From: Hyphomicrobiaceae bacterium | GTDB lineage: Bacteria > Pseudomonadota > Alphaproteobacteria > Rhizobiales > Hyphomicrobiaceae | Length of the DNA: 64,000 bases | Direction: 5' to 3' | Assembly (NCBI GenBank): GCA_039808585.1 | Contig: JBDHTJ010000002.1 | Coordinates: 1,440-65,439 of the forward strand | Shown: positions 1 through 64,000 of the stretch, piece after piece | Numbering within the stretch: the first letter of the stretch is position 1 | How the letters are laid out: every line of letters begins with the position of its first letter | The notes under the pieces: model-generated | The model's input: the letters and a program-made list of their open reading frames with translations, nothing else | Databases searched by the model: none | Told to the model about the DNA's origin: nothing | Position numbers and translations under genes: made by a program

Positions 1-127
1 CGCCCGTTCTCGCTGGCATTGACGGTTATAGTTGGCGCCGCCTTCGGACTGTTCTTCTATTTCGGCGAGCGGGGCATGGTGGACAAGCGCGTCCTGTTCA
101 TGCTGTGGCAGCCGGCCGTTGCCTTCG

Positions 128-808
128 TCATCGGGCTTTCGGCCGCGGCTCCTGCTTCCGATCAACGATGATCCGGTCGCTGCCCGCTGCCTTCACGATG
201 AAATGCTCGCCGTTGCCCGGCTCATACTCCACGCGCGGCCCGGCCGGAAACGTCAACGACATTGGATTGCAGCTGCGATAGGTGGCCGACTTGCCATCCT
301 CGAGCGTACGTGGCTTGCCGCCGATGCGATACTCCACCGGAAACCCCGCCTTGTTCTCGATCGTAAAGGCGATGCGCTCGCTTTCAGGCCGCGCAAGCAT
401 CTGTACCGACACAAACTGTCCGGGATGATCGGGCACCTTCGCCACCCCGATGCCGATGTCCGTCGCGCCCGGCATCAGGATGTTGCGGCGGTGCACATCC
501 GACTTCTTCCAGCCGTTCACGGCTTCCTCCGCCAAGGCCTTCGCGGTGAAGCCCGCCCGGTTGGAATCGACCGCCAGGTTCTCGGCCACGAAGCAAAAGC
601 GATAACCCTGCACCTCGGCGCGCTGATGCGGCTTCTTCCCATCCGCTTCGTGCGTGAATTTGCCGGTGCGCGCCAGCAGTTGAGCATAGGCCCGCGCCGC
701 CGCCGCCAGCTTCGGGTCCGCCTTCACGCCCGCCTGCCCCTGACTCTTGCGGAACGCATTGGTCATCTCGATGATCGCGGCTTCGGTCTTGGGCAGATCC
801 GGCATCAT
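128..808 (-). CDS. CAP/SCP (YkwD-like) domain protein with C-terminal extension
   Basis: Part of minus ORF 128..1246. A family-like pattern (AAAARAYAQLLARTGKFTHE, VAENLA, NGWKKSDVHRRNIL, TDIGIGVA) begins only after the internal MM start (ATG at 808). The longer 5' part overlaps the + strand crotonase gene and looks like antisense read-through. Confidence 0.65.
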   Translation of the reverse strand: MMPDLPKTEAAIIEMTNAFRKSQGQAGVKADPKLAAAARAYAQLLARTGKFTHEADGKKPHQRAEVQGYRFCFVAENLAVDSNRAGFTAKALAEEAVNGWKKSDVHRRNILMPGATDIGIGVAKVPDHPGQFVSVQMLARPESERIAFTIENKAGFPVEYRIGGKPRTLEDGKSATYRSCNPMSLTFPAGPRVEYEPGNGEHFIVKAAGSDRIIVDRKQEPRPKAR

Positions 809-955
809 CGCTGGAAACGGCTCCCTTCGTTTGACGAGCCCAATACATCTCCTTCGCGCGCGCTGCAAGGAAGGGGCGGAAGACGGTGGAAGTTGACGCT
901 GGCGCCGAAGATGGTGTTGGCTTTCCGCAACCAGCAACCCGCCAGGAGCGCCCCC

Positions 956-1810
956 ATGTCCGCCGCCAACGACAGCACCTGCTTCAAGGTCACCATCGCC
1001 GACGGCGTGGCACATCTCGAGATGAAACGGCCGGAGAAGATGAACTCCATGACGCGCCCGTTCTGGTCGGAATTGCCGGCGATCGTGCGCGAGATCGATG
1101 CCGGTGCCAAGGCGCGCGTCATCGTCCTCTCCTCCTCCGGCAAGCATTTCTGTGCCGGCATGGATCTCGAAGTGTTCGCAGAGAACGGGGCGCTCGCCGC
1201 GGGCCAGAAAACGGATCCGCACGTGCTCAACGAGGCATTCCGGCACCTCGTGCTGGGCCTGCAGGAAACCTTCTCTTGCCTAGACGAGGTGCGCATGCCC
1301 GTGATCGCCGCTATCCAGGGCGGTTGCATCGGCGGCGCCGTGGACATGACGTCGGCCTGTGACATCCGCTATTGCACGGAAGACGCGTTCTTCTGCATCC
1401 AGGAAATCAATATCGGCATGACGGCCGACGTAGGCACGTTTCCCCGCCTGTGCAAGCTGATCCCCGAAGGGTGGGTGCGCGAAATGGCCTACACCGGGCG
1501 CCGCCTTCCAGCCCGCAAGGCCGAGGCCATTGGCCTCGTGAACGAGGTCTATCCCGACCACGCATCCATGATGGCCGCGGTCATGGCCACGGCACGCGAA
1601 ATCGCCGCGAAGAACCCGCTGGCGGTCACCGGCTCCAAGGTGATGATCAACTATGCCCGCGACCACACGCTCAAGGATGCGCTCGACTACATCGCGCTTT
1701 GGCAGACGGGCATGTTCTCGCGCCCGCACATGGGCGAGGCGTTCCGCGCGCAACAGGAAAAGCGCCCCGCCAAGTTCCCCGACCTGGCGCCCCTCCGCAC
1801 CAAGCTTTGA
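956..1810 (+). CDS. enoyl-CoA hydratase/isomerase (crotonase) family protein, dienoyl-CoA isomerase-like
   Basis: In-frame ATG at 956 within ORF 32..1810. MSAANDSTCFKVTIADGVAHLEMKRPEKMNSM...SSSGKHFCAGMDLEVF...GGCIGGAVDM is the classic crotonase fold signature. The upstream 308 codons are Arg/Pro-rich with no family signal. Confidence 0.85.
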   Translation: MSAANDSTCFKVTIADGVAHLEMKRPEKMNSMTRPFWSELPAIVREIDAGAKARVIVLSSSGKHFCAGMDLEVFAENGALAAGQKTDPHVLNEAFRHLVLGLQETFSCLDEVRMPVIAAIQGGCIGGAVDMTSACDIRYCTEDAFFCIQEINIGMTADVGTFPRLCKLIPEGWVREMAYTGRRLPARKAEAIGLVNEVYPDHASMMAAVMATAREIAAKNPLAVTGSKVMINYARDHTLKDALDYIALWQTGMFSRPHMGEAFRAQQEKRPAKFPDLAPLRTKL

Positions 1811-1835
1811 GGCCCAGGCACAGGCAGATAGCGCA

Positions 1836-2237
1836 TCACTTCTTGGCTGCGCCATGCGCCCGCTGGTAGGGCGCAATCGCAGCGAGCACCTCAGGCGTGC
1901 CCGCGGGCATCACGATCGTGAGCTTGCCGTCTGTCGTCGTCATGGTGAGCGCGCCAACACGCACCCCAACCTTCTTCGACCCGACGGCGATGATGAGGCC
2001 TTCGAGCTGCGCGCCGGAGATGATGATGTCTTCTACCGTGCCGAGCGTCTTACCGTCCTTGTCGCTCACTTTGGCACCAAGCAGGCTCTCCTTGCCCAGC
2101 ACCTGAGCCGACGTCTGCCCTTTGAAGAACGTATTGGCCGGAATGGCAGGCGCCTTCTTCTGCTCGTCCGCCTTCTGGGCAAAGGCCGGAACCGACAGCA
2201 TCAGGGCCGCGGCGAGCACGAGAGCGAGCTTGTTCAT
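1836..2237 (-). CDS. secreted PRC-barrel domain protein
   Basis: 133 aa with signal peptide MNKLALVLAAALMLSVPAFA, followed by LLGAKVSDKDGKTLGTVEDIIISGAQLEGLIIAVG, which is typical of PRC-barrel domains. Confidence 0.7.
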   Translation of the reverse strand: MNKLALVLAAALMLSVPAFAQKADEQKKAPAIPANTFFKGQTSAQVLGKESLLGAKVSDKDGKTLGTVEDIIISGAQLEGLIIAVGSKKVGVRVGALTMTTTDGKLTIVMPAGTPEVLAAIAPYQRAHGAAKK

Positions 2238-2545
2238 CTAGGAAATCTCCAACGGTGGCCGAAACAGCCGGTCGCAGGGGTGATGTAGGGGGTGATTCCG
2301 ACCTCGGCAAGACAGGTTTCGGGGCCGTTTAGAAAGGCTTCCCGCCGGCCCCGCCCAGGGCCATCCAAATGCCATCTTGGCGGGCAATAAGTTATTGACA
2401 GAAAAGATCTTCTATTGGGTTGCGATGGGCTTCCCCGTCGGCTATCACACTGGTTAACAATCAGGGTCCGGGAAAGCTATCGGCCCCAGGCTTGGCGAGC
2501 ATTGCAAGCCGCTCGCAATCAGCACATCAGAAGGGTTACGCTCAA

Positions 2546-5416
2546 GTGGCGGACGATAAAGATCCACCGCGCTCCGGCGGTGGCGACAAGGACGGCAAGG
2601 GACCCGGGCCAAGCGACATCCGCCCCGTGTCCATCACCGACGAGATGAAGCGCTCCTACCTCGATTACGCCATGAGCGTCATCGTCTCGCGGGCGCTGCC
2701 GGACGTGCGCGACGGCCTCAAGCCCGTGCATCGTCGCATCCTCTTTGCGATGCACGAACTCGGCAACGACTGGAACAAAAAATACGTCAAGAGCGCCCGC
2801 GTCGTGGGCGAGGTGATGGGCAAGTACCACCCGCACGGCAACCTGGCGATCTATGACGCGCTCGTGCGCATGGCGCAGGATTTCTCCATGCGCCTGCCGC
2901 TCATCGACGGCCAGGGCAACTTCGGCTCCCTCGACGGCGACCCCCCAGCAGCAGAACGATACACCGAGTGCCGCCTCGCCAAGGTCGCCCACTCGCTTCT
3001 CGACGACATCGACAAGGACACGATCGACTGGCGCGAGAACTACGACGGCACGTTGCGCGAGCCCGCAGTGCTTCCCGCAAAGTTCCCGAACCTGCTCGTC
3101 AACGGCTCTGGCGGCATCGCCGTCGGCATGGCCACGAACATCCCGCCGCACAACCTGGGCGAGGTGATCGACGCCTGCATCGCCCACCTCGACAATCCCG
3201 AAATCACGATCGATGAGCTGACCCAGATCGTACCAGGGCCGGATTTCCCAACCGGGGGGCGCATCCTCGGCCGCGCTGGCGTGCTCGCCGCCTATCACAA
3301 AGGCCGCGGCTCCATCATCATGCGTGCCAACGTCCACACCGAGGAGATCCGCAAGGACCGCGAGGCGCTGATCGTCACGGCCATTCCCTACCAGGTGAAC
3401 AAACGCACGCTGGTCGAGAAGATCGCCGAACACGTGCGTGAGAAGCGCGTGGAAGGCATTTCCGACATCTGGGACGAGAGCAACCGCGAGGGCATGCGCA
3501 TCGTCATCGAGCTGAAGCGCGATGCGGTGGCAGACGTCGTGCTCAACCAGCTATGGCGGTTTTCGGACCTGCAGACGACGTTCGGGGCCAACATGCTCGC
3601 CATCAACGGCGGCCGGCCCGAACAGCTGAACCTCAAGGATTTCATCGCCACCTTCACCTCCTTCCGCGAGGAGGTGGTAAGCCGCCGCACCAAGCACCTG
3701 CTCGCCAAGTCGCGTGACCGCGCCCACGTCTTGGTCGGCCTTGCCGTAGCCGTGGCAAACATCGATGAGATGATCGTTCTCATCCGAACGGCACCAAGCC
3801 CTGCGGAGGCGCGCGAACAGATGATGTCGCGCGACTGGCCGGCCAAGGACATCGCGCCTCTGGTCGAGCTCATCGCCGATCCGCGCCATAAGGTTTCGCA
3901 CGCCGGCACCATCCGCCTCTCGGAAGAGCAGGCACGCGCTATCCTCGACCTGCGCCTGCAGCGCCTGACGGCGCTTGGCCGCGACGAGATCGGCGACGAA
4001 CTGAAGAAGCTCGGCGAAGAGATCCGCGAGTATCTCGAGATCCTGTCGTCACGCACCCGCATCATCGGCCTCATCAAGGATGAGCTGAACGCGCTGAAGA
4101 GCGAGTTTTCCACGCCGCGCCTCACCGAGATCATCGAGATGGAAGGTGAGGTCGAGGACGAGGATCTCATCCAGCGCGAGGACGTCGTCGTCACCGTCAG
4201 CCACCGCGGCTACATCAAGCGCGTGCCGCTCTCCACCTATCGGGCACAGCGGCGCGGCGGCAAGGGCCGCTCCGGCATGACGACGCGCGAAGAGGATGTG
4301 GTTACCCAGATCTTCATCGCATCCACGCACACGCCGGTGCTGTTCTTCTCATCCCGCGGCATGGCCTATCGCATGAAGGTGTGGAGGCTGCCGGCCGCCA
4401 CACCCCAATCGACCGGCAAGGCTCTCGTAAACCTGCTTCCGCTCTCCGAGGGCGAGAGGATCACCTCCATTCTGCCGCTGCCGGAAGACGCCGCGACGTG
4501 GGGCAACCTCGAGCTGATGTTTGCCACCAGGTCGGGCTACGTGCGCCGCAACAGCCTCGCCGATTTCGAGAGCATCAATCGCAACGGCAAGATCGCCATG
4601 AAGCTCGACGAGGGCGACAGCATCGTACGCGTCGCCATCTGCCGATCTGCCGGTGGCGGCGAAGGCGCGCCTGAGGCCGAGCCGGCCGACATCGAGAACG
4701 GCATCAGCACCACGAGCGGCAAAGTGCTCGAGAACGTGCTTCTCACCACCGCTTCGGGCCGCTGCATCCGCTTTCCCGTCGACGACGTGCGTCTCTTCAA
4801 GGGCCGCGACTCTTCCGGCGTGCGCGGCATCCGCCTGGACGATGGCGACACCGTCATTTCCATGGCCATTCTCCGCCACGCCGACGCCACGCCCGGCGAG
4901 CGCGCGGCCTACCTCAAGCAGGCCACCGCCATGCGTCGTGCACAAGGCGCAGACGTAGCCGACGCCGCGCCTGAGGTGGAAGCAGAGGAAGCCGCAGAAA
5001 GCGTCGAGCTTTCACCTGAGCGCTATGCGGAACTCGGAGGTCGGGAGCAGTTCGTCTTGACGGTGTCGGAGCGCGGCTTCGGCAAACGCTCGTCGTCTTA
5101 CGATTACCGCATCTCCGGACGCGGCGGCAAAGGCATCACCGCCATGATCGTCAACGATCGCAACGGGCCGCTCGTCGCCTCCTTCCCGATCGAGGAAACG
5201 GATCAGATCATGCTGGTCACCGATGGTGGCAAACTGATCCGCTGCCCCGTGGACGACGTTCGCATCGCCGCCCGCAATACGCAGGGCGTACGCATCTTCC
5301 GAACGGACGAGGGTGAAAAAGTCGTGTCGGTGGAGCGCATCCCAGAGGACAGCGGCGACGCAAACAGCGAGCCCGGCATGAACGGCGAGCCCGAAGGCGA
5401 CCTGGGGCCGGCATAA
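2546..5416 (+). CDS. gyrA: DNA gyrase subunit A
   Basis: ORF 2420..5416. [37 protein letters not shown], active-site region [32 protein letters not shown], GyrA-box QRRGGKG. The start is most likely the GTG at 2546 (VADDKD...); the 42 codons upstream show no GyrA-like pattern. The exact start is uncertain. Confidence 0.95.
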
Positions 5417-5508
5417 CCGGCCCCTCCCGCCTTCGCATATTGGACAAACGCCGAAGGCGACGCGTGCAAAGCGCCCACACGCAAACGCGTCTGCGATACG
5501 ATTGCGCG

Positions 5509-6822
5509 CTACTCCGCAGCGATCGGCATCGTGCCTTGCGCAGCCTTGGTGCCTTCCATGATCGCGGTCACGCCCATGCCGCCCGCCGTGCAGACGGAGA
5601 TGAGCCCGCGTCCGCCATGCACCGACAGCAGCTTCGCCAAATTCGCGATGATGCGCGCGCCGGTGGCCGCGAACGGATGTCCAACTGCAAGGCTCGATCC
5701 CTTGACGTTCAGCTTGGAGCGGTCGATCGACCCCAGCGGCGCATCGAGACCGAGCTTTTCCTTGCAGTAGACGGGGTCTTCCCACGCCTTCAACGTGGCG
5801 AGCACCTGCGCCGCGAAGGCCTCGTGGATCTCGTAGAAATCGAAGTCCTGCAACTTCAGCCCCGTGCGCTGGAGCATCTTTGCGACTGCAATCGTGGGCG
5901 CCATCAGCAACCCCTCACCGGCGACGAAATTCACCGCTGCGTTCTGCGTGTGCGTGAGGTAGGCCATCACCGGTAGCCCGCGCTTGGCGGCCCACTCCTC
6001 TGAGGCAAGCAGCACGCACGCTGCGCCATCCGTGAGCGGCGTGGAATTGGCCGCCGTGAGCGTTCCGCGCTCGCTCTTGTCAAAGGCATTCTTGAGGGTT
6101 GCGATCTTCTCGAGACTGATGTCCTCGCGCAGATTGTTGTCGCGGTAGACGCCGGCAAACGGCACCACGAGATCGTCCATCCAGCCTTCACGATAGGCCG
6201 CTGCCGCCTTGTGATGGCTTTCGTAGGCGATCTGGTCCTGCTCGGCTCGGGAGATGCCCCAGTCTTGCGCCATCAGCTCCGTGTGCTGGCCCATCGACAT
6301 GCCCGTGCGCGGCTCGCCCGTGGACGGCGGCTGCGGCGCAAGCTCGGCAAGCGACATGCCCTTGAAAGCGCCCAGCCGATCCTTCAGCGTCTTGGCGCCC
6401 TGCGCCTCGACGAGGCGCTTTGCAAACTTGGGCTTGAACACGATGGGCGCATCGGACGTCGTATCGGAACCGGCGGCGATCCCGCTCTCGATCTCGCCCG
6501 CTGCAATCTTGGCCATCAAGATGCCGGCCGCCTGCAGGCTCGTGCCGCAGGCCTGCTGCAGCGTGACGCCGGGTGTCGAAGGGGCGAGCTTCGTGTTCAG
6601 CACGGCTTCACGGGCGAGGTTCCAGTCCCGCGAATGCGAGACGACGGCACCACCGATCACCTCGTCGATGTGGACACCGGCAAGGTTGTAGCGCTCCACC
6701 AGCCCCGCCAGGGCCGCCGACATCATCTCGAGGTTCGACTGGTCGGCATACAAGGTGTTGGAGCGACAGAAGGGAATGCGCACACCGCCGACGACGGCCA
6801 CGCGACGCAGGGACTGGGTCAT
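5509..6822 (-). CDS. acetyl-CoA C-acyltransferase (FadI/FadA-type 3-ketoacyl-CoA thiolase)
   Basis: 437 aa. Has the N-terminal RVAVVGGVRIPF, the acyl-enzyme Cys region QQACGTSLQA, and the C-terminal GLISVCTAGGMG thiolase motif. Lies immediately downstream of the multifunctional beta-oxidation gene. Confidence 0.9.
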   Translation of the reverse strand: MTQSLRRVAVVGGVRIPFCRSNTLYADQSNLEMMSAALAGLVERYNLAGVHIDEVIGGAVVSHSRDWNLAREAVLNTKLAPSTPGVTLQQACGTSLQAAGILMAKIAAGEIESGIAAGSDTTSDAPIVFKPKFAKRLVEAQGAKTLKDRLGAFKGMSLAELAPQPPSTGEPRTGMSMGQHTELMAQDWGISRAEQDQIAYESHHKAAAAYREGWMDDLVVPFAGVYRDNNLREDISLEKIATLKNAFDKSERGTLTAANSTPLTDGAACVLLASEEWAAKRGLPVMAYLTHTQNAAVNFVAGEGLLMAPTIAVAKMLQRTGLKLQDFDFYEIHEAFAAQVLATLKAWEDPVYCKEKLGLDAPLGSIDRSKLNVKGSSLAVGHPFAATGARIIANLAKLLSVHGGRGLISVCTAGGMGVTAIMEGTKAAQGTMPIAAE

Positions 6823-6856
6823 GGGAAGCTCCCGGCTTGCAATCTGGAAAAGGGTT

Positions 6857-8896
6857 TCACTCTGCCGCGGGGCGGAGCGGCGTCACATTCGACTTCTTCT
6901 CGCTGGCCGCGAAATTCAATGGTCCGCCGCGGAAGGGCGCGAACCCCGTGCCGAAGATCACGCCGGCGTCGACAAGATCCGCGTTCGCAACGACACCCTC
7001 GTCGAGCACCTTCTGCGCTTCCCTGATGAGCGGATCGACGAGTTCGCGCCCCAGGCGTTCGAGCTCGAAACGATCATAGGGGTGCGCTGGCTCCTTACGC
7101 TCGGGCTTTCCGTCCTTCCAGACATAGAAGCCCTCGCCGGACTTCTTGCCGAGCTTGCCTGCCGACACCATCGCTTCCAGTTTCGCAGCCGAAGGCGGCA
7201 GGGCCACGCCCGCCGCACCCGCAAGGATCTTGCCGACGTTGGCGCACACATCGAGACCGACGGTATCGGCAAGCTCCACCGGCCCCATGGGCATGCCGAA
7301 AGCGCGCGCCGCCTCGTCGATCTTCTCCTTGGCCTCACCCTTCTCGACCCGCTCCAGCGCCGCCATCATGTAGGGGCCGAGCACACGATTGACGAGGAAG
7401 CCGGGGCTGCTCTTCACGATCAGCGGGAACTTGCCGATGGCCGTCACGAAAGCGCAGCCCTTCTCCACCTCTTCCTGGCGCGCCATCGTGCTCTTGATCA
7501 CCTCAACGAGCGGCATCTGCGCGACGGGATTGAAGAAGTGCACGCCGATGAGCCTGCCAGGGTCCGCAAGCGGCTCGGCAATCTTCTCGATGATGATGGA
7601 GGACGTATTCGTCGCCATCACCGCGCCAGGCTTCAGCTTGCCCTCGATCGACTTGAACAGCGCCTGCTTTACTTCCAGCTTCTCGACGATCGCCTCGATG
7701 ACGATGTCCGCACGGCCGATGTAGTCGCCCTTTGCATCGGCGATGAAACGCGCCTTGGCCGCATCGCGCTGCGCCTTGGTCTTGAAGCGGCGCGAGAGCA
7801 GCTTCTTCTGCGCGTCCATGCCCTTCTTGATCTGTTCTGCGTTCAGGTCCTGCAGCGACACCTCCATGCCCGAGGCGACGCACCAGCCTGCGATGTCCGC
7901 GCCCATCACACCGGCGCCGATGACGTGCACGCGCAGCGGCTTCCAGGCCGACGATTTTGGCGCCTGCGCCTTCATCATCTCCGACAGCTTGAAGACGCGG
8001 CGCAGGTTTCTCGAGGTGTCGCCCAGCATGAGCGGCGCGAATGCGCGCGTCTCTGCCTTCTTCATGCCTTCGAGGTTGCCGCCGTGCGTCTCGAACAAAT
8101 CGATTAGCCTGAAGGGGGCCGGATAATGCTCCTCGCGCACTTTCTTCTTCGTCTCTGCGCGCATTTTGCCCGCGAGATAGCCACGCGCGGGCCAGCGGCG
8201 CAGCGCACCCTTCCAGCCACCAGCCGGTTTGGACCGGCGGTTCTTCTCGACGGCGCGACGCGCGGCCCACGGCAGGTTCAGTGCCGACGGCACGAGCTCG
8301 TCCACCAGCCCCATGCCCTTGGCAGCCCCGGCTCGGATCATCGAGCCCGTCAGCATGATTTGCATGGCCGAGAGCGCACCGGCCTGGCGGATGGAGCGCG
8401 CCGTGCCGTTGAAGCCCGGGAAGATGCCGAGCTTCACCTCGGGGAAGCCGAGCTTCGTCGCCTCGTCGCGCGTGGCGATGCGCCAATGGCAGGCAAGCGC
8501 CAGCTCAAGGCCACCACCCAAACAGAAGCCATGGATGCAGCACACCACCGGCACCGGCAGCTTCTCGATCCGGTTCAGCATCTCGTTGACGGTGCCGACG
8601 CTCTCGATCACCTGGTCTTCCGAGGTGATTGTCTCGAACTCGCGCACGTCCGCGCCGACGATGAAGCCCTTCTCCTTGCCGGATTGGATGACGAGCCCCC
8701 GGATCGACTTGTCCCTGGCGCCCGCCTCGACACGCTCCACGATGGCGCCGAGTTCCTCGAGAGGCCGGCGTCCCATCGAGTTCTGGCTCTCGCCCTCCCG
8801 GTCGAACGTCGCCCAGGCAATGCCCTGCTTGTCGATCAGGAACCGCCAGTCGCGCAGATTGGAGAGATCGGTCATGACGTGCCTCACTCGGGACAT
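6857..8896 (-). CDS. multifunctional fatty-acid oxidation protein (enoyl-CoA hydratase + 3-hydroxyacyl-CoA dehydrogenase, FadJ/FadB type)
   Basis: 679 aa. N-terminal crotonase half (GFIVGADVREFE, CCIHGFCLGGGLELALAC) and a 3HCDH half with the Rossmann motif VHVIGAGVMGADIA. The start may be the internal MTDLSNL at 8875. Confidence 0.9.
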   Translation of the reverse strand: MSRVRHVMTDLSNLRDWRFLIDKQGIAWATFDREGESQNSMGRRPLEELGAIVERVEAGARDKSIRGLVIQSGKEKGFIVGADVREFETITSEDQVIESVGTVNEMLNRIEKLPVPVVCCIHGFCLGGGLELALACHWRIATRDEATKLGFPEVKLGIFPGFNGTARSIRQAGALSAMQIMLTGSMIRAGAAKGMGLVDELVPSALNLPWAARRAVEKNRRSKPAGGWKGALRRWPARGYLAGKMRAETKKKVREEHYPAPFRLIDLFETHGGNLEGMKKAETRAFAPLMLGDTSRNLRRVFKLSEMMKAQAPKSSAWKPLRVHVIGAGVMGADIAGWCVASGMEVSLQDLNAEQIKKGMDAQKKLLSRRFKTKAQRDAAKARFIADAKGDYIGRADIVIEAIVEKLEVKQALFKSIEGKLKPGAVMATNTSSIIIEKIAEPLADPGRLIGVHFFNPVAQMPLVEVIKSTMARQEEVEKGCAFVTAIGKFPLIVKSSPGFLVNRVLGPYMMAALERVEKGEAKEKIDEAARAFGMPMGPVELADTVGLDVCANVGKILAGAAGVALPPSAAKLEAMVSAGKLGKKSGEGFYVWKDGKPERKEPAHPYDRFELERLGRELVDPLIREAQKVLDEGVVANADLVDAGVIFGTGFAPFRGGPLNFAASEKKSNVTPLRPAAE

Positions 8897-9024
8897 GGGT
8901 GGCCAGACGCCACGCTGAGATTTGCTTCAGGTTGGAATGCGGTGCCCCACTCGGAGCACCTTCGAGGGGGCGCCGCGCGCCCTCCCCGTATGTCTTATGC
9001 TGAAACGCGAAAGGCAGCCGGCGG

Positions 9025-11541
9025 TTACTCCGCCGCCGATTGCATGGCGCGGGCGTTGTGGCCCGCCGTCATGTAGTTCGGCCGAACCTCCGCCGGATCG
9101 AAATGATCCACCGCGATCACCTTGGCCGTAAGCCTCTCCAGTTCGCGCAGCTGATCGGCTTCCGCCTCTGTGATGACACCGGCTTTCGCTGCCTCGCCGA
9201 ACCAGTCGGTGCCATGCACCCGATGCACCTTGCCGGCACGCACGGCGCGGTCGAGCTTCTTCTCGATGGCCTCCGCTGCGACAGCCTTCTGGAACGTCAC
9301 CTCGAGCAGGCCAGTGGGATCGTTGACGTCGTTCGAGATGTAGATGAGCCGCGTCAGGCGATCGCGTGCCTCGCCCGGAACAAGCACCATCTCGGCCGCC
9401 TTGTGCCCCAGCCAATCGGGAGCCGGGCGATAGGGTGCCCCGAATGGGAACACCACCACCTTCATCAGCCAGCGTACCGGCGTCACGGGGAAGTTCTCCA
9501 CCACCCCGCGCATGGCCTCCTGGAAGCGATAGAGACCGTTGTGCGCCGCCAGCGCCACGATCAGGCGGTCATTCGAGGGCTTGCCGTCGTCCTCGTAGCG
9601 CTTGAGCGTGCAGCACAGCAGGTACAGCTCCGACAGCGCATCCGCGAGGCGCCCGGTGATCTTCTGTTTGGTCTTGAGCCCACCTCCGAGAACCGCCACG
9701 GTAAGGTCGGCGACGAAGGCGAAGTTGCGCGAAGCCCGCCAGATCTGGCGATACCACTCCGCCGTCCCGTAGGCCTTTTCCGGCACCCGGCCGAACACGC
9801 CTCCCGTGACGTTGTGGAAAAAGGCACCAAACGTGTTCGAGAGCGAGAAGGCAACGTGCCCGCCGAAGGCCTTGTCGAAAGCCATGAGGCCGCGCTCGCT
9901 GTTGCTATCCTGGGCCGCCTGCACTTCCTTGTAGAGGAACGGATGCGAGCGCAGCGCCCCTTGCGCGAACGTGATCAGCGAGCGCGTGAGGATGTTTGCG
10001 CCTTCCACTGTGATTGCCACCGGCATCGCCTGGTAGGCCGGCATGATGTAGTTCGACGGGCCATCGCAGATCGCCTTGCCGCCATGCAGATCCATGGCGT
10101 CATTGAGCGAGCGGCGCATGCGCTCGGTGGACTGGTACTTCATGATGGCCGAGATCACCGAGGGCTTCTCGCCGCGGCTGACCATCGACGCAGTGACCGC
10201 GCGTGCCGCCTCGTTCACGTAGGCATTCTCGACCATGCGCGCGAGTGGCTCCTGCAGGCCCTCCATGCGTCCGATGGGCAGGTCGAACTGCTTGCGGATG
10301 CGCGCATAAGCCGAAGACGTGCGCAGCAGCGACTTGGCACCGGCAGCACCCGACGACGGCAGCGAAATGGCGCGTCCGGCAGCAAGGCATTCCATGAGCA
10401 TGCGCCAGCCCTGGCCCACCATCTTCTCGCCACCGATCACCCAATCGATCGGGATGAAGACATCCTTGCCCCAGTTCGGTCCATTCGGGAACGCTGCACC
10501 CGAGGGCAGGTGCCGCCGCCCAATGTTGACGCCCGGGTGGTTCGCGGGGATCAGCGCCACGGTAATGCCGATATCCGTGCCGCGGCCGAGCATGTTTTCT
10601 GGATCGATCAGGCGGAAAGCGAGGCCCACGAGCGACGCTTGCGGCCCAAGCGTGATGTAACGCTTGTCCCACGAGGTGCGGATGCCAACCACCTCGCGCC
10701 CCTCGTGCATGCCCTTGGTGACGTAGCCCACGTCACGCATTGTTGCCGCGTCCGAACCCGATGTCGGACCGGTCAGCGAGAAGCAAGGCACCTCGAGGCC
10801 CTGCGCCAGGCGCGGGAGGTAATACTCTTTCTGCTCGTGCGTGCCGTACTTCTCGATCAGCTCGCCCGGCCCGAGCGAATTCGGCACCATGACGATGGTG
10901 CACACGTCCGGCGAACGCGAAGCGATCCGGCCAAGGATGATCGACTGGGCCTGTGGCGAGAAGCCGAGCCCGCCGTGTTCCTTCGAGATGAGCATGCCGA
11001 GGAAGCCGTGCTTCTTGGCGAAATCCCAGATGTGATCCGGTATCTCGTGCTTGTTGTGGCGCACTTCCCAGTCGTTGATGATGCGGCAGAACTCGTTCGT
11101 GGGCCCCTCGAGGAAGGCCTTCTCCTCCTCCGAGAGGGTGATCGGCGGCACTGCGCGCAGTTTCTTCCAATCGGGCTTGCCGGAGAAGATCTCCGCGTCG
11201 AAGCCGATGGTGCCTGCGTCCAAGGCTTCCTGCTCGGTCGCCGAGACTTTGGGCAGGTTGCCCTTCACCATGCCGTAGATGGGGCGCGTCAGCGCCGCGC
11301 GACGGATGCCGGGAACGGCGAGTGCAAACAGCACGACCACTGGCACCCAAGCCAGGATCCCGCCGGGCCCGAACTCGGGCTCGTTGAACTCCCCGTGCAG
11401 AAGATCCGTCTGCCAGACGAACACCGCTGCGCCGAGCGCCAGCGCCCATCCAAACAGGGACGTTTCACGCATCGCCAGGGCAAAGACGCCTGCCAAGCAC
11501 AGCAGGATGAATACGATTTCCGCCGCCATCGCTCGCCTCAC
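9025..11541 (-). CDS. fadE: large FadE-type acyl-CoA dehydrogenase with N-terminal membrane segments
   Basis: 838 aa. The hydrophobic N-terminus (IVFILLCLAGVFALA..., WVPVVVLFALAV) is followed by an acyl-CoA dehydrogenase core (FSLTGPTSGSDA, MECLAAGRAISLP). First gene of the fadE / multifunctional / thiolase operon. An alternative start is at 11529. Confidence 0.9.
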   Translation of the reverse strand: MRRAMAAEIVFILLCLAGVFALAMRETSLFGWALALGAAVFVWQTDLLHGEFNEPEFGPGGILAWVPVVVLFALAVPGIRRAALTRPIYGMVKGNLPKVSATEQEALDAGTIGFDAEIFSGKPDWKKLRAVPPITLSEEEKAFLEGPTNEFCRIINDWEVRHNKHEIPDHIWDFAKKHGFLGMLISKEHGGLGFSPQAQSIILGRIASRSPDVCTIVMVPNSLGPGELIEKYGTHEQKEYYLPRLAQGLEVPCFSLTGPTSGSDAATMRDVGYVTKGMHEGREVVGIRTSWDKRYITLGPQASLVGLAFRLIDPENMLGRGTDIGITVALIPANHPGVNIGRRHLPSGAAFPNGPNWGKDVFIPIDWVIGGEKMVGQGWRMLMECLAAGRAISLPSSGAAGAKSLLRTSSAYARIRKQFDLPIGRMEGLQEPLARMVENAYVNEAARAVTASMVSRGEKPSVISAIMKYQSTERMRRSLNDAMDLHGGKAICDGPSNYIMPAYQAMPVAITVEGANILTRSLITFAQGALRSHPFLYKEVQAAQDSNSERGLMAFDKAFGGHVAFSLSNTFGAFFHNVTGGVFGRVPEKAYGTAEWYRQIWRASRNFAFVADLTVAVLGGGLKTKQKITGRLADALSELYLLCCTLKRYEDDGKPSNDRLIVALAAHNGLYRFQEAMRGVVENFPVTPVRWLMKVVVFPFGAPYRPAPDWLGHKAAEMVLVPGEARDRLTRLIYISNDVNDPTGLLEVTFQKAVAAEAIEKKLDRAVRAGKVHRVHGTDWFGEAAKAGVITEAEADQLRELERLTAKVIAVDHFDPAEVRPNYMTAGHNARAMQSAAE

Positions 11542-11595
11542 CAGTTATCGAAAACTTGTCGGAAACCCCGAAAAACGTGGCCCGGACACTATCCA

Positions 11596-11617
11596 AAGTT
11601 GACGTTTACGTCAACTT
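11596..11617. promoter_or_regulatory. perfect 10-2-10 inverted repeat (candidate operator) upstream of fadE
   Basis: AAGTTGACGT-TT-ACGTCAACTT is a perfect palindrome located 55-76 bp upstream of the fadE start, in the only sizeable non-coding stretch 5' of the beta-oxidation operon. Confidence 0.5.
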
Positions 11618-12006
11618 GTCTGGCACCGCACGACCACTGCTGGAGCCGATCGTAAAGCCTAGCACGTTTTGGGATGCGTATACTTCTCGGCCCCGGTTGT
11701 TAACGCAAGAACCGACGCGGCGCCGCTGGCGCAAGCGTGATGATCGAGAAGTCCGTCACATACTTTGCCGCTGGGTTGCGAGACGGACCTCTCGCTCTGA
11801 GGCACACTAGGCTATTGATTTAGCTAGTGTCCTTCAGATCGCGAAATTCATTCACCGCGAGCCGCAGAAGGAGACGAGTTTCGCCATCAGGACAATAGCG
11901 AAAGTATCCTCTGCTCAATGGCTTGTGTCTGGACGCCAGTTGCGCTGGCTCTATATACACACAGCGAGCTTTGGCAGATTCCAGCGCAGGAGAAGCCTCC
12001 TTGACC

Positions 12007-12465
12007 ATGGATCGGAGACAATTCGGGGCCCATGCCTTGGCCTTCGCTGCGGTTCTGCCTACGGGCAATCAAGCGCTTGCCCAGTCGCCCACGGTGCCAC
12101 CTCCCGCCTGGGAAGAGGCGGTGGCCAAGATCCTGAAGGGCACGCAGCCGGTGCCAGGCAAGGGCCTCGTGCTCGACATCCCCGAGATCGCCGAGAACGG
12201 GAATACCGTGCCTTTCACTCTGGTGGCCGAAAGTCCAATGACCGAAGCTGACCACATTAGAGCGCTCCATGTCATATCGACGGGCAATCCACAGCCCGGG
12301 GTTGCGACATTCAAGTTCACACCTGAGTCAGGCAAGGCCTCTGTCAGCAGCCGCATGCGCCTGGGGCGGACGCAGGACGTCATCGTCATTGCAGAACTCA
12401 GCGACGGTCGTTTCATGCAGGCGAAGCGCAACGTCAAAGTGACCATCGGCGGCTGCGGCGGTTAG
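12007..12465 (+). CDS. soxY: thiosulfate-oxidation carrier protein SoxY
   Basis: ATG at 12007 gives the twin-arginine leader MDRRQFGAHALAFAAVL...ALA. The C-terminus ends in the hallmark carrier-arm VTIGGCGG. Confidence 0.85.
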   Translation: MDRRQFGAHALAFAAVLPTGNQALAQSPTVPPPAWEEAVAKILKGTQPVPGKGLVLDIPEIAENGNTVPFTLVAESPMTEADHIRALHVISTGNPQPGVATFKFTPESGKASVSSRMRLGRTQDVIVIAELSDGRFMQAKRNVKVTIGGCGG

Positions 12466-12477
12466 GGAGGCAAGGCC

Positions 12478-12801
12478 ATGCAGAGACCACGCATAAAGCT
12501 TCCCGACAGCGCCAAGGCGGGCGAAGTGATCGAGATCAAGACCTTGATCTCTCACGTTATGGAGACCGGCCAGCGCCGCGACCAGGATGGCAAGCTCATT
12601 CCGCGCATGATCATCAACTCCTTCAGCGTGAAGTTCGCCGGCAAGACCGTGTTTTCTGCCGACCTGCAGCCCGGCATTTCTGCCAACCCCTACATCGCAT
12701 TTTTCATGCGTGTGCCAGGCCCGGGCGAGCTTGAATTCACCTGGGTGGACGACAGCGGCGACAAGAGCGTCGAGAAGGTGAAGCTCAACGTTGTCGCGTG
12801 A
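12478..12801 (+). CDS. soxZ: SoxZ (partner of SoxY)
   Basis: 107 aa, 12 nt after soxY. KLPDSAKAGEVIEIKTLISHVMETGQRRD...INSFSVKFAGKTVFSADLQPGISANPYIAFFMRV matches the SoxZ pattern. Confidence 0.85.
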   Translation: MQRPRIKLPDSAKAGEVIEIKTLISHVMETGQRRDQDGKLIPRMIINSFSVKFAGKTVFSADLQPGISANPYIAFFMRVPGPGELEFTWVDDSGDKSVEKVKLNVVA

Positions 12802-12877
12802 CCCTTTTGCGGCTTGCCGGTGGAAACGGCAGCCATTAACGCTGCCTTTGCTGCTTTGTTGAAGGGGGAGGCCGGCA

Positions 12878-13120
12878 ATGTCCGACGATCCAGTTTGTGC
12901 CCAGAAGAGCCCGTACCAGGTGCCGCTCGAGGAAGGGAAAGCCTATTTCTGGTGCACCTGTGGCCGCTCGCAGAAGCAACCGTTCTGCGATGGCGCGCAC
13001 AAGGGCACATCATTCCAGCCGCATCGTTTCGTGGCCGAATCCACCGGCACGTTCAATCTCTGCGGCTGCAAGTCAACCGACGACAAGCCCTTCTGCGACG
13101 GCACCCATAACGTCATGTGA
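12878..13120 (+). CDS. CDGSH iron-sulfur domain protein (two CDGSH-type motifs)
   Basis: 80 aa with two copies of the C-x-C-x(8)-P-F-C-D-G-x-H motif: CTCGRSQKQPFCDGAH and CGCKSTDDKPFCDGTH. Confidence 0.85.
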   Translation: MSDDPVCAQKSPYQVPLEEGKAYFWCTCGRSQKQPFCDGAHKGTSFQPHRFVAESTGTFNLCGCKSTDDKPFCDGTHNVM

Positions 13121-13246
13121 GGCATGCGGGGGCCCTCAAGGCGCACCTGTTTCCCGATATCCAGCCTTTCCGGGTTGAGCAGGATGTGACGTTGGCATCA
13201 TCTATGCTAGCGTCCGATCCTGTCGGAAAGCCGCCACGGGTCGGGC

Positions 13247-14164
<918 letters not shown>

Positions 14165-14166
14165 CG

Positions 14167-15537
14167 ATGCCCGCGCCCGCCAACTCTTTCGAATTTCTCG
14201 GCGCGGTGCGCGACGCCAGCAAGACCGCCCTTCTCACCCTCGGCCTCTCGGTGCCTCTCCTCGCCTTGCGCACCGAGCAGAACATGTCGAACCAGCTTGT
14301 GCTGCAGCCGCGCTGGGGGCTCGTGGCCATCGCCGTCGCCATCGCATTCGCCGCGCGCTTGGCCTACCTGCTGGCGGCCGCTGCCAATAGTGCGAGACCG
14401 CGGCAGCCTCCGCCGTCCGTCGCAACGGCAGCCGGGAAGCAAGGCGCGCCCTGGGGCCGCATCCTCGGCAGCGCTGCCCTGATCTTCCTGGTGCTCTATC
14501 CCGGCATCGCGCTGCTGCTGACGGGCACCGGCGGCGCCGTGAAGTGGATCGATAACTTCGGCATCCAGATCCTCATCTACATCATGCTGGGCTGGGGCCT
14601 GAACATTGTGGTCGGCCTCGCAGGCCTTCTTGATCTCGGCTACGTCGCCTTTTATGCCGTGGGCGCCTACAGCACCGCGCTCCTCGGCAAGACGTTCGGC
14701 TTGAGCTACTGGATCTGCCTGCCATTGGCGGGCATTCTCGCCGCCTTCTGGGGCATCATCCTGGGCTTTCCGGTGTTGCGCCTGCGAGGCGACTATCTCG
14801 CCATCGTAACGCTGGCTTTTGGCGAGATCATCCGCCTCGTGCTCATCAACTGGGTGCCCGTGACGAACGGCTATGCGGGCATCACCGGCATTCCGCGCCC
14901 CACCTTCTTCGGCCTGCCCTTCAACGCTTCCGACCAGGGCTTCGCGGCGTTCTTCGGTCTAGAATTCACGCCGCTCTACCGGCTCATCTTCCTCTTCTAC
15001 CTGATCCTCGCCCTCGCCCTGCTGACGAACTGGGTGACTTTGCGCCTGCGCCGCCTGCCCGTCGGTCGGGCCTGGGAGGCCTTGCGCGAGGACGAGATCG
15101 CCTGCCGTGCGCTTGGCATCAATACCACGTCCACCAAACTCACCGCCTTCGCCATCGGCGCGGGCTTCGGCGGCTTCGCCGGGTCTTTCTTCGCCGCGCG
15201 CCAGGGCTTCATCAGCCCCGAGTCCTTCACGTTCATGGAAAGCGCCGTCATCCTCGCGATCGTTGTGCTTGGCGGCATGGGCAGCCAGGTCGGCGTCGCC
15301 ATCGCAGCCGTCATCATGATCGGCGGCACGGAAATCCTGCGCGAACTCGACTGGATGAAGCAGATTTTCGGCTCCGGCTTCGATCCCACGCAGTACCGCA
15401 TGCTCCTGTTCGGCCTTGCCATGGTGCTGATCATGATCTGGCGGCCGCGCGGTCTCATTTCCTCCCGCGAGCCGTCGATTTTCCTTCGGGAACGTCGCGC
15501 CGTTTCCGGCGCCCACGTGAGCGAGGGGCACGGTTGA
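14167..15537 (+). CDS. livM: branched-chain amino acid ABC transporter permease LivM
   Basis: ATG at 14167, 3 nt after the livH stop. [19 protein letters not shown]...[20 protein letters not shown] is the LivM core, preceded by a long N-terminal membrane extension. Confidence 0.9.
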
Positions 15538-16448
15538 TGGCGCAGTCCCAAGCCGACGCCGTGCTCCAGGTGGAGCATCTGTCGATGCGCTTCGGTGGGC
15601 TCACTGCCGTCAGCGACCTTTCCTTCTCTGCGAGGCGCGGCGAGATCACCGCACTCATCGGGCCCAACGGCGCCGGCAAGACGACGGTCTTCAACTGCAT
15701 CACCGGCTTCTACAAACCATCGAGCGGCCGCATCACCATGGTGCTGGGCGGTGCCGCATCCCCCGACGATATCACTAGGCTCACCGCTTCCGGCAAGCGT
15801 CGCATGCGGACACCCGAAGGGGCCATCTTCCTTCTGGAGCGCATGCCCGACTACGAGATCACGGCGCATGCGAAGGTGGCGCGCACGTTCCAGAACATCC
15901 GCCTGTTCCCCGGCATGACCGTGCTCGAGAACCTCGTCGTGGCACAGCACAACAGCCTGATGCGCGCCTCGGGCTACAGCCTGCTCGGCCTGTTCGGTGC
16001 CGCAAGCTACCGTCGTGCGGAGGAGGAAGCGGTCGAGAGGGCGAAACACTGGCTCGACCGCCTGGGCCTCACGCTACGTGCTGACGATGCGGCCGGCTCC
16101 CTGCCCTATGGTGATCAGCGTCGTCTCGAAATCGCGCGCGCCATGTGCACCGAGCCTGCCCTTCTTTGCCTGGACGAGCCGGCGGCAGGCCTCAACCCGC
16201 GCGAATCTGCCGAACTGAAAAGCTTCATCAAGAGCCTGGCCGCTGATCACACCACCTCCGTTCTGCTCATCGAGCACGACATGTCGGTGGTCATGGAGAT
16301 CTCGGACCGCGTCGTCGTTCTCGAGTACGGCATCAAGATTGCCGATGGCACGCCCGACAGCGTCCGCAACGATCCCAAGGTTGTCGCTGCCTACCTCGGT
16401 GTCGAGGACGAACAGGTGGCAGAGGCGGAAGCGGAGTTGGGAGCATGA
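15534..16448 (+). CDS. livG: branched-chain amino acid ABC transporter ATP-binding protein LivG
   Basis: Walker [10 protein letters not shown], signature [14 protein letters not shown], Walker [12 protein letters not shown]. Its start overlaps the livM stop by 4 nt. Confidence 0.9.
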
Positions 16449-17164
16449 GCCGCCCGCTGCTCTCCATTGAAGGCGTCACGGCCTTCTACGGCTCGATCCA
16501 GGCCCTCAAGGGCGTGACGATCGAGGTTGCAGAGAAAGAAATCGTCACGCTGATCGGTGCCAACGGTGCCGGCAAGTCGACGCTCATGATGACCATCTTC
16601 GGCGAGCCGCGGGCCCGTGACGGCCGCATTGTTTACGACGGTCGCGACATCACCCGCTATCCCACCCACGAGATCGCGCGCCTGCGAGTTGCCCAGTCTC
16701 CCGAAGGACGCCGCATCTTCCCGCGCATGACCGTGCGTGAGAACCTCCAGATGGGGTCCGAGATCGACGGTGGCACCCACTTCGAAACAGACCTCAAGCG
16801 CGTGTGCGAGTTGTTTCCTATCCTTTCGCGGCGCATCGACCAGCGCGGTGGCACTCTTTCGGGCGGCGAGCAGCAGATGCTCGCCATTGCCCGCGCCTTG
16901 ATGAGCCGTCCCAAGCTCCTTCTCCTGGACGAGCCATCACTGGGCCTTGCACCGCTGATCGTGCGGCAGATCTTCGAGGTGATCGCCGAACTCAATCGCC
17001 AGGGGATGACCGTATTCCTGGTGGAGCAGAACGCCTTCCACGCCCTGAAACTCGCCCACCGTGCCTACGTCATGGTCTCCGGCAGCATAACCATGAGCGG
17101 CACGGGCAGGGAACTTCTGGCCCGGCCCGAAGTGCGGGCGGCCTATCTCGAGGGAGGGCGCTAG
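16445..17164 (+). CDS. livF: branched-chain amino acid ABC transporter ATP-binding protein LivF
   Basis: Walker A GANGAGKST, signature LSGGEQQMLAIARA, Walker B LLLLDEPSLGL. Overlaps the livG stop by 4 nt. Confidence 0.9.
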   Translation: MSRPLLSIEGVTAFYGSIQALKGVTIEVAEKEIVTLIGANGAGKSTLMMTIFGEPRARDGRIVYDGRDITRYPTHEIARLRVAQSPEGRRIFPRMTVRENLQMGSEIDGGTHFETDLKRVCELFPILSRRIDQRGGTLSGGEQQMLAIARALMSRPKLLLLDEPSLGLAPLIVRQIFEVIAELNRQGMTVFLVEQNAFHALKLAHRAYVMVSGSITMSGTGRELLARPEVRAAYLEGGR

Positions 17165-17166
17165 CG

Positions 17167-17514
17167 ATGTCGATGCTGCTTTCCATCCTCAAGGACCAAA
17201 TGGCCTTCATCCTCGTCACCGTGCTGATGGGGGGGGCAGCGGCCTACGCCACGGGCAAGGCCATCGCGCAGACCTGGCGACCCTACTGGCATGTCCCCGT
17301 CTACATGCTGGGGATGGCAGCCGTGACGCGCTTCTGTCACTTCGCTCTGTTCGAGGAGCGGCTGCTCGATATCCCAGGCTACCTCATTGAATTCGCAGTG
17401 CTCCTCATCGCGTCCGCGGCAGGATACAGGCTCATGCGGGCACACCAGATGGCATCGCAGTATGGCTGGCTGTACGAGGCTGCCGGCCATCTCGGCTGGC
17501 GCAAGCGCTCTTGA
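17167..17514 (+). CDS. small integral membrane protein embedded in the liv operon
   Basis: ATG at 17167, 3 nt after the livF stop. 115 aa with predicted TM helices (MAFILVTVLMGGAAAYA, VYMLGMAAV, FAVLLIASAAGY). No recognisable catalytic motif. Confidence 0.6.
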   Translation: MSMLLSILKDQMAFILVTVLMGGAAAYATGKAIAQTWRPYWHVPVYMLGMAAVTRFCHFALFEERLLDIPGYLIEFAVLLIASAAGYRLMRAHQMASQYGWLYEAAGHLGWRKRS

Positions 17515-17667
17515 TAATGCCCGTGCACGCATTAGCGAAAGACGTGACACGGCCTCAGTTTCGTTGGAAAATCTCTTTAGTGGCCCGTGGCTGGTCCAAG
17601 TCTCGGAGCTGTTCCGATTTTCGTTAGCCGCATAGCAGTCGCCATTGGGTAGACAAGGAGCCCGTGA

Positions 17668-18786
17668 ATGACGAACAAGGTGTTATCAGCAGCGGTACTC
17701 GCAGCGGGGCTCTTCGCCTCGCAGGGTGCTTATGCGCAGGTCAAGCTCGGCGTCGCCGGCCCGCTCACGGGCGGCAGCGCAGCATTCGGCGCTCAGCTCA
17801 AGAACGGTGTCGAGCAGGCGGTCGAGGACATCAACGCGGCTGGCGGCATCATGGGCCAGAAGATCACGCTGAGCGTGGGCGACGATCGCGCCGATCCCAA
17901 GGAAGGCGTGTCGGTGGCCAACAAGTTCGTCGGTGACGGCGTCAAGTTCGTCGTCGGCCACTTCAACTCCGGCGTCACGATCCCGTCCTCGGAAGTGTTC
18001 CAGGAGAACGGCATCCTGCAAATTACGCCGGCTGCCACAAACCCCAAGGTCACCGAGCGCGGTATGTGGAACATCTTCCGCACCTGCGGTCGCGACGATC
18101 AGCAGGGTGCCGTGGCCGCCGCCTACCTGGTCAAGAACTACAAGGACAAGAAGATCGCCATCGTTCACGACAAGACCACCTACGGAAAGGGCCTTGCCGA
18201 CGAGACGCAGAAGGCGATCAACGCCGGCGGCGTAAAGGAAGTTCTCTATGAGGGCGTGAACACGGGCGAGAAGGACTATTCGGCGCTCGTCTCCAAGATC
18301 AAGGCGTCGGGAGCCGCAATCGTCTATTGGGGCGGCCTGCATGACACCGGTGGCCTGATCCTGCGCCAGATGAAGGACCAGGGCCTCAGCATTCCGCTGA
18401 TGGGCGGCGACGGCATCGCCGACGACGAATTCGCCACCATCGCCGGCCCCGGCGCCGAAGGCAGCCTGATGACCTTCCCGCCCGATCCGCGCAAGCGTCC
18501 GGAAGCCAAGGCCATCGTCGAGAAATTCCGCACCGCCCGCAAGTTCGAGCCGCAAGCCTATACGCTCTACTCGTATGCGGCCGTGGAGATCTTCAAGCAG
18601 GCAGCCGAGGAGGCCAAGAGCCTCGACCCCAAGAAGGTTGCCGAGGTGATGCGCTCGGGCAAGTCCTTCAAGACGGTGATCGGCGACATCTCCTACGACA
18701 AGAAGGGTGATATCACCCGCTCTGACTATGTCGTCTACACCTGGAAGAAGGGCGCCGACGGCAAGATCTCCTACGTCGAGAACTGA
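17668..18786 (+). CDS. branched-chain amino acid ABC transporter substrate-binding protein (LivJ/K, BraC-like)
   Basis: 372 aa. Signal peptide ending in YAQ, followed by VKLGVAGPLTGGSAAFGAQLKNGVEQAVEDINAAGG...VVGHFNSG, the type-I periplasmic binding fold pattern. Confidence 0.9.
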   Translation: MTNKVLSAAVLAAGLFASQGAYAQVKLGVAGPLTGGSAAFGAQLKNGVEQAVEDINAAGGIMGQKITLSVGDDRADPKEGVSVANKFVGDGVKFVVGHFNSGVTIPSSEVFQENGILQITPAATNPKVTERGMWNIFRTCGRDDQQGAVAAAYLVKNYKDKKIAIVHDKTTYGKGLADETQKAINAGGVKEVLYEGVNTGEKDYSALVSKIKASGAAIVYWGGLHDTGGLILRQMKDQGLSIPLMGGDGIADDEFATIAGPGAEGSLMTFPPDPRKRPEAKAIVEKFRTARKFEPQAYTLYSYAAVEIFKQAAEEAKSLDPKKVAEVMRSGKSFKTVIGDISYDKKGDITRSDYVVYTWKKGADGKISYVEN

Positions 18787-18808
18787 GCCACTTCCGGATC
18801 GCAATCGG

Positions 18809-18836
18809 AAAAAGCCCTGCTCGCGCGGGGCTTTTT
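18809..18836 (+). terminator. rho-independent terminator after the liv operon
   Basis: AAAAAGCCCTGC-TCGC-GCGGGGCTTTTT: a GC-rich stem followed by a T5 run, 23 nt after the SBP stop. Confidence 0.6.
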
Positions 18837-19039
18837 CTGTTTCATGGGCACGCCCTCCGGCGCCTCCGCATGCGGCGCCTGGCATGAGTTCAAGCGCAGC
18901 CCGACGCGCGCATCAACCACCAGTTAACCTTTCCCGGTCCATAACATCAGGCTGGAAAGACCCGGAAAATGCCATGTTCCCGGGTTATGCGTTTGGGACT
19001 GTCCCGCCAAGTAGGTGCGTCAGACGGGGGTCTAAGGAC

Positions 19040-20326
19040 ATGTTTTTCGGGCCGTGGCGGCGCCCCTTGCTTGGGGTTGCAGCCACCATCATCTGGGCGA
19101 GCGCTTTCGCGTCCGACCTCGCGGCGCAGCAGCGCCATGCGGTCGTGCGTCCGCGTCCCGCACCCGAAGCACCGGCAGCCGCCGCTGCCGAACCCACACG
19201 CACCCGTTTCGTCATCGGTCTCGAACAAGAGATCGAGTTCCAGGTCTATTCCCTCACCGACCCGAACCGCGTCTACGTGGAGTTGCCCGAGGTGCGTGTG
19301 CAATTGCCGCCCCCTCCGGGCGACAAGCCGGTCGGCCTCGTCAAGAATTTCCGGGGCGGACTTTCAGCCCCCGGCAAACAGCGCGTCGTCATCGATGTGA
19401 CCGGCCCTGTCATCGTCGACAAGGCGGAGGTGGACAAGGGCCCCGACGGCCAGCCGCGCCTCGTGATCGACATCGTCGAAGTGAGCGCCCAGGTGGCAGC
19501 CGATCTCAAGGCGCAGCACGCCCGCCGCGTTGCCATGCAGCAGAATGCACTCGGACTCGGCGCGGCGGGTCTGCAGCCCCCGCTTCCCCGTCCTGCGATC
19601 TCCCCCCAGGCCCGCGCCCAGCACATGTACAAACCGGTCATCGTCATCGATCCCGGCCACGGCGGTGACGACAGCGGCGCCCAGCGCAACGGCACCGTCG
19701 AGAAGGACGTGGTCCTGGCCTTCAGCCACAAACTGCGTGAGAAGCTCGAGACCTCAGGCCGCTACAAGGTGCTGATGACGCGCACCGATGACACCTTTGT
19801 GGAACTTAATGCGCGGCGCGAATTCGGCGAGAAGAACAAGGCTCAGCTGTTCGTTGCCGTGCATGCAGACTACGCCAACTCCAGCGCCCGCGGCGCCACG
19901 ATCTATTCGCTGAGGCCCGAGGTGGCAGGCATGTTGCAGCGCTCCGCCAAGGGCGACCTCAACGAGGTGAACGCCCTCGACAAGGCCCTTCCCAAGACAG
20001 CCGACGCTGATCTCGGCGCCGTGAAGGAGATCCTCGCCGATCTTTACCGCCGCGAGGTCGACCTCAATCAGGCCCGCACCAACGTGTTCGTGAAATCTGT
20101 CATCGGCCAGATGGGAGCTTCCACGAACCTGAAGGACAACCCCGACCGGCAAGCGGCATTCGTTGTCCTGAAGTCGGCGAAGGTACCCTCGATCCTCATC
20201 GAACTCGGCTACGTCACGAACGAGGCCGACGCCCAGCTCCTGAAGTCCGAGGCCTGGCGCGAGAAGGTATCGACCTCCATCGCCAATGCCATCGAGAACT
20301 ACTTCCAGAACCGCCCCCAGCCTTGA
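19040..20326 (+). CDS. N-acetylmuramoyl-L-alanine amidase (AmiC-like, AMIN + Amidase_3)
   Basis: ATG at 19040 gives the signal-like MFFGPWRRPLLGVAATIIWASAFA. AMIN-like TRFVIGLEQEIEFQVYSLTDPNRVYVELPEV, and amidase core VIVIDPGHGGDDSGA...HADY...VPSILIELGYVTN. The ORF track start at 18707 is rejected. Confidence 0.85.
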   Translation: MFFGPWRRPLLGVAATIIWASAFASDLAAQQRHAVVRPRPAPEAPAAAAAEPTRTRFVIGLEQEIEFQVYSLTDPNRVYVELPEVRVQLPPPPGDKPVGLVKNFRGGLSAPGKQRVVIDVTGPVIVDKAEVDKGPDGQPRLVIDIVEVSAQVAADLKAQHARRVAMQQNALGLGAAGLQPPLPRPAISPQARAQHMYKPVIVIDPGHGGDDSGAQRNGTVEKDVVLAFSHKLREKLETSGRYKVLMTRTDDTFVELNARREFGEKNKAQLFVAVHADYANSSARGATIYSLRPEVAGMLQRSAKGDLNEVNALDKALPKTADADLGAVKEILADLYRREVDLNQARTNVFVKSVIGQMGASTNLKDNPDRQAAFVVLKSAKVPSILIELGYVTNEADAQLLKSEAWREKVSTSIANAIENYFQNRPQP

Positions 20327-20540
20327 ATTCGGGAAACGCACTGGCCGCCGCCATTTCCCATTAACCGCTTCGGCCTCGAAATCAATTCAAACTCGCACTC
20401 CCCCAGGCGCAGGGTGCGCTTCGTAACCAAGCGTCGCCAATCTCGTATACACGGAACAACCCGAAATATAAAACGGCACGGATCAATTCAGTGCATTGGC
20501 GCCGTTTGCCAACACGCCGCCAGCGTGACCGTCCTGCGCT

Positions 20541-20558
20541 TTTGATGGATCCATCAAA
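20541..20558. promoter_or_regulatory. perfect 18-bp palindrome abutting the acyltransferase start codon
   Basis: TTTGATGGATCCATCAAA ends 2 nt before the ATG at 20561 and lies in an AT-richer intergenic region. It may be an operator or a translation-occluding hairpin. Confidence 0.35.
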
Positions 20559-20560
20559 GT

Positions 20561-21658
20561 ATGCGGCTCCTCATCCCTGACGTTCCACGTGGCACGCGTA
20601 AGCCCAACAATTTCGACCTTATCCGCCTTGCAATGGCGCTTCTGGTAGTGTGGTCGCACAGTTTCGCCCTCTACCTCGGCACCGAGGCTTTCGAGCCTAT
20701 CTCCCTACTTTGCAATGGGCTTTACAATAGCGGCAACATTGGCGTGATGGTGTTCTTCATCGTCAGCGGTTTCCTCGTTAGCCAGTCCTACCTACAATCC
20801 GCATCCGCATTCGATTTTATGCGCAAACGCGTGCGCCGCATTTATCCTGGCTACATGGCGGCAACGACGATATGCGCGTTCGTCGTCGTGCCGTTGTTTT
20901 CCACCGTTCGGGACACGTCTTTCATCCAGATCCCGAAAACGATCGCCGCAAACCTGCTCCTCCGAAACTATTTCCCTCCCTCCAATGCCTTTGCCTCAAA
21001 CCCGTATGCGAACACCATCAACGGATCGCTGTGGAGCATACCATTCGAGTTCTGGTGCTACATCGGCGTTGCAGTGCTGGGTATTTCCGGCCTCATCGCA
21101 AAGCGGAGGTTCGTGGTCATCCTCGCCCTCTTCGTTATGGGGACCCGCATTCTGCTCGATATCCTGGACCGAAAGCCGGGTTGGGGCGTGGTCGGCGACA
21201 TCATCGGCTGGCCCTACCTCTGGTTCGTAATCCTACCGAGCTTCCTGCTCGGGATGATCGCCTACCAGTGGAAGCACGTCCTCCCCGCCCGGCCTTACCT
21301 ACTCATCGCCGCCATTGCATCCGCCATTGGCGCCTGCTGGTTGAACAGGCACCTCGCCAACTTCGTTTTCGCCCCGGCGCTTGCGTACGTCACCTTCTAC
21401 GCCGCCTTTAGCGACGTCCGTCCGCTCCAGTCGCTGTTTTCACGCGGTGACTTCAGCTATGGAACGTATCTCTATGCATTCCCTATACAGCAAATTCTTT
21501 TTGCGACCTGGGGCCACGCGTTGAGCTTCCCAATCTTCATCGTACTGTCGATGGCGCTTTCACTGCTCGCAGGCCTGTGCAGCTGGCATGCTGTCGAGAA
21601 GCACTTCATACGGCGCAGTCCTCATGTGCTTTCCGGCCGAAAACTCGCGGGGGTCTAA
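20561..21658 (+). CDS. acyltransferase family 3 membrane protein (OafA/ExoZ-like O-acyltransferase)
   Basis: 365 aa. NNFDLIRLAMALLVVWSHSF, VMVFFIVSGFLVSQSY, FMRKRVRRIYPGY and multiple TM helices are the canonical acyltransferase-3 N-terminal motifs. Confidence 0.85.
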   Translation: MRLLIPDVPRGTRKPNNFDLIRLAMALLVVWSHSFALYLGTEAFEPISLLCNGLYNSGNIGVMVFFIVSGFLVSQSYLQSASAFDFMRKRVRRIYPGYMAATTICAFVVVPLFSTVRDTSFIQIPKTIAANLLLRNYFPPSNAFASNPYANTINGSLWSIPFEFWCYIGVAVLGISGLIAKRRFVVILALFVMGTRILLDILDRKPGWGVVGDIIGWPYLWFVILPSFLLGMIAYQWKHVLPARPYLLIAAIASAIGACWLNRHLANFVFAPALAYVTFYAAFSDVRPLQSLFSRGDFSYGTYLYAFPIQQILFATWGHALSFPIFIVLSMALSLLAGLCSWHAVEKHFIRRSPHVLSGRKLAGV

Positions 21659-21743
21659 CGGATTTGCATGCAGTAGTTGCAATGTAAACGACGGCAGTGC
21701 CGTTGCAGAACCGGGAGCTTGCAGGTCCGGCAGATGAAGCACA

Positions 21744-22010
21744 TGCAATATCGGGCTTTTCTGATTTTGATTGGTTGCGCTTCGTCCTTGCCTCTGTTGT
21801 CGCTCTGGCTCACGCCTCGGTAATCGGCTGGAGCCCCGCGGGCGATGTCGCTGTCAGGTCTTCTTCCCGTTGAGCGGCATTCTCTTTGGCCGCATTCTCC
21901 TGCCGAGGAAGTGAAGCGATCTGCCTGAACTCTTCTCTATGCGTGCGACGCGCATTCGGATCCCATATTTGCGGCCGTCATCGCGCTCTATGGCCTGAGC
22001 ATGCAGTGTG
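21744..22010 (+). pseudogene. decayed N-terminal fragment of a second acyltransferase-3 gene
   Basis: Read across about 2 frame breaks: FDWLRFVLASVVALAHA / VQVFFPLSGILFGRILL / LPELFSMRATRIRIPY. These mirror the FDLIRLAMALLVVWSHS / VMVFFIVSGFLV / FMRKRVRRIYPGY motifs of the intact neighbour. In-frame stops are present and there is no C-terminal half. Confidence 0.5.
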
Positions 22011-22093
22011 GGCCCATGACGTTACGTTGGCTCGAGTTCCTGCTCTACGACACGCTAGGTCCTTTGAACCGCAACCCGGTGCGGTAAAACAAA

Positions 22094-22125
22094 AAGGGCC
22101 GGCTCCGGTTCCGGAGCCAACCCTT
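22094..22125. terminator. GC-rich hairpin (possible bidirectional terminator)
   Basis: AAGGGccGGCTCCGG-TT-CCGGAGCCaaCCCTT, flanked by an A-run on the left and GTTTCC on the right. Confidence 0.4.
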
Positions 22126-22169
22126 GTTTCCTGGCCGGCTAGGTCGCACCCTTCGCCGGCAGTGCCGGA

Positions 22170-22566
22170 TCAGAGCTTACTTGGAGGACGGTGACGTTGG
22201 TTTTCTCGCCAGAGGAGCACCCATTTCCAGTCAGCTTGGAGCTTCAGGTCCGCGCAAAATTGATCGGAGCCCGGACTAACAAGACCACACCGTTGATAGA
22301 GGCGCTTCATGTGCCACTCCATCTCCAGAGAGATTGCCACGCCAATTGCGTTGGGCTTCGCCTCCAATGCCGTTTCCGACAATGACGAGCAGCCCGGACC
22401 ATTGCTGGGCCAGGCTATGCTTGAGGCAAGCTGCAACTGATTGAGCACGGCGGTTCAGGACAGGGTCCGCGGGGAGAGTTGCGGAGACAAATCCGAAGGC
22501 TTCCGTCGGCGGCCCTGTCCAAGCCCGCCTCACCTTCGGTAATTCTGGACAGCCTGAGTTAGACAT
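22170..22566 (-). mobile_element. degenerate transposase remnant, integrase-core (rve, IS3-like) C-terminal part
   Basis: Two overlapping out-of-frame minus ORFs. ...WPSNGPGCSS...IGVAISL... and a tail ...WRENQRHRPPSKL resemble the HSDNGPEF...W..YN..RPHSSL end of rve transposases. Adjacent to the truncated acyltransferase. By-eye call only. Confidence 0.4.
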
Positions 22567-22776
22567 GCCCTCGCTCAGATGCGCGCTCCGTATTCGAGCC
22601 GCGACGTCTGACGCTCACATAAGATTCCGATAACAGTGTTCGCCAGTTTCGTTAAGAACGAATTAACGTCGGCAACGATCCTGCATCCAGGCCGACGCAA
22701 GCTTGCACCACAGGCCGCAAAGTGCAGCACGCGCGTGCACGCTTGCCCAATGCGAAGGCGGTGGCCGCCCCGCTTC

Positions 22777-23661
22777 TCAGCGCGGCACGATCAACTGCAA
22801 TGCGTCGGTGGCGGCCTCCACCCGCAGCGGCGTAGTTCCAAAAACATCTCCGTCGAGTTGCGTCGCCACGGGCGTGCCTGACGTGACCGTCACTGTGCGG
22901 CATGGCAGGATCTGGATGTCGCCAGGGTCTGCACATCTCGCTGCCATCCGCCCAAGCGCCAGCGCCGTCATCTGCTGCGCAAGCTGCACGCGGCTTCTTG
23001 CATGGAACAGCACGACCTGCAGCTCTGGCCGTGTCACATGCGTCTGCGGCGCCAGCATGAAGCGGCCGCCATAGTGCGCCGCGTTCGTCACGATCACCCA
23101 GGCCGCCGCATGCTTCACCCCATCGATATCGACAGTTAGCATGTCGACTGGATGCGAAAGGGCGCGCAGGATTGCCGGGGCGTAGGCCATTCGGCCAGCC
23201 CGTGCTTTCAGGCGCTCGTCGAGGGCCGCGACTATACGTGCGTCGACACCGACACCGGCCATCAGAAGGAAAGGCTCGCCGTTTGCGCGGGCGACGTTTG
23301 CAGTCACGACCGGGCCGGATAGGAGCATCTCTGCAATATCTTCTGCCCGGGCACGCAAGCCGATTTCGTGCGCAAGCACGTTTCCAGTGCCCATGGGGAT
23401 GATGCCAAGCGGCATCGACGTGCCGATAAGGCCCGCCGCAACATGCCGTATGGTGCCATCGCCGCCCGAAGCCACGATGGCGTCATAAGCACCCGAGCTG
23501 GCGGCCAGGCAGGCAGCTTCGCGGGCCTCGGCGACCGTGGCGGGCCAGGTCTCTTCCACGCTGGCACCACAATTGCGCAGCTGAGCAACAACAGCTTCGG
23601 CGAGCGATGACGTTCGTCGGCCAGCCCGAACGTTGAGCAAAAATAGAAAACGGTGGCGCAT
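22777..23661 (-). CDS. diacylglycerol/lipid kinase family protein (YegS/BmrU-like)
   Basis: ATG at 23661 (MRHRFLFLLNVRAGR). DAGK catalytic motifs are YDAIVASGGDGTIRHV and PLGIIPMGTGNVLAHEIG. Confidence 0.85.
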   Translation of the reverse strand: MRHRFLFLLNVRAGRRTSSLAEAVVAQLRNCGASVEETWPATVAEAREAACLAASSGAYDAIVASGGDGTIRHVAAGLIGTSMPLGIIPMGTGNVLAHEIGLRARAEDIAEMLLSGPVVTANVARANGEPFLLMAGVGVDARIVAALDERLKARAGRMAYAPAILRALSHPVDMLTVDIDGVKHAAAWVIVTNAAHYGGRFMLAPQTHVTRPELQVVLFHARSRVQLAQQMTALALGRMAARCADPGDIQILPCRTVTVTSGTPVATQLDGDVFGTTPLRVEAATDALQLIVPR

Positions 23662-23793
23662 CAGTCCCCGGCGAGTCGAGGCCCAAGCCTCTAACACACC
23701 GTTGCCTACGACAAGAGCCTCACTGAAGGCAGAAAGCTACCCAAAGAAGAATTTTGTTGCGCCGCAACGGAGGTTATGCAACATTTCTAAAAC

Positions 23794-23991
23794 TTGATGG
23801 CAAGACCATGGATTTTTCCAATGTACCGATTGATGCTTTCTGCTTCGGCTTTCCTGGCGCTTCATGGCACAGCGTTTGCGGGGCACCATCACCATATCCG
23901 GGCGCCCGAAATAGACGGTCCTGCAGGTATCGCAGCGGTTGCCGTGCTTGCAGCTCTGGCCCTTCGGGCCTATGAGAATCGGAAGCAGTAA
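23794..23991 (+). CDS. tiny secreted protein: signal peptide + His4 + VPEID-CTERM-like sorting tail
   Basis: 65 aa. Signal peptide ...LMLSASAFLALHGTAFA|G, then HHHH, then APEIDGP + hydrophobic helix AGIAAVAVLAALAL + basic end RAYENRKQ. Followed by a strong terminator. An alternative start is at 23821. Confidence 0.55.
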   Translation: MMARPWIFPMYRLMLSASAFLALHGTAFAGHHHHIRAPEIDGPAGIAAVAVLAALALRAYENRKQ

Positions 23992-24025
23992 ACCAGTTCC
24001 AAGCAGGTTTAACCCCTCGGGTGGT

Positions 24026-24056
24026 GGTTCAGGTGCGCGCACCTGAACCCGCTTTT
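24026..24056 (+). terminator. rho-independent terminator (24-bp perfect palindrome + T-run)
   Basis: GGTTCAGGTGCG|CGCACCTGAACC followed by CGCTTTTG, 35 nt after the small ORF stop. Overlaps the last codons of the convergent rpoH. Confidence 0.55.
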
Positions 24057-24934
24057 GCATCAATCCGCTGTGCGGACTTCTGCACGGCCGCCTGCACCTT
24101 CTCGAAGGCGCGCACCTCGATCTGGCGGATCCGCTCACGCGATACGCCGAACTCCGCGGAAAGATCCTCCAGCGTGGCCGGCTCCTCGGCCAAGCGGCGC
24201 GCCTCGAAGATGCGACGCTCGCGATCGTTCAGCGTATCCATGGCGCGGGCGAGATAACCCTTGCGCAGGCCGAGTTCCTCGCTCTGGACGAGCCGCTCTT
24301 CCTGATCGGGCGTTTCATCGACGAGCCAATCCTGCCACTCGCCACTGCCCTCGGTTTCTGCGCGGACGGGCGCATTCAAAGACGCATCACCGCCCAGGCG
24401 ACGGTTCATCGAAATGACGTCTTCCTCAGGCACGCCGAGCTTGGTCGCGATCTGCTTGACCTGATCGGGGCGAAGGTCGCCTTCCTCCAGGGCCTTGATC
24501 TGCCCCTTCATGCGGCGCAGGTTGAAGAACAACTTCTTCTGCGCGGCCGTCGTGCCCATCTTCACGAGGCTCCACGACCGCAGGATGTACTCCTGGATCG
24601 AGGCCCGGATCCACCACATGGCGTAAGTCGCCAGACGGAAGCCCTTATCAGGCTCGAACCGCTTCACCGCCTGCATCAGGCCGACGTTGCCCTCGGAGAT
24701 GACCTCGCCAATCGGCAGGCCGTAGCCGCGGTAGCCCATGGCGATGCGCGTGACGAGCCGAAGATGCGAGGTGACGAGCTTGTGCGCGGCTTCCTGGTCG
24801 CCGTGCTGCTGCCAGGCCTTGGCCAGCATGTACTCCTCGTTCGGTTCCAGCATGGGGAACCGACGGATTTCCTCCAGGTAGCGCGCCAAGCCACCGGAGC
24901 CTGCAGCTATTGAGGGAAGTGCCTTCGTTGCCAT
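24029..24934 (-). CDS. rpoH: RNA polymerase sigma-32 (heat-shock) factor RpoH
   Basis: ATG at 24934 (MATKALPS). LARYLEEIRRFPMLEPNEEYMLA, TSHLRLV, and the RpoH box AAQKKLFFNLRRMKGQI. Region 4 is RERRIFEARRLAEEPATLEDLSAEFGVSRERIRQIE. Confidence 0.92.
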   Translation of the reverse strand: MATKALPSIAAGSGGLARYLEEIRRFPMLEPNEEYMLAKAWQQHGDQEAAHKLVTSHLRLVTRIAMGYRGYGLPIGEVISEGNVGLMQAVKRFEPDKGFRLATYAMWWIRASIQEYILRSWSLVKMGTTAAQKKLFFNLRRMKGQIKALEEGDLRPDQVKQIATKLGVPEEDVISMNRRLGGDASLNAPVRAETEGSGEWQDWLVDETPDQEERLVQSEELGLRKGYLARAMDTLNDRERRIFEARRLAEEPATLEDLSAEFGVSRERIRQIEVRAFEKVQAAVQKSAQRIDAKAGSGART

Positions 24935-25256
24935 CTTCGTCCCAGCCGGAGGCCGAACCTCCGTCTGCTCCCAGGTTGCGTCGAGTTTAGCACAGGAGGG
25001 ACGTTTGCACCCCCTCACAGGCCCTCGCGATACCTCACACGTAGCGTGCGCCCGTACTCACCGGCAAACCACTTTGGTGTGTATTGCCACTCACGCCCGA
25101 TCACGGCCGCGTTGATAAAACGAACGGAGAAATAAGGAATGGCTGCGACCTAACAACCCACTGTCCAGCCTTAAATATCTGTAATGTTGCAAGCTTCGTC
25201 CAGCCCCTGCGGCACAAGCCGCCAGGGAGCATACTGGGCCGCACGCCAGCCTCCAA

Positions 25257-26336
25257 TCAGCACCGCTTTCGGGTGGCTTTGGAAGGGCCGTTGCCGCCCT
25301 CTTTACCGGATCCGCCCGAGGCCGCAGAAGACTGCCGCAAAGCCGCCTCCAGCGCCTCCATGTCGGCCGGGAGTGGCGACACGAACCGCAAGTGCTTGCC
25401 CGTACGCGGATGATCAAAGGCCAGCAGCGCGGCATGTAGCGCCTGTCGCTTCAGCGCCGCCAGCGCCTCCTGGGCGCGAATCGGCAGAAGATTGGCGCTC
25501 GCCTTGTAGCCTGCGCCGTAGGTCGCATCTCCGAGAAGCGGGTGCCCCAGATGGGCCAGATGCACACGCACCTGGTGCGTCCGGCCGGTTTCGAGCGTCA
25601 CGGCAACTTCACTCGCAACCGCCCCGCACTTTCCTGCGCGCGGCACACTGGAAAAAACCTCACGCACTTCGTAGTGGGTCACTGCGCGTCGCCCAGCCGC
25701 TTCCGCCACGACAGCCATCTTTGTCCGGTTATGGCTGCTCCGCCCGATAGGCGCGTCGATGACACCGCGCGCCCGTTCGGGCACGCCCCAGACGATGGCG
25801 CGATACCCCCGCTCCAGGCGTCCATCCGCGCCATGCGAAGCAAATTGCGCCGCCAGCGACTGATGCGCCCGGTCCGTCTTGGCGACGACCATGAGGCCCG
25901 TCGTGTCCTTGTCGAGCCGATGCACGATCCCTGGCCTGCGCACGCCTCCGATCCCGGACAGGCTCGCTCCGCAATGCGCAATCAGCGCGTTCACGAGCGT
26001 TCCGCTCGCATGCCCTGGTGCTGGATGCACCGTGAGCCCTGCGGGCTTGTCGATTACGATAACGTCGTCGTCCTCGTAGACGATCGAAAGCGGGATGCTC
26101 TCACCTTCCGGCTCGGCGGCCGCAGGCGCCGGCACGATGACGATGTAACGTTCACCGGCTCTCGCTTTTCGGCCGTGATCGGTGACGACGTCTCGCCCAT
26201 CGCTCACGTTTCCCGACTTGATCAGCGCCTGAATGCGGGCCCGGCTCAGAACGGGCAGGCGGCGGGCCAGAAGCTTGTCGAGCCGCTCCCCCGCCTCATC
26301 CTGGCTAACGCTGACCTCCTCGACGTCCGCCTGCAT
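25257..26336 (-). CDS. rluD: RluA-family 23S rRNA pseudouridine synthase (RluD-like)
   Basis: S4 domain ERLDKLLARRLPVLSRARIQALIKSG, catalytic HRLDKDTTGLMVVAK, and HQVRVHLAHLGHPLLGD. Has a ~40 aa low-complexity C-terminal tail. Confidence 0.9.
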   Translation of the reverse strand: MQADVEEVSVSQDEAGERLDKLLARRLPVLSRARIQALIKSGNVSDGRDVVTDHGRKARAGERYIVIVPAPAAAEPEGESIPLSIVYEDDDVIVIDKPAGLTVHPAPGHASGTLVNALIAHCGASLSGIGGVRRPGIVHRLDKDTTGLMVVAKTDRAHQSLAAQFASHGADGRLERGYRAIVWGVPERARGVIDAPIGRSSHNRTKMAVVAEAAGRRAVTHYEVREVFSSVPRAGKCGAVASEVAVTLETGRTHQVRVHLAHLGHPLLGDATYGAGYKASANLLPIRAQEALAALKRQALHAALLAFDHPRTGKHLRFVSPLPADMEALEAALRQSSAASGGSGKEGGNGPSKATRKRC

Positions 26337-26352
26337 CTGCTTGCGCGTTCTT

Positions 26353-27144
26353 CTAGCGCCCTTTCCAGTTCGGCTTGCGCTTCTCGGCGAAGGCCTTGGG
26401 GCCCTCTACCGTGTCTTCGCTGGCGGCCATGGCGAGGAACGCCGGGTAGTTCGGGTTCCGCGCTGCCATCTCGAGTGCCGGCACGTCCAGCGAGCGCATC
26501 ACGACCTGCTTCGTCGCCCGGATGCTCATCGGCGAGCATTCCAATATCTGCCCGGCCCATCGGCGCGCTTCGGCCATCAGATCCTTGTGTGGCACCACCG
26601 CGGTCACGAACCCCAACTCGTAGCCCTCCTGCGCCGACACGTGCCGCCCCGTCAGCATCATCCCCATCGCCTTCTTGAGCGGAATCTGGCGCGACAGCCG
26701 CTGCATGCCGCCGGCCGCGGCCGCCAAGCCGACCCTTGGCTCGGGCAGGGCGAATTTCGCCTGATCCGACGCAATGAGGAGGTCGCAGGCCAGCGCGATC
26801 TCGAAGCCACCGCCCATCGCAACGCCGTTCACCGCAGCGATCACTGGCTTGTCGAGATCGAAGCGCCCCGTGAGCCCCCCGAACCCCTTCGGCACCATGG
26901 GCGGCCGCACGCCATTCTTGGCCTGATAGTCGGCGTGGTACTTGAGGTCATTTCCCGCCGAGAAGGCTTTGTCGCCCGCCCCGGTGATGATCGCAACCCA
27001 CAGCTCGGGATCTGCAGCGAAGCGGTCGAAGACGTCGGCGAGTTCCTGGTTGGCGATGTGATGCAGCGCGTTGTACACCTCCGGCCGGTTGATCGTGACG
27101 ATCATGAGCCGACCGTCTGTCTCGACCTTGCTGAACTCTCCCAT
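26353..27144 (-). CDS. enoyl-CoA hydratase/carnitinyl-CoA dehydratase-like crotonase family protein
   Basis: ATG at 27144 (MGEFSKVETDGRLMIVTINRPEVYNAL). GAGDKAFSAGNDLK and AAVNGVAMGGGFEIALACD. The ORF track start at 27351 is rejected. Confidence 0.85.
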   Translation of the reverse strand: MGEFSKVETDGRLMIVTINRPEVYNALHHIANQELADVFDRFAADPELWVAIITGAGDKAFSAGNDLKYHADYQAKNGVRPPMVPKGFGGLTGRFDLDKPVIAAVNGVAMGGGFEIALACDLLIASDQAKFALPEPRVGLAAAAGGMQRLSRQIPLKKAMGMMLTGRHVSAQEGYELGFVTAVVPHKDLMAEARRWAGQILECSPMSIRATKQVVMRSLDVPALEMAARNPNYPAFLAMAASEDTVEGPKAFAEKRKPNWKGR

Positions 27145-27356
27145 CAGCCTTCCTCCTGTCAGTTTCCGCTTTAATTTTCTGAATTGCATCAGCATTGGCA
27201 CCGGAGCGCGGCGCCAGTGACCACGCCAAGCTACCTTATGCCTACGCCTGCCGCGACCCCCGGGATCGCAGTGATGCCTGTCAGGCCCGACGCGTGCGCC
27301 CCGCTTCACCTGAGTGTCTGCAAGTGACAGAGCCCATCGCGGGCGCAACAATTTTC

Positions 27357-27902
27357 TCAGTGGCCGTGACCGTGCTTCTGGGGCGCCGCAGCCTTCCCGT
27401 CACGGGATGTGGCGCCAAGGGGCGCAACGAGATACTCCACCTCAACTGTGCCGGCTTTCTCGAAGACGAGGGTTCCCTTGATGGATTGCCCGGCCTTCAA
27501 TCCCTCCTTGAGATCCATGAACATGAGGTGATAGCCGCCGGGCTTCAGCTCGATCGTGCCGCCGGGCTTGATCTCCAGGCCATCGACCCGTTGCATCTTC
27601 ATGACGTTGTCCGCCATGCTCATCTCGTGCACCTCGACGGCGCCGGCCAGCGGAAAGGTGCCGCCGACGAGGCGATCCGGCGCGCTGCCCGTGTTTGTGA
27701 TCTTGACGTAGGCGCCCGCAACCTTGGCCCCACCAGGCGTGGCACGCGTCCACGCAGCGGATATCAAAAGCGCGCCAACCTTCACCTCGCCGCCGGGGGA
27801 TTTCGCATTTTTTGCGGCAACTTGCGCCCGCACCGTTTCGACTACTGCAGGCTGCAGCAGGAGAGAGCTTGCCAAAACGAGGGCGACTGCATGGGCGCGC
27901 AT
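27357..27902 (-). CDS. periplasmic copper chaperone PCu(A)C
   Basis: ATG at 27902. Signal peptide MRAHAVALVLASSLLL, then AGAYVKITNTGSAPDRLVG...VEVHEMSMADNVMKMQ...GGYHLMFMDL (H-x-M ... M ... H-x-M copper motif). His-rich C-terminus HGHGH. Confidence 0.85.
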   Translation of the reverse strand: MRAHAVALVLASSLLLQPAVVETVRAQVAAKNAKSPGGEVKVGALLISAAWTRATPGGAKVAGAYVKITNTGSAPDRLVGGTFPLAGAVEVHEMSMADNVMKMQRVDGLEIKPGGTIELKPGGYHLMFMDLKEGLKAGQSIKGTLVFEKAGTVEVEYLVAPLGATSRDGKAAAPQKHGHGH

Positions 27903-28042
27903 CCGAAACCTCTTTGTCAGGTTCTGGTCTTCGACCCGAATTTGGGCCGCGGGACTTATAGCCCCTGCGCGACGCGAAGCGAAGAGTTCTCGGCGCGGCT
28001 TTGAGGCCGAACAGAAGCGTGCCTTTCGTGCACGCCTGGCGC

Positions 28043-29542
28043 CTAGATCGCGTTGCGATGGACGAACCCGCGCATGGCGGTGAGCGCGAGTATCTTGAAG
28101 TCCATCCACATCGACCAGTTAGCGATATACTCGAGATCCTTGCGCACGCGTTGGCGCATCTTCTCGGGGTCCTCGGTCGGGCCGCGGAAGCCCGAGACCT
28201 GCGCCAGCCCAGTGATACCGGGCTTCACGCGGTGGCGGTTCGCATACCGCTCGACCTGTTCGCCATAGAATTCGTTGTGGGCGATGGCATGCGGACGCGG
28301 GCCGACGAGCGACATCTCGCCCCTCAGCACGTTGATCAGCTGCGGAAGCTCATCGAGACTGGTCTTGCGCAGGAAGCGACCGACACGGGTCACCCGCGGA
28401 TCGTTGGCCTGTGCCTGTGTCACGACAGGACCGTTCTCGGCGACGTTCATAGTCCGGAACTTGTACACGTCGATGACCCGGTAGTTGAGGCCGTGCCGCT
28501 TCTGGCGGAAGAAGATCGGACCTGGACCTTCGAGCCGGATCGCGAGCGCGATCAACGCCAGGAAGGGCGCCGCAAAAGCGAGCAGCAGCCCGCCGACGGC
28601 GTAGTCGAACACGAGCTTGCCGATGTAGCCCCATTTGCGAATAGGCTTGGGCTGGACGTGCAAAAGGTTGGCCGCGCCGACCTGCTCCGTACCGATGATG
28701 GGAATGGTGAGATCCTGGGGATGTATCCAGACGTCGATCGGATAGGCGGAAAGACGACCGATCAGCCTTTCAAGACGCCGGCTTTCGCCGTCACCCGGCA
28801 GCACCACGATCTCATCAACGACTTGCGTCTTGAGGAAGCTTGCGAGTTCACTGTTGGCTCTCGCCACGGGCCCGTTCGGGACATCTGAGGCAGCATAGAC
28901 CCCCAGAAGCTCGACACCCGGCTCCTTGCGCAATTCAAGCGCGAGCCGCAAGCCGGCACTGATGTCACTCTCAACGACGACCGCCATCCGGCGTGTGATG
29001 CGCCCCGTCTTCGCGAGCCACGTGAATGCGTGCGACGCCATCATGCGTAGCGACGTCACGGCAAGGAGTGCGAGCGCATACCAGACGATGAACCAGCCGC
29101 GAGAAAAGTCCGTCGAGATCTTGAGAAGATAAGCCACTGCCAGGAGGAGAAGGAATGAGACGGTGGTAGCGCGCAGCAGGCTGCCGAGCACATTGTCCCA
29201 CTCCAGGATCGCCTTGCGCTCATAAAGCTTCTGCGACCGCAGCATGAACACCGTCAGCACGCCACCCACCGCGCCGGCGAGAAGATAAGATCGGTTCGAT
29301 TGCAGGCCGTCGTTCAGACCGAACTCGATGTAGAGGATCTTTGCAACGAAGGCCGCAACAATGATTGCTGCAAATTCGCAAAGGCCGAGGACGTCGATCA
29401 GCATAGTGCCGTGCGGCAGCCAACGCCGGCTGCGGAGGCTCTTGGTGCCGAGCCCCTTCGCGGGATACTCGACCGGAACCACTGACCTGAGGACTTCCAT
29501 TAGGCGGCCACCTGACGCAAATACTATGTCTATCTGAATCAA
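28043..29542 (-). CDS. undecaprenyl-phosphate hexose-1-phosphate transferase (WbaP/WcaJ/ExoY-type priming enzyme)
   Basis: 499 aa. Several N-terminal TM helices, and the C-terminal bacterial sugar-transferase domain [25 protein letters not shown]...[22 protein letters not shown]. The start could be 29500. Confidence 0.88.
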
Positions 29543-29743
29543 CTTTGTGCGCTGCGCAATTACAATGTGGATGTAACATTAATCCCGGGGCGGATCCGCG
29601 ACAATGTTGCTCAGTCAGCTGACAAGCAGCTATCGGACGCATTACCGTGGCAGCAAAGCCGCAGACGCAGCATCCCCGACGTGCAATTGAGCAAATTGCC
29701 CGCGAAATCGATCAGCGTAGCGGAAAGTCCGTAACCCGGACGG

Positions 29744-30622
29744 TCAGATGGAGAGATCGCTGTTGGCGACGGCAATCAGATACCGTCCATAGTCATTCGA
29801 CTTCATGGCCGTGCCGAGATCAATAAGCGCTTCCTTGGTGATGAACCCCATGCGGAAGGCGATCTCCTCGGGGCAGCAGATCCGGTAGCCCTGCCGCTTC
29901 TCCAGTGCGCGGACGAAGTCCGAAGCTTCATTGAGGCTGTCGGGCGTGCCCGTGTCGAGCCAGGCGTAGCCCCGCCCCAGCCGCTCCACGTGCAGATCAC
30001 CCCGCTCCATATATATGCGGTTCAGGTCGGTGATTTCGAGTTCGCCGCGGGGCGACTTCTTGAGGGTCTTGGCATAGCCGGGCGCATCGGAATCGTAGAA
30101 ATAGAGCCCGGTCACGGCCCAATTCGATTTAGGCTTTGCCGGCTTCTCCTCGATCGACACAGCCCTGCCGTTGGGCCCCAGCTCGACCACGCCATAGCGC
30201 TCGGGATCGGTCACGTTGTAGCCGAACACCGTCGCACCCTTCTTTCGCGACGAAGCTGCCTTCAAGGCATCCGGCAGACCGTGACCATAGAAGATGTTGT
30301 CGCCCAGGATCAGCGCCGAGCTTTCCCCCGCCACGAAATCCGCCCCGATGATATAGGCCTGCGCCAGCCCCTCGGGCTCCGGCTGCTCGCGGTAGGTGAA
30401 AGACATGCCCCACTTGCCACCGCAGCCCAGCAACCGCTTGAAATTGGGCAGGTCCTCAGGCGTGGAGATGATCAGAACGTCCTTGATCCCAGCCAACATC
30501 AAGGTCGACAACGGATAATAGATCATCGGCTTGTCGTAGACCGGCAGCAGCTGCTTGGACGTCACCAGCGTCATCGGGTAGAGCCGCGTGCCACGGCCTC
30601 CCGCCAATATGATCCCCTTCAT
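29744..30622 (-). CDS. rfbA: glucose-1-phosphate thymidylyltransferase
   Basis: ATG at 30622. [46 protein letters not shown] is nearly canonical RmlA. Confidence 0.93.
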
Positions 30623-30635
30623 TGCCGCCGCTCCC

Positions 30636-31535
30636 TCAACCCGCTTGCTGCGCTGCCATAATGGCCTCGACGCAGGCCTCAGCGCCAACGTCCCATGCGG
30701 GCAACCTTAATCCAAAGTTGTTGGCGAGCTTGCTGCAGTCTAGCCGCGAGTTGGCAGGGCGGCGGGTGCGCGTCGGGAATTCGGCGGTGGTGATCGGCTT
30801 CACCCGCACGGGACGCAGGCCGCGCTGCTCGGCAAGGCGGAAGATCTCGGCGGCAAATCCCCACCAAGTGGTCTCCCCGCTGCCGGCGCAATGATAGGTG
30901 CCCCAGAGGGGCGAGGCATCCCCCTCGCTTGCCACCTTCACCGCGATGTCGAGGCAGACTTGCGCCAGGTGCGGTGCGTACGTCGGACAGCCATGCTGAT
31001 CGGCAACGACGGAGACCTCTTCGCGGGTGGCACCAAGTGAGAGCATCGTTTTGACGAAGTTTTTGCCCCACGGGCTGTGCACCCATGCCGTCCGCAGGAT
31101 GACGTGGCGCGCCAGCGCCGCCGCCACCTTCCGCTCGCCCTCGAGCTTGGAGGCCCCGTAACTGCCGATGGGAGCTGGCGTATCGTCCTCCCGATAGGGC
31201 CTGTCGAGCGTGCCGTCGAATACGTAGTCAGTGGAAACGTGGATGAGCGGGACATGGCTTGTGGCACAAAGCTCGGCCAGATGACCAGGGCCAAGGGCGT
31301 TTGCAGCCATCGCCAGCTCGGTCTCGACCTCAGCATTGTCGACGGCCGTGTAGGCGGCTGCATTGATGACCAGGTCCGGGGCATGCCGCTGCAACGCCGC
31401 CTGGAGGCTCGCTCGCTGCGTGAGATCAGCCTGCTGATGCCCAGCGCACACGACCGAGAGCGCGGATCGTTCCCCGGCAGCCTGCGCCAGCGAACGTGCC
31501 AGTTGCCCCTCGCGGCCGATGACCAATATCCGCAT
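30636..31535 (-). CDS. rfbD: dTDP-4-dehydrorhamnose reductase
   Basis: ATG at 31535. [16 protein letters not shown]...[14 protein letters not shown]...[10 protein letters not shown]...YGASKLEGE. The longer ORF to 32015 overlaps rfbB and is rejected. Confidence 0.9.
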
Positions 31536-31539
31536 GGGG

Positions 31540-32628
31540 CTATTGCGCTGCCGCGGTCTGGGCTGGGGCTGCAGGCGAAGGGGCAAGCAGCCCGAGGCGC
31601 TCACCCGCATAGGTCTTGGCTCGGATCGGCCCCCACCAGCCCTCGTTGGCGAGATACCACTGAACAGTCTTGCGCAACCCGGTGTCGAAGTTCTCCTGCG
31701 CCTGCCACCCGAGTTCCGTCTCGAGCTTCGTGGCGTCGATGGCATAGCGTGCATCGTGGCCGGGCCGGTCTGCCACGAAGGTGATGAGTGAGCGGCAAGG
31801 GCGTGCAGCGGGTCGCATCTCGTCGAGCACGTCGCAAATGGCCTGCACCACCTCGATGTTGCGGCGCTCGTTGCGGCCGCCGACATTGTAGGTCTCCCCC
31901 ACGCGCCCCTTGCGTACGATGGTCCACAGCGCCCGGGCGTGATCTTCCACGTACAGCCAGTCGCGGACGTTTGCCCCCGTGCCGTAGACCGGCAGCGGCT
32001 TGCCCTCGAGCGCATTGAGGATCACCAGCGGGATCAGCTTCTCGGGGAAGTGATAAGGTCCGTAGTTGTTGGAGCAGTTGGAGATCAGCGTCGGCAGCCC
32101 GAAGGTGCGCTGCCAGGCCGTGGCGAGATGGTCGCTCGCGGCCTTGGAGGCCGAATAGGGCGAGCTCGGATCATACGGCGTATCCTCGCGAAACAGACCC
32201 GTATCCCCCAGCGAGCCGTAGACCTCATCGGTGGAGACGTGCAGGAAGCGGAAGGCCGCCTTCGCCGCTTCTGGCAGTCCGGTCCAATAGCCCCGTGCCG
32301 CCTCCAGCAGCGTATAGGTGCCGATGATGTTGGTCTTGATGAACACGTCCGAGCCGGTGATGGACCGATCGACATGGCTTTCAGCGGCAAGATGCATCAC
32401 CGCATCGGGACGGAACTCGGCAAATGCCTTGTCCATGGCGGCTCGATCGGCGATGTCCGCCTTGAGGAAGTGATAGTTCGGCAAGTGGCTGACAGGGGTC
32501 AGCGACTGCAGGTTCGCGGCATAGGTCAGCTTGTCGACGTTGAGCACCTCGACGCCCACCTCGCCAACGAGGTAGCGCACCAGCGCCGACCCGATGAACC
32601 CCGCTCCGCCAGTGACGATCACGCGCAT
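31540..32628 (-). CDS. rfbB: dTDP-glucose 4,6-dehydratase
   Basis: [20 protein letters not shown]...[11 protein letters not shown]...STDEVYG...[10 protein letters not shown]: the RmlB SDR signature. Confidence 0.93.
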
Positions 32629-32644
32629 GGGACAAATCCTGCTC

Positions 32645-33226
32645 TTAAACCGCGGAAAATTGCGACACGAATTCGTTCATAAGCGGCAATGCCTTGTCCT
32701 TTTCGGACAGGATCAGATCAACCGCCGGAATAGGCCATTCTATGCCGAGCGACGGGTCATCCCAGCGGATGCCGCCTTCGTCGCGCGGAGAGTAAAGCTC
32801 CGTCACCTTGTAGATTACCTCTGTGTCCGGCTCGAGCGTGCAGTAGCCATGGGCAAAACCTTTGGGAATCCATAGCTGTAGCCAGTTCTCGGCGCTGAGC
32901 ACAACGCCCGCATGGCGCCCATAGGTCGGCGACCCGACCCTCAGGTCCACAATCACGTCGTAAATCGAGCCACGCGCAACCCGCACCAGTTTGTCCTGCG
33001 CCTTCGGCGGGTTCTGGAAGTGCAGCCCACGGAGCACCCCTTGTGCCCGGGAGCAGGCGTGGTTGTCTTGCACGAAGGTTGCCGCGATCCCAGCATCTGC
33101 GAACGCCCGACTGTTGTAAGTCTCTGAGAAGAAACCGCGCTGGTCCCGGAAGATCGGTGTTCGGATCAGCTGTGCGTCGTGAAACGGCGCGAGCGGTTGA
33201 ACCTCAAGCATAGCGGGAGCCTGCAT
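32645..33226 (-). CDS. rfbC: dTDP-4-dehydrorhamnose 3,5-epimerase
   Basis: [13 protein letters not shown]...[19 protein letters not shown]...[18 protein letters not shown]...VPKGFAHGY: the RmlC cupin signature. The start may be the internal MLEVQ. Confidence 0.92.
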
Positions 33227-33573
33227 CCTAGGGGCGGGTTTCGGATACCGCGGAATTGCGGTCGCGGCACCACCCTTACGTCTTCAAGTTGTTCAAATAC
33301 AGTGCTTTCTGCAGAGAGGGTAACCGGCACGAAACTTGATAGTCGAGCGGGCAAAGGCCACCACTGTCCCAAAGCGAGACAAAGCACCATGTCCCTCCCC
33401 TTTCACAGGCGATCTTGCTCCGCATTTGGAGCACCCGGCAGCCCGCCACCTGCTGGAGACGGGGAGCTTAACCATTCCTTAATTGTTGCACTTGCTGTCC
33501 CATCGGTGCTCGTATATTTAATGAGCTGATAAAGGTAAGTTCTTCCTTTCCCAGAAAAACGCGCGAGGCTCTC

Positions 33574-35022
33574 GTGTCCAGTTTCACCCACAAGCGGCTA
33601 GCAGCGGCTATGATGGCAGTTTGCTGCGGCGGGGCCTATCTCCTGGTCGCCGGCACCCAGCAGGCCGCCGGTTCGCGCACCGGTCCTCTCGCCTTCGAGT
33701 TCGGCCCGAACGACCAATCCTATCGCGTTCTGGCAAATGCGCAGCGCCGTGCAGCGGGCGTTCGCGTGGCCGCCCAAGTCGATGGCAATCCTCTCGTTCT
33801 GACGGACGCGCTGCCGGAACGTGCCCCTGAGAAGCCGGCCGACCCTACCACGGGCGCATCCCGCACGAAGCTCTCCGGCGTTGAGCGCATCCGGCTCCGC
33901 GTGTGGGGCAATCCCGATTTCAACGGCGAGTATGGGATCGACCCTGACCTTACCTTGTCGATGCCCGGTCTCGGACGCCTCGACGTGGGCAACCTTACCC
34001 TCTCCGATCTCGAGCACCTCATTTCCGACCGCCTGTCATCTTCGTTGCGGCGGGATACGCGCGTCTCGGTCGAAGTTGTAAGGGCGCGCCCCTTCTTCAT
34101 CATGGGGCAGATCAGTCGTCCGGGCGCAGTGGAATGGCGTCCTGGCCTCACCCTCGTCCAGGCTCTTGCACTCGCCGGTGGCGTGACCCGCCCCGGGCTT
34201 GCGGAACAAGACACCTCCGCACGCGCCCTGCTGAGCTTCTCCCTCACCCAGCTCAGCCGCCTCAAGGCCGAGAAGGAGGATGTCGCAAATACGGATCCGC
34301 AGGCTCCGATCCGCGTCACCGCTGATCCGGCCGTTGACGGCGCCCATTTGCGGCCCGAACTTGCACGCTTCAATCAGAGCATCATTCGCGACGAACAGCG
34401 TGCTGTGTTCCAGTCGCGCATTGTGAACCTGCAGAACGAGCATCGCTCAGCGCTTCGTGAGATCGAAACGGCCCGTGCTCAGTTCGCCACAATGGACGAG
34501 CAGCGGTCGCTCACGCGCCAGGCCACGAAAGATCTCGAATACCTGAAGGAGAAGCAGCTGGTCGCCAATCGCGTCTACCTTACCCAGCGCGCGGAACTTT
34601 CCTCCATTGAATCGCGCACGCTTGAAATCAACATGGCACTCGAGCGCGCGACTTCGCGGGCAGAGGGCCTCGAGCGGCAGATCGCTCTGGCGAAGCAGGA
34701 GCGTATGGCGCTTCTCAGCGAGCGCATCGAGACCCTCGAAAAGGAAGTCGTCAACCTGCGCGCCCGGGCTGGCCTCGAGGATGGCTCCGCTCCGACTGCG
34801 CGCAAGTCGATCGAGTTCTACGTTGCCCGCAACGTCGATGGCGATCTCGACGTGGCGCCGGTCACCGTCTTCGGCGAGATCCGCCCCGGCGACGTTGTGA
34901 TCGTGCTGGCCCGCAATCCGGGCGAGCGGATCGACGTGTCCAAGAACGCAATGATGCAGTACGTGCTCGAAGCGTCCGCGCAAATGCCGCAGCGGGGCGG
35001 GGGCGATGCGAGCGCCCGCTGA
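33574..35022 (+). CDS. polysaccharide export protein (Poly_export/Wza-ExoF-like domain) with long coiled-coil and SLBB-like C-terminus
   Basis: GTG start at 33574. GEYGIDPDLTLSMPGLGRLDVGNLTLSDLEHLISDRL...VSVEVVRARPFFIMGQISRPGAVEWRPGLTLVQALALAGG is the Poly_export pattern. About 230 aa of heptad-like Q/E/R/L-rich sequence follow, then ...FGEIRPGDVVIV. Confidence 0.75.
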   Translation: MSSFTHKRLAAAMMAVCCGGAYLLVAGTQQAAGSRTGPLAFEFGPNDQSYRVLANAQRRAAGVRVAAQVDGNPLVLTDALPERAPEKPADPTTGASRTKLSGVERIRLRVWGNPDFNGEYGIDPDLTLSMPGLGRLDVGNLTLSDLEHLISDRLSSSLRRDTRVSVEVVRARPFFIMGQISRPGAVEWRPGLTLVQALALAGGVTRPGLAEQDTSARALLSFSLTQLSRLKAEKEDVANTDPQAPIRVTADPAVDGAHLRPELARFNQSIIRDEQRAVFQSRIVNLQNEHRSALREIETARAQFATMDEQRSLTRQATKDLEYLKEKQLVANRVYLTQRAELSSIESRTLEINMALERATSRAEGLERQIALAKQERMALLSERIETLEKEVVNLRARAGLEDGSAPTARKSIEFYVARNVDGDLDVAPVTVFGEIRPGDVVIVLARNPGERIDVSKNAMMQYVLEASAQMPQRGGGDASAR

Positions 35023-35052
35023 ATTGCCGGCTGGATGAACACGGTGGTCTCG

Positions 35053-35085
35053 AAGGCGATGCGCGGCAAGCGCATCGCCTTTTTC
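35053..35085 (+). terminator. rho-independent terminator after the export gene
   Basis: AAGGCGATGCGC-GGCAA-GCGCATCGCCTT followed by TTTC: a perfect 12-bp stem, 31 nt after the stop. Confidence 0.65.
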
Positions 35086-35447
35086 ATTGCCTGCATGCGA
35101 ATAGCCGCACAGACACCGCTTTTACGGGCTTGAACAACCCGCAACAAACGTCAAGCTACGACGATCAAGCAGAAGTCTTCGGCCATCGCAAAGACTGTGC
35201 TGAGGCCGGCAAAGCCGGCTTTCAAACAATTGCTGTGAGTACTCTCTGAGGCCGGCTCTTGCACCACGTCAGCCGCAAGTCGCCATGCGGAACCGAGACC
35301 CTTACCCTTCCAGGACAAATTGGGCACTGTCCACTCGCAATGGACCGCCGCGCCTCACTACGAGATGCGGTACTCTATCAGCTGTTCCCGTTCTGAGCGG
35401 CTTCTCCGTAAACCGCGCCCACCAGTGGGCACCGCCGTGAACCGGCA

Positions 35448-36836
35448 TCAGGTGAAGGCATGGATGAGCGCCGCAAGGCCTAGTCCCGCAATGTAGCCTG
35501 GAATCCAAAAGCCCAACGTGAGCGCCTCATATCGCCAATCGATGACGTCCTGACCTCGCGCCAAGAACGCGGCGACCGGCAATTGCACCAAGCCCACGAT
35601 GCCCACAGCGATGACAGTGCCATGGAAGCCGAACAGATAGTAGGACGTCGGGAACAGAACGATTCCGAGCACGAGCCGCGTCAGGTTCATCCACAAGAGA
35701 TACCGCGTACGGCCCAAGGCGATGAAAACATAGCTGAAGAGGCTGTATCTCGTCGCGACAAGCGTCAAAGCAAGGATCTCCGCAACCGGCCCAACCTGGG
35801 CGTACCGGTCGTCGAAGATCACATCGACTATGGCAGAGCCGGAAGCATAGAAACCGCCAGCACTCGCCATCAACCCGAAGTCGAAGGGCAAGCGCATTCT
35901 ATAGAACTTCTCTCGCAGCCCAGCGCGGTCGGTTCGCGCGACCTCGCTCAAGGCTGCAGTGCCGAACATTGAAAAGATCCGCGTCAACGCGGTATCAAGA
36001 GCGCCGATGAGGTTCTGTCCGATGGTGAAAATTCCGAGTGCAGTCGGCGCCATCAGCCAACCAAACATCAACTTGTCGATATTGTTGCTGAGCACCGTGC
36101 AGACGGAGGAGCCGAGGATCCAGATTCCAAAGGCCATGATCTTCTTTGAGGCCCCTGCGTCGATCTGGAATCGCGCGCGCTTGCCAGGGATGAAGAGATA
36201 GCTTGCCACACACTGCAGCACTGCCACCGACACCCCCCCCGCCACCAGCGCCCAGATCGAATGCGTCAACCAGGCCAGGACGCACATGAATACCGCCGAG
36301 AGCACCTGAATGACGATGTCGACGATCATCACGCGCCGCGTATTGAGATCGCGCTCAAGTCTCCATGGCTTATTTGAATAAAGGCCCCCGAACAGAGCGC
36401 TGAGCGAACTCACCGCCAACACCAACGGCAATTGTGGAGATGCATACGTCGAGCTTGCCGGCAGCAGCGCAAGCGTTCCTGCCATCCAAAGCGCACCCGC
36501 AATGAGAATGCCAACAGCGCAGAGAATCGCACCGCGAATGACTTGCAGAGACCACGCAGTGTTGAAAAGGGTCTCGAATTCTTCGTCTTCACTTCGAACA
36601 ACCGCTTCCCGGAACCCGAGATCCGACACCAGCTGCAGGATTGCCTGGAACATGTGCACGATGGCCATGATCCCGAACATCTCGGGCGCCAGGAAACGCG
36701 TCAGGAGAAGGTTGCTGCCAAACCGCAGGAATTGCGTTGAGAATGCCCAGAGTGCCGCCCACAACGCGGTCCTTCGCACCCGCCCCCACAAGGGTTCAGC
36801 TGGTTGCGCGCGCTCGGCAATCGCATTTGATGTCAC
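35448..36836 (-). CDS. Wzx-type oligosaccharide flippase (polysaccharide biosynthesis protein, PST family)
   Basis: 462 aa, about 12 TM helices. N-terminal ...ALWAFSTQFLRFGSNLLLTRFLAPEMFGIMAIV...SDLGF is typical of Wzx/RfbX proteins. Confidence 0.8.
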   Translation of the reverse strand: MTSNAIAERAQPAEPLWGRVRRTALWAALWAFSTQFLRFGSNLLLTRFLAPEMFGIMAIVHMFQAILQLVSDLGFREAVVRSEDEEFETLFNTAWSLQVIRGAILCAVGILIAGALWMAGTLALLPASSTYASPQLPLVLAVSSLSALFGGLYSNKPWRLERDLNTRRVMIVDIVIQVLSAVFMCVLAWLTHSIWALVAGGVSVAVLQCVASYLFIPGKRARFQIDAGASKKIMAFGIWILGSSVCTVLSNNIDKLMFGWLMAPTALGIFTIGQNLIGALDTALTRIFSMFGTAALSEVARTDRAGLREKFYRMRLPFDFGLMASAGGFYASGSAIVDVIFDDRYAQVGPVAEILALTLVATRYSLFSYVFIALGRTRYLLWMNLTRLVLGIVLFPTSYYLFGFHGTVIAVGIVGLVQLPVAAFLARGQDVIDWRYEALTLGFWIPGYIAGLGLAALIHAFT

Positions 36837-36985
36837 CGTTCAGAATCCCTAGTTCGAACGTTGAACCCCAGGCCAATCGCTAGATCGATCGGCTATCGGT
36901 CCGACTGGATCTGCACGCCGCTTCGAGCCGACCAGAAGTGCGCGACGCGCTAACTTGGAAGTCGGCAAAAGCACATGCAGGTCCT

Positions 36986-38023
36986 TCATTTGTACTCGAT
37001 TAGTGCCCGTTTGTTCGATGTAACAGTGTCTAAAGCAAACGAGAGCACCCCAATCGCTTCCGGCACCTTCCCCAAGACCGTGAAAACTGCATAAAGGCCC
37101 GCCGAAGACAGCCGTTTCCTCTCGTGCATCCAGATGCGCACGCCTTGCATTGCATAGATTAGGCCCGGGGCCAGCCCAATAGGTCCAAAGAGCAGCGTCA
37201 AAAGCATCATAAGCATCGGTAATGCGGCACCCCACAACAGCGCGCGCAGTGTTTCGCGCACCCAGTGGCGGGAGGGTCCTTGGCCGTGAATCCAAGCGCC
37301 TTGTGCATAGGCATATCCAGTGCGGACGGTGCGTCTCCACCACTGGCCAAAGCGATGCATGTCCGCATCATGCAACGTCATGGGCGCGTCGAGACATACA
37401 ATCTTCCAACCGGCCCCGCGCAATCGTACTGCCAGTTCTGGCTCCTCTCCTGCGATGAGGTCGTCGCGATAACCCTCGACCCTGCGGAGAGCCTCGACCC
37501 GCACGAGCGCATCACCGCCGAAATACTTCACTTCCCCAGGCGGTGAGGCCCACGACATGTCGCAGAGCTTGTTGTAGATGGTGGCATCCGCAAACCTTTC
37601 CTTGCGCCTGCCGAAGACCACCGCGACATCGTTGTGGCTTTCCAGATAGGCAACCGCGGTTGCCAGCCAGTCCGGATCTAGTGCGCAGTCCCCGTCGATG
37701 AATTGCACGTAGTGCGTTCCGGGATGCTTCGCCAACACCTGGCGCCACCCTGTATTGCGTGCGCGGGCGGCGGTGAATGCACGCGACATGTCGAGTTCGA
37801 TCGGAATGCCGCCGGCCTTCCTGCAGGCCTCGACCGAACCATCGGTGGAACCCGAGTCGACATAAAAAACCCGAGAGGAACTCGCGAGTGCCGACTGGAG
37901 TGCAGCAACCAGCCGCGCGCCTTCGTTTCGACCAATCGCAACGATGGCTAGTTTGTCATCAGCATCGCACTGCAATGCTCCGCTCTGCGGCTTTGAAAGA
38001 CAACGGGCCGACGGCTGCATCAA
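36986..38023 (-). CDS. glycosyltransferase family 2 with C-terminal TM helices
   Basis: LAIVAIGRNEGARL...VFYVDSGSTDGS...FIDGDCALD (DxD) and the GT-A fold pattern. Hydrophobic C-terminal region. Confidence 0.85.
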   Translation of the reverse strand: MMQPSARCLSKPQSGALQCDADDKLAIVAIGRNEGARLVAALQSALASSSRVFYVDSGSTDGSVEACRKAGGIPIELDMSRAFTAARARNTGWRQVLAKHPGTHYVQFIDGDCALDPDWLATAVAYLESHNDVAVVFGRRKERFADATIYNKLCDMSWASPPGEVKYFGGDALVRVEALRRVEGYRDDLIAGEEPELAVRLRGAGWKIVCLDAPMTLHDADMHRFGQWWRRTVRTGYAYAQGAWIHGQGPSRHWVRETLRALLWGAALPMLMMLLTLLFGPIGLAPGLIYAMQGVRIWMHERKRLSSAGLYAVFTVLGKVPEAIGVLSFALDTVTSNKRALIEYK

Positions 38024-38026
38024 GCC

Positions 38027-39136
38027 TCACGGAGCAATGCGCGCAACAACCGGCAGACCGGAAGCGGCTTCGAACTGCGCTGTTAGAAATAGACGACGGT
38101 TCACCAACTCCCGCATGCCCGCCATCGCCAGGGCCGCAAGCACGCTGAGGAGTATCGCCGCAATCGCCAGCTTCTTCGCAGAACGCGTTCCATAGATCGG
38201 ATCTTGAGGGCGGCCGACCAGCAGCAGGTTCTCAGGCGAGTCAAAAATGCCGATGTAATTCGCTTGATTTGGCCGGAAGTTCCGCTTCAGGTCCGCAGCA
38301 TTTGCACTCGCTATATGATATTCTGCATAGAGCAACTCGAGTTGGTTGGCGACCTTTTGGTCCTCACTCAGCTCGGCCCGGAGGTTGCGCAGATTTCTGG
38401 CAAGCGATTCCGAATTGGCCGAACCCGCGGCGTAGGAAGACTCGTTGTTGATCATCTGAAGTTTGAGGTCGTTGATCTGCTTCAGAATGTTGCGCACCTT
38501 GTCCGTGTCCGGGATGCCCGCCCTGAGAAGTCCGCGCCCGAGCGCACTGTCGGCCGCCGCAAGCGCCTCTTTGCGCTGCAACTCCACGAACTGCATCGAA
38601 TTGAGAATCCCCTTCTCCGGCCGTGTCAGACCCTCCATCAACCTTTCCACGATCAATTCCAGCTTCGAGGCCAGGCCACGCGGCTTGCTTCCCTCGAGCC
38701 GCATTTCGATTGCCGAGCCTCCCACCAGCTCCATCGTCAGGCTGGAGCGAAGGATCTTTGTCTGAACCTCGATCCCCTCTGGCGTCGCGATGCTAGCAGG
38801 ATCGACCAGACGCGGCAGGAGATTGCCGACCACCTCGTCGCTCTTGAGCCAGGCATCGAGAGCGGCGATCTGATCCAGCACCGCTTGCCGGCTGACGTTC
38901 GCAGCGCTCTGCAAGCCCGCACCCACCGGACGGTTTGCAGACTGAATCAGGATCAGGGCTTTCGTCGTGTAGGTCGTAGGCGACAGCTTCACCACGGCGA
39001 GGGCGACCACGATTGTGATCAGCACCGGGTAGAGCAAATAGCGCCATTGCCGCTCGATCACGCCAAGCCCATAGACAAGCATCTCGCGTGCTTTGTCCGC
39101 ACCCGATTGAGGCTGCAATTCGAGAGAATAGGCCAT
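38027..39136 (-). CDS. Wzz/PCP-like polysaccharide chain-length determinant domain protein (no kinase domain)
   Basis: 369 aa. N-terminal TM (LLYPVLITIVVALAVV) followed by KLSPTTYTTKALILIQS (Wzz motif region), a coiled-coil periplasmic segment, and a C-terminal TM (LAIAAILLSVLAALAMAG). Confidence 0.7.
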   Translation of the reverse strand: MAYSLELQPQSGADKAREMLVYGLGVIERQWRYLLYPVLITIVVALAVVKLSPTTYTTKALILIQSANRPVGAGLQSAANVSRQAVLDQIAALDAWLKSDEVVGNLLPRLVDPASIATPEGIEVQTKILRSSLTMELVGGSAIEMRLEGSKPRGLASKLELIVERLMEGLTRPEKGILNSMQFVELQRKEALAAADSALGRGLLRAGIPDTDKVRNILKQINDLKLQMINNESSYAAGSANSESLARNLRNLRAELSEDQKVANQLELLYAEYHIASANAADLKRNFRPNQANYIGIFDSPENLLLVGRPQDPIYGTRSAKKLAIAAILLSVLAALAMAGMRELVNRRLFLTAQFEAASGLPVVARIAP

Positions 39137-39172
39137 GGTTTCTCTTCTGCCGAGTAGGTTTCGCGCCTGCGT

Positions 39173-39910
39173 CTAAATCGAGTTGGTCATCAGTCTTCCC
39201 CAACCGACGCCCTTATCGTTGAGTACGAGGCCCGCAATCTTGAAGTTCTGAAGCCGCGCGGCATGCAGGCGCATTTGCAGATTGGGTTCCTGCGCACGTG
39301 CTGTCAGGCAAACGAGCAGAATTGCATCGCAAGCAGCCGACGAAACCCGCGCACCGCTGTCCGTTTCCGCAATGCTCGCAGCAAGGGGCTGCAGATCCAT
39401 AATGATATGGTCGAACGTCACTGCCTCATTGCAACTTCGTCTGAAGCTCTCCGCGTCAACACCGTCGAGATCTCCCGCGCGCAGGCATACCCGATGCATG
39501 CCTTCCGCGATGCCGACATCTGAGAGAATATTGAACGTCCGCGGCGGCTTCTGCGCAGTTGCTGGCGCCGCTACACCGAGCTCCCCTGCACTCGCATCAA
39601 TGAAAAGCACGCGTTTGCCGAGGAGTTGATAGGCTTGGGCAAGTGTGCGCACCAAGTTGGAGCACCCGGCGCCCCGTTCATCTCCCGTGATCCCTATAAT
39701 CCGCGGGTTGCCGCTACTCACGAGGAAGCCGAGGATCTTTTCGGCGCTGGCGAACCACTTATGCCCATCGGCGCCAGCTTCATTATGTGATGGTGCCACC
39801 GCCGTCCGCGCGCGTCCAACCAGCCTCCGGAAGCCGCTCTTCAAGCTTTGCCCGGAACCCTCGAGGGATCGGCTGTTACCATTCAGGTCGGATTGCATGC
39901 TCACCGCCAT
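39173..39910 (-). CDS. BY-kinase/MinD-like P-loop protein with degenerate Walker A (predicted inactive)
   Basis: ATG at 39910, directly after the upstream GT2 stop. It aligns by eye to CpsD/ExoP-C kinases. However, Walker A reads GDERGAGCS (Lys replaced by Cys; codon TGC at 39662-39664), Walker A' reads LFIDASAG and Walker B reads IIMDLQP. There is no C-terminal Tyr cluster. Confidence 0.6.
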   Translation of the reverse strand: MAVSMQSDLNGNSRSLEGSGQSLKSGFRRLVGRARTAVAPSHNEAGADGHKWFASAEKILGFLVSSGNPRIIGITGDERGAGCSNLVRTLAQAYQLLGKRVLFIDASAGELGVAAPATAQKPPRTFNILSDVGIAEGMHRVCLRAGDLDGVDAESFRRSCNEAVTFDHIIMDLQPLAASIAETDSGARVSSAACDAILLVCLTARAQEPNLQMRLHAARLQNFKIAGLVLNDKGVGWGRLMTNSI

Positions 39911-39911
39911 T

Positions 39912-41093
39912 TCAGTCACGCCCGGTCCTGATCCATTCAATTTTCCGACCCATCATAATACGAATATACAGCATGATCTTGCCTGCCGCGTAGATCGGCG
40001 CCAATAACAGATCAGCAATTGACATCGTATCCTTAATAATCATTTCTCGCGGATAGAGCAGCGAGAAAGCGAGAAGGCCAATGGCTGAGGTCGAAAACAC
40101 GAGCGGAGCAATGTAACCTGCTGCCACAGCGAGAACGAGCGAGACGGCGAAGCTGAGTACAGCCCATAGACCGAGGAACGCCAGTGGAGGAACCAGCATA
40201 TCGAGAGCCAGGACGAGCAGGTCGACATTGCGGTTTCGAATGGCCTTCAGAATGAACCGAGGCGCAATGCGCAATGAAATGTCCACGTGCCCCGTTTCCC
40301 ACCGCGTGCGCTGGGTCGCTTGCGCCTTCGGATTGGCCGGGAAGGAACTGAGGATCAGCGCGTCTGGACAGAAATACGCAGCTGCCCCCGCCTCAGCACA
40401 ATCGAGCCCATAGAGGTAGTCATCGGTAAGGTGGCCGGTATCGAAGCGAACCGTTTCGATCACCCTCCACGGAATTGCCATGCCGCATCCCACGAGAAGA
40501 GAGGGCAAGCCGAGCTTGTAAAGCCCCATGAGACGCGCATAGTTGCGCATCCGCCAAGCGATCACTGACAACCTCAGATAATCCGAATTGGCGCCCTCCG
40601 GCTCATCCAGGAGGTAGAGCGCCTGCACGGGACGCTGCTCTCCATGGGCCAGCGAAGCAATCTTCAGAATGGCGTCGGCTTTTGGCTCGCAGTCGGCATC
40701 CACAATCACCACGACGTCCGGACGCCAAGTCGCAAGATGCTGCACACCGAACGTCAATGCATAGCACTTGCCGCGCAAACTCGTGTCGTGGCGCTCGACG
40801 ACCTCGGCCCCCACCCCCCGCGCTAATTGCGCGGTCGCGTCGGTGCAGTTGTCCGCAACGACCAGAAGGCGCGCCCCCGGCGGAAGGGCGCGTTGCACCG
40901 CTTCCAAGGTCGGAACAATCACAAGTTCCTCGTTATGCGCCGGCATCAGCACCGCAATCCGGCAGTCGGGATCAAAGCGCCGTTGAGGCCCCTTGCCTTT
41001 GAGCTTCGAAGCCCAAACTTCCACGGCCAGCACGAGCGACGGCACGAACACGAGGAGCGCGAACGCAAGACAGGCGATCGTGATCAAGGTCAT
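39912..41093 (-). CDS. membrane-embedded glycosyltransferase family 2 (synthase-like GT2 with flanking TM helices)
   Basis: The start at 41093 overlaps the upstream GT4 stop (ATGA). IAVLMPAHNEELVI...LVVADNCTDAT...VVIVDADC, then QTQRTRWETGH (QxxRW-like), flanked by N- and C-terminal TM helices. Confidence 0.8.
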   Translation of the reverse strand: MTLITIACLAFALLVFVPSLVLAVEVWASKLKGKGPQRRFDPDCRIAVLMPAHNEELVIVPTLEAVQRALPPGARLLVVADNCTDATAQLARGVGAEVVERHDTSLRGKCYALTFGVQHLATWRPDVVVIVDADCEPKADAILKIASLAHGEQRPVQALYLLDEPEGANSDYLRLSVIAWRMRNYARLMGLYKLGLPSLLVGCGMAIPWRVIETVRFDTGHLTDDYLYGLDCAEAGAAAYFCPDALILSSFPANPKAQATQRTRWETGHVDISLRIAPRFILKAIRNRNVDLLVLALDMLVPPLAFLGLWAVLSFAVSLVLAVAAGYIAPLVFSTSAIGLLAFSLLYPREMIIKDTMSIADLLLAPIYAAGKIMLYIRIMMGRKIEWIRTGRD

Positions 41094-42442
41094 GCCCATT
41101 CGCCGATCCCCTCCACGCAAGGTTTGCCAGTGATGTAGGAGCCAAGCCGCAGCGCCTCCAGATCGAGCCTGTGGCGCTCGGACACGCGGGCAAAACCGTT
41201 CTCACCGAGCCGGTGCAAGTCTCTCTCGTCGCGCTCCAGACAATCTGTCATCGCCTTGCTGAGCGCTTCAATGCTACCCGCCGGGATCAACCAACCTGTC
41301 TCCCCGTCTCGCACCAGTTCCGGAATGCCCGCCACATAGGTCGTGATGACCGGCCGCCGCAACGCCATAGCCTCCATGATCACCACCGGCAGGCTCTCCG
41401 CAAAGCTCGGCAAGACTAGCGCGCGGGCACGCAACATCTCTTCGCGCACCTGCGCCTCAGTGATCCAACCCGTGATCGTGACCCTACCTCCGAGCCCGTG
41501 CCGTCGAATACTCTCTTCGAGAGCCGGCCGCATGTCTCCGTCGCCTGCCAGAACCACACGCGCTTGCGGAAATCGTGCGGCAATCCTGGCGAAGCTCTCG
41601 AGCAGCATCAACTGCCCCTTCTGCTCGCAGAGACGACCCACGCACAGGAAGGTCTGGCTACCCGCCTGCGGCGCGGCGTTTGCCTCTTCGAAGAAGCTGC
41701 GATCGAGGCCGCAATGCACGACCTTGATCTTATGCCATTGATCATGAGGCGTGCGCCGCATGAGCTGGCTGCGGCAGTAGGAGTTAACGGCTACGACGAA
41801 CTTTGCGAAAGGCAGCTTGGTATCGAAATGCAAGACAAGCGCCCTGTCGAACTCATCCGGGCCGTGCACGGTGAAGCTGAAGGGGGTTCCACTCAAAACA
41901 TGTGCGAGTAGCGCCACTTCGGAGGGATTGGTGCCGAAATGGGCGTGAAGATGCTCCACTCCTTCGGCTTTCAGCCAAAGCGCCAGCTGGCATGCTTCGA
42001 TGAGGTAAATGAAATGGAAAGGAAGGCTGCGGTCTGCATTGAAGCCGAGCTTGAACACGAGGCGCAGCGCTTCTGCGAAGCGCCCGGGCGATGCATATGC
42101 CACACGCAATGCCGCCATCACGAGTTGCCACATCCCCATCTTGAGGATGTACCGCGTCACCTGTCGTTCGCGAAAATCGGCAGGATCGACCAGCTTCTCA
42201 TCCCACCCGCGCACCGAAACGCGCATAACCGAAAAGCCCATCTGCTCGAGCGCGGTAATCTCCCGCCGGATGAAGCTGTGGCTGACTTTCGGATAGATAT
42301 TGACCAGGTATGCGATGCGCTTTGCGATGCCGGACGCAGGCACACTTTTCGATTGGCTGAGACAATCTCCAGCAGATCGCAATGCTGACGACGGCGCTCC
42401 TCCCGGAACCGACGTGTCCGGCAACCTACTCGTGCACGCCAT
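41090..42442 (-). CDS. glycosyltransferase family 4 (WcaL-like)
   Basis: IAYLVNIYPKVSHSFIRREI... N-terminal half, and the C-terminal Glycos_transf_1 motif VLPSFAESLPVVIMEAMALRRPVITTYVAGIPELVRDGETGWL. Confidence 0.85.
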   Translation of the reverse strand: MACTSRLPDTSVPGGAPSSALRSAGDCLSQSKSVPASGIAKRIAYLVNIYPKVSHSFIRREITALEQMGFSVMRVSVRGWDEKLVDPADFRERQVTRYILKMGMWQLVMAALRVAYASPGRFAEALRLVFKLGFNADRSLPFHFIYLIEACQLALWLKAEGVEHLHAHFGTNPSEVALLAHVLSGTPFSFTVHGPDEFDRALVLHFDTKLPFAKFVVAVNSYCRSQLMRRTPHDQWHKIKVVHCGLDRSFFEEANAAPQAGSQTFLCVGRLCEQKGQLMLLESFARIAARFPQARVVLAGDGDMRPALEESIRRHGLGGRVTITGWITEAQVREEMLRARALVLPSFAESLPVVIMEAMALRRPVITTYVAGIPELVRDGETGWLIPAGSIEALSKAMTDCLERDERDLHRLGENGFARVSERHRLDLEALRLGSYITGKPCVEGIGEWA

Positions 42443-42724
42443 GGAACGCCTCAGTGTGGCCGGCGTCGGCGTTGCTCCGCGTGATCATGCGGAAGCGCCT
42501 GCGGCAGCTCGAAGAACTATTCACCGTCATATACGCGAGTTTGCCTCAAATCTCACCGTCCAAATCTCCGTAACCTTTCCCATCGTTGACCATCATAAAC
42601 GTCTTGTTAATATTTGGGATACGTTCGGCGCCTGCTAGAATTCTTCGTGACGTCCCGGGCCGGCCCCGAAAAATGCGGGCGAGACCGGACGATGAGGTCC
42701 GCAAAAAGTGAAAAGGGCACCGCG

Positions 42725-44461
42725 ATGCGTCTCACACGCCGCCGCATTCTGACCGGGCTGGCCGCATCGGCTGCAGCTGGTGGGGCATTCGCATTCGGCA
42801 ATCGCGAGCGGGTCCCGGCGCTGGCCTCGAGCAATCCCGACCGCCTCCCAATCGGCATGAACCTCGCAGGCGTCAACGACTATGAGCCAAGCTACCCGTT
42901 CATCAATGCCATGTGGGGTGCGCGGCCATGGCTCACGCGGAACGCCAACGGAACAGGGCCCTGGACGACGAACTTGAACGAAATCGAGATCGACGAGAAC
43001 GGCTATCCTCTTTCCGTACCGTTTGCTGCCAGCACCGGTGCACCCCAAATCGTGTTCACGCTTCTTCCCAACACCCTCAAGGAAGGCCGATACGTGCTGA
43101 CCTACGAGGGCGAAGGTGCCTTCAAGGCTGGTGGACAGACGAAAATCCTGCGCGCGGAGTCTGGCCGGATCGAGTTGCTGATGGGAAGGCAAGGTAAGGA
43201 GCAACTGGAGGAGATCTCGATCCTGCGCAGCTCGCGCGGCAATCACGTGCGCAACATCCGCGTTGTGCCTGTTGCCAACGAGAAATCCGACCTCGATGCT
43301 CAACCCTTCCTGCCCGAGTTCTTGCAGTTCTGCCAAGGCTGGCACAGCCTGCGATTCATGGATTTCCTTGGCACGAACAATTCCATCGAACGGGCTTGGT
43401 CCCGGCGAAAGCGCACATCGTTTTACACGCAAGTAGGCACGAGCGGCGATGTGCAGGGCATCTTTGGGAGCCCACTGCAGTCAACAACTCTCCCCTGGGC
43501 CTCTGGTGTGGCTCTCGAGCTTTGTATCGACCTCGCCAACAAAACCGGCACTCCACCCTGGCTCTGTGTCCCGCACCTGGCCGACGACGACTATATCCGG
43601 CAAATGGCGGAACTCGTGAAGACCCGCCTCGACCCGGCACTCAAGATCTATATCGAATACAGCAACGAACTTTGGAACTGGCAGTTTCTGCAAGCGCAAT
43701 GGATGTTGCGGAGCGAGATCGCAGCCGAAGGCGTGGTACGCCTCGGCGGCCGCCCACCATGGAAAGGCGGAAAGGTACCCGCGCACTTCCGCGACGGCAT
43801 CGTCGCCCAAGGTGAGGGAATAGATCACCCCGAGCGCATCGCGGCCCTCTTCGTGCGCTGCTTCAAGGTATGGGATGACGTGTTTGGCAGCACTGCGAGG
43901 GCCCGCTTGGTTCGCGTTTGCGCGGCACAGGCGCATTGGCCGGAAACGGGTGACCGCATGCTTGGAATGATCATGCGCAACAGCGGCTGCGATGCTTTCG
44001 CCGTCGGCGGATACTTCGGGCCGGATGACGCCATCTACAAGCGCTGGGAGGCCGCGGGAGCAGCATTGAAAGCGGAAGACGTGATTGCCGATATGCGCAA
44101 AGCAGTAGCGCAAGAAGCAATAAATCTCCGCCGGAACGCAGACGTTGCGAAGAAGCACGGCGTCCGTCTCGTCGTCTACGAGGGCGGTCAGCACATCCAG
44201 CCTAGAGGGCAGAAGGATGTCCCCTATGCGCCGGCTCTTGGCCAGGCTCAATCACATCCAGCCATGTACGACCTCTATGCGGAGCACCTGCGCAACTCTG
44301 CGCGCCAGGGCGTCGACCTTTTCTGCGCATTCAACAGCGCCAGTCGGCAAGGAACGCGCTACGGCAGTTGGGGACATGTCGAATTCTACGGGCAGCCAGC
44401 TTCCCAGGCCCCAAAGTATCGCGCTCTACTGGATTGCAATGTTCCCGCAGCCAAGCCCTAG
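42725..44461 (+). CDS. Tat-exported putative clan GH-A glycoside hydrolase (beta-sandwich + TIM-barrel)
   Basis: ATG at 42725 gives MRLTRRRILTGLAASAAAGGAFAFG (twin-arginine signal). Later IEYSNELWN (acid/base NE-type motif) and VVYEGGQH (candidate nucleophile strand). The family is not assignable by eye. Confidence 0.6.
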   Translation: MRLTRRRILTGLAASAAAGGAFAFGNRERVPALASSNPDRLPIGMNLAGVNDYEPSYPFINAMWGARPWLTRNANGTGPWTTNLNEIEIDENGYPLSVPFAASTGAPQIVFTLLPNTLKEGRYVLTYEGEGAFKAGGQTKILRAESGRIELLMGRQGKEQLEEISILRSSRGNHVRNIRVVPVANEKSDLDAQPFLPEFLQFCQGWHSLRFMDFLGTNNSIERAWSRRKRTSFYTQVGTSGDVQGIFGSPLQSTTLPWASGVALELCIDLANKTGTPPWLCVPHLADDDYIRQMAELVKTRLDPALKIYIEYSNELWNWQFLQAQWMLRSEIAAEGVVRLGGRPPWKGGKVPAHFRDGIVAQGEGIDHPERIAALFVRCFKVWDDVFGSTARARLVRVCAAQAHWPETGDRMLGMIMRNSGCDAFAVGGYFGPDDAIYKRWEAAGAALKAEDVIADMRKAVAQEAINLRRNADVAKKHGVRLVVYEGGQHIQPRGQKDVPYAPALGQAQSHPAMYDLYAEHLRNSARQGVDLFCAFNSASRQGTRYGSWGHVEFYGQPASQAPKYRALLDCNVPAAKP

Positions 44462-45972
44462 CTGGTCCGGGGTTCGACCGCGCGCCAACGCGCGCTCGGA
44501 TGCAAACTCGCGCTGGCCGTGTCGGACTGTTCGACAGGCGATGTCCGCCTGGCAGCGCAAAAGCACAATGCACCCAAAACGATCCCAACGTGTACCGTGA
44601 TGCCAAAGTCGCTGGTGGTGGCGGCGACGACATACCAGGAGATGAGCGAGCACAGGAGAGCAATGCGCAACTTGTACATCGGATCTTTCTCCCGCCCAGC
44701 ATCCAGTTTCAAGCTGCGGAACACGCGCCAGGTTGCAACCGCAAAGGGGTAGAAAAGAAGGGCAAGTCCGATAACGCCGAAGGAAAGCGCAATTTGCAGA
44801 TAAAAGTTGGTTATATCAATGATCTGCTGACCTTGGATGAGGTGATCGAAACGGCCGCTGCGCGCGAAATCGAAGTCACCGAAGAACGGACGCTCCGCGA
44901 GGTAGCCAACAGCAGTCCGCAACAGTTCCTGGCGGTAAGAAAAATTCCCCGTGCTATCGAAATTCGTCACGTCACCCAATACGAGCCATGCGCAGCCTGC
45001 CGCGATTGCCGTATAGCTGACCATCGATAGCAAACGCCGGAAGACAGGGTTCGATGCCGTTAGCGCAATGTAGAAGGCGAGCCCAACCATGGCGCCTGCC
45101 TGGGCGCCTCGAGATCCGGTGACAAGAAGCCCCAGAAGAAATCCCGTGCGCAGTGCCCACAGCTGCAGCCACCGCAGCTTCAACCGCTCCTTTGTTGCTT
45201 CGACCAGGAGAAGGCCCGCTGCCAGATGCATGCCGAGAGAATGCACACTCGCAGTGCCCGTCACGCGTAGCAAACCTGCCCTCTCATCGACAAAGATGCT
45301 GAAGCTATAGAAATTCCATTGCTTTAGCGTGGACATGGCAGCCACACCCACCATGATCACGGACGCCATTATGAAGGCATCGACGCAAGTCTCGATGTCC
45401 GCATCAGTGCGCACGACAGTGAGGATCGCCGCGAATGGCAGGGCGTAGACAAGCAGCTGATCTACAGCGAACCTGCTGATCGCCGTAGCACTGTATTGCG
45501 GCCCGAGTATCAGGCTTCCATAGACGCAGAAGATCACCAAAACGATTACGGGTAGCGTCGATACACGCTGGTTCTTGCCGGCGGCGATCAGCGCAGGGAC
45601 CAGCAAGCACAAGGCCACCAGTTTGCCGGGCAACAATGTCAACAAGAAGTTGATGCCCGGAAATGGCACTGCCCAGCCAAACGAAAAAGGCAACATCGCC
45701 GCAATGCCGATGTAGACAGCTACTTTGCCAAGGGGGGGGCGGGGCGCCAGGGAAAGAATTACAGCCGCCGCGAAGACATAGACGACAGCCGGCTCCTGAA
45801 CGAGGAAATAGACTATGGCAGCAATCATCCAGAGCAGGCAGATGCGGATGTTGAAGGGCGTGCTTGCCAACTTCGGGACGACTATCATCGCACCGGCGAC
45901 GGACGCCAGCGCCATTGCGAGCGCGATGAGGGACGATACAAGCTGCAAAACGCGACTTCCCGGTTGCCTCAA
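44458..45972 (-). CDS. O-antigen ligase/polymerase family protein (Wzy_C domain)
   Basis: 504 aa, polytopic. LLVTGSRGAQAGAMVGLAFY, a periplasmic loop YRQELLRTAVGYLAERPFFG, and NFYLQIALSFGVIGLALL are typical Wzy/WaaL family motifs. Confidence 0.8.
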   Translation of the reverse strand: MRQPGSRVLQLVSSLIALAMALASVAGAMIVVPKLASTPFNIRICLLWMIAAIVYFLVQEPAVVYVFAAAVILSLAPRPPLGKVAVYIGIAAMLPFSFGWAVPFPGINFLLTLLPGKLVALCLLVPALIAAGKNQRVSTLPVIVLVIFCVYGSLILGPQYSATAISRFAVDQLLVYALPFAAILTVVRTDADIETCVDAFIMASVIMVGVAAMSTLKQWNFYSFSIFVDERAGLLRVTGTASVHSLGMHLAAGLLLVEATKERLKLRWLQLWALRTGFLLGLLVTGSRGAQAGAMVGLAFYIALTASNPVFRRLLSMVSYTAIAAGCAWLVLGDVTNFDSTGNFSYRQELLRTAVGYLAERPFFGDFDFARSGRFDHLIQGQQIIDITNFYLQIALSFGVIGLALLFYPFAVATWRVFRSLKLDAGREKDPMYKLRIALLCSLISWYVVAATTSDFGITVHVGIVLGALCFCAARRTSPVEQSDTASASLHPSARWRAVEPRTS

Positions 45973-46190
45973 ACCTCGCCAAGGTACAAATACTTAACCC
46001 CTTGCCGCACAGAAAGATACGTATTTAGAGCTATTGTGTTAATGACATACTGCGTCCATTACGCCTTCAAAACGAAGAGATTTACGATCTCGAACTAAAT
46101 GCACCGCAAAGTCGTCGGCTTCATGTAGAGTGGGCCGCAATTCGTGTATGCGCCGGGCCGCCGGCCGCAAAGTCGTGGGGTAGAGGACTG

Positions 46191-47369
46191 ATGCGCGCAG
46201 AGGCCCAGCAGGGAGCCGAACAGGCTATACCCTTCAATAAGCCTGACTTGACGGACTCCGAGATCGATTACGTCGTCGAGTGCCTGAAGAACGGCAAGAT
46301 CTCTGGCGACGGCCACTTCACCAAGATTTGCCACGACCTGCTTTCCGCCCACTACGGCAATCCTGTCTTGCTTGTCCATTCTTGCACGGCGGCTCTCGAG
46401 ATGTCGGCCCTCCTCGCCGACCTCAAGCCCGGCGACGAAGTAATCATGCCGTCGTTCACATTCGTATCGACCGCGAACGCCGTGGTTCTTCGGGGCGCAG
46501 TGCCGGTCTTCGTGGACATTCGTCCTGATACGCTCAACATCGACGAGACCCTCATCGAGCAGGCGATCACCGACAAGACCCGAGCAATCATGCCCGTCCA
46601 TTATGCGGGTGTTGGCGCTGCCATGCCCGAGATAATGGCTATAGCGCAGCGGCATGGCTTGGTGGTCATTGAAGACGCAGCACAAGGATATGCGGCCAGT
46701 TACGCAGGCAAGCCGCTCGGCACCTTTGGCGCGCTCGGATGTCTCAGCTTTCACGAGACCAAGAACATTGTTTCCGGCGAAGGTGGCGCCCTCATCATAA
46801 ATGATCCGGCACTTAACGATCGCGCGCAATTCATTCGCGAGAAAGGTACCAACCGCACCCAGTTCACGCGGCGGTATGTCACCAAGTACGAGTGGGTCGA
46901 TATCGGTTCGTCGTATCTCCCGAGTGACCTCATCGCCGCGCTACTCCTGGGCCAGTTGCAGCGCGCACCTGCAATCACCCAGCGCCGCCTGGAGATCTGG
47001 CAGCAGTATTTCGCGGGCCTCCAACGGCTGAGGGGACTTGGGATCACACTGCCGACTATTCCCGCCGAAGCGCAGCACAATGGCCACATCTTCTATCTGC
47101 TGTTCCCCAGGCCGGAGCAACAGAAGGCGATGCTGGCAAGACTGGCCACCGACCAGATCTCCGCGACGTCGCACTACGTGCCGCTGCACAACAGTCTGGC
47201 CGGCGTGAAGTTGTCACGCGCTGTGGGCTCCATGGCAGTGACGGAGCGCGCGGGAAGCACGATGGTGCGGCTCCCTATCCATGGCGGCATGACTGATGGC
47301 CAGGTCGAGCGCGTCATCGAGCGCGTCTTGCATCATGCACATGACGAGATGCGCGCGAACACGGTCTAG
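46191..47369 (+). CDS. wecE: dTDP-4-amino-4,6-dideoxygalactose transaminase (WecE/RffA-like, DegT family)
   Basis: IPFNKPDLTDSEIDYVVECLKNGKISGDG...HSCTAALEM...PSFTFVSTANA...SFHETKNIVSGEGGALI...KYEWVDIGSSYLPSD: the WecE-type signature, including the FHETKN lysine. Confidence 0.88.
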   Translation: MRAEAQQGAEQAIPFNKPDLTDSEIDYVVECLKNGKISGDGHFTKICHDLLSAHYGNPVLLVHSCTAALEMSALLADLKPGDEVIMPSFTFVSTANAVVLRGAVPVFVDIRPDTLNIDETLIEQAITDKTRAIMPVHYAGVGAAMPEIMAIAQRHGLVVIEDAAQGYAASYAGKPLGTFGALGCLSFHETKNIVSGEGGALIINDPALNDRAQFIREKGTNRTQFTRRYVTKYEWVDIGSSYLPSDLIAALLLGQLQRAPAITQRRLEIWQQYFAGLQRLRGLGITLPTIPAEAQHNGHIFYLLFPRPEQQKAMLARLATDQISATSHYVPLHNSLAGVKLSRAVGSMAVTERAGSTMVRLPIHGGMTDGQVERVIERVLHHAHDEMRANTV

Positions 47370-47429
47370 GACCCCACTTCCCAATCGCGACAAGACAATG
47401 CGCGGCGCCAATCAGCGGAACCCCAGAGA

Positions 47430-48359
47430 ATGGCCTCTCTCGTAACGACCGTCGTCGTCACCTATAATTCGAGCACCGTGATTGGCCAATGCCTAGATGG
47501 CTGTGAAGCCGCATATGCAGCGGGCTTGCATGAAGTCGTCGTTGTCGACAACGCCAGCCGTGATGGAACACCGGAACTCGTCCGTTCCAAATATCCTTGG
47601 GTGAAAGTCATAGAGTCCGGCGCGAACATGGGCTTCGGCCGCGGATGCAATCTTGGACTGCGGGATGCGCAGACGAGGTACGGTCTCTTGCTCAACCCTG
47701 ACGCCTCGCTGCCCGAAGATGCGCTGCGGCGCCTTGTGGAATTCCTGGAAGCCCATCCACGCGCGGCAGCCGCAGCACCCGCAACCTGGGTCTATGGCGA
47801 CTCCGCCCTGCAAACAGCCGGCGGACTTCCCACACCGGCCGGCATCATCAAGATCGCTGCAGGTCTCGCCGACAGGCAGAGGGGTGTCCGCGAAATCCGC
47901 CCAGGTGACGCCCCCCTGAAAACCGAATGGCTTGGAGGTGGTATCATGCTGTTGCGCATGGACTACTTCCGAGCCCTCGGCGGTTTCGATCCAAACTTCT
48001 TCCTCTACTTCGAAGAAACAGACCTCTGCCGCAGGGCAGTCGATGCAGGCTACGAGCTATGGGCTGTCGGCGACGCCGTGGCGCGCCACATCGGAGGCAC
48101 GGCTGCGAAAGCATCGGGAGCCCCACTTGTCTACGGTGCAAGCCTGGCTGACCCCTATTTCCGCAGTCGCTTTTATTATCTCGCCAAGCACCACGGAAAA
48201 ATACAAGCCGTGCTGACAGAGGTAGCGGAGTTCCTGATCCTTGGCGGCAAGGCAATTGCGAAGAAGATCCTCGGGCGTGAGCCACACCGGGCCTTCACCG
48301 AGCGCATGGGCGGCCCGTTCATGCGCATGCCTGTGTTCCCCGACCAGAAGAGTCGCTGA
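47430..48359 (+). CDS. glycosyltransferase family 2 (rhamnosyltransferase-like)
   Basis: VVVTYNSSTVIGQCL...VVVVDNASRDGT...NMGFGRGCNLG...LLLNPDA...FFLYFEETDLCRR. Confidence 0.85.
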   Translation: MASLVTTVVVTYNSSTVIGQCLDGCEAAYAAGLHEVVVVDNASRDGTPELVRSKYPWVKVIESGANMGFGRGCNLGLRDAQTRYGLLLNPDASLPEDALRRLVEFLEAHPRAAAAAPATWVYGDSALQTAGGLPTPAGIIKIAAGLADRQRGVREIRPGDAPLKTEWLGGGIMLLRMDYFRALGGFDPNFFLYFEETDLCRRAVDAGYELWAVGDAVARHIGGTAAKASGAPLVYGASLADPYFRSRFYYLAKHHGKIQAVLTEVAEFLILGGKAIAKKILGREPHRAFTERMGGPFMRMPVFPDQKSR

Positions 48360-48415
48360 TCGGTCTCCTTGTATCGTTGCGCAACCTACACATGCAGTGC
48401 GCTCAAGGCGCCGCG

Positions 48416-49050
48416 CTAGCAGCGTTTGCCTCTCAGCATGGACGCCAGAAAGCGAATTGCTTTTCGCGCAACGACGAGCTTCCCCTTGGCATTCAGATGG
48501 CCCCCGTCGCTCGTATACCCCGGGTGAAGAACCTGGAATTCTTCACCACGAAGCATCGCTGTCTCGAACCGTCCATCGGGCCGCAACGCCTCAGCCGCCG
48601 CCAAGTCGAAGATGGCCTCTGCGGGAAACGTCCGACGCAGCAGCTGAGTGTAGGCTGCGCGCTTGGCATTCGCCTCATCCTCCCACACCGCTCTCCCGAT
48701 AAGTCTGAAAATCCGCCACGTAGGCGCGCGCGGATACGCAGTCAGTGGAACCGTGACATGCGCGATGCGCAGCGCCGGATTCAGAGACTTCAAGCCTTCG
48801 AAGATCGAGCCTCGACCTAGCCTCCTGCTGGACGGCCTTCACGATATCATCGGATCTTGGCCCCAGGCGCACCATTGGCACCGCCTCGGAACCGGATAAT
48901 CACACCGTTGAAAGACGACCGCTCGGCTGGGAACTCCGCCCTAGTAATAGCGCCCACCCGGCCATATGCCTTCTCGAGTTGCTGGATGCCGTCAAGAATA
49001 TCATCCCCAACCGAGTGATGCAGGAACAGAATGCGCGCGCGGCTGATCAC
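48416..49050 (-). pseudogene. frameshifted SGNH/GDSL-like hydrolase (or esterase) gene
   Basis: Three consecutive minus ORFs in three frames: 49050..48847 ILFLHHSVGDDILDG..., 48881..48675 ...RSDDIVKAVQQEA..., and 48793..48416 ...LNPALRIAHVTVPLT...GYTSDGGHLNAKGK. They read as one protein if two frameshifts are bridged. The N-terminal HHSVG and C-terminal DGGHLN blocks resemble SGNH blocks I and V. Confidence 0.45.
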
Positions 49051-49110
49051 CTCAAGGTCGCTTCGAAGTTCTTCGACCCCTGCATGTCAGACACTGCGAA
49101 GTAGCCCCGT

Positions 49111-49737
49111 TCATGCGGCAGGATGAGCCGGCTTTTCCTTCCACAGGGCCGCCTGGCGCGCCGGCACTCCCATCACGACCGATCCCGAAGGCAGATCCCG
49201 GATCACAACGGAATTGGGACCCAACACGCAGTCATCCCCAACCGTGACGGCCCCCATAACGCAGGTACCCACCCCAAGCTCGACGCGATTGCCGATAATT
49301 GGCTTTGCATCCAGTTCTGAACGGCTCAGAATTCCCATCGTCGTGTTATGCCGGATATGCACATCGTCGCCAATTGCACGCGCACCCAGCCATATTCCCC
49401 CGTAATGCCAGATGCGCACCCGCCGGCCAAGCCGCGTAGGATAAGGAATGTATATGCCGAGCAGCCAGCTCAGGAATGGATGAACAACCCAGTAAATCAC
49501 GGATAAGGGTGCGCGTAATGGTTTGAAACGGATGTCCATTCTGGCATTTGCAAGCCGGTGCATCGCGATCGCCCAGAAACCTGCCGCGAAGCAATCCTTG
49601 TCGTGCGTCCGAAAGTCCTCCGCCAACAGGGCCCAGAGGCCTAGGCCACTCGGATTCTGGTTTCGATCCCCTTTTGGCATGGGCACATCATGGGATATCA
49701 CGTCCACAGCCGCTGCCATTCCGTCTCCAGCCTGCAT
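49111..49737 (-). CDS. hexapeptide-repeat O-acetyltransferase (serine acetyltransferase/WcaB-like)
   Basis: LWALLAEDFRTH...FWAIAMHRLANA N-terminal helical part, then the LbH repeats IGDDVHIRHNTTMG...IGNRVELGVGTCVMGAVTVGDDCVLGPNSVVIRDLP. The start is uncertain (49737, 49719 or 49680). Confidence 0.8.
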   Translation of the reverse strand: MQAGDGMAAAVDVISHDVPMPKGDRNQNPSGLGLWALLAEDFRTHDKDCFAAGFWAIAMHRLANARMDIRFKPLRAPLSVIYWVVHPFLSWLLGIYIPYPTRLGRRVRIWHYGGIWLGARAIGDDVHIRHNTTMGILSRSELDAKPIIGNRVELGVGTCVMGAVTVGDDCVLGPNSVVIRDLPSGSVVMGVPARQAALWKEKPAHPAA

Positions 49738-49973
49738 AAAGCCCACCCCAAGCTCGCACTCCACGCTTCAGATACTCGATTTGAGCCACACGCACCATCC
49801 GTGCATCGATTTAATCAAACGACAAGGAAAACAAGACGTAACAGTATTACATTCGCTCTTAACTGTTGCACCCGTGACTTCTTCTCAAAACGCCAGCGGA
49901 GGCGTAGATAATCTCGGGGACCGGCCTCGGAGCCAGACCCTTGTTGGGGTGGACGCGGGCCCGCGGGAGAAGC

Positions 49974-51038
49974 ATGAGATTCACAACGCTGCCGTTCGCT
50001 CAAGGGGTCGCGAAACGGATCTTCCGGCGCGAACTTGCCGATATCGAACGCTCGGCAAGTAAAAGTTGGATCATCCACCCCGAGGAATCGACGGTTTCAC
50101 CACCTGCCATCTTCCTCCCAGGACAGCTGGAGCGGATAGAGGCTTGGCCCTATCAGGACGTCGACCCCGCGATGTCCATGGCTGGTGGCCTGACCATCAA
50201 GCATCTCGCGACCAAATGCTGGCAAATCGACGATGCCCTCTTGATCCAGGGCCGCCTCGCCAAGAATTGGAGCGTACGCCAATTCCACGGGGCGCGACAC
50301 ACGATGCCGCTCATGCGCATAGCGGACGAAATCGACGTCGGAGCTGTCTATTGCTCGACCGTGGGCACGATATACTTCGCCCACTGGCTCATGGACGATT
50401 GCCTCACCTATCTTCTAGCTGAACAGTACGGCCCCCCCATCGCAACTGCAAAAGGCGTATGGGCACACACGCAGGGCTACGAGAATCTGCTCGGAATGCA
50501 CTCCCAGCGCTACGAAGCTGTGCTCATAAAGAAAGCGTTCGTTTTCGAAGATATCGGCCAGAACACCGGCAAGCGGCTTCGCGCCGAGCGTGTACGCCAA
50601 AAGCTTCTGCAGCGCTGGAACGGAGTGCGACATCCCGGCGTCTTCATTCTCAGAGGCGCGAGCGGACAGCGCAGGGTGTTGCGCAACGAAATGGAGCTTG
50701 CTCAGCGTCTGCAAGCAACGCGCGGCTTCCGCATCGTGGCTCCCGAGTCGATGTCGGTCTTGGAGATCGTAGATGCCTGTGCAGGCGCCGACATAGTGAT
50801 GGGCGTCGAAGGAAGCCAGCTCATCCATGGCATGGCGGAACTCCAAAAAGGGCACGGCGTATTGACGTTGCAGCCACCCCGCCGCTTCATCGACAGCTAC
50901 AAGCACCTTACGGATCGCGACGATCAACATTTCGGATTCGTGGTCGGCAAAGCCGTCGAAGATGACTTCGTAATTGATGCCGATGAGGTCGAGAGAACCT
51001 TGGATCTCTTCCCGCGCCCCGAAAATGTCGACGGCTAG
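49974..51038 (+). CDS. glycosyltransferase family 61 / DUF563-like protein
   Basis: ATG at 49974. ...YFAHWLMDDCL... and the C-terminal VFILRGASGQRRVLRNEMELAQRLQATRGFRIVAPESMSVLEIVDACAGADIVMGVEGSQLIHG match the GT61 capsular-biosynthesis pattern. Confidence 0.7.
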   Translation: MRFTTLPFAQGVAKRIFRRELADIERSASKSWIIHPEESTVSPPAIFLPGQLERIEAWPYQDVDPAMSMAGGLTIKHLATKCWQIDDALLIQGRLAKNWSVRQFHGARHTMPLMRIADEIDVGAVYCSTVGTIYFAHWLMDDCLTYLLAEQYGPPIATAKGVWAHTQGYENLLGMHSQRYEAVLIKKAFVFEDIGQNTGKRLRAERVRQKLLQRWNGVRHPGVFILRGASGQRRVLRNEMELAQRLQATRGFRIVAPESMSVLEIVDACAGADIVMGVEGSQLIHGMAELQKGHGVLTLQPPRRFIDSYKHLTDRDDQHFGFVVGKAVEDDFVIDADEVERTLDLFPRPENVDG

Positions 51039-51105
51039 GAACTTTTCACCGATAGAGACCTACGCGAGCGGACGCATCGTGCTGCAGCAAAAGGAACCCA
51101 AGAGC

Positions 51106-52389
51106 ATGCGCACCTACCTGATCACGGTCCCCGCACCTGCTCGTCGACTGAGCCCGTCCACCTTCGCGGCGGAGAGCGCATTCGTCCAGCACCTTCGCGA
51201 CTTGAAGCGCGAGCTGGGCCCGACGTGGGGCGAGATGATCGTCGCGATGCCGTGGGCGACAGACGAGGATTGGGCCGCACAGCCGGGGCCAATGGACATC
51301 ATCGATGAGCAGTTGGAGAACATTCGCTACGTTCCACTCTATCGTCACGATGTCGGCAAGCTCGGTTTCCAGTTGGGCTTGCCCAAGCTGCTTCCGCAAA
51401 TCTGGCGCGCGGTTGCTCAGAGTGACTTCGTCCACTCGAACTTCACCCCTGATCTCTATCGACCCGCCGGCGCCTGGATGTGCCTGTTCGCCGTGTTGCA
51501 GGGAAAGAAGGTGCTTGCCGTTGAAGACATGGACCGCAGACGCGACGCCGAAATGAACTACAAGACGGGACGCTGGTCGCGACGCACCTACCTTATCTGC
51601 AAATACATATATGATCCGGCACGCCACCTTCTGCAACGGCTCTACGTCCGCTACCTGGATCTCATGCTCTTCAAGGAGATGGCACAAGTCGAAGACTACG
51701 ATCGAGGCCGCAACAACGTGCGCCTCTTCCTTGATCCAAACTTCTCGGCTGAGGACATCGTCGATGATGCCCGCCTTGCCCGGAAGATGAGCACGCTTGC
51801 GGATCCATCGCGTCCGCTGAGGGCTTTGTATTTCGGCCGCCTGGTCCCCTACAAGGGCGTGGATAAAATGATCGAGGCGGTCGCGATTGCACGGCGAGCG
51901 GGCGCGAACATAACCCTCGACATCATGGGAACGGGTGAACAGGGACCGGCGCTTCGCGAACTTGCGGGGCGCCTCGGCATCGCGGAGCACGTCGCTTGGC
52001 TTGAACCGCGTCCCTATGGGCCAGCCTTTTTCGAAGTGCTGCGCGAAAGAGACGTGCTTCTCGCCTGCCCTCTCTCGGCCGATACGCCGCGCAGCGCATG
52101 GGATGCATTCGCAAGTGGAATGCCGATCGTTGCCTTCGATACACCTTTTTATGTCAGCCTCGGCAAGATCTCGAAAGCCGTTGCCGTCGCCCCCTGGCCT
52201 GACGTGCAGGCACTCGCCGGCAAGCTGGAAGAGCTCGCAAAGAATAAGGCGCAGTTGGCCCTGATGGCGCGTAGTGCCGTGGACACTGCCCGCAAAAACA
52301 CCGGCACGGAATGGCTCAAGCGTCGCGTGGAATGGGTGCAACTCCTCATGGACCAGTCCAAACCCCTCCTCTCACCAGCAAACGCCTGA
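51106..52389 (+). CDS. glycosyltransferase family 4
   Basis: ATG at 51106 (MRTYLITV). C-terminal Glycos_transf_1 pattern LYFGRLVPYKGVDKMIEAV...DIMGTGEQ...ACPLSADTPRSAWDAFASGMPIVAFD. Confidence 0.8.
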   Translation: MRTYLITVPAPARRLSPSTFAAESAFVQHLRDLKRELGPTWGEMIVAMPWATDEDWAAQPGPMDIIDEQLENIRYVPLYRHDVGKLGFQLGLPKLLPQIWRAVAQSDFVHSNFTPDLYRPAGAWMCLFAVLQGKKVLAVEDMDRRRDAEMNYKTGRWSRRTYLICKYIYDPARHLLQRLYVRYLDLMLFKEMAQVEDYDRGRNNVRLFLDPNFSAEDIVDDARLARKMSTLADPSRPLRALYFGRLVPYKGVDKMIEAVAIARRAGANITLDIMGTGEQGPALRELAGRLGIAEHVAWLEPRPYGPAFFEVLRERDVLLACPLSADTPRSAWDAFASGMPIVAFDTPFYVSLGKISKAVAVAPWPDVQALAGKLEELAKNKAQLALMARSAVDTARKNTGTEWLKRRVEWVQLLMDQSKPLLSPANA

Positions 52390-52433
52390 ACTGCTCTTCC
52401 CCTGTCGAAGATGCTGGCAGTCGCAAACTCGTA

Positions 52434-53285
52434 ATGAACTCACGGAAGGAACTGAACGTGGTTTCCATCGAGCAAGAAATAGCAGAAAAGCTGCGCGATG
52501 CCGGAATCTCGGCACATCTGGCAGAGGCACGCCAGATCACTGCGGCGGCCGTGCACGATGATCCCGCCGGCGCAGAAACCATCGCCCGTGATTGGTGTGC
52601 GAAGCGGATCTCCGGGCTGCCTCTCGCATACATCTTGGGGCGGGAGAGATTCATGGGGCTGGAACTTGTCACAGACCCAGGCGCGCTTGTTCCCCGGCCA
52701 GAAACGGAATTGCTCGGCCAAGCTGCCATCCAATTCCTGGAGCAGAACGCGTCCGCAAGCCCCAATGTGATCGACATGTGCTGCGGCTCCGGCAATCTCG
52801 CATGTGCCATCGCGCACCATGTCCCAGGCGCTCGCGTCTGGGCCTCGGACTTGACCGATGGATGTGTGAGCCTTGCCCGTCGGAACGCGACCTACGTCGG
52901 AGTTGACCAGCGCGTACAGGTGTTTCAGGGGGATCTTTTCACAAGCCTGGCCAATCTCGGCCTGGAAGGCACGATCGATCTCATCGTCTGCAACCCGCCC
53001 TACATCTCGCAGGGAAAGCTTGCCTCGGATCGCGCCGAACTCCTTCAGTTCGAACCGCGGGAGGCCTTCGACGGAGGGCCCTACGGCCTCAGCATCCATC
53101 AGCGCGTTATTCGCGAAGCGCTGGCCTACCTGAAACCGGACGCTCCACTTCTGTTCGAGATCGGGCTCGGCCAGGAACGCCAGGTAAAGGCCTTGTTCGA
53201 GAGAACGAAGGCCTACGGGGAAGTCAATTTCGTGACCAATGCAGAAGGTCAGGTGCGCGTCGTCTGGGCACGAAAGTCTGCCTGA
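52434..53285 (+). CDS. HemK/PrmC-family N5-glutamine-type S-adenosylmethionine methyltransferase
   Basis: ATG at 52434. GLPLAYILGRERFMGLELVTDPGALVPRPETE, SAM motif VIDMCCGSGNLA, and catalytic IVCNPPYI. Last gene of the GT61-GT4 + strand unit. Confidence 0.8.
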   Translation: MNSRKELNVVSIEQEIAEKLRDAGISAHLAEARQITAAAVHDDPAGAETIARDWCAKRISGLPLAYILGRERFMGLELVTDPGALVPRPETELLGQAAIQFLEQNASASPNVIDMCCGSGNLACAIAHHVPGARVWASDLTDGCVSLARRNATYVGVDQRVQVFQGDLFTSLANLGLEGTIDLIVCNPPYISQGKLASDRAELLQFEPREAFDGGPYGLSIHQRVIREALAYLKPDAPLLFEIGLGQERQVKALFERTKAYGEVNFVTNAEGQVRVVWARKSA

Positions 53286-53484
53286 AGCCCCCCTTACGCC
53301 GTGCCACAAGCGCCATCGCTCGCGACACGCGTCTCTCCTTCAGTTCCGCGGGAGCCAGAGCCCTCGACATGGACGCGCTTGAGCGTCCATCAAGAGCAAG
53401 AACGCTCTCCCGAACATTGCCCTGGAGCATGTCCGTGAGGTCAGTTCCGATCGCATCTGGATTGCTTTAGGCACTCGTCCCGCC

Positions 53485-54510
53485 TCAGGCGGTCCCCACC
53501 ATCGTCAGCGCGTGCTGATGCAGGCCGGCGGCGATGCGCTTCTTGGCAGTGATGTCCTGGAAAGCGCGCTGGGCCTGGTCCTCGCTCAAATTCGTCGCGC
53601 GGCCAGCCTCCTTAGCCGGCACACCGTTCTCGTAGGCGCACAGCATCAGGTCCATCAGGTTGTAGGGGAGCGCGAAGTAGAACTCCTCCTGCGTCTGCGG
53701 CAGGCTGTAGGTGTCGGTCGAGGGCAACTGCGCGCGGATCTCGTCGGGCACGCCCATCTCCTCCGCGAGCTTGTAAACCTGCGTCTTGTAAAGGTGCGCA
53801 ATGGGCTTGATGTCGGCCAGGCCGTCGCCACCGCGCACAAAGAAGCCCAGGTCGTACTCGAGCTTGTTCGGCGTCCCGATCACCGCGTAGTGCAGGCGCT
53901 CGCCGTGATGGTACTCGATAAGCTTGCGCGTGCGCTGCTTCATGTTGGTGGATGCCACGACGGCCAGATACACGGGAAGCGGCATGCGCTTCGTCTCGAG
54001 CTTTCCATCCGGCGACTGCACCGTCAGCGCGAAGTAGTTGACGCGGTCCTGCTTCAAGGCTCCGCCCTCGACGGAGATCTTCATCTTCCAGTCTGGGCCG
54101 AAGCTGGGGAACAGCGTTCGGATGGCTTCGTCGCGCCGGCGGTAGCAGCCCAGCGCCTCCAGTGCAGGCGCGATGTCCTCGACAGCATAGGGCACGCCGA
54201 GCTGCTCGCAGATGAGACGACCCAGCTGCGTGCTCTTGGACGCGGAGTCCTTTTCGGGCATGAGAACCGCAAACACCTTGTCGGCCCCGAACGCCCGCTG
54301 CGCCAGCGTCACGCACACCGCGCTGTCGATGCCACCGCTGACGCCGAGCACGACGCCCTTGCGCTTCAGCCCCCGACCCACAGTCTCCCGCATCCACGCC
54401 TCGATGCGCGCAGCCTCCGCGCTAGGGTCGAAGGCCAGCATCTGCGGCAGGTCTCGGACACTGCTCCAGCTTCTCGGCTCGGCGTTCATGGGTGCTTCCT
54501 CTCGTGTCAT
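53485..54510 (-). CDS. NadE-family PP-loop ATP pyrophosphatase (NAD synthetase-like amidating enzyme)
   Basis: PP-loop VVLGVSGGIDSAVC, ...AVIGTPNKLEYDLGFFVRGGDGLADIKPIAHLYKTQVYKLA. The start ATG at 54510 overlaps the AsnB-like stop (ATGA). An alternative ATG at 54489 has a GAGGAAG RBS. Confidence 0.8.
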   Translation of the reverse strand: MTREEAPMNAEPRSWSSVRDLPQMLAFDPSAEAARIEAWMRETVGRGLKRKGVVLGVSGGIDSAVCVTLAQRAFGADKVFAVLMPEKDSASKSTQLGRLICEQLGVPYAVEDIAPALEALGCYRRRDEAIRTLFPSFGPDWKMKISVEGGALKQDRVNYFALTVQSPDGKLETKRMPLPVYLAVVASTNMKQRTRKLIEYHHGERLHYAVIGTPNKLEYDLGFFVRGGDGLADIKPIAHLYKTQVYKLAEEMGVPDEIRAQLPSTDTYSLPQTQEEFYFALPYNLMDLMLCAYENGVPAKEAGRATNLSEDQAQRAFQDITAKKRIAAGLHQHALTMVGTA

Positions 54511-56513
54511 GATTGGAGGCGATCGACCAGTATGGAAGGCCGCGTCGCTTTCAGGCGTTTGGTTTCGAGCATGGCGGTATGCGGCAGCTCCGAGCGCACC
54601 CACTGGGCCAGGATCTGAAGGCTGAGGATGCCGATGAGAGCCATCTCCTCGCGCTCACCAGGCAACCGCCCTTCGCGAGCCCAGGCTTTTTCTGCCAGCA
54701 TGCGCGCGGGATTGACTTCGATCAGGCCATGTCGCGCAAGCATGTCCGGTGAAAGCAGCTCGCGCACGTAGCCCGGCGAATTGGGCCCGAAGAACGAGGT
54801 GGTGGTCGGCGCGCGATAGGGCTGCTTCGGCCGGGCGCTGATGTCTTGCGGAAGATATCGGGCACCCAGCTTCCGCAGGATCAGCTTGTCCTTGAGCCCG
54901 GACAGCTTCAACCCCGAAGGCAGCCCCGTGGCGAAGGCGATCACTTGCGGATCGAGAAAGGGATACCGCGCCTCCACTCCGTGGCCTAGCGAAACGCGGT
55001 CGCCCTGACAGGACAGAAGATAGGGGCTCATGAACGTTGCGATCTCGACGGCCTGGGCCCGCGCAAGGGGTGACCAGCTGCCAAAGCCCGGCGGCAGGCT
55101 GCCAGCCAATGCAGCCTCGGCCGCACCAGCGTCGGCTTTCGCCAGCACATCCTTGGACAGGAAGCGCGTCGTCCAGGCCGTATTGGCCCATCGCACGGCG
55201 TGCGAATAAAACGGGTTGCCGGTGTCGCTCAGGCCCTTGCGGAAGAACTGCTTCCACATGCGGCCTTCGTGCTGGTCGCTGCTGCCGACGTAGTGATGCA
55301 CCCTCGAGAGAAGCGCCGAGCGCCAGTCCTTCTCGGGCGAGCGGGCCCAGAAGCGCCGGATGGCGTCTTCCTTGAAGATGCTGTAGCCCGCGAAAAGCTC
55401 GTCCGCCCCCTCGCCCGTGAGCACCACCTTGGTGCCGTTGCGGCGCACGAGATCGGAGAGCATGAACAGAGGCACGGGCGACGTGCGCAGCAGCGGCGTT
55501 TCGCAGTGTTTCACCACTTCGGGGAAGCTGCGTGCGATATCCGCGCCAGTCACCATCACCTCGTGGTGGCGTGTCTCCAGCCGTTCCACCATCTGGCGCT
55601 GTTGCGGTGTCTCGTCGAAGGCCGCGTCCTCGAAGCGGATCGAGAAGGTTTCGAGATGGCTCGAACGCGAGCGTTGGATGAGCGAGGTAACGAGTGAAGA
55701 ATCAAGACCGCCGCTCAGGTACGCACCGACCGGCACATCTGCCCTGAGGCGGATCGACACCGCATCCTTCAGGATTGTCTCGAGCTGGTCGACGCCTTCA
55801 TCGAGAGACCTAATCCCGCTTCCGAAGCGGGCAGTGAAATCGGGCTGCCACCACGCCTTGCTTTCGACTTTGTGGTCGCTGTCGATGGTAACGACGTGTC
55901 CAGGCGAAACGCAGGCGACCCCCTTGAACGGTGAGCCCGGAGCCGGCACCGCCCAGCGCGTGAAGATTTCGGTAAGCGCAGTGGCATCGAATTCGGCCGT
56001 GACGCGCTTGCCGGCGAAAATCGCCTTGATCTCGGACGCGAACGCGATGGCACCCGGCGCCTTGGCATAGAACAGCGGCACAATACCGAACTGGTCGCGC
56101 GCAAGCACCAGCTTCTTGGCCCGCGTGTCCCACAACGCCACGGCGAACTGGCCGTTGAACCGTGCCCAGGCACCGTCGCCCCATTGCTCGTAGGCATGCA
56201 CGATGGCTTCAGTATCCGACCGCGTGCGAAAGACGTGGCCCGCCGCCTCGAGCTCGGTGCGCAGCTCCAGATAGTTGAAGATCTCGCCGTTGAACGTGAT
56301 CCAGAGGCTCTCGTCCTCGTTCGTCATCGGCTGGGCACCACCGGACAGATCGATGATGCTCAGGCGCGCATGCGCAAGCCCGGCACGGCCGTCGCGATAG
56401 ATGCCGTAGCCATCCGGGCCGCGGTGGCCGAGCATGGCCACCATGGCTTCCAGTTCCGACACGCGCGGTGGCGCGGCGTTGGCCGATACGAAAAGGCCGG
56501 CGATACCGCACAC
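54507..56513 (-). CDS. asparagine synthase (glutamine-hydrolysing) family amidotransferase
   Basis: GTG at 56513 followed by CGIAGLF (N-terminal nucleophile Cys), with a GGAGAG RBS upstream. HRGPDG, ITFNGEIFNY, and the PP-loop AYLSGGLDSSLV. The ORF track start at 56696 is rejected. Confidence 0.88.
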   Translation of the reverse strand: MCGIAGLFVSANAAPPRVSELEAMVAMLGHRGPDGYGIYRDGRAGLAHARLSIIDLSGGAQPMTNEDESLWITFNGEIFNYLELRTELEAAGHVFRTRSDTEAIVHAYEQWGDGAWARFNGQFAVALWDTRAKKLVLARDQFGIVPLFYAKAPGAIAFASEIKAIFAGKRVTAEFDATALTEIFTRWAVPAPGSPFKGVACVSPGHVVTIDSDHKVESKAWWQPDFTARFGSGIRSLDEGVDQLETILKDAVSIRLRADVPVGAYLSGGLDSSLVTSLIQRSRSSHLETFSIRFEDAAFDETPQQRQMVERLETRHHEVMVTGADIARSFPEVVKHCETPLLRTSPVPLFMLSDLVRRNGTKVVLTGEGADELFAGYSIFKEDAIRRFWARSPEKDWRSALLSRVHHYVGSSDQHEGRMWKQFFRKGLSDTGNPFYSHAVRWANTAWTTRFLSKDVLAKADAGAAEAALAGSLPPGFGSWSPLARAQAVEIATFMSPYLLSCQGDRVSLGHGVEARYPFLDPQVIAFATGLPSGLKLSGLKDKLILRKLGARYLPQDISARPKQPYRAPTTTSFFGPNSPGYVRELLSPDMLARHGLIEVNPARMLAEKAWAREGRLPGEREEMALIGILSLQILAQWVRSELPHTAMLETKRLKATRPSILVDRLQS

Positions 56514-56532
56514 GGGTGGTGCTCTCCAGATC

Positions 56533-58098
56533 TCAGACGGTGGCGACTGCGGCGGGAGCAGCAAGCTCCTTCTTGGCGATCTTGCCCGTCGTCGTCTTCG
56601 GGATGCTGTCGCGGATCTCCACGTGCTTCGGCACGAGATGGCTTTCGAGATGCTCCCGGCAATGCTTGCGGATCGCGGCCTCGTCGAGCGTGGCACCCTC
56701 GCGCGCCACGACGATCGCCTTCACCGCCATGCCGTCGATTGCGTCCTCGACCCCCACGACGGCGGCTTCCACCACCTCGGGAATGGCATAGAGGACGTGC
56801 TCGATCTCCTTCGGGCTCACCTTCTCGCCGCGGCACTTGAAGATCTCGTCCGTGCGGCCGACGAAATAGACAAAGCCCTCGCTATCCATCCAGAACTGGT
56901 CGCCGGAGTGCAGCACCATCTCGCCCTCGATCTCGCCGGGCTTCAGCCGCTTCGCGGTCTCTTCGGGCTTGCCCCAATAGCCGCGCATGACGTTGGCGCC
57001 ACGGATCACGAGTTCGCCGACCACGCCGGGCGCAACGCGCTTGCCCTTCTCATCGACTACATAGATTTCCGAGTTCGGCATGGCCTTGCCCACCGAGCCG
57101 ATCTTGTCGTTGAGGCGTTCGGGCTCGAGGTAGCACACGCGCGTGCACTCGGTGAGACCGTACATCGAGAAGATCAGCGTCTCCGGGAAGAGCTCCTGCA
57201 TGCGCTTGATGTGTGCAGGCGGAAGCGCTGCCGCGGTATTGCTCATGTAGCGCAGCGAAGGCAGATGCGCCCTGCTGAATTTCTCGAGTTGCAGCAGGCG
57301 CGCGAATACGGTCGGCACGCCGGGCAAGCCCGTCACCTTGTGCTCGATCATCTTCTTCAGCATTTCGAACGGGAATGCGAACGACTTCTCCAGAACGACG
57401 GTGAAGCCGATCCGAGCGCCCGTGATTACCTGGTACATGCCATAGTCGAACGACAACGGCAGCACCGTCATCACAACATCGTCGGGCGTGTTGCGCAGAT
57501 AGGTGGAGATGGCCCACGCCGTGTTGGTCATGTTGCGGTGGGTGAGCATGACACCCTTCGGGTTCCCCGTGGAACCCGAGGTGTAGATGATGGTGCAGAG
57601 GTCGATGTCGATCAGTCCCACGGGCGCAGGCGCACGACGTGGCCCGGACAGGATGTCTGCAAGGGTACGACCCGCGGGACCCGAGGTCGGCGCGCCGTGG
57701 GACCAGATATAGCCCGCGACGCTTGCCGCCGCATCGGCAACCTCGGCCACGACGGGGGCGAGGTTCGTCTGCGCCACGACCACCTTCACGCGGCAATCAT
57801 CGAGCAGATAAAGCAGTTTCTCGGCCTTCGTGGTCGCGTTGACATTCACGAAGACCGCGCCGGCCTTCAGCGTTGCGAAGACGGCCGTCACGAGTTCGAT
57901 CGAGTTATCGAGGAAAATGGCAACCCGATCGCCGCGCCCCACGCCCATATCCTGAAGGGTCGAGGCAAGCACGTCGCTGTCGCGATCGAGCGCACCGAAC
58001 GTGATCGACTTGTCACCGGCGATGATGGCGGTGTGCTCGGGGCGCCTGGCCGCCGTATGCACGAGGAAATCGTGAACGAAATTCGGACCGCCGCTCAT
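56533..58098 (-). CDS. AMP-dependent synthetase/ligase (adenylate-forming, acyl- or aminoacyl-carrier loading type)
   Basis: A3 IIYTSGSTGNPKGVMLTHRN, LSFDYGMYQ, A5 MYGLTE, A7-A8 SGDQFWMDSEGFVYFVGRTDE, A10 PKTTTGKI. Its start overlaps the ACP stop (ATGA). Confidence 0.88.
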   Translation of the reverse strand: MSGGPNFVHDFLVHTAARRPEHTAIIAGDKSITFGALDRDSDVLASTLQDMGVGRGDRVAIFLDNSIELVTAVFATLKAGAVFVNVNATTKAEKLLYLLDDCRVKVVVAQTNLAPVVAEVADAAASVAGYIWSHGAPTSGPAGRTLADILSGPRRAPAPVGLIDIDLCTIIYTSGSTGNPKGVMLTHRNMTNTAWAISTYLRNTPDDVVMTVLPLSFDYGMYQVITGARIGFTVVLEKSFAFPFEMLKKMIEHKVTGLPGVPTVFARLLQLEKFSRAHLPSLRYMSNTAAALPPAHIKRMQELFPETLIFSMYGLTECTRVCYLEPERLNDKIGSVGKAMPNSEIYVVDEKGKRVAPGVVGELVIRGANVMRGYWGKPEETAKRLKPGEIEGEMVLHSGDQFWMDSEGFVYFVGRTDEIFKCRGEKVSPKEIEHVLYAIPEVVEAAVVGVEDAIDGMAVKAIVVAREGATLDEAAIRKHCREHLESHLVPKHVEIRDSIPKTTTGKIAKKELAAPAAVATV

Positions 58099-58352
58099 GC
58101 CGCCTTCCCTGCAACCTTGCGCGAGACGAATGTCGCGATACGCTCGATGGAATCGAGGTTCTCAGGCACCAACTCTTCATCGGCGATGGAAATGCCGAAC
58201 TCACTCTCGAGATACATCACGAGGTCCATTGCGCCGGTAGAATCGATGATTCCGAGTTCCAGGAGAGAGTCCGCACGCGGTATCTCTGCCTTCTCGTCGA
58301 ACAAGAGATTCTTGGCGATGTAGGCTGTGATCTGCTGTTCCAATTGCTGCAT
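58095..58352 (-). CDS. acyl/peptidyl carrier protein
   Basis: ATG at 58352. 85 aa. ...SLLELGIIDSTGAMDLVMYLESEFGI carries the phosphopantetheine-Ser context (DS-x-G). Confidence 0.8.
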   Translation of the reverse strand: MQQLEQQITAYIAKNLLFDEKAEIPRADSLLELGIIDSTGAMDLVMYLESEFGISIADEELVPENLDSIERIATFVSRKVAGKAA

Positions 58353-58477
58353 CCGAAGCCCCCATAAACACAACGTCTTCTTACTCCGGAAGCCGGCATT
58401 TGTATGCAGTTTCAGTCAGGATATTGCGGCTTTAGGTAAAGCGAGAGAGTGAACAATTTATTCGCGTTTCCATTCCA

Positions 58478-59350
58478 TTAATCTTTGCCCTGCGAAATGC
58501 GCACGCTGGCGCTCATTCCAGGTTTCAGCATCATGTCCTGGTTATCGACCTCGAGGACGACCTTGTAGTGGACCTCGCCGTTGATGGTCTCGGGCTCGTT
58601 GCGCACCTGAACAACCTTCGCGTTGAACGCTTTCCTCGGAAAAGCCTTGGCCGTGCATGCGCCATTGTCTCCCGGCTTGATGCCTGCGACTTCCGCTTCC
58701 TTAACGTTCGCGACGAGCTTCAGCTTCTTCAGGTCGCTCGCGACGACGAACAGCGTTGGCGTCTGGAGCGTTGCCGCGATCGTCTCCCCTGGTTCAACGC
58801 GCCGGGCGAGAACCGTCCCGTCCACCGGCATGACGATATTCGTGTAATTGAGATTGAGCTCGGCTCCATCCAACTCCGCCTTGCGCAAGTCGATGTTCGC
58901 CTTGTCCACCACGATCTGCGCCTTGCCCTGCTCGAATGTCGAGGTGATACCCTCGAAAACGCTTCGCGAGACGACCCCCTTTTCGAAGAGGGCCTTGTTC
59001 CTCTCGTAGGCGGCCTGCGCCTGCACCAGCGCTGCTTCGTGCAGCACGAGTTGCGCCCGGGCACTCTCGAGCGCAGCTCTTGCCTGTTCGACCGTGCGCT
59101 GGAACCGCCGCGGATCAATGCGCGCGCACACCTGGCCCTTTTTCACGCTGGCGTTGTAATCGCAATCGACGCTTTCGACGATGCCCGAGACGTAGCTTCC
59201 CACCACCACCGTCTGAAGCGGCTCCAGCACGCCATTGGCGGTGACTTGAGCATGTACACCCGGTGCCATTACGAGCGGGCAGAGAAGCGCTCCAAGGGCT
59301 GCCATCGCGGCGCGCGATCCGCACAGGCGCAGAGAGTTGGTCATCGGCAT
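58478..59350 (-). CDS. HlyD-family periplasmic adaptor (membrane fusion protein)
   Basis: ATG at 59350. Signal/anchor region AAMAALGALLCPLVMAPGVHA, a lipoyl-like segment VVGSYVSGIVESVDCDYNASVKKGQVCARID, a coiled-coil hairpin, then YTNIVMPVDGTVLARRVEPGE and a beta-barrel end. No cognate pump gene is adjacent. Confidence 0.75.
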   Translation of the reverse strand: MPMTNSLRLCGSRAAMAALGALLCPLVMAPGVHAQVTANGVLEPLQTVVVGSYVSGIVESVDCDYNASVKKGQVCARIDPRRFQRTVEQARAALESARAQLVLHEAALVQAQAAYERNKALFEKGVVSRSVFEGITSTFEQGKAQIVVDKANIDLRKAELDGAELNLNYTNIVMPVDGTVLARRVEPGETIAATLQTPTLFVVASDLKKLKLVANVKEAEVAGIKPGDNGACTAKAFPRKAFNAKVVQVRNEPETINGEVHYKVVLEVDNQDMMLKPGMSASVRISQGKD

Positions 59351-59457
59351 ATCGATATGCTCCCGGCCGCGACGCGGCCATTTTGAAACGACGGCCTTCA
59401 AAAAACACGCAACATGCGTGCGAAATCGAGACACTCGGGCCGCGCTCATTAAAATCG

Positions 59458-60210
59458 CTAGGTCGTGCTCGTGCGCGGAAGCATATCGAGCGCGAAGAGG
59501 TAGAATATGCGCGGACATTCGATCAGGTAGCGCCTTGCAAGGCGGCGCGGATCCGAAAGCAGGCGATAGGCCCATTCGAGGCTGGAACGCTGCATCCATT
59601 CAGGCGCCCGCCGCTGCTTCCCCGTCAGGAAGTCGATCGAGGCCCCAATGCAAAGCCCGACCCCTTTGGCCTCAGGCCGTTCACCAATGCGTCGCGCCAG
59701 GATCTCCTGCTGGGGCATACCGACAGCAAGGAATACCAGGTCCGAGGCTGCGTCCACTACGAAATCGATGCATTTCGCCACCTCGGCATCCGAGCGGACG
59801 AAGTTCATCGGGGGCGCATAATGGGCGATCCTGAGTTCAGGATAGCGCCGCGATAGCTTTACGACCTCGTCCGTCGACGAGCCGATCACGGTCACCGTGA
59901 GGCGCAGGCGGGAGGCCTCGGGCATCAGGGCGGCCGTGAGATCGCTACCCGCAATCACAGGCAGATCGAGCCCGCGCAAACGGGCCAGGCGGCTGAGGAT
60001 GCGACTGTCGCAGAAGACCCCCCAGGCACTGTCGTAGGCCCGGCGCAGATCCTGCCCATCCTCGTGCAGCCTCACCATGTGATGCACGTTCGGCGTAACG
60101 ATGAAGCGAAACCCGCTCTTTGTGGAAGCGAGAATCTCTTCGACAGCCTCAGCAAGGACGAGCCGATCGAAGTCCTGGCTCAGAAAGCGAACTTTGTGGC
60201 GGTTACGCAT
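59458..60210 (-). CDS. WecB/TagA/CpsF family glycosyltransferase (GT26)
   Basis: FIVTPNVHHMV..., VIGSSTDEV..., LVFLAVGMPQQEILA..., GASIDFLTGKQRRAPEWMQRSSLEWAYRLLSDPRRL: the GT26 signature. Confidence 0.85.
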   Translation of the reverse strand: MRNRHKVRFLSQDFDRLVLAEAVEEILASTKSGFRFIVTPNVHHMVRLHEDGQDLRRAYDSAWGVFCDSRILSRLARLRGLDLPVIAGSDLTAALMPEASRLRLTVTVIGSSTDEVVKLSRRYPELRIAHYAPPMNFVRSDAEVAKCIDFVVDAASDLVFLAVGMPQQEILARRIGERPEAKGVGLCIGASIDFLTGKQRRAPEWMQRSSLEWAYRLLSDPRRLARRYLIECPRIFYLFALDMLPRTSTT

Positions 60211-60442
60211 GAACGACTACCTACCCGTACGAAGCCGACGTTTGTGGGCAGGCATTGCAAGCCGTATGCCGACGTCGGCCTCATAGGCCGGACGGGATGC
60301 CAGCCAAACAGCACGATAAATAAAATCTTAACACGGAATTTGTCCTGCACGCACAGTACCCTGCGCAAATTGGTTAATCCGTGTCTGGATTGCCTCACTG
60401 CGTGAATTGATTGGGTAACGGACGATTGCCATGTAGCCAGCA

Positions 60443-60475
60443 TAAAAAAGAGGCGCCGCGGCAACCGCGGCGCCT
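60443..60475 (-). terminator. strong rho-independent terminator (minus strand) after the thioesterase genes
   Basis: On the minus strand: AGGCGCCGCGG-TTG-CCGCGGCGCCT followed by CTTTTTTAT. An 11-bp perfect GC stem, 30 nt after the PaaI-like stop. Confidence 0.65.
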
Positions 60476-60504
60476 TCGTGGCGCATAGTCATGTTTCTTG
60501 CCGT

Positions 60505-60915
60505 TCAACCAGCCACCGGCAGCACCATCTGCGTCTGGGTCACGACGGCGCACAGCTTGCCCGCCTCGGACCGGATCGACGTCTGCCAGACCTGCGTAGA
60601 CTTGCCCTTGTGCAGGGGAACAGCCTCTGCGGTGACGACCGTACCGACCGGGGCTGCCCCCATGAAGTTGGTCTTGGACTCGATTGTCGTCGTGCGGGTG
60701 TTGGGCGGCAGGTTCACCACAGTGCCAACGGCCCCAATGGTGTCGGCAAACGCCATGAAGGCCCCCCCGTGCAACACGCCTCCGGCCGTACACAAGTCGG
60801 GACGCACCTTCATCGTGGCGATGATACGGTCCGGAACGGCCTGCTTGATCTCGATGCCCAGCAATCCCGGGAGAAGCGGAGCAAAAAGGGCTTGGATCTG
60901 ATCGATTGTGGGCAT
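60505..60915 (-). CDS. PaaI-family hotdog-fold thioesterase
   Basis: 136 aa. ...LLGIEIKQAVPDRIIATMKVRPDLCTAGGVLHGGAFMAFADTIGAV...TTIESKTNFM... is the PaaI/YigI pattern. Confidence 0.8.
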   Translation of the reverse strand: MPTIDQIQALFAPLLPGLLGIEIKQAVPDRIIATMKVRPDLCTAGGVLHGGAFMAFADTIGAVGTVVNLPPNTRTTTIESKTNFMGAAPVGTVVTAEAVPLHKGKSTQVWQTSIRSEAGKLCAVVTQTQMVLPVAG

Positions 60916-60963
60916 GGGAGCGTCTCCTCCTTGTTCGTTACAAGGTGAGTATGGGAGAGCGGC

Positions 60964-61383
60964 TCAACCCTGCAAAGCGGTGCGAAGGGCCGCCGACAGG
61001 CGCATGGGACGCCCCGACGCCGAAATCAGCACCACCATCACCTCTGCGGTAAAGATATCGCTTCCCGCGCGCGAGATCCGCTGGTCAAGGACAAGGGTTG
61101 CAGCCGACGTTTCCTTCACCCGAGTCGTCACCTCGAGCACCTCGTCGATCCGCGCCGGGCGCAGGAACTCGAGCCCCATCCGCCGCACTACGAACGCGGC
61201 TGGTTCACGTCCCTCCGCGCCTTCGAGAAGCGCACGATGGTCGTTGCCGACAAGGCGAAGGAAATCGGACCGGCCCCGCTCGCACCAGCGAACATAGGAA
61301 CCGTGATAAACGAGGCCCGAGAACTCTGGCTTGCCAACATCGCAACACAGCGGCTTGATTCCATTGGGGCGCTGGAGGGCTAT
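60964..61383 (-). CDS. YbgC/4HBT-type hotdog thioesterase paralog lacking a canonical start codon (possible pseudogene)
   Basis: The track ORF starts at GTG 61188. The same frame stays open upstream and encodes ...KPLCCDVGKPEFSGLVYHGSYVRWCERGRSDFLRLVGNDHRALLEG..., paralogous to the upstream gene (RVYFEDTDAGQIVYHANFLRFMERGRTNYLRLLG). There is no in-frame ATG, GTG or TTG between the upstream stop (61406) and 61188. The 5' end given here (ATA at 61383) is a guess. Confidence 0.45.
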   Translation of the reverse strand: MALQRPNGIKPLCCDVGKPEFSGLVYHGSYVRWCERGRSDFLRLVGNDHRALLEGAEGREPAAFVVRRMGLEFLRPARIDEVLEVTTRVKETSAATLVLDQRISRAGSDIFTAEVMVVLISASGRPMRLSAALRTALQG

Positions 61384-61405
61384 AGCGTGAACAAGCGTAG
61401 ATTCT

Positions 61406-61846
61406 CTACGCTCCTTCCATAGCGAGCCGTAGCGCCTTCGGGATCCGTTGCGCCCTTCCGCCTGAGATAAATGCTACCCGCACGCGGGCCGCGACCAAAA
61501 GATCGTCTCCGCGTCGACATTCCTGCAGCAGGGTAATCGATGCGCCCTTGACCTCTGCGGGGATTGTGATGACATCAAGCAAGTCGTCCAAGGCCGCTGG
61601 TTTTAGGAAATCGATTGTCATTGAACGGACAACGAAGGCGAAGCTTGGCGCATCGTCGTGCGCTTCTTTGAGTAGCTCCCGCTGATTGGTCCCGAGCAGA
61701 CGCAGGTAATTCGTTCTTCCCCGTTCCATGAAGCGCAAGAAATTGGCGTGATAAACAATCTGGCCGGCGTCCGTATCTTCGAAATAGACGCGGACCTGCA
61801 TATGATGGCGACCGTCGCGAATTTCTCCGTCAAGAGATGTTGTCAC
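61406..61846 (-). CDS. YbgC/4HBT-type acyl-CoA thioesterase (hotdog fold)
   Basis: VRVYFEDTDAGQIVYHANFLRFMERGRTNYLRLLG...FVVRSMTIDFLKPAALDDLLDV. The likely start is GTG at 61846 or ATG at 61801. The ORF track start at 61981 overlaps the pAgo 3' end and crosses an AT-rich gap. Confidence 0.8.
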   Translation of the reverse strand: MTTSLDGEIRDGRHHMQVRVYFEDTDAGQIVYHANFLRFMERGRTNYLRLLGTNQRELLKEAHDDAPSFAFVVRSMTIDFLKPAALDDLLDVITIPAEVKGASITLLQECRRGDDLLVAARVRVAFISGGRAQRIPKALRLAMEGA

Positions 61847-61922
61847 AGAAATATCCACTTGTTGTATATCGGGAACTAATTGACTCGGATCATTATTCTG
61901 GCTCGCGGTTGGCCAGTCGACG

Positions 61923-63341
61923 TCACATGAAGAAACGAAATTGATAGGGAGCGGAGCCCAATCCGTCCATTCGTTTGACAACGCGCGCGAGCGTTTTTGC
62001 GTATGCCATGGTCACCGGCAGCATGTCGTACAGTGCGTCGTTGTTCCAATCCATCTTCGCGAGCGCGAGAGCTGACCGGGCGGTTTCGTTCCACGAGCCG
62101 TGCCCTGCATGACGGACCAGTCGAATCGGACGAGGCGTGCTGCGGCCGCCTTGGTAATACGAGCGCTCCGCGACGCCTTTTACATCGCCATGCATCCACA
62201 GCAGACACTCGCGGTCTCCGAGCGGGATCAGGGTACCACGATCGACCGGATAACCCGTTGGCTTCCCTTTGCCGCTTTGGCGGTCGCGATCGATGCGAAC
62301 ACCTCTCCAGCCGACGTCCTCCACGACCTGCACGAGATCGACCGCTTCGCACAGATGCAGCGCTTCCATGCAGCCGTCGATCTCGTCCTTCTTGAATTCT
62401 GTCGTCTTGTGTACCGTCACTCTCCGGGGAGAGCGACCCGAGTGCCGACGTCGGTAGAGATCTAGCGATCGGCCCATCACGCGGAACATCTCCGTCCGGG
62501 ACATGAACGGATTGTCCCGCTGGACATCGATTTCATGGGCATCGTAGGCGACGAACTCAAGACCCGCCCCTTCCGCATCGAACACTTGGCTACAGCAGGT
62601 GACAAAGCGTGGCCGGTCTGACTCGGTCGGACGCAGCGCATAAGAGAGACCGATGTAGGCGGCCTCAGGATCCGAATCTGCGAGTTTCCAGGGAATGCCG
62701 CCAGCCTTCGCGTAAATCGCTAGGCCGATCCGCCACATGACGCTCGCACGGTCCGGATAGGCGAGCGCGCGGTCTTCACGGACGAGTTGGATTGGAATGC
62801 GTCGCGCTGCGGTAGCGGCCTTCAGGTGGTCATGGAGATCGAAGTCGTCGCCGTCTGCTCCCGTGAACCCGGCTGCCCAGCTTTGCGGGATGTAGATGAA
62901 GACAATGTCGAACGCGTCGCGGCGAGCCTCCAACGATCGGATCGCGCGAAGCAAGCGGTCCGCCAGCACGACATGGGGGGTGACTGAGTCCTTCATTTCG
63001 CCATCGAGCCGGTCGTCCAGCTCTATATGGCAATCCTTGACCGCGCCCCGCATGTCGAGATTGAACGCTTTGCGGAAACCGGGCCAGGGAGGCAGGTAGT
63101 CCTTGCGCTCCGTCGGCTTGTACTGGAACGCCAGTTCCTTCATGAAGCCGTAGAGTCGGTTTCCCTGCCGTGCCGGTGCGATCGTCGCGATCCGGATGGG
63201 ATCCGGAACAAGACCGGATGAATAGGGCCCGAACCGCAGCAGTCCACGCAAAGGATGGAGATCCACGTCCGACGCGCGGTCTGGATGAAACGCGAGCTTG
63301 GCTTCGGGAAAAAACAAATGAGGCGATATCTCGCTGCTCAT
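61923..63341 (-). CDS. short prokaryotic Argonaute (MID-PIWI, predicted catalytically inactive)
   Basis: ATG at 63341 (MSSEISPHLFFPE), 472 aa. MID-like FDLHDHLKAATAARRIPIQLV...YAKAGGIPWKL (H-K-Q-K pocket pattern). PIWI-like AAYIGLSYAL, RVTVHKTTEFKKDEIDG, MDWNNDALYDMLPVTMAYAKTLARVV, and C-terminal YQFRFFM. The slicer D/E/D/H positions are substituted. The start overlaps the upstream ORF stop (ATGA). Confidence 0.85.
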   Translation of the reverse strand: MSSEISPHLFFPEAKLAFHPDRASDVDLHPLRGLLRFGPYSSGLVPDPIRIATIAPARQGNRLYGFMKELAFQYKPTERKDYLPPWPGFRKAFNLDMRGAVKDCHIELDDRLDGEMKDSVTPHVVLADRLLRAIRSLEARRDAFDIVFIYIPQSWAAGFTGADGDDFDLHDHLKAATAARRIPIQLVREDRALAYPDRASVMWRIGLAIYAKAGGIPWKLADSDPEAAYIGLSYALRPTESDRPRFVTCCSQVFDAEGAGLEFVAYDAHEIDVQRDNPFMSRTEMFRVMGRSLDLYRRRHSGRSPRRVTVHKTTEFKKDEIDGCMEALHLCEAVDLVQVVEDVGWRGVRIDRDRQSGKGKPTGYPVDRGTLIPLGDRECLLWMHGDVKGVAERSYYQGGRSTPRPIRLVRHAGHGSWNETARSALALAKMDWNNDALYDMLPVTMAYAKTLARVVKRMDGLGSAPYQFRFFM

Positions 63342-64000
63342 GCTCGGGCTCTCCCCGAGAAAGCTGTGACATCGCCCAGCCTGAAGGCCGCATTCACACC
63401 AGTGCTGATTCCAAGCGCCGGAAGGTCGCGCTGCGGGGACGCGAACAGCATCGACCAAAACTCGAGCAAGGCATTGAGCGCAGGATTGTAGCGTCTCACA
63501 ATCCGTTCGCGCGCGAAATCGGTGGCGGCGGCCCTGTTCTCCCTTGTAAGTCCTTCGAATACGGTGCGCGGCTCGAGCAGAAGCCAAAGCCGCTCATCCA
63601 CCCAATCCAGCCTGATCCCCACGCCTTCTTTCCATTTTAGTTCGGGTTGCTTCGGCACCAATCCACCTAGACTTCCGGTCAGCTTCCTCAGCGGCGCCCA
63701 TTTTTCGTCATCAACGGAGGTCGGCGTCAACAGGTCGGCGCCTCTGCGACGGGCAGCGATCATCCGATGTTCGCGGGTGAGAGCTCGGGTCAGTGCTTCG
63801 CGGAGAAGGCCCCGTTCGTGACTATCGTAACGCAGCCGCCGGGTTTCAATTGAATGCAGATCGAAGCTTTCGATCTCATATGCGGAAAGGACTGCTCTGA
63901 TATCGGCGTCAGCACCGAAGGCCAGCACGCCTGCTTTCGAACGGGTGCCAATGACCGGCAGGCCCGACGCTTCGATTGCCGACTTGATTTCCGCCACGCC
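63338..64000 (-). CDS. C-terminal part of pAgo partner protein (APAZ-like domain); the N-terminal effector lies outside the window
   Basis: The minus frame is open from the window edge to TGA at 63338 (at least 220 codons). ...KWKEGVGIRLDWVDERLWLLLEPRTVFEG...FARERIVRRYNPALNALLEFW... has the look of APAZ C-terminal regions of SIR2/TIR/Mrr-APAZ proteins. Stop and start overlap with pAgo. This is a partial gene. Confidence 0.6.
   Translation of the reverse strand, partial: GVAEIKSAIEASGLPVIGTRSKAGVLAFGADADIRAVLSAYEIESFDLHSIETRRLRYDSHERGLLREALTRALTREHRMIAARRRGADLLTPTSVDDEKWAPLRKLTGSLGGLVPKQPELKWKEGVGIRLDWVDERLWLLLEPRTVFEGLTRENRAAATDFARERIVRRYNPALNALLEFWSMLFASPQRDLPALGISTGVNAAFRLGDVTAFSGRARA

What the first reader, a model, noticed from the sequence alone, without database searches (positions are those of the whole stretch)
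53485..58352. Tightly coupled ACP / adenylating ligase / AsnB-like / NadE-like operon inside the polysaccharide locus
Seen in the sequence: four minus-strand genes are joined by ATGA, 19-nt and ATGA junctions.
- A carrier protein (IIDSTGAMDL).
- An adenylate-forming ligase (YTSGSTGNPKG ... PKTTTGKI).
- A class-II glutamine amidotransferase of the asparagine-synthase family (GTG-Cys start, SGGLDSS PP-loop).
- A second PP-loop amidating enzyme of the NAD-synthetase family (SGGIDSA).

Established knowledge, from memory of TIGRFAM descriptions and not verifiable here: ACP plus AMP-ligase plus AsnB-type amidotransferase sets are catalogued as functionally unexplained accessory genes of exosortase-A/PEP-CTERM EPS loci.

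In this window there is no exosortase. The set carries an extra NadE-like enzyme, which I do not recall as part of that module.

Inference: a carrier-tethered acyl or aminoacyl unit is built and/or carboxylates are amidated twice. The product probably decorates the amino sugar made by WecE or a uronic acid. The chemistry is not predictable from the sequence.
Basis: partly seen in the sequence, partly recalled or inferred. Interest (0 to 1): 0.65.

Follow-up and report, generated by a model that had tools for sequence, protein, structure and literature searches.

The report
Four-gene carrier-protein amidation cassette
The four genes are real. They form an uncharacterised module found in many bacterial phyla, in which an acid carried on a small carrier protein is probably amidated and used to decorate a surface sugar polymer; the gene labelled "NAD synthase" is a fixed part of this module and not the cell's NAD enzyme.

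Summary
Observation confirmed. On the minus strand, ACP (58352-58095), ligase (58098-56533), AsnB-like (GTG 56513-54507) and NadE-like (54510 or 54489-53485) are joined by an ATGA overlap, a 19-nt gap and a second ATGA overlap.

This is not a chance juxtaposition. Of 81 loci from more than 12 phyla that carry this NadE-like subfamily (NF002048/PRK00876), 64 also have ACP, ligase and AsnB within 9 kb, in 14 different gene orders. Most of the other 17 are cut by contig ends.

The NadE-like gene is therefore a defining member, not an extra. In Sinorhizobium meliloti the same cassette lies on pSymB, which can be cured. A chromosomal nadE (smc00161) is the gene assigned to NAD synthesis there.

It is not the exosortase-A set. 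The ligase and AsnB score below the TIGR03098 and TIGR03108 cut-offs, and no exosortase or decarboxylase was found.

The ligase pocket (D235, Y236, T301, invariant R330) resembles VinN. The same code occurs in relatives paired with a DAP-decarboxylase-like enzyme. This points to an amino-dicarboxylate tethered by its distal carboxyl.

Likely role: an amidated, sometimes N-methylated, acyl decoration for a glycan amine; in this window a WecE 4-amino sugar is the candidate. Which carboxylates the two enzymes amidate is unresolved. No literature on the module was found.

The parts
58095..58352 (-). Stand-alone acyl/aminoacyl carrier protein, 85 aa; phosphopantetheine Ser in DSTG
   Evidence: PF00550 30.8 bits. 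The DS pair is invariant in 63/63 homologues. Present near the NadE-like gene in 73/81 loci.
56533..58098 (-). Adenylate-forming ligase, 521 aa, closer to NRPS A-domains than to fatty-acid ligases. Pocket code DYYPSTMRV-K in GrsA numbering.
   Evidence: AMP-binding 334 bits. Best NCBIfam hit is TIGR03098 at 469.7 bits, below the 592 cut-off; TIGR01733 scores 288. Best PDB hits are the LgrA A-domain at 310 bits and VinN at 224 bits. R330 and M322 are invariant in 68/70 homologues.
54507..56513 (-). Glutamine-hydrolysing AsnB-family amidotransferase, 668 aa. GTG start then Cys; PP-loop SGGLDSS.
   Evidence: TIGR01536 493 bits against a cut-off of 267; TIGR03108 424 bits against a cut-off of 817. 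Cys, RGPDG, NGEIFN and SGGLDSS are conserved in the family. Best PDB hit is 7ylz, a hydroxyamidotransferase.
53485..54510 (-). NadE-like PP-loop amidating enzyme of subfamily NF002048/PRK00876. No glutaminase domain. Family-specific insertion of about 65 residues. Alternative start at 54489.
   Evidence: NF002048 463 bits against a cut-off of 313. The match to solved NadE is split in two around residues 113-180. The AlphaFold model has pLDDT 84.5 and places three beta-strands in the insertion; NadE structures are the best fold matches, with TM-score on the target 0.76-0.85 among the top matches.
52311..53285 (+). HemK/PrmC-like N-methyltransferase (CNPPY motif), divergent from the cassette. 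The true start is probably downstream, near 52434.
   Evidence: TIGR03534 207.4 bits against a cut-off of 199.1. 55-71% identical to the methyltransferases next to the cassette in Mesorhizobium and in L088. Linked in 21/81 loci, and only alongside D235-type ligases: 18 of 30 D235-type loci against 0 of 38 others.
49111..49764 (-). Hexapeptide-repeat acyltransferase; a candidate transfer enzyme in this clade
   Evidence: PF00132; CysE/EpsC/WcaB-like, below cut-offs. 68% identical to the one in the closest relative L088. Adjacent to F280 genes in 7 of 11 F280 loci.
48416..49086 (-). Decayed remnant of the 'F280' accessory family (SGNH-like motifs). Split over two frames and lacking the CYVD block and the N-terminus.
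   Evidence: One public assembly differs by 1 nt at 48872.
46191..47369 (+). WecE-type dTDP-4-amino-4,6-dideoxyhexose transaminase. It makes the amino sugar that is the candidate acceptor.
   Evidence: NF008687 526.8 bits against a cut-off of 375. Pfam hits for RmlA and RmlD-type genes lie at 29.7-32.0 kb; two further ORFs up to 33.2 kb, which I take for RmlB and RmlC, were not scanned.

Best explanation
The four genes are one biosynthetic module. It builds an amidated acyl or aminoacyl unit on a carrier protein, for attachment to a glycan.

Step 1 (inferred from motifs): the ligase adenylates a small acid that carries a second, free carboxylate, and thioesterifies it to the holo-ACP. In this window's subtype the acid is most likely an amino-dicarboxylate such as aspartate or glutamate, held by its distal carboxyl as in VinN/VinL.

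Step 2 (inferred from family chemistry): the AsnB-like enzyme uses glutamine and ATP to turn the exposed carboxylate into a carboxamide. Where related ligase/ACP sets have a PLP decarboxylase that removes this carboxylate, this module amidates it.

Step 3 (inferred, least certain): the NadE-like PP-loop enzyme uses ATP and free ammonia for a second amidation. The target could be the same unit or its acceptor. It does not serve NAD synthesis.

Step 4 (inferred from neighbours): an acyltransferase moves the unit to an amine of a sugar. In about half of the loci this is a roughly 370-aa GNAT-like protein. In this window the candidates are the hexapeptide transferase as enzyme and the WecE-made 4-amino-4,6-dideoxyhexose as acceptor.

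Step 5 (inferred): the HemK/PrmC-like enzyme N-methylates the carboxamide.

Shown here: the gene structure, the catalytic motifs, the conserved linkage of the four genes, and the non-essentiality of the orthologous replicon in S. meliloti.
For: - Coupled junctions.
- All catalytic motifs are conserved across the family: AsnB Cys1 and SGGLDSS, ACP DS, NadE-like SGGxDS and GFFV(K/R)xGDGxAD.
- 64 of 81 loci from more than 12 phyla keep all four genes within 9 kb, in 14 gene orders.
- Glycan-assembly genes lie within 10 kb in at least 47 of 80 loci.
- Recurrent accessory genes fit delivery to an amine: a GNAT-like 370-aa protein in 37/81 loci, a polysaccharide deacetylase in 13/81, HemK-like in 21/81.
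- Ligase pocket: R330 and M322 are invariant. D235, Y236 and T301 parallel VinN's D230, F231, S299 and K330/R331, which bind 3-methylaspartate as a beta-amino acid.
- The same code, DYYPTTMRC, occurs in a Rahnella ligase next to an ACP-sized ORF and a DAP-decarboxylase-like enzyme whose best hit is TIGR03099. A Gemmobacter ligase next to a carrier protein has the near-identical DYHPSTMRC, but no decarboxylase was seen in the stretch fetched.
- Precedent for VinN-VinL-VinO: PMC11284099.
- Precedent for an AsnB homologue amidating a carrier-pathway dicarboxylate: OxyD (PMC6164072).
Against: - No biochemical or genetic data exist for any member that I could find.
- A tethered dicarboxylate has only one free carboxylate, so the need for two amidating enzymes is unexplained.
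- D235 is present in only 32/70 ligases, so the substrate is not the same everywhere.
- This window lacks the GNAT-like partner, and its F280 partner is decayed.
- In some genomes (S. meliloti, L086, L087) the cassette is not directly next to glycosyltransferases.
- The pocket residues were placed by motif-anchored alignment, using GrsA numbering from memory.
- The HemK/D235 association is not corrected for phylogeny.
Confidence: 0.5

Rival explanations
1. The set is a member of the exosortase-A (XrtA)/PEP-CTERM accessory genes (ligase_PEP_1, ACP, eps_aminotran_1), here without its exosortase.
For: TIGR03098 is the ligase's best NCBIfam hit and TIGR03108 is AsnB's second best. The EPS context fits.
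Against: Both scores are well below the curated cut-offs: 469.7 against 592, and 424 against 817. No exosortase appears in the scanned window ORFs or in the Pfam-annotated relatives. No PLP decarboxylase lies beside the ligase. The NadE-like partner is near-universal here.
Confidence: 0.08
2. The NadE-like gene is the ordinary housekeeping NAD synthetase, merely parked beside three polysaccharide genes.
For: It passes the NF002048 'NAD(+) synthase' cut-off and keeps the NadE fold and the GFFxxxGDGxAD motif. Identity is high (about 60%) across phyla.
Against: - It is linked to ACP, ligase and AsnB in 64/81 loci in shuffled orders. Classical NadE genes (27-28% identical) recovered in the same scan have none of these neighbours.
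- It lies on plasmids or chromids in 117 records.
- In S. meliloti it is on pSymB. The only single-copy essential genes there are engA and tRNA-Arg, and the replicon was cured (PMC4207669).
- The chromosomal smc00161 is the gene assigned to the NAD synthase reaction (PMC5929573 supplement).
- It has a 65-residue insertion absent from solved NadE structures.
Confidence: 0.03
3. The cassette makes a free small molecule or a lipid head group (an amidated amino-acid derivative) that is not attached to a polysaccharide.
For: The operon stands alone in S. meliloti, next to sugar-transporter and aldo/keto reductase genes. In L087 it lies next to lepA. No glycan genes were detected within 10 kb in 33 of 80 loci. 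The ACP's best, weak NCBIfam hit is an ornithine-lipid ACP: 50 bits against a cut-off of 130.
Against: Most loci are glycan loci. The recurrent partners are a deacetylase, GNAT-like proteins, Wzx and glycosyltransferases. In S. meliloti the HemK-like and GNAT-like pair sits 11 kb away inside a Wzx/GumC/deacetylase/GT4 cluster. No condensation, thioesterase or reductase release enzyme is conserved with the set.
Confidence: 0.2
4. Two independent functions: ACP and ligase supply an acyl group, while AsnB-like and NadE-like amidate uronic acids of the sugar chain, as WbpS-type enzymes are thought to do.
For: AsnB-family enzymes are proposed to make uronamides in O-antigens (from memory). An NDP-uronic acid loosely resembles NaAD, with a carboxylated ring linked through a diphosphate to a nucleoside (inference).
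Against: UDP-sugar dehydrogenase genes are near the cassette in only a handful of loci. Four genes that stay together through 14 rearranged orders argue for one pathway. None was found among the window ORFs scanned with Pfam.
Confidence: 0.15

Closest known systems
Exosortase-A (XrtA)/PEP-CTERM-associated ligase (TIGR03098), decarboxylase (TIGR03099), ACP and amidotransferase (TIGR03108)
   Same: Nearest profile families for the ligase and a near one for AsnB. Both are found in EPS loci, both have a stand-alone ACP, and both are functionally uncharacterised.
   Different: Scores are below the cut-offs. There is no exosortase and no decarboxylase. A NadE-like enzyme is a fixed member. It looks like a sister system in which the exposed carboxylate is amidated instead of removed.
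VinN-VinL-VinO starter-unit pathway of vicenistatin (and FlvN with aspartate)
   Same: A stand-alone adenylating enzyme loads an amino-dicarboxylate on a stand-alone ACP through the carboxyl beta to the amine. The tethered unit is then tailored at its free alpha-carboxylate. Pocket residues are parallel: D, an aromatic, S/T and a basic residue.
   Different: VinO decarboxylates, whereas here the partners are amidating enzymes. The destination is a polyketide in vicenistatin but probably a glycan here. Identity to VinN is modest (224 bits).
OxyD (AsnB homologue) making the malonamate starter of oxytetracycline
   Same: An asparagine-synthetase homologue amidates the free carboxylate of a dicarboxylate destined for a carrier-protein pathway.
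   Different: Polyketide context. No dedicated ligase and no NadE-like partner.
NH3-dependent NAD+ synthetase NadE
   Same: The same PP-loop fold and the ATP/adenylate motifs; it passes the NF002048 model.
   Different: 20-24% structure-aligned identity (27-28% in tblastn matches). A 65-residue beta-insertion. Obligate linkage to ACP, ligase and AsnB. Dispensable replicon in S. meliloti.
Carrier-protein routes to N-acyl groups of amino sugars: Vibrio cholerae O1 RfbKLMNO (tetronate on perosamine) and butirosin BtrI/J/K/H. Both from memory, not checked here.
   Same: An ACP plus an activating enzyme inside a sugar-pathway cluster. The tethered acid is tailored and then transferred to a sugar amine.
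   Different: The tailoring enzymes differ (reductase, dehydrogenase or decarboxylase). None has the AsnB plus NadE-like pair.
Peptidoglycan amidation: MurT/GatD making D-isoglutamine, and AsnB-type LtsA/AsnB1 amidating meso-DAP. From memory.
   Same: ATP-dependent amidation of the free alpha-carboxylate of an omega-linked acidic amino acid in a cell-envelope polymer.
   Different: Those enzymes act on lipid-linked muropeptides, with no carrier protein. Apart from AsnB1/LtsA, the enzyme families differ.

Membership tests
XrtA/PEP-CTERM accessory set | Ligase scores above the TIGR03098 trusted cut-off (592.35) | tested here: not met
   469.7 bits. The S. meliloti orthologue scores 456.7.
XrtA/PEP-CTERM accessory set | Amidotransferase scores above the TIGR03108 cut-off (816.9) | tested here: not met
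   424.4 bits.
XrtA/PEP-CTERM accessory set | Exosortase gene in the locus | tested here: not met
   No exosortase family among about 44 window ORFs scanned with Pfam, nor in the precomputed Pfam lists of five related contigs. The rest of the genome is not testable.
XrtA/PEP-CTERM accessory set | PLP decarboxylase (TIGR03099) next to the ligase (feature recalled from the TIGRFAM description) | tested here: not met
   None in the window. A TIGR03099-like decarboxylase sits three genes upstream of a 40%-identical ligase, in the same gene run, in Rahnella.
NAD+ synthetase (NadE) | PP-loop NAD_synthase domain and fold | tested here: met
   PF02540 161 bits; NF002048 463 bits against a cut-off of 313. 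The best fold matches are NadE structures.
NAD+ synthetase (NadE) | Architecture of characterised enzymes: about 250-280 aa, or fused to a glutaminase | tested here: not met
   334-341 aa with an insertion of about 65 residues containing three beta-strands; no glutaminase domain.
NAD+ synthetase (NadE) | Is the genome's NAD-forming enzyme | not testable with these tools
   The window's genome is not available. For the S. meliloti orthologue the published data argue against it.
NAD+ synthetase (NadE) | Converts NaAD to NAD | not testable with these tools
   Needs an enzyme assay.
Asparagine synthetase B family (class II amidotransferase plus PP-loop) | N-terminal Cys nucleophile, GATase and Asn_synthase domains, SGGxDS loop | tested here: met
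   GTG-TGC start. TIGR01536 493 bits against a cut-off of 267. Motifs are conserved in 59-65 of 65 homologues.
Asparagine synthetase B family | Makes free asparagine | not testable with these tools
   Context argues for another substrate. It has a C-terminal extension of about 110 aa compared with E. coli AsnB (554 aa profile).
Stand-alone adenylating enzyme plus carrier protein (VinN/VinL- or DltA/DltC-type) | ANL core motifs with the catalytic Lys, and an adjacent carrier protein with a DS Ser | tested here: met
VinN-type beta-amino-dicarboxylate recognition | D at 235, a bulky aromatic at 236, S/T at 301, a basic residue at 330/331 | tested here: inconclusive
   The window has D, Y, T and R. 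Positions were set by motif-anchored alignment with GrsA numbering from memory. The length of the beta13-beta14 loop was not assessed. D235 is present in only 32/70 family members.
HemK/PrmC N5-glutamine methyltransferase | Score above the TIGR03534 cut-off, and an NPPY motif | tested here: met
   207.4 bits against 199.1. CNPPY is in the translation. Whether it methylates release factors cannot be tested here. Its linkage to the cassette in 21/81 loci suggests another substrate.

The most novel reading that the evidence does not exclude
The whole NF002048/PRK00876 'NAD(+) synthase' subfamily has more than 8000 database proteins and is annotated as nadE in thousands of genomes. On this reading it is not an NAD synthetase. 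It would be the signature enzyme of an undescribed, phylum-spanning pathway that works on a carrier-protein-tethered acidic amino acid. Together with an AsnB-type enzyme it would produce an alpha-carboxamide, or even an amidine, head group. A PrmC-like enzyme would N-methylate that group, and it would be installed on envelope glycans.
Probability: 0.35. Interest if true: 0.72.

Novelty: new variant of a known kind. Interest (0 to 1): 0.6.

Why it matters
- A very common, highly conserved gene family is probably mis-named as NAD synthase. This affects metabolic reconstructions of many genomes.
- The module would define a new way of decorating bacterial surface polysaccharides, and so their charge, antigenicity, and floc or biofilm behaviour. 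The window's organism comes from activated sludge.
- It suggests what the long-unexplained ligase/ACP genes of exosortase-A loci do: tether an amino-dicarboxylate for tailoring.
- The cassette is on pSymB of S. meliloti 1021 and in Azospirillum, so the question can be tested directly in tractable model strains.

Tried and rejected
- Exact-sequence look-ups of the window's own proteins found no contig.
- Megablast to plasmids gave only short 73-77% matches inside nadE.
- Eight literature searches for the gene combination, for S. meliloti nadE2 and for guessed locus tags found no paper on the module. The guessed tags are taurine genes.
- The ornithine-lipid OlsH/OlsI lead from the ACP's best hit was dropped, because the score is far below the cut-off.
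- The promoter/terminator scan was uninformative.
- The VinN primary paper and the pSymB genome paper are not held.
- Pfam and NCBIfam give nothing for the F280 family or the GNAT-like 370-aa family beyond weak GNAT hits.
- Removing the 1-nt difference seen in run X2 does not restore the F280 reading frame, so I treat it as a decayed gene and not as a simple sequencing error.
- I considered a RiPP or protein-modification role, because of the PrmC-like and lasso-cyclase-like hits. I set it aside because no conserved precursor gene appeared among ORFs of 80 aa or more. Shorter peptides were not screened.
- I considered AsnB acting as the glutaminase for the NadE-like enzyme. I rejected this because AsnB keeps its own intact synthetase PP-loop.

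Full report
**Observation**

- An 85-aa carrier protein runs from ATG 58352 and contains IIDSTGAMDL.
- Its stop overlaps the ligase start as ATGA at 58098-58095.
- The 521-aa ligase ends at 56533.
- Nineteen bases containing GGAGAG follow.
- A GTG at 56513 followed by TGC opens a 668-aa AsnB-type protein.
- Its stop at 54509-54507 overlaps an ATG at 54510 as ATGA. The protein database starts the last gene at a second ATG, 54489 (P0001).

Profile searches confirm the identities.
- ACP: PP-binding.
- Ligase: AMP-binding plus AMP-binding_C.
- AsnB-like: GATase_7 plus Asn_synthase; TIGR01536 493 bits against a cut-off of 267.
- NadE-like: NAD_synthase; NF002048/PRK00876 463 bits against a cut-off of 313.

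**Context in the window**

The window is chromosomal: gyrA, beta-oxidation genes and a LIV transporter lie at 0-20 kb. A Wzx/Wzy polysaccharide locus runs from about 28 to 60 kb. In order it contains:
- a WbaP-like initiating transferase;
- RmlA and RmlD-type genes. Two adjacent ORFs that I take for RmlB and RmlC were not scanned;
- Wza, Wzx, Wzz and Wzy;
- several GT2 and GT4 genes;
- a WecE-type 4-amino-4,6-dideoxyhexose transaminase (NF008687 527 bits against a cut-off of 375);
- a hexapeptide acyltransferase, a GT61 and a GT4;
- a divergent HemK/PrmC-like methyltransferase;
- the cassette;
- a MacA/HlyD-like adaptor and a WecG-type transferase.

No exosortase family appeared in about 44 ORFs scanned with Pfam. 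Public runs holding the sequence are activated-sludge and wastewater metagenomes. The closest relative of the NadE-like protein (85% identity) is from a Hyphomicrobiales MAG.

**The cassette is a conserved module**

A protein search with the NadE-like protein returned at least 8000 relatives. The best 120 are 58-85% identical and come from several phyla.

A scan of one genome per GTDB species, using an alignment of these proteins, gave 80 loci. I added plasmid and contig loci. I then searched the flanks with tblastn and with HMMs built from the loci themselves.

Results for the 81 loci that carry this NadE-like subfamily:
- 73 have the ACP, 72 the ligase and 71 the AsnB within 9 kb.
- 64 have all four genes.
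- Most of the other 17 are cut by a contig end. About seven look like real exceptions, for example L065 with the NadE-like gene alone and L028 and L075 without AsnB.
- The four genes occur in 14 different orders. The commonest is AsnB-ACP-ligase-NadE (20 loci). The window's order occurs in 12.
- The six classical NadE genes caught by the same scan (27-28% identity) have none of these neighbours.

The taxa include Alpha-, Beta- and Gammaproteobacteria, Myxococcota, Planctomycetota, Gemmatimonadota, Acidobacteriota, Bacteroidota, Ignavibacteriota, Verrucomicrobiota, Zixibacteria, Actinomycetota, Chloroflexota and Bacillota. Linkage that survives this much rearrangement indicates one function.

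**Is the NadE-like gene a housekeeping gene?**

In the plasmid collection the protein is encoded on 117 plasmids or chromids: Sinorhizobium 76, Azospirillum 12, Ensifer 9, Mesorhizobium 8 and Shinella 8, among others. The ligase shows almost the same distribution.

S. meliloti 1021 carries asnB-ACP-ligase-nadE on pSymB. Identities to the window's proteins are 44, 43, 51 and 57%.
- Published work shows that the only single-copy essential genes on pSymB are engA and tRNA-Arg, and that the whole replicon can be removed (PMC4207669).
- The Tn-seq-based core metabolic model assigns the NAD synthase reaction to the chromosomal smc00161 (PMC5929573 supplement).

So in that organism the orthologue is not the NAD synthetase the cell depends on. 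Structurally the protein keeps the NadE core and its motifs: SGGxDS and GFFV(K/R)xGDGxAD are invariant. It carries a conserved insertion of about 65 residues, with three beta-strands and an Arg-rich CYRRRD stretch, that solved NadE structures lack. It has no glutaminase domain. For the window's own genome the test could not be run.

**Relation to the exosortase-A set**

The ligase's best profile is TIGR03098 and AsnB's second best is TIGR03108. Both are far below the curated cut-offs (469.7 against 592; 424 against 817). The same holds for the S. meliloti proteins. No exosortase is present in the window ORFs scanned or in five Pfam-annotated related contigs. There is no PLP decarboxylase, which I recall from the TIGRFAM description as the invariable neighbour of that ligase. 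I therefore do not file the cassette under that system. It is, however, the nearest relative.

**What the ligase probably loads**

The ligase is nearer to NRPS adenylation domains than to fatty-acid ligases.
- TIGR01733 scores 288 bits.
- PDB hits: the LgrA A-domain at 310 bits, VinN at 224, malonyl-CoA synthetase at 216 and oxalate-CoA ligase at 198.

I placed the specificity positions by anchoring on the core motifs. Across 70 family members M322 and R330 are invariant (68/70) and Y236 is nearly so. Position 235 is Asp in 32 and a small residue (G/S/A/V/T) in most of the rest. It covaries with 301 (Thr with Asp, Ala otherwise). The window's code is DYYPSTMRV.

A review of A-domain structures states how VinN binds 3-methylaspartate as a beta-amino acid. 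It uses D230 for the amine, the bulky F231 and S299, and K330/R331 in the beta13-beta14 loop (PMC11253843). The window's D, Y, T and R sit at the equivalent places. VinN loads the acid on the stand-alone ACP VinL. The PLP enzyme VinO then removes the free carboxylate (PMC11284099).

A 40%-identical ligase on a Rahnella plasmid has the same code (DYYPTTMRC). It lies in one gene run with an ACP-sized ORF and with a DAP-decarboxylase-like enzyme three genes upstream, whose best profile is the exosortase-associated TIGR03099. A Gemmobacter ligase next to a carrier protein has the near-identical DYHPSTMRC, but no decarboxylase was seen in the stretch fetched.

From this I infer that the D-type ligases, including the window's, tether an amino-dicarboxylate by its distal carboxyl. 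This would leave an alpha-amino-acid head exposed. On that reading, sister systems decarboxylate the head and this cassette amidates it. The non-D ligases probably take an analogue without the amine.

**The two amidating enzymes**

AsnB-like keeps its N-terminal Cys, the glutaminase motifs and the PP-loop. OxyD gives a precedent for an AsnB homologue amidating a dicarboxylate that enters a carrier-protein pathway (PMC6164072).

The NadE-like enzyme should adenylate a carboxylate and use free ammonia. A singly tethered dicarboxylate offers only one free carboxylate, so the second amidation is unexplained. It may act on the acceptor, for example a uronic acid. It may act on a different intermediate. 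It may carry the amide further. This is the weakest part of the model.

**Delivery and further tailoring**

No fifth gene is universal. The recurrent partners are:
- a roughly 370-aa protein with weak GNAT similarity, in 37/81 loci;
- a HemK/PrmC-like methyltransferase, in 21/81;
- a polysaccharide deacetylase, in 13/81;
- a roughly 280-aa family with no Pfam match, which I call F280, in 11/81. It has SGNH-like motifs and an N-terminal membrane anchor.

Glycan-assembly genes lie within 10 kb in at least 47 of 80 loci. In S. meliloti the HemK-like and GNAT-like pair is 11 kb from the cassette, inside a Wzx/GumC/deacetylase/GT4 cluster.

The HemK-like gene occurs only alongside D235-type ligases: 18 of 30 such loci against 0 of 38 others (Fisher p = 7e-9, not corrected for phylogeny). 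The window's copy passes the PrmC model narrowly (207.4 bits against 199.1). PrmC methylates a glutamine carboxamide, so a carboxamide made by the cassette is a plausible substrate.

The window lacks the GNAT-like protein. It has the hexapeptide transferase next to a decayed F280 copy. The same pair is intact in the closest relative L088 and adjacent in 7 of 11 F280 loci.

**Comparison and novelty**

The parts belong to known enzyme families. The logic resembles known carrier-protein routes to unusual acyl groups. The combination of ACP, ligase, AsnB and PRK00876-type NadE-like enzyme as a conserved unit was not found in eight literature searches of the available library. Annotation pipelines name the genes generically. 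I rate it a new variant of a known kind. Confidence is moderate for the general mechanism and low for the exact chemistry.

Noticed in passing
window 61923-63587 (-) and 63338-63997 (-): A short prokaryotic Argonaute (PADLOC pAgo_I, 659 bits) lies next to the C-terminal part of a SIR2-PNTD partner (178 bits), whose gene runs off the window end. This is a short-pAgo defence pair just beyond the polysaccharide locus. Pfam gave no hit for either protein.
   Followed up: partly
window 48416-49086 (-): A decayed copy of an uncharacterised family of about 280 aa (motifs HxSVG and DGGHLN; membrane anchor in intact homologues) that accompanies the cassette in 11 loci. It is split over two frames and lacks the KxCYVD block and the N-terminus. 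One public assembly has one base fewer at 48872, and other assemblies break there.
   Followed up: yes
L089/L090 (S. meliloti pSymB, nt about 1,450,600 in NC_003078.1) and L091: The model strain S. meliloti 1021 carries the cassette as a stand-alone operon near minCDE. The HemK-like and GNAT-like pair lies 11 kb away, beside an uncharacterised Wzx/GumC/deacetylase/GT4/glycoside-hydrolase cluster.
   Followed up: partly
L092 (Rahnella aquatilis HX2 plasmid PRA1) and L093 (Gemmobacter fulvus p1): Ligases with nearly the same pocket code sit in a different cluster. In Rahnella it holds an ACP-sized ORF, KAS III genes, acyl-CoA dehydrogenases, further AMP-ligases and a DAP-decarboxylase-like enzyme. 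No decarboxylase was seen in the Gemmobacter stretch fetched. This looks like an uncharacterised natural-product pathway using the same starter acid.
   Followed up: partly
window 58478-59599 (-): A MacA/HlyD-type periplasmic adaptor lies directly upstream of the cassette, with a 125-nt gap. No ABC or RND partner gene is nearby. A terminator-like hairpin at 59421-59405 separates it from the WecG gene.
   Followed up: no
window 42614-44461 (+): A 615-aa ORF in the middle of the polysaccharide locus has no Pfam, NCBIfam or PADLOC match.
   Followed up: no
window 60505-60915 (-) and 61406-61981 (-): Two hotdog-fold (4HBT) thioesterase genes lie just downstream of the locus. They could act on acyl-ACP or acyl-CoA, but were not seen to co-occur with the cassette elsewhere.
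   Followed up: no

What the first reader, a model, noticed from the sequence alone, without database searches (positions are those of the whole stretch)
61923..64000. Short, slicer-dead prokaryotic Argonaute coupled to an APAZ-like partner whose effector domain is cut off by the window edge
Seen in the sequence:
- ORF 61923..63341 (472 aa from the ATG at 63341) has no N/PAZ half.
- Its MID-like half has an H-K-Q-K 5'-end pocket pattern (FDLHDHLK...IPIQLV...KAGGIPWKL).
- Its PIWI-like half ends in MDWNNDALYDMLPVTMAYAKTLARVV...YQFRFFM.
- Where active Argonautes carry the DEDX tetrad, it reads GLSY, VHKTTEF and YAKT, so it should not cleave.
- Its ATG overlaps the stop of the upstream ORF (ATGA at 63338-63341).
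- That upstream ORF stays open to position 64000 and ends with an APAZ-looking segment (GIRLDWVDERLWLLLEPRTVF...RRYNPALNALLEFW).

Established knowledge: short pAgo plus effector-APAZ heterodimers (SIR2, TIR, Mrr/DREN-type nucleases) are abortive-infection defence systems triggered by guide-directed target binding.

Inference: this is such a system. Which effector it uses cannot be told from this window, because the effector lies 5' of the visible part. It may or may not belong to a described subtype.
Basis: partly seen in the sequence, partly recalled or inferred. Interest (0 to 1): 0.8.

Follow-up and report, generated by a model that had tools for sequence, protein, structure and literature searches.

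The report
SIR2-linked short Argonaute defence operon
This is an ordinary member of a known bacterial defence system (SPARSA), in which a cleavage-dead short Argonaute is paired with a SIR2-APAZ enzyme that destroys NAD+; the effector cut off by the window edge is SIR2, and the operon sits at the end of a conjugative element.

Summary
Window 61923-63341 (-) encodes a 472-aa MID-PIWI protein that matches the PADLOC short-pAgo class I model end to end (E 4e-199). It also matches the solved Geobacter sulfurreducens SPARSA Argonaute end to end (PDB 8in8_C, E 3.5e-113, 41% identity).

The upstream ORF overlaps it by ATGA and runs off the window. Its 220 visible residues are the APAZ end of a SIR2-APAZ protein (PADLOC E 6e-53).

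The same DNA, 100% identical from 64000 down to 61322, occurs in at least 14 other genomes or MAGs. There the partner is a 580-aa protein with an N-terminal SIR2 domain (PADLOC E 8e-187; GsSir2 E 1.6e-72).

- The SIR2 residues N147, H193 and D237 are invariant in the relatives.
- The MID pocket residues H170, K174, Q185 and K212 are invariant in the relatives.
- The three Asp positions of the DEDX tetrad read S233, T313 and K449.

So this is a clade S1B SPARSA system. By homology it is an RNA-guided, DNA-triggered NADase that aborts infection. It is a new member of a known kind.

In the identical copies the operon is the last cargo of a conjugative element, next to trb-type type IV secretion genes. 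The element's right end lies at about 61322, inside a ybgC-like thioesterase gene.

The parts
63338..64000 (-). 3' part of the SIR2-APAZ gene. It encodes the C-terminal 220 of 580 residues (APAZ domain), with the stop TGA at 63340-63338. The gene is cut by the window edge.
   Evidence: The frame is open to 64000. PADLOC Aga_SIR2-PNTD1-PNTD2 matches at E 6e-53, profile positions 312-523 of 524. GsSir2 8in8_B residues 377-561 match at E 1.9e-13. The full 580-aa protein was read in L001:8262-10004, which is identical to the window over the shared part.
63338..63341 (-). ATGA start/stop overlap that couples the two genes. A GGAG Shine-Dalgarno-like motif lies at 63354-63351.
   Evidence: Read directly from the sequence. 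In 81 of 86 related loci a SIR2-APAZ homologue is found, and where both genes are complete it abuts the pAgo gene.
61923..63341 (-). Short pAgo, 472 aa, MID plus catalytically dead PIWI. The 5'-phosphate pocket is H170, K174, Q185 and K212. The DEDX-equivalent residues are S233, T313 and K449. The region equivalent to the GsAgo sensor loop is about residues 266-279. The C-terminus is YQFRFFM.
   Evidence: PADLOC pAgo_I PDLC02377 matches at E 4e-199 over residues 2-472. PDB 8in8_C matches at E 3.5e-113 over residues 3-472, 41% identity. The pocket residues are invariant in 51 distinct relatives. The tetrad was mapped by hhalign to TtAgo.
61406..61801 (-). ybgC-like acyl-CoA thioesterase gene (131 aa) carried by the mobile element. 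It is the last gene before the element's right end.
   Evidence: Pfam 4HBT matches at E 1.5e-11. It lies inside the stretch that is 100% identical among the ICE-bearing loci. The only PLSDB match is annotated 'ybgC: tol-pal system-associated acyl-CoA thioesterase'.
61302..61322 (.). Right junction of the mobile element with the host chromosome. Identity to other genomes ends here.
   Evidence: There are no mismatches to L001-L006 from 64000 down to 61322, and mismatches begin at 61321. The alignment of the junction is, and the gene content beyond it differs in each locus.
60964..61321 (-). 5'-truncated host ybgC-like gene, the presumed integration target. It has no in-frame start codon before 61188 and lacks the N-terminal part.
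   Evidence: Pfam 4HBT matches at E 1.8e-14. It is 42% identical to the element-borne copy from that copy's residue 15 onward.

Best explanation
The two genes form a clade S1B SPARSA system, that is, a short prokaryotic Argonaute with a SIR2-APAZ partner.

By homology with the G. sulfurreducens system, the mechanism would be as follows:
1. The 580-aa SIR2-APAZ protein and the 472-aa MID-PIWI Argonaute form a heterodimer.
2. The Argonaute's MID pocket holds the 5'-phosphate of a small guide RNA taken from invader transcripts.
3. Pairing of the guide with complementary single-stranded invader DNA (plasmid or phage) is sensed by a PIWI loop.
4. The complexes oligomerise and the SIR2 catalytic His is brought into place.
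5. NAD+ is hydrolysed, and the infected cell dies or arrests.

Shown here: domain composition, gene coupling, and conservation of the catalytic and guide-binding residues. Also shown: absence of the slicer tetrad, and location as the terminal cargo of a widely shared mobile element that carries conjugation genes. Inferred: complex formation, guide type, trigger, oligomerisation and NAD+ depletion.
For: - pAgo: PADLOC pAgo_I E 4e-199. GsAgo (PDB 8in8_C) E 3.5e-113, aligned end to end.
- Partner fragment in the window: SIR2-APAZ model E 6e-53. GsSir2 APAZ region E 1.9e-13.
- Full partner from DNA identical to the window: PADLOC E 8e-187, Pfam SIR2_2 E 3.8e-10, GsSir2 E 1.6e-72 over residues 12-560.
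- GsSir2 N142, H186 and D230 map to N147, H193 and D237, which are invariant in 47 relatives. Those residues were shown to be essential in PMC10781750, PMC11452484 and bioRxiv 10.1101/2021.12.14.472599.
- GsAgo H166, K170 and Q181 map to H170, K174 and Q185. These, and K212, are invariant in 51 relatives.
- Tetrad positions: S233, T313 and K449.
- Gene pairing is kept across relatives down to 38% identity.
Against: - No experiment bears on this orthologue.
- The SIR2 half is not in the window. It is read from other contigs that are identical over the 2.7 kb shared with the window, so intactness in this genome is inferred.
- Identity to the only characterised structure is modest: 41% for pAgo and 32% for SIR2-APAZ.
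- GsSir2 residues reported as needed for tetramer assembly (Y168, Q192, Q297) read S175, R199 and L304 here.
- GsAgo base-contact residues R190 and N195 read Y195 and S200.
- The oligomeric state and the guide 5'-end preference could therefore differ.
Confidence: 0.88

Rival explanations
1. The operon works chiefly for the conjugative element that carries it. It would exclude or penalise competing plasmids and elements that enter the same cell, or stabilise the element, rather than act as host phage defence. The biochemistry would be the same, but the beneficiary and the main targets would differ.
For: - The operon is terminal cargo of an element with trb-type type IV secretion genes.
- The same sequence is 100% identical in at least 14 genomes or MAGs with different flanks.
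- Another candidate defence pair (PADLOC PDC-M30/M41) and a PIN_12 protein lie just upstream.
- GsSir2/Ago is reported to block CloDF13/ColE1-type plasmids.
Against: - Nothing here distinguishes the beneficiary.
- Defence genes as ICE cargo are common and usually read as host-beneficial cargo.
- Some copies of the element have lost the operon by internal deletion (L068, L082, L084), so it is dispensable for the element.
Confidence: 0.25
2. The system is a decaying or silent remnant that no longer functions.
For: - Deleted versions exist in Bradyrhizobium sp. RDM12, where SIR2 residues 1-66 are joined to pAgo residues from about 277 to 472.
- No convincing promoter was found upstream of the SIR2-APAZ gene by a sigma-70 consensus scan.
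Against: - Both ORFs are intact, with all catalytic and guide-binding residues kept.
- The protein is identical on hundreds of contigs (896 contigs).
- The consensus promoter scan is weak evidence in an alphaproteobacterium.
Confidence: 0.05
3. The partner uses an effector other than SIR2 (TIR, Mrr/DUF4365, DREN or HNH nuclease), which would make this a SPARTA-, SPARDA- or SPARHA-type system.
For: From the window alone the effector cannot be seen, since the window ends inside the APAZ part.
Against: - The visible APAZ fragment already matches only SIR2-APAZ models.
- The identical full-length gene has a SIR2 domain and no other effector hit.
- Solved pAgos of other short systems score 68-102 bits, against 382 bits for GsAgo.
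Confidence: 0.02

Closest known systems
GsSir2/Ago (SPARSA) of Geobacter sulfurreducens, clade S1B; PDB 8in8, 8jkz, 8jl0, 8k87, 8k88, 8y7z, 8y80, 8y82
   Same: - Two-gene operon with SIR2-APAZ upstream of a short pAgo.
- Nearly the same lengths: 580 and 472 aa here, against 587 and 473 aa.
- Both proteins align end to end.
- The SIR2 residues N, H and D, the cofactor-loop alanines A32 and A43, the MID H-K-Q-K pocket and the C-terminal RFFM are conserved.
- The GLSY and HKTT motifs at the dead slicer site are identical.
   Different: - Identity is only 41% for pAgo and 32% for SIR2-APAZ.
- Base-contact residues R190 and N195 read Y195 and S200.
- Sir2-Sir2 interface residues Y168, Q192 and Q297 read S175, R199 and L304.
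- Target 3'-end stacking residue Y530 reads R529.
- This copy is carried on a conjugative element.
Clade S1A SPARSA (single-chain SIR2-APAZ-pAgo fusions, e.g. JomSPARSA, PgSir2-Ago)
   Same: The domains are the same and in the same order. The fused PADLOC models match both proteins (PDLC02420: 343 bits for the pAgo and 265 bits for the partner).
   Different: Here there are two separate genes with a 4-nt overlap. The scores to the split-gene models are about twice as high (660 and 620 bits).
SPARTA (TIR-APAZ + short pAgo, clade S2A) and SPARDA/SPARHA (nuclease-APAZ + short pAgo, clade S2B)
   Same: The logic is the same: a dead short pAgo senses invader DNA through a guide and switches on an APAZ-fused effector, which causes abortive infection.
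   Different: - The effector domain here is SIR2, not TIR or a nuclease.
- The pAgos of those systems are only distantly similar (E 1e-18 to 1e-20).
Other SIR2 NADase defence proteins (Thoeris ThsA, DSR2)
   Same: They share a SIR2 fold with an Asn/His catalytic pair that is used to deplete NAD+ (comparison with ThsA in PMC10781750).
   Different: The sensor module differs: here it is an Argonaute with a nucleic-acid guide, not a signalling nucleotide or a phage protein.

Membership tests
SPARSA, clade S1B (short pAgo + SIR2-APAZ operon) | The Argonaute has only MID and PIWI domains, with no N or PAZ domain. | tested here: met
   The 472-aa protein aligns over residues 3-472 with the 473-aa GsAgo. 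It also matches the full length of the 457-position PADLOC pAgo_I model.
SPARSA, clade S1B (short pAgo + SIR2-APAZ operon) | The PIWI domain lacks the DEDX catalytic tetrad. | tested here: met
   hhalign of profile A2 against TtAgo gives D478->S233, D546->T313 and D660->K449. T313 reads T, S or N in all 51 relatives, never Asp. The Glu position could not be aligned reliably.
SPARSA, clade S1B (short pAgo + SIR2-APAZ operon) | The MID 5'-phosphate binding residues are conserved. | tested here: met
   H170, K174, Q185 and K212 are invariant in 51 relatives. The first three map to GsAgo H166, K170 and Q181, which contact the guide 5'-phosphate.
SPARSA, clade S1B (short pAgo + SIR2-APAZ operon) | A separate, adjacent, co-oriented gene encodes an APAZ-domain protein. 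| tested here: met
   There is an ATGA overlap. The 220 visible residues match the C-terminal part of the SIR2-APAZ models and GsSir2 residues 377-561. The pairing is kept in 81 of 86 related loci.
SPARSA, clade S1B (short pAgo + SIR2-APAZ operon) | The N-terminal domain of the APAZ protein is SIR2, with the catalytic Asn and His and the NAD-binding Asp. | tested here: met
   This part is not in the window. It was read from L001:8262-10004, which is 100% identical to the window over 61322-64000. Pfam SIR2_2 E 3.8e-10 and PADLOC E 8e-187. N147, H193 and D237 are invariant in 47 relatives.
SPARSA, clade S1B (short pAgo + SIR2-APAZ operon) | The pAgo places phylogenetically in clade S1B. | tested here: inconclusive
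   No tree with reference sequences was built. By similarity ranking it sits with the split SIR2-associated group: 660 bits to pAgo_I PDLC02377 against 343 bits to the fused model, and 382 bits to GsAgo against 102 bits or less to the other solved short pAgos.
SPARSA, clade S1B (short pAgo + SIR2-APAZ operon) | The two proteins form a heterodimer, and NADase activity is triggered by guide RNA and target DNA with oligomerisation. | not testable with these tools
   This needs biochemistry. Several GsSir2 interface residues are not conserved, so the oligomer contacts cannot be assumed to be the same.
SPARTA / SPARDA / SPARHA | A TIR, DUF4365/Mrr/DREN or HNH effector is fused to APAZ. | tested here: not met
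   Only SIR2 models match the full-length partner.
Integrative conjugative element (context) | Conjugation genes, plus a sharp boundary with identical sequence in different chromosomal backgrounds. | tested here: met
   VirB8-like, CagX-like and TrbI genes plus DUF2274 lie 5-10 kb upstream in L001-L006. Identity of 100% ends at 61322, and the flanks beyond it differ.
Integrative conjugative element (context) | Integrase, relaxase, the second end of the element, and att repeats. | not tested
   These lie outside the window and outside the 10-kb flanks that were fetched.

The most novel reading that the evidence does not exclude
This alphaproteobacterial, ICE-borne SPARSA subgroup may differ functionally from the Geobacter paradigm in two ways.
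- It may select guides with a different 5' end and assemble through a different SIR2 interface: Y195/S200 replace the R190/N195 base contacts, and S175/R199/L304 replace Y168/Q192/Q297.
- It may serve the conjugative element in competition with other incoming plasmids or elements rather than serve the host against phages.
Probability: 0.2. Interest if true: 0.4.

Novelty: new member of a known kind. Interest (0 to 1): 0.2.

Why it matters
It matters little for discovery. The system type, its structure and its mechanism are published, and the family is already in defence-finder model sets.

The result is useful in three ways:
- It shows that a window-edge truncation can be resolved from identical public contigs.
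- It records that one exact SPARSA operon is spreading among Nitrobacteraceae-like alphaproteobacteria as the end cargo of a conjugative element inserted in ybgC.

That last point gives a natural setting in which to ask whether short-pAgo systems act in conflicts between mobile elements.

Tried and rejected
- NCBIfam gave no hit for either protein.
- Pfam alone would have been ambiguous: Piwi scores 19 bits, below the 28.9-bit cut-off, and there is no hit for the APAZ fragment. The call therefore rests on PADLOC and PDB homology.
- The longer 554-aa mechanical ORF for the pAgo (TTG at 63587) was rejected, because homology and gene calls start at the ATG at 63341.
- The 554-aa ATG start used by some gene calls for SIR2-APAZ was rejected in favour of the 580-aa GTG start. 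Residues 12-26 align with GsSir2 residues 6-20.
- My first motif-based guess that the second catalytic Asp corresponds to K312 was corrected to T313 by hhalign.
- Promoter and terminator scans were uninformative.
- No tRNA or Rfam element is in the window, so the element is not inserted at a tRNA gene.
- The host genome could not be identified. The flank 50000-61321 matches none of the fetched loci. One host protein is not on record, and another occurs only on a 920-bp contig.
- The plasmid collection holds no close copy of the operon; only the ybgC-like gene matched.
- The literature searches found no study of a Bradyrhizobium or Afipia SPARSA, or of ICE-borne short pAgos.
- No structure prediction was run, because sequence homology to solved structures was already decisive.
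Full report
**Observation**

The minus strand of window 61923-63341 carries a 472-codon ORF starting at the ATG at 63341. Its ATG overlaps the TGA of an upstream ORF, giving ATGA at 63341-63338, and a GGAG lies 9 nt upstream. The upstream ORF stays open to the window edge at 64000, so 220 residues are visible. A longer mechanical ORF (TTG at 63587) exists. It is not the gene, because homology begins at residue 3 of the 472-aa product and gene calls on six independent contigs give exactly this protein.

**What the two proteins are**

Pfam alone is weak: Piwi scores 19 bits, below the cut-off, and nothing matches the partner fragment. NCBIfam gives nothing. The defence-specific and structural comparisons are unambiguous.
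- The 472-aa protein matches the PADLOC short-pAgo class I model PDLC02377 over its whole length (E 4e-199).
- It also matches the Argonaute of the G. sulfurreducens SPARSA complex over residues 3-472 (PDB 8in8_C, 473 aa, E 3.5e-113, 41% identity).
- Solved short pAgos from other systems score far lower (E 1e-18 to 1e-28).
- The 220 visible residues of the partner match the C-terminal part of the PADLOC SIR2-APAZ models (E 6e-53, profile positions 312-523 of 524).
- They also match residues 377-561 of GsSir2 (E 1.9e-13), inside the APAZ domain defined as residues 331-587 in PMC10781750.

**Recovering the part cut off by the window**

The exact pAgo protein is on record on very many contigs (896 contigs). 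Six fetched loci have no mismatch to the window from 64000 down to 61322. Eight more loci from a scan of species-representative genomes also carry the identical protein and, where enough flank was held, the same neighbouring genes.

In these loci the upstream gene is complete, at L001:8262-10004, 580 aa from a GTG.
- It matches the PADLOC SIR2-APAZ model end to end (E 8e-187).
- It passes the Pfam SIR2_2 threshold.
- It aligns with GsSir2 over residues 12-560 (E 1.6e-72, 32% identity).
- No TIR, Mrr/DUF4365 or HNH model matches.
- The 554-aa ATG start used in some gene calls removes residues that align with the N-terminus of GsSir2, so the GTG start is preferred.

**Functional residues**

Published mutagenesis and structures of GsSir2/Ago identify N142 and H186 as catalytic and D230 as needed for NAD+ binding. 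They also show H166, K170 and Q181 of the Argonaute contacting the guide 5'-phosphate.
- The SIR2 residues map to N147, H193 and D237 of the partner, which are invariant in 47 distinct relatives.
- The Argonaute residues map to H170, K174 and Q185. With K212 they are invariant in 51 distinct relatives.
- The cofactor-loop alanines (A26, A37) are kept as A32 and A43.

For the slicer site, I aligned a 22-sequence profile of the family (A2) to Thermus thermophilus Argonaute. The typed TtAgo sequence was first verified as identical to PDB 3dlb_A. hhalign gave probability 84% and E 7.5e-6, and places D478, D546 and D660 on S233, T313 and K449. Position 313 is T, S or N in every relative. The glutamate finger aligns to D272 in the loop that corresponds to the GsAgo sensor loop, but that part of the alignment is gapped and not reliable.

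**Gene coupling**

A SIR2-APAZ homologue was found in 81 of 86 related loci. Where both genes are complete it ends directly at the start of the pAgo gene, down to 38% pAgo identity. The pAgo is consistently more conserved than its partner, and within the partner the SIR2 half is more conserved than the APAZ half.

**Mechanism**

[quoted passage not shown] The published model for GsSir2/Ago comes from PMC11452484, PMC10781750 and bioRxiv 10.1101/2021.12.14.472599. It runs as follows:
1. The two proteins form a heterodimer.
2. It loads 5'-phosphorylated small RNAs.
3. It binds complementary single-stranded invader DNA.
4. A PIWI sensor loop detects the duplex.
5. Tetramerisation positions the catalytic His.
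6. NAD+ is hydrolysed to ADPR and nicotinamide, and the cell dies or becomes dormant.

Here I have shown only the sequence-level prerequisites; the steps themselves are inferred.

Several details may differ from the Geobacter system.
- The residues that read the first guide bases in GsAgo (R190, N195) are Y195 and S200 here, and Y/F and S/A in the relatives.
- Three GsSir2 residues at Sir2-Sir2 tetramer interfaces, where mutations disrupted assembly or activity (Y168, Q192, Q297), are S175, R199 and L304 here.

**Surroundings**

The operon is cargo of a mobile element.
- In the identical loci, trb-type type IV secretion genes (VirB8-like, CagX-like, TrbI) and DUF2274 lie 5-10 kb upstream.
- They are followed by a lower-GC cargo stretch.
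- That stretch holds a DUF5131 protein and a 421-aa protein matching the PADLOC candidate system PDC-M30/M41, and a PIN_12 protein.
- Downstream of the pAgo the element carries an intact ybgC-like thioesterase gene at window 61406-61801.
- Identity among all copies then stops at 61322/61321.

Beyond this point each genome has a homologous but diverged ybgC-like reading frame. In the window this remnant lacks the first dozen or so codons and has no in-frame start codon. After it, the gene content is unrelated between genomes.

This pattern fits the right end of an integrative conjugative element inserted in the 5' part of ybgC. The element may supply a replacement copy of that gene, but this is inference. 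The left end, integrase and relaxase were not seen. The identical element occurs in assemblies labelled Afipia, Bradyrhizobium denitrificans, Rhodoblastus, Nitrobacter, Xanthobacteraceae and Hyphomicrobiaceae. Some of those labels are on MAGs and may be binning errors. In Bradyrhizobium sp. RDM12 the same context carries an internally deleted operon.

**Comparison and novelty**

The closest known system is GsSir2/Ago. The domain order, lengths, catalytic and guide-binding residues and gene arrangement are the same. Sequence identity is moderate, and the genomic carrier is a conjugative element. The literature searches found no study of this orthologue or of ICE-borne short pAgos.

It is a new member of a known kind. 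The finding is real and correctly interpreted, but it would not surprise a specialist. Its interest is low, with a modest upside if the subgroup proves to differ in guide choice or assembly, or to act in competition between mobile elements.

Noticed in passing
window 61302-61322 (junction); 60964-61321 (-); 61406-61801 (-): Window 61322-64000 is 100% identical to at least 14 loci from different genomes, and the identity ends sharply inside a ybgC-like thioesterase gene. The host copy is 5'-truncated with no start codon. The element carries its own intact ybgC-like gene just inside its end. This looks like the right end of an integrative conjugative element that targets ybgC and may bring a replacement copy.
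   Followed up: partly
L001:3370-7430 (outside the window, upstream of the SIR2-APAZ gene): The element's cargo next to SPARSA includes a DUF5131 protein (PADLOC PDC-M41B/M30B, E 6e-100) and a 421-aa partner (PDC-M30A, E 1e-20). An unassigned 260-aa protein and a PIN_12 protein follow. Together with SPARSA they form a small defence island in a lower-GC stretch (55-58% GC, against 65% in the secretion genes).
   Followed up: partly
L068:9811-10588, L082:9811-10587, L084:2037-2828 (Bradyrhizobium sp. RDM12): In the same element context, the first 58-66 residues of SIR2-APAZ lie directly next to the C-terminal part of the pAgo (from about residue 277 in L068). This is an internal deletion that has destroyed the operon, present in several copies within one genome.
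   Followed up: partly
L001:8262-8340 (start of the SIR2-APAZ gene): Public gene calls disagree on the start (554 aa from ATG, or 580 aa from GTG). The extra 26 residues include residues 12-26, which align with GsSir2 residues 6-20, so the shorter call is probably truncated.
   Followed up: yes
window 61926-63341 (-), protein-level look-up: The exact 472-aa protein is on record on 896 contigs in many public assemblies and sequencing runs, under several genus labels. One is a Fimbriimonadaceae MAG on a 5.7-kb contig, which is probably mis-binned. The element or its hosts are very common in public data. Names given by the sources include 'hypothetical protein' and 'Nuclease PIN', so the protein is often not annotated as an Argonaute.
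   Followed up: no
window 56533-60915 (-): The host flank next to the element holds a PaaI-type thioesterase, a WecG/TagA glycosyltransferase, an HlyD-family protein, an acyl carrier protein and an AMP-binding enzyme. It matches none of the fetched loci, and the host genome does not seem to be in the protein-position index.
   Followed up: partly
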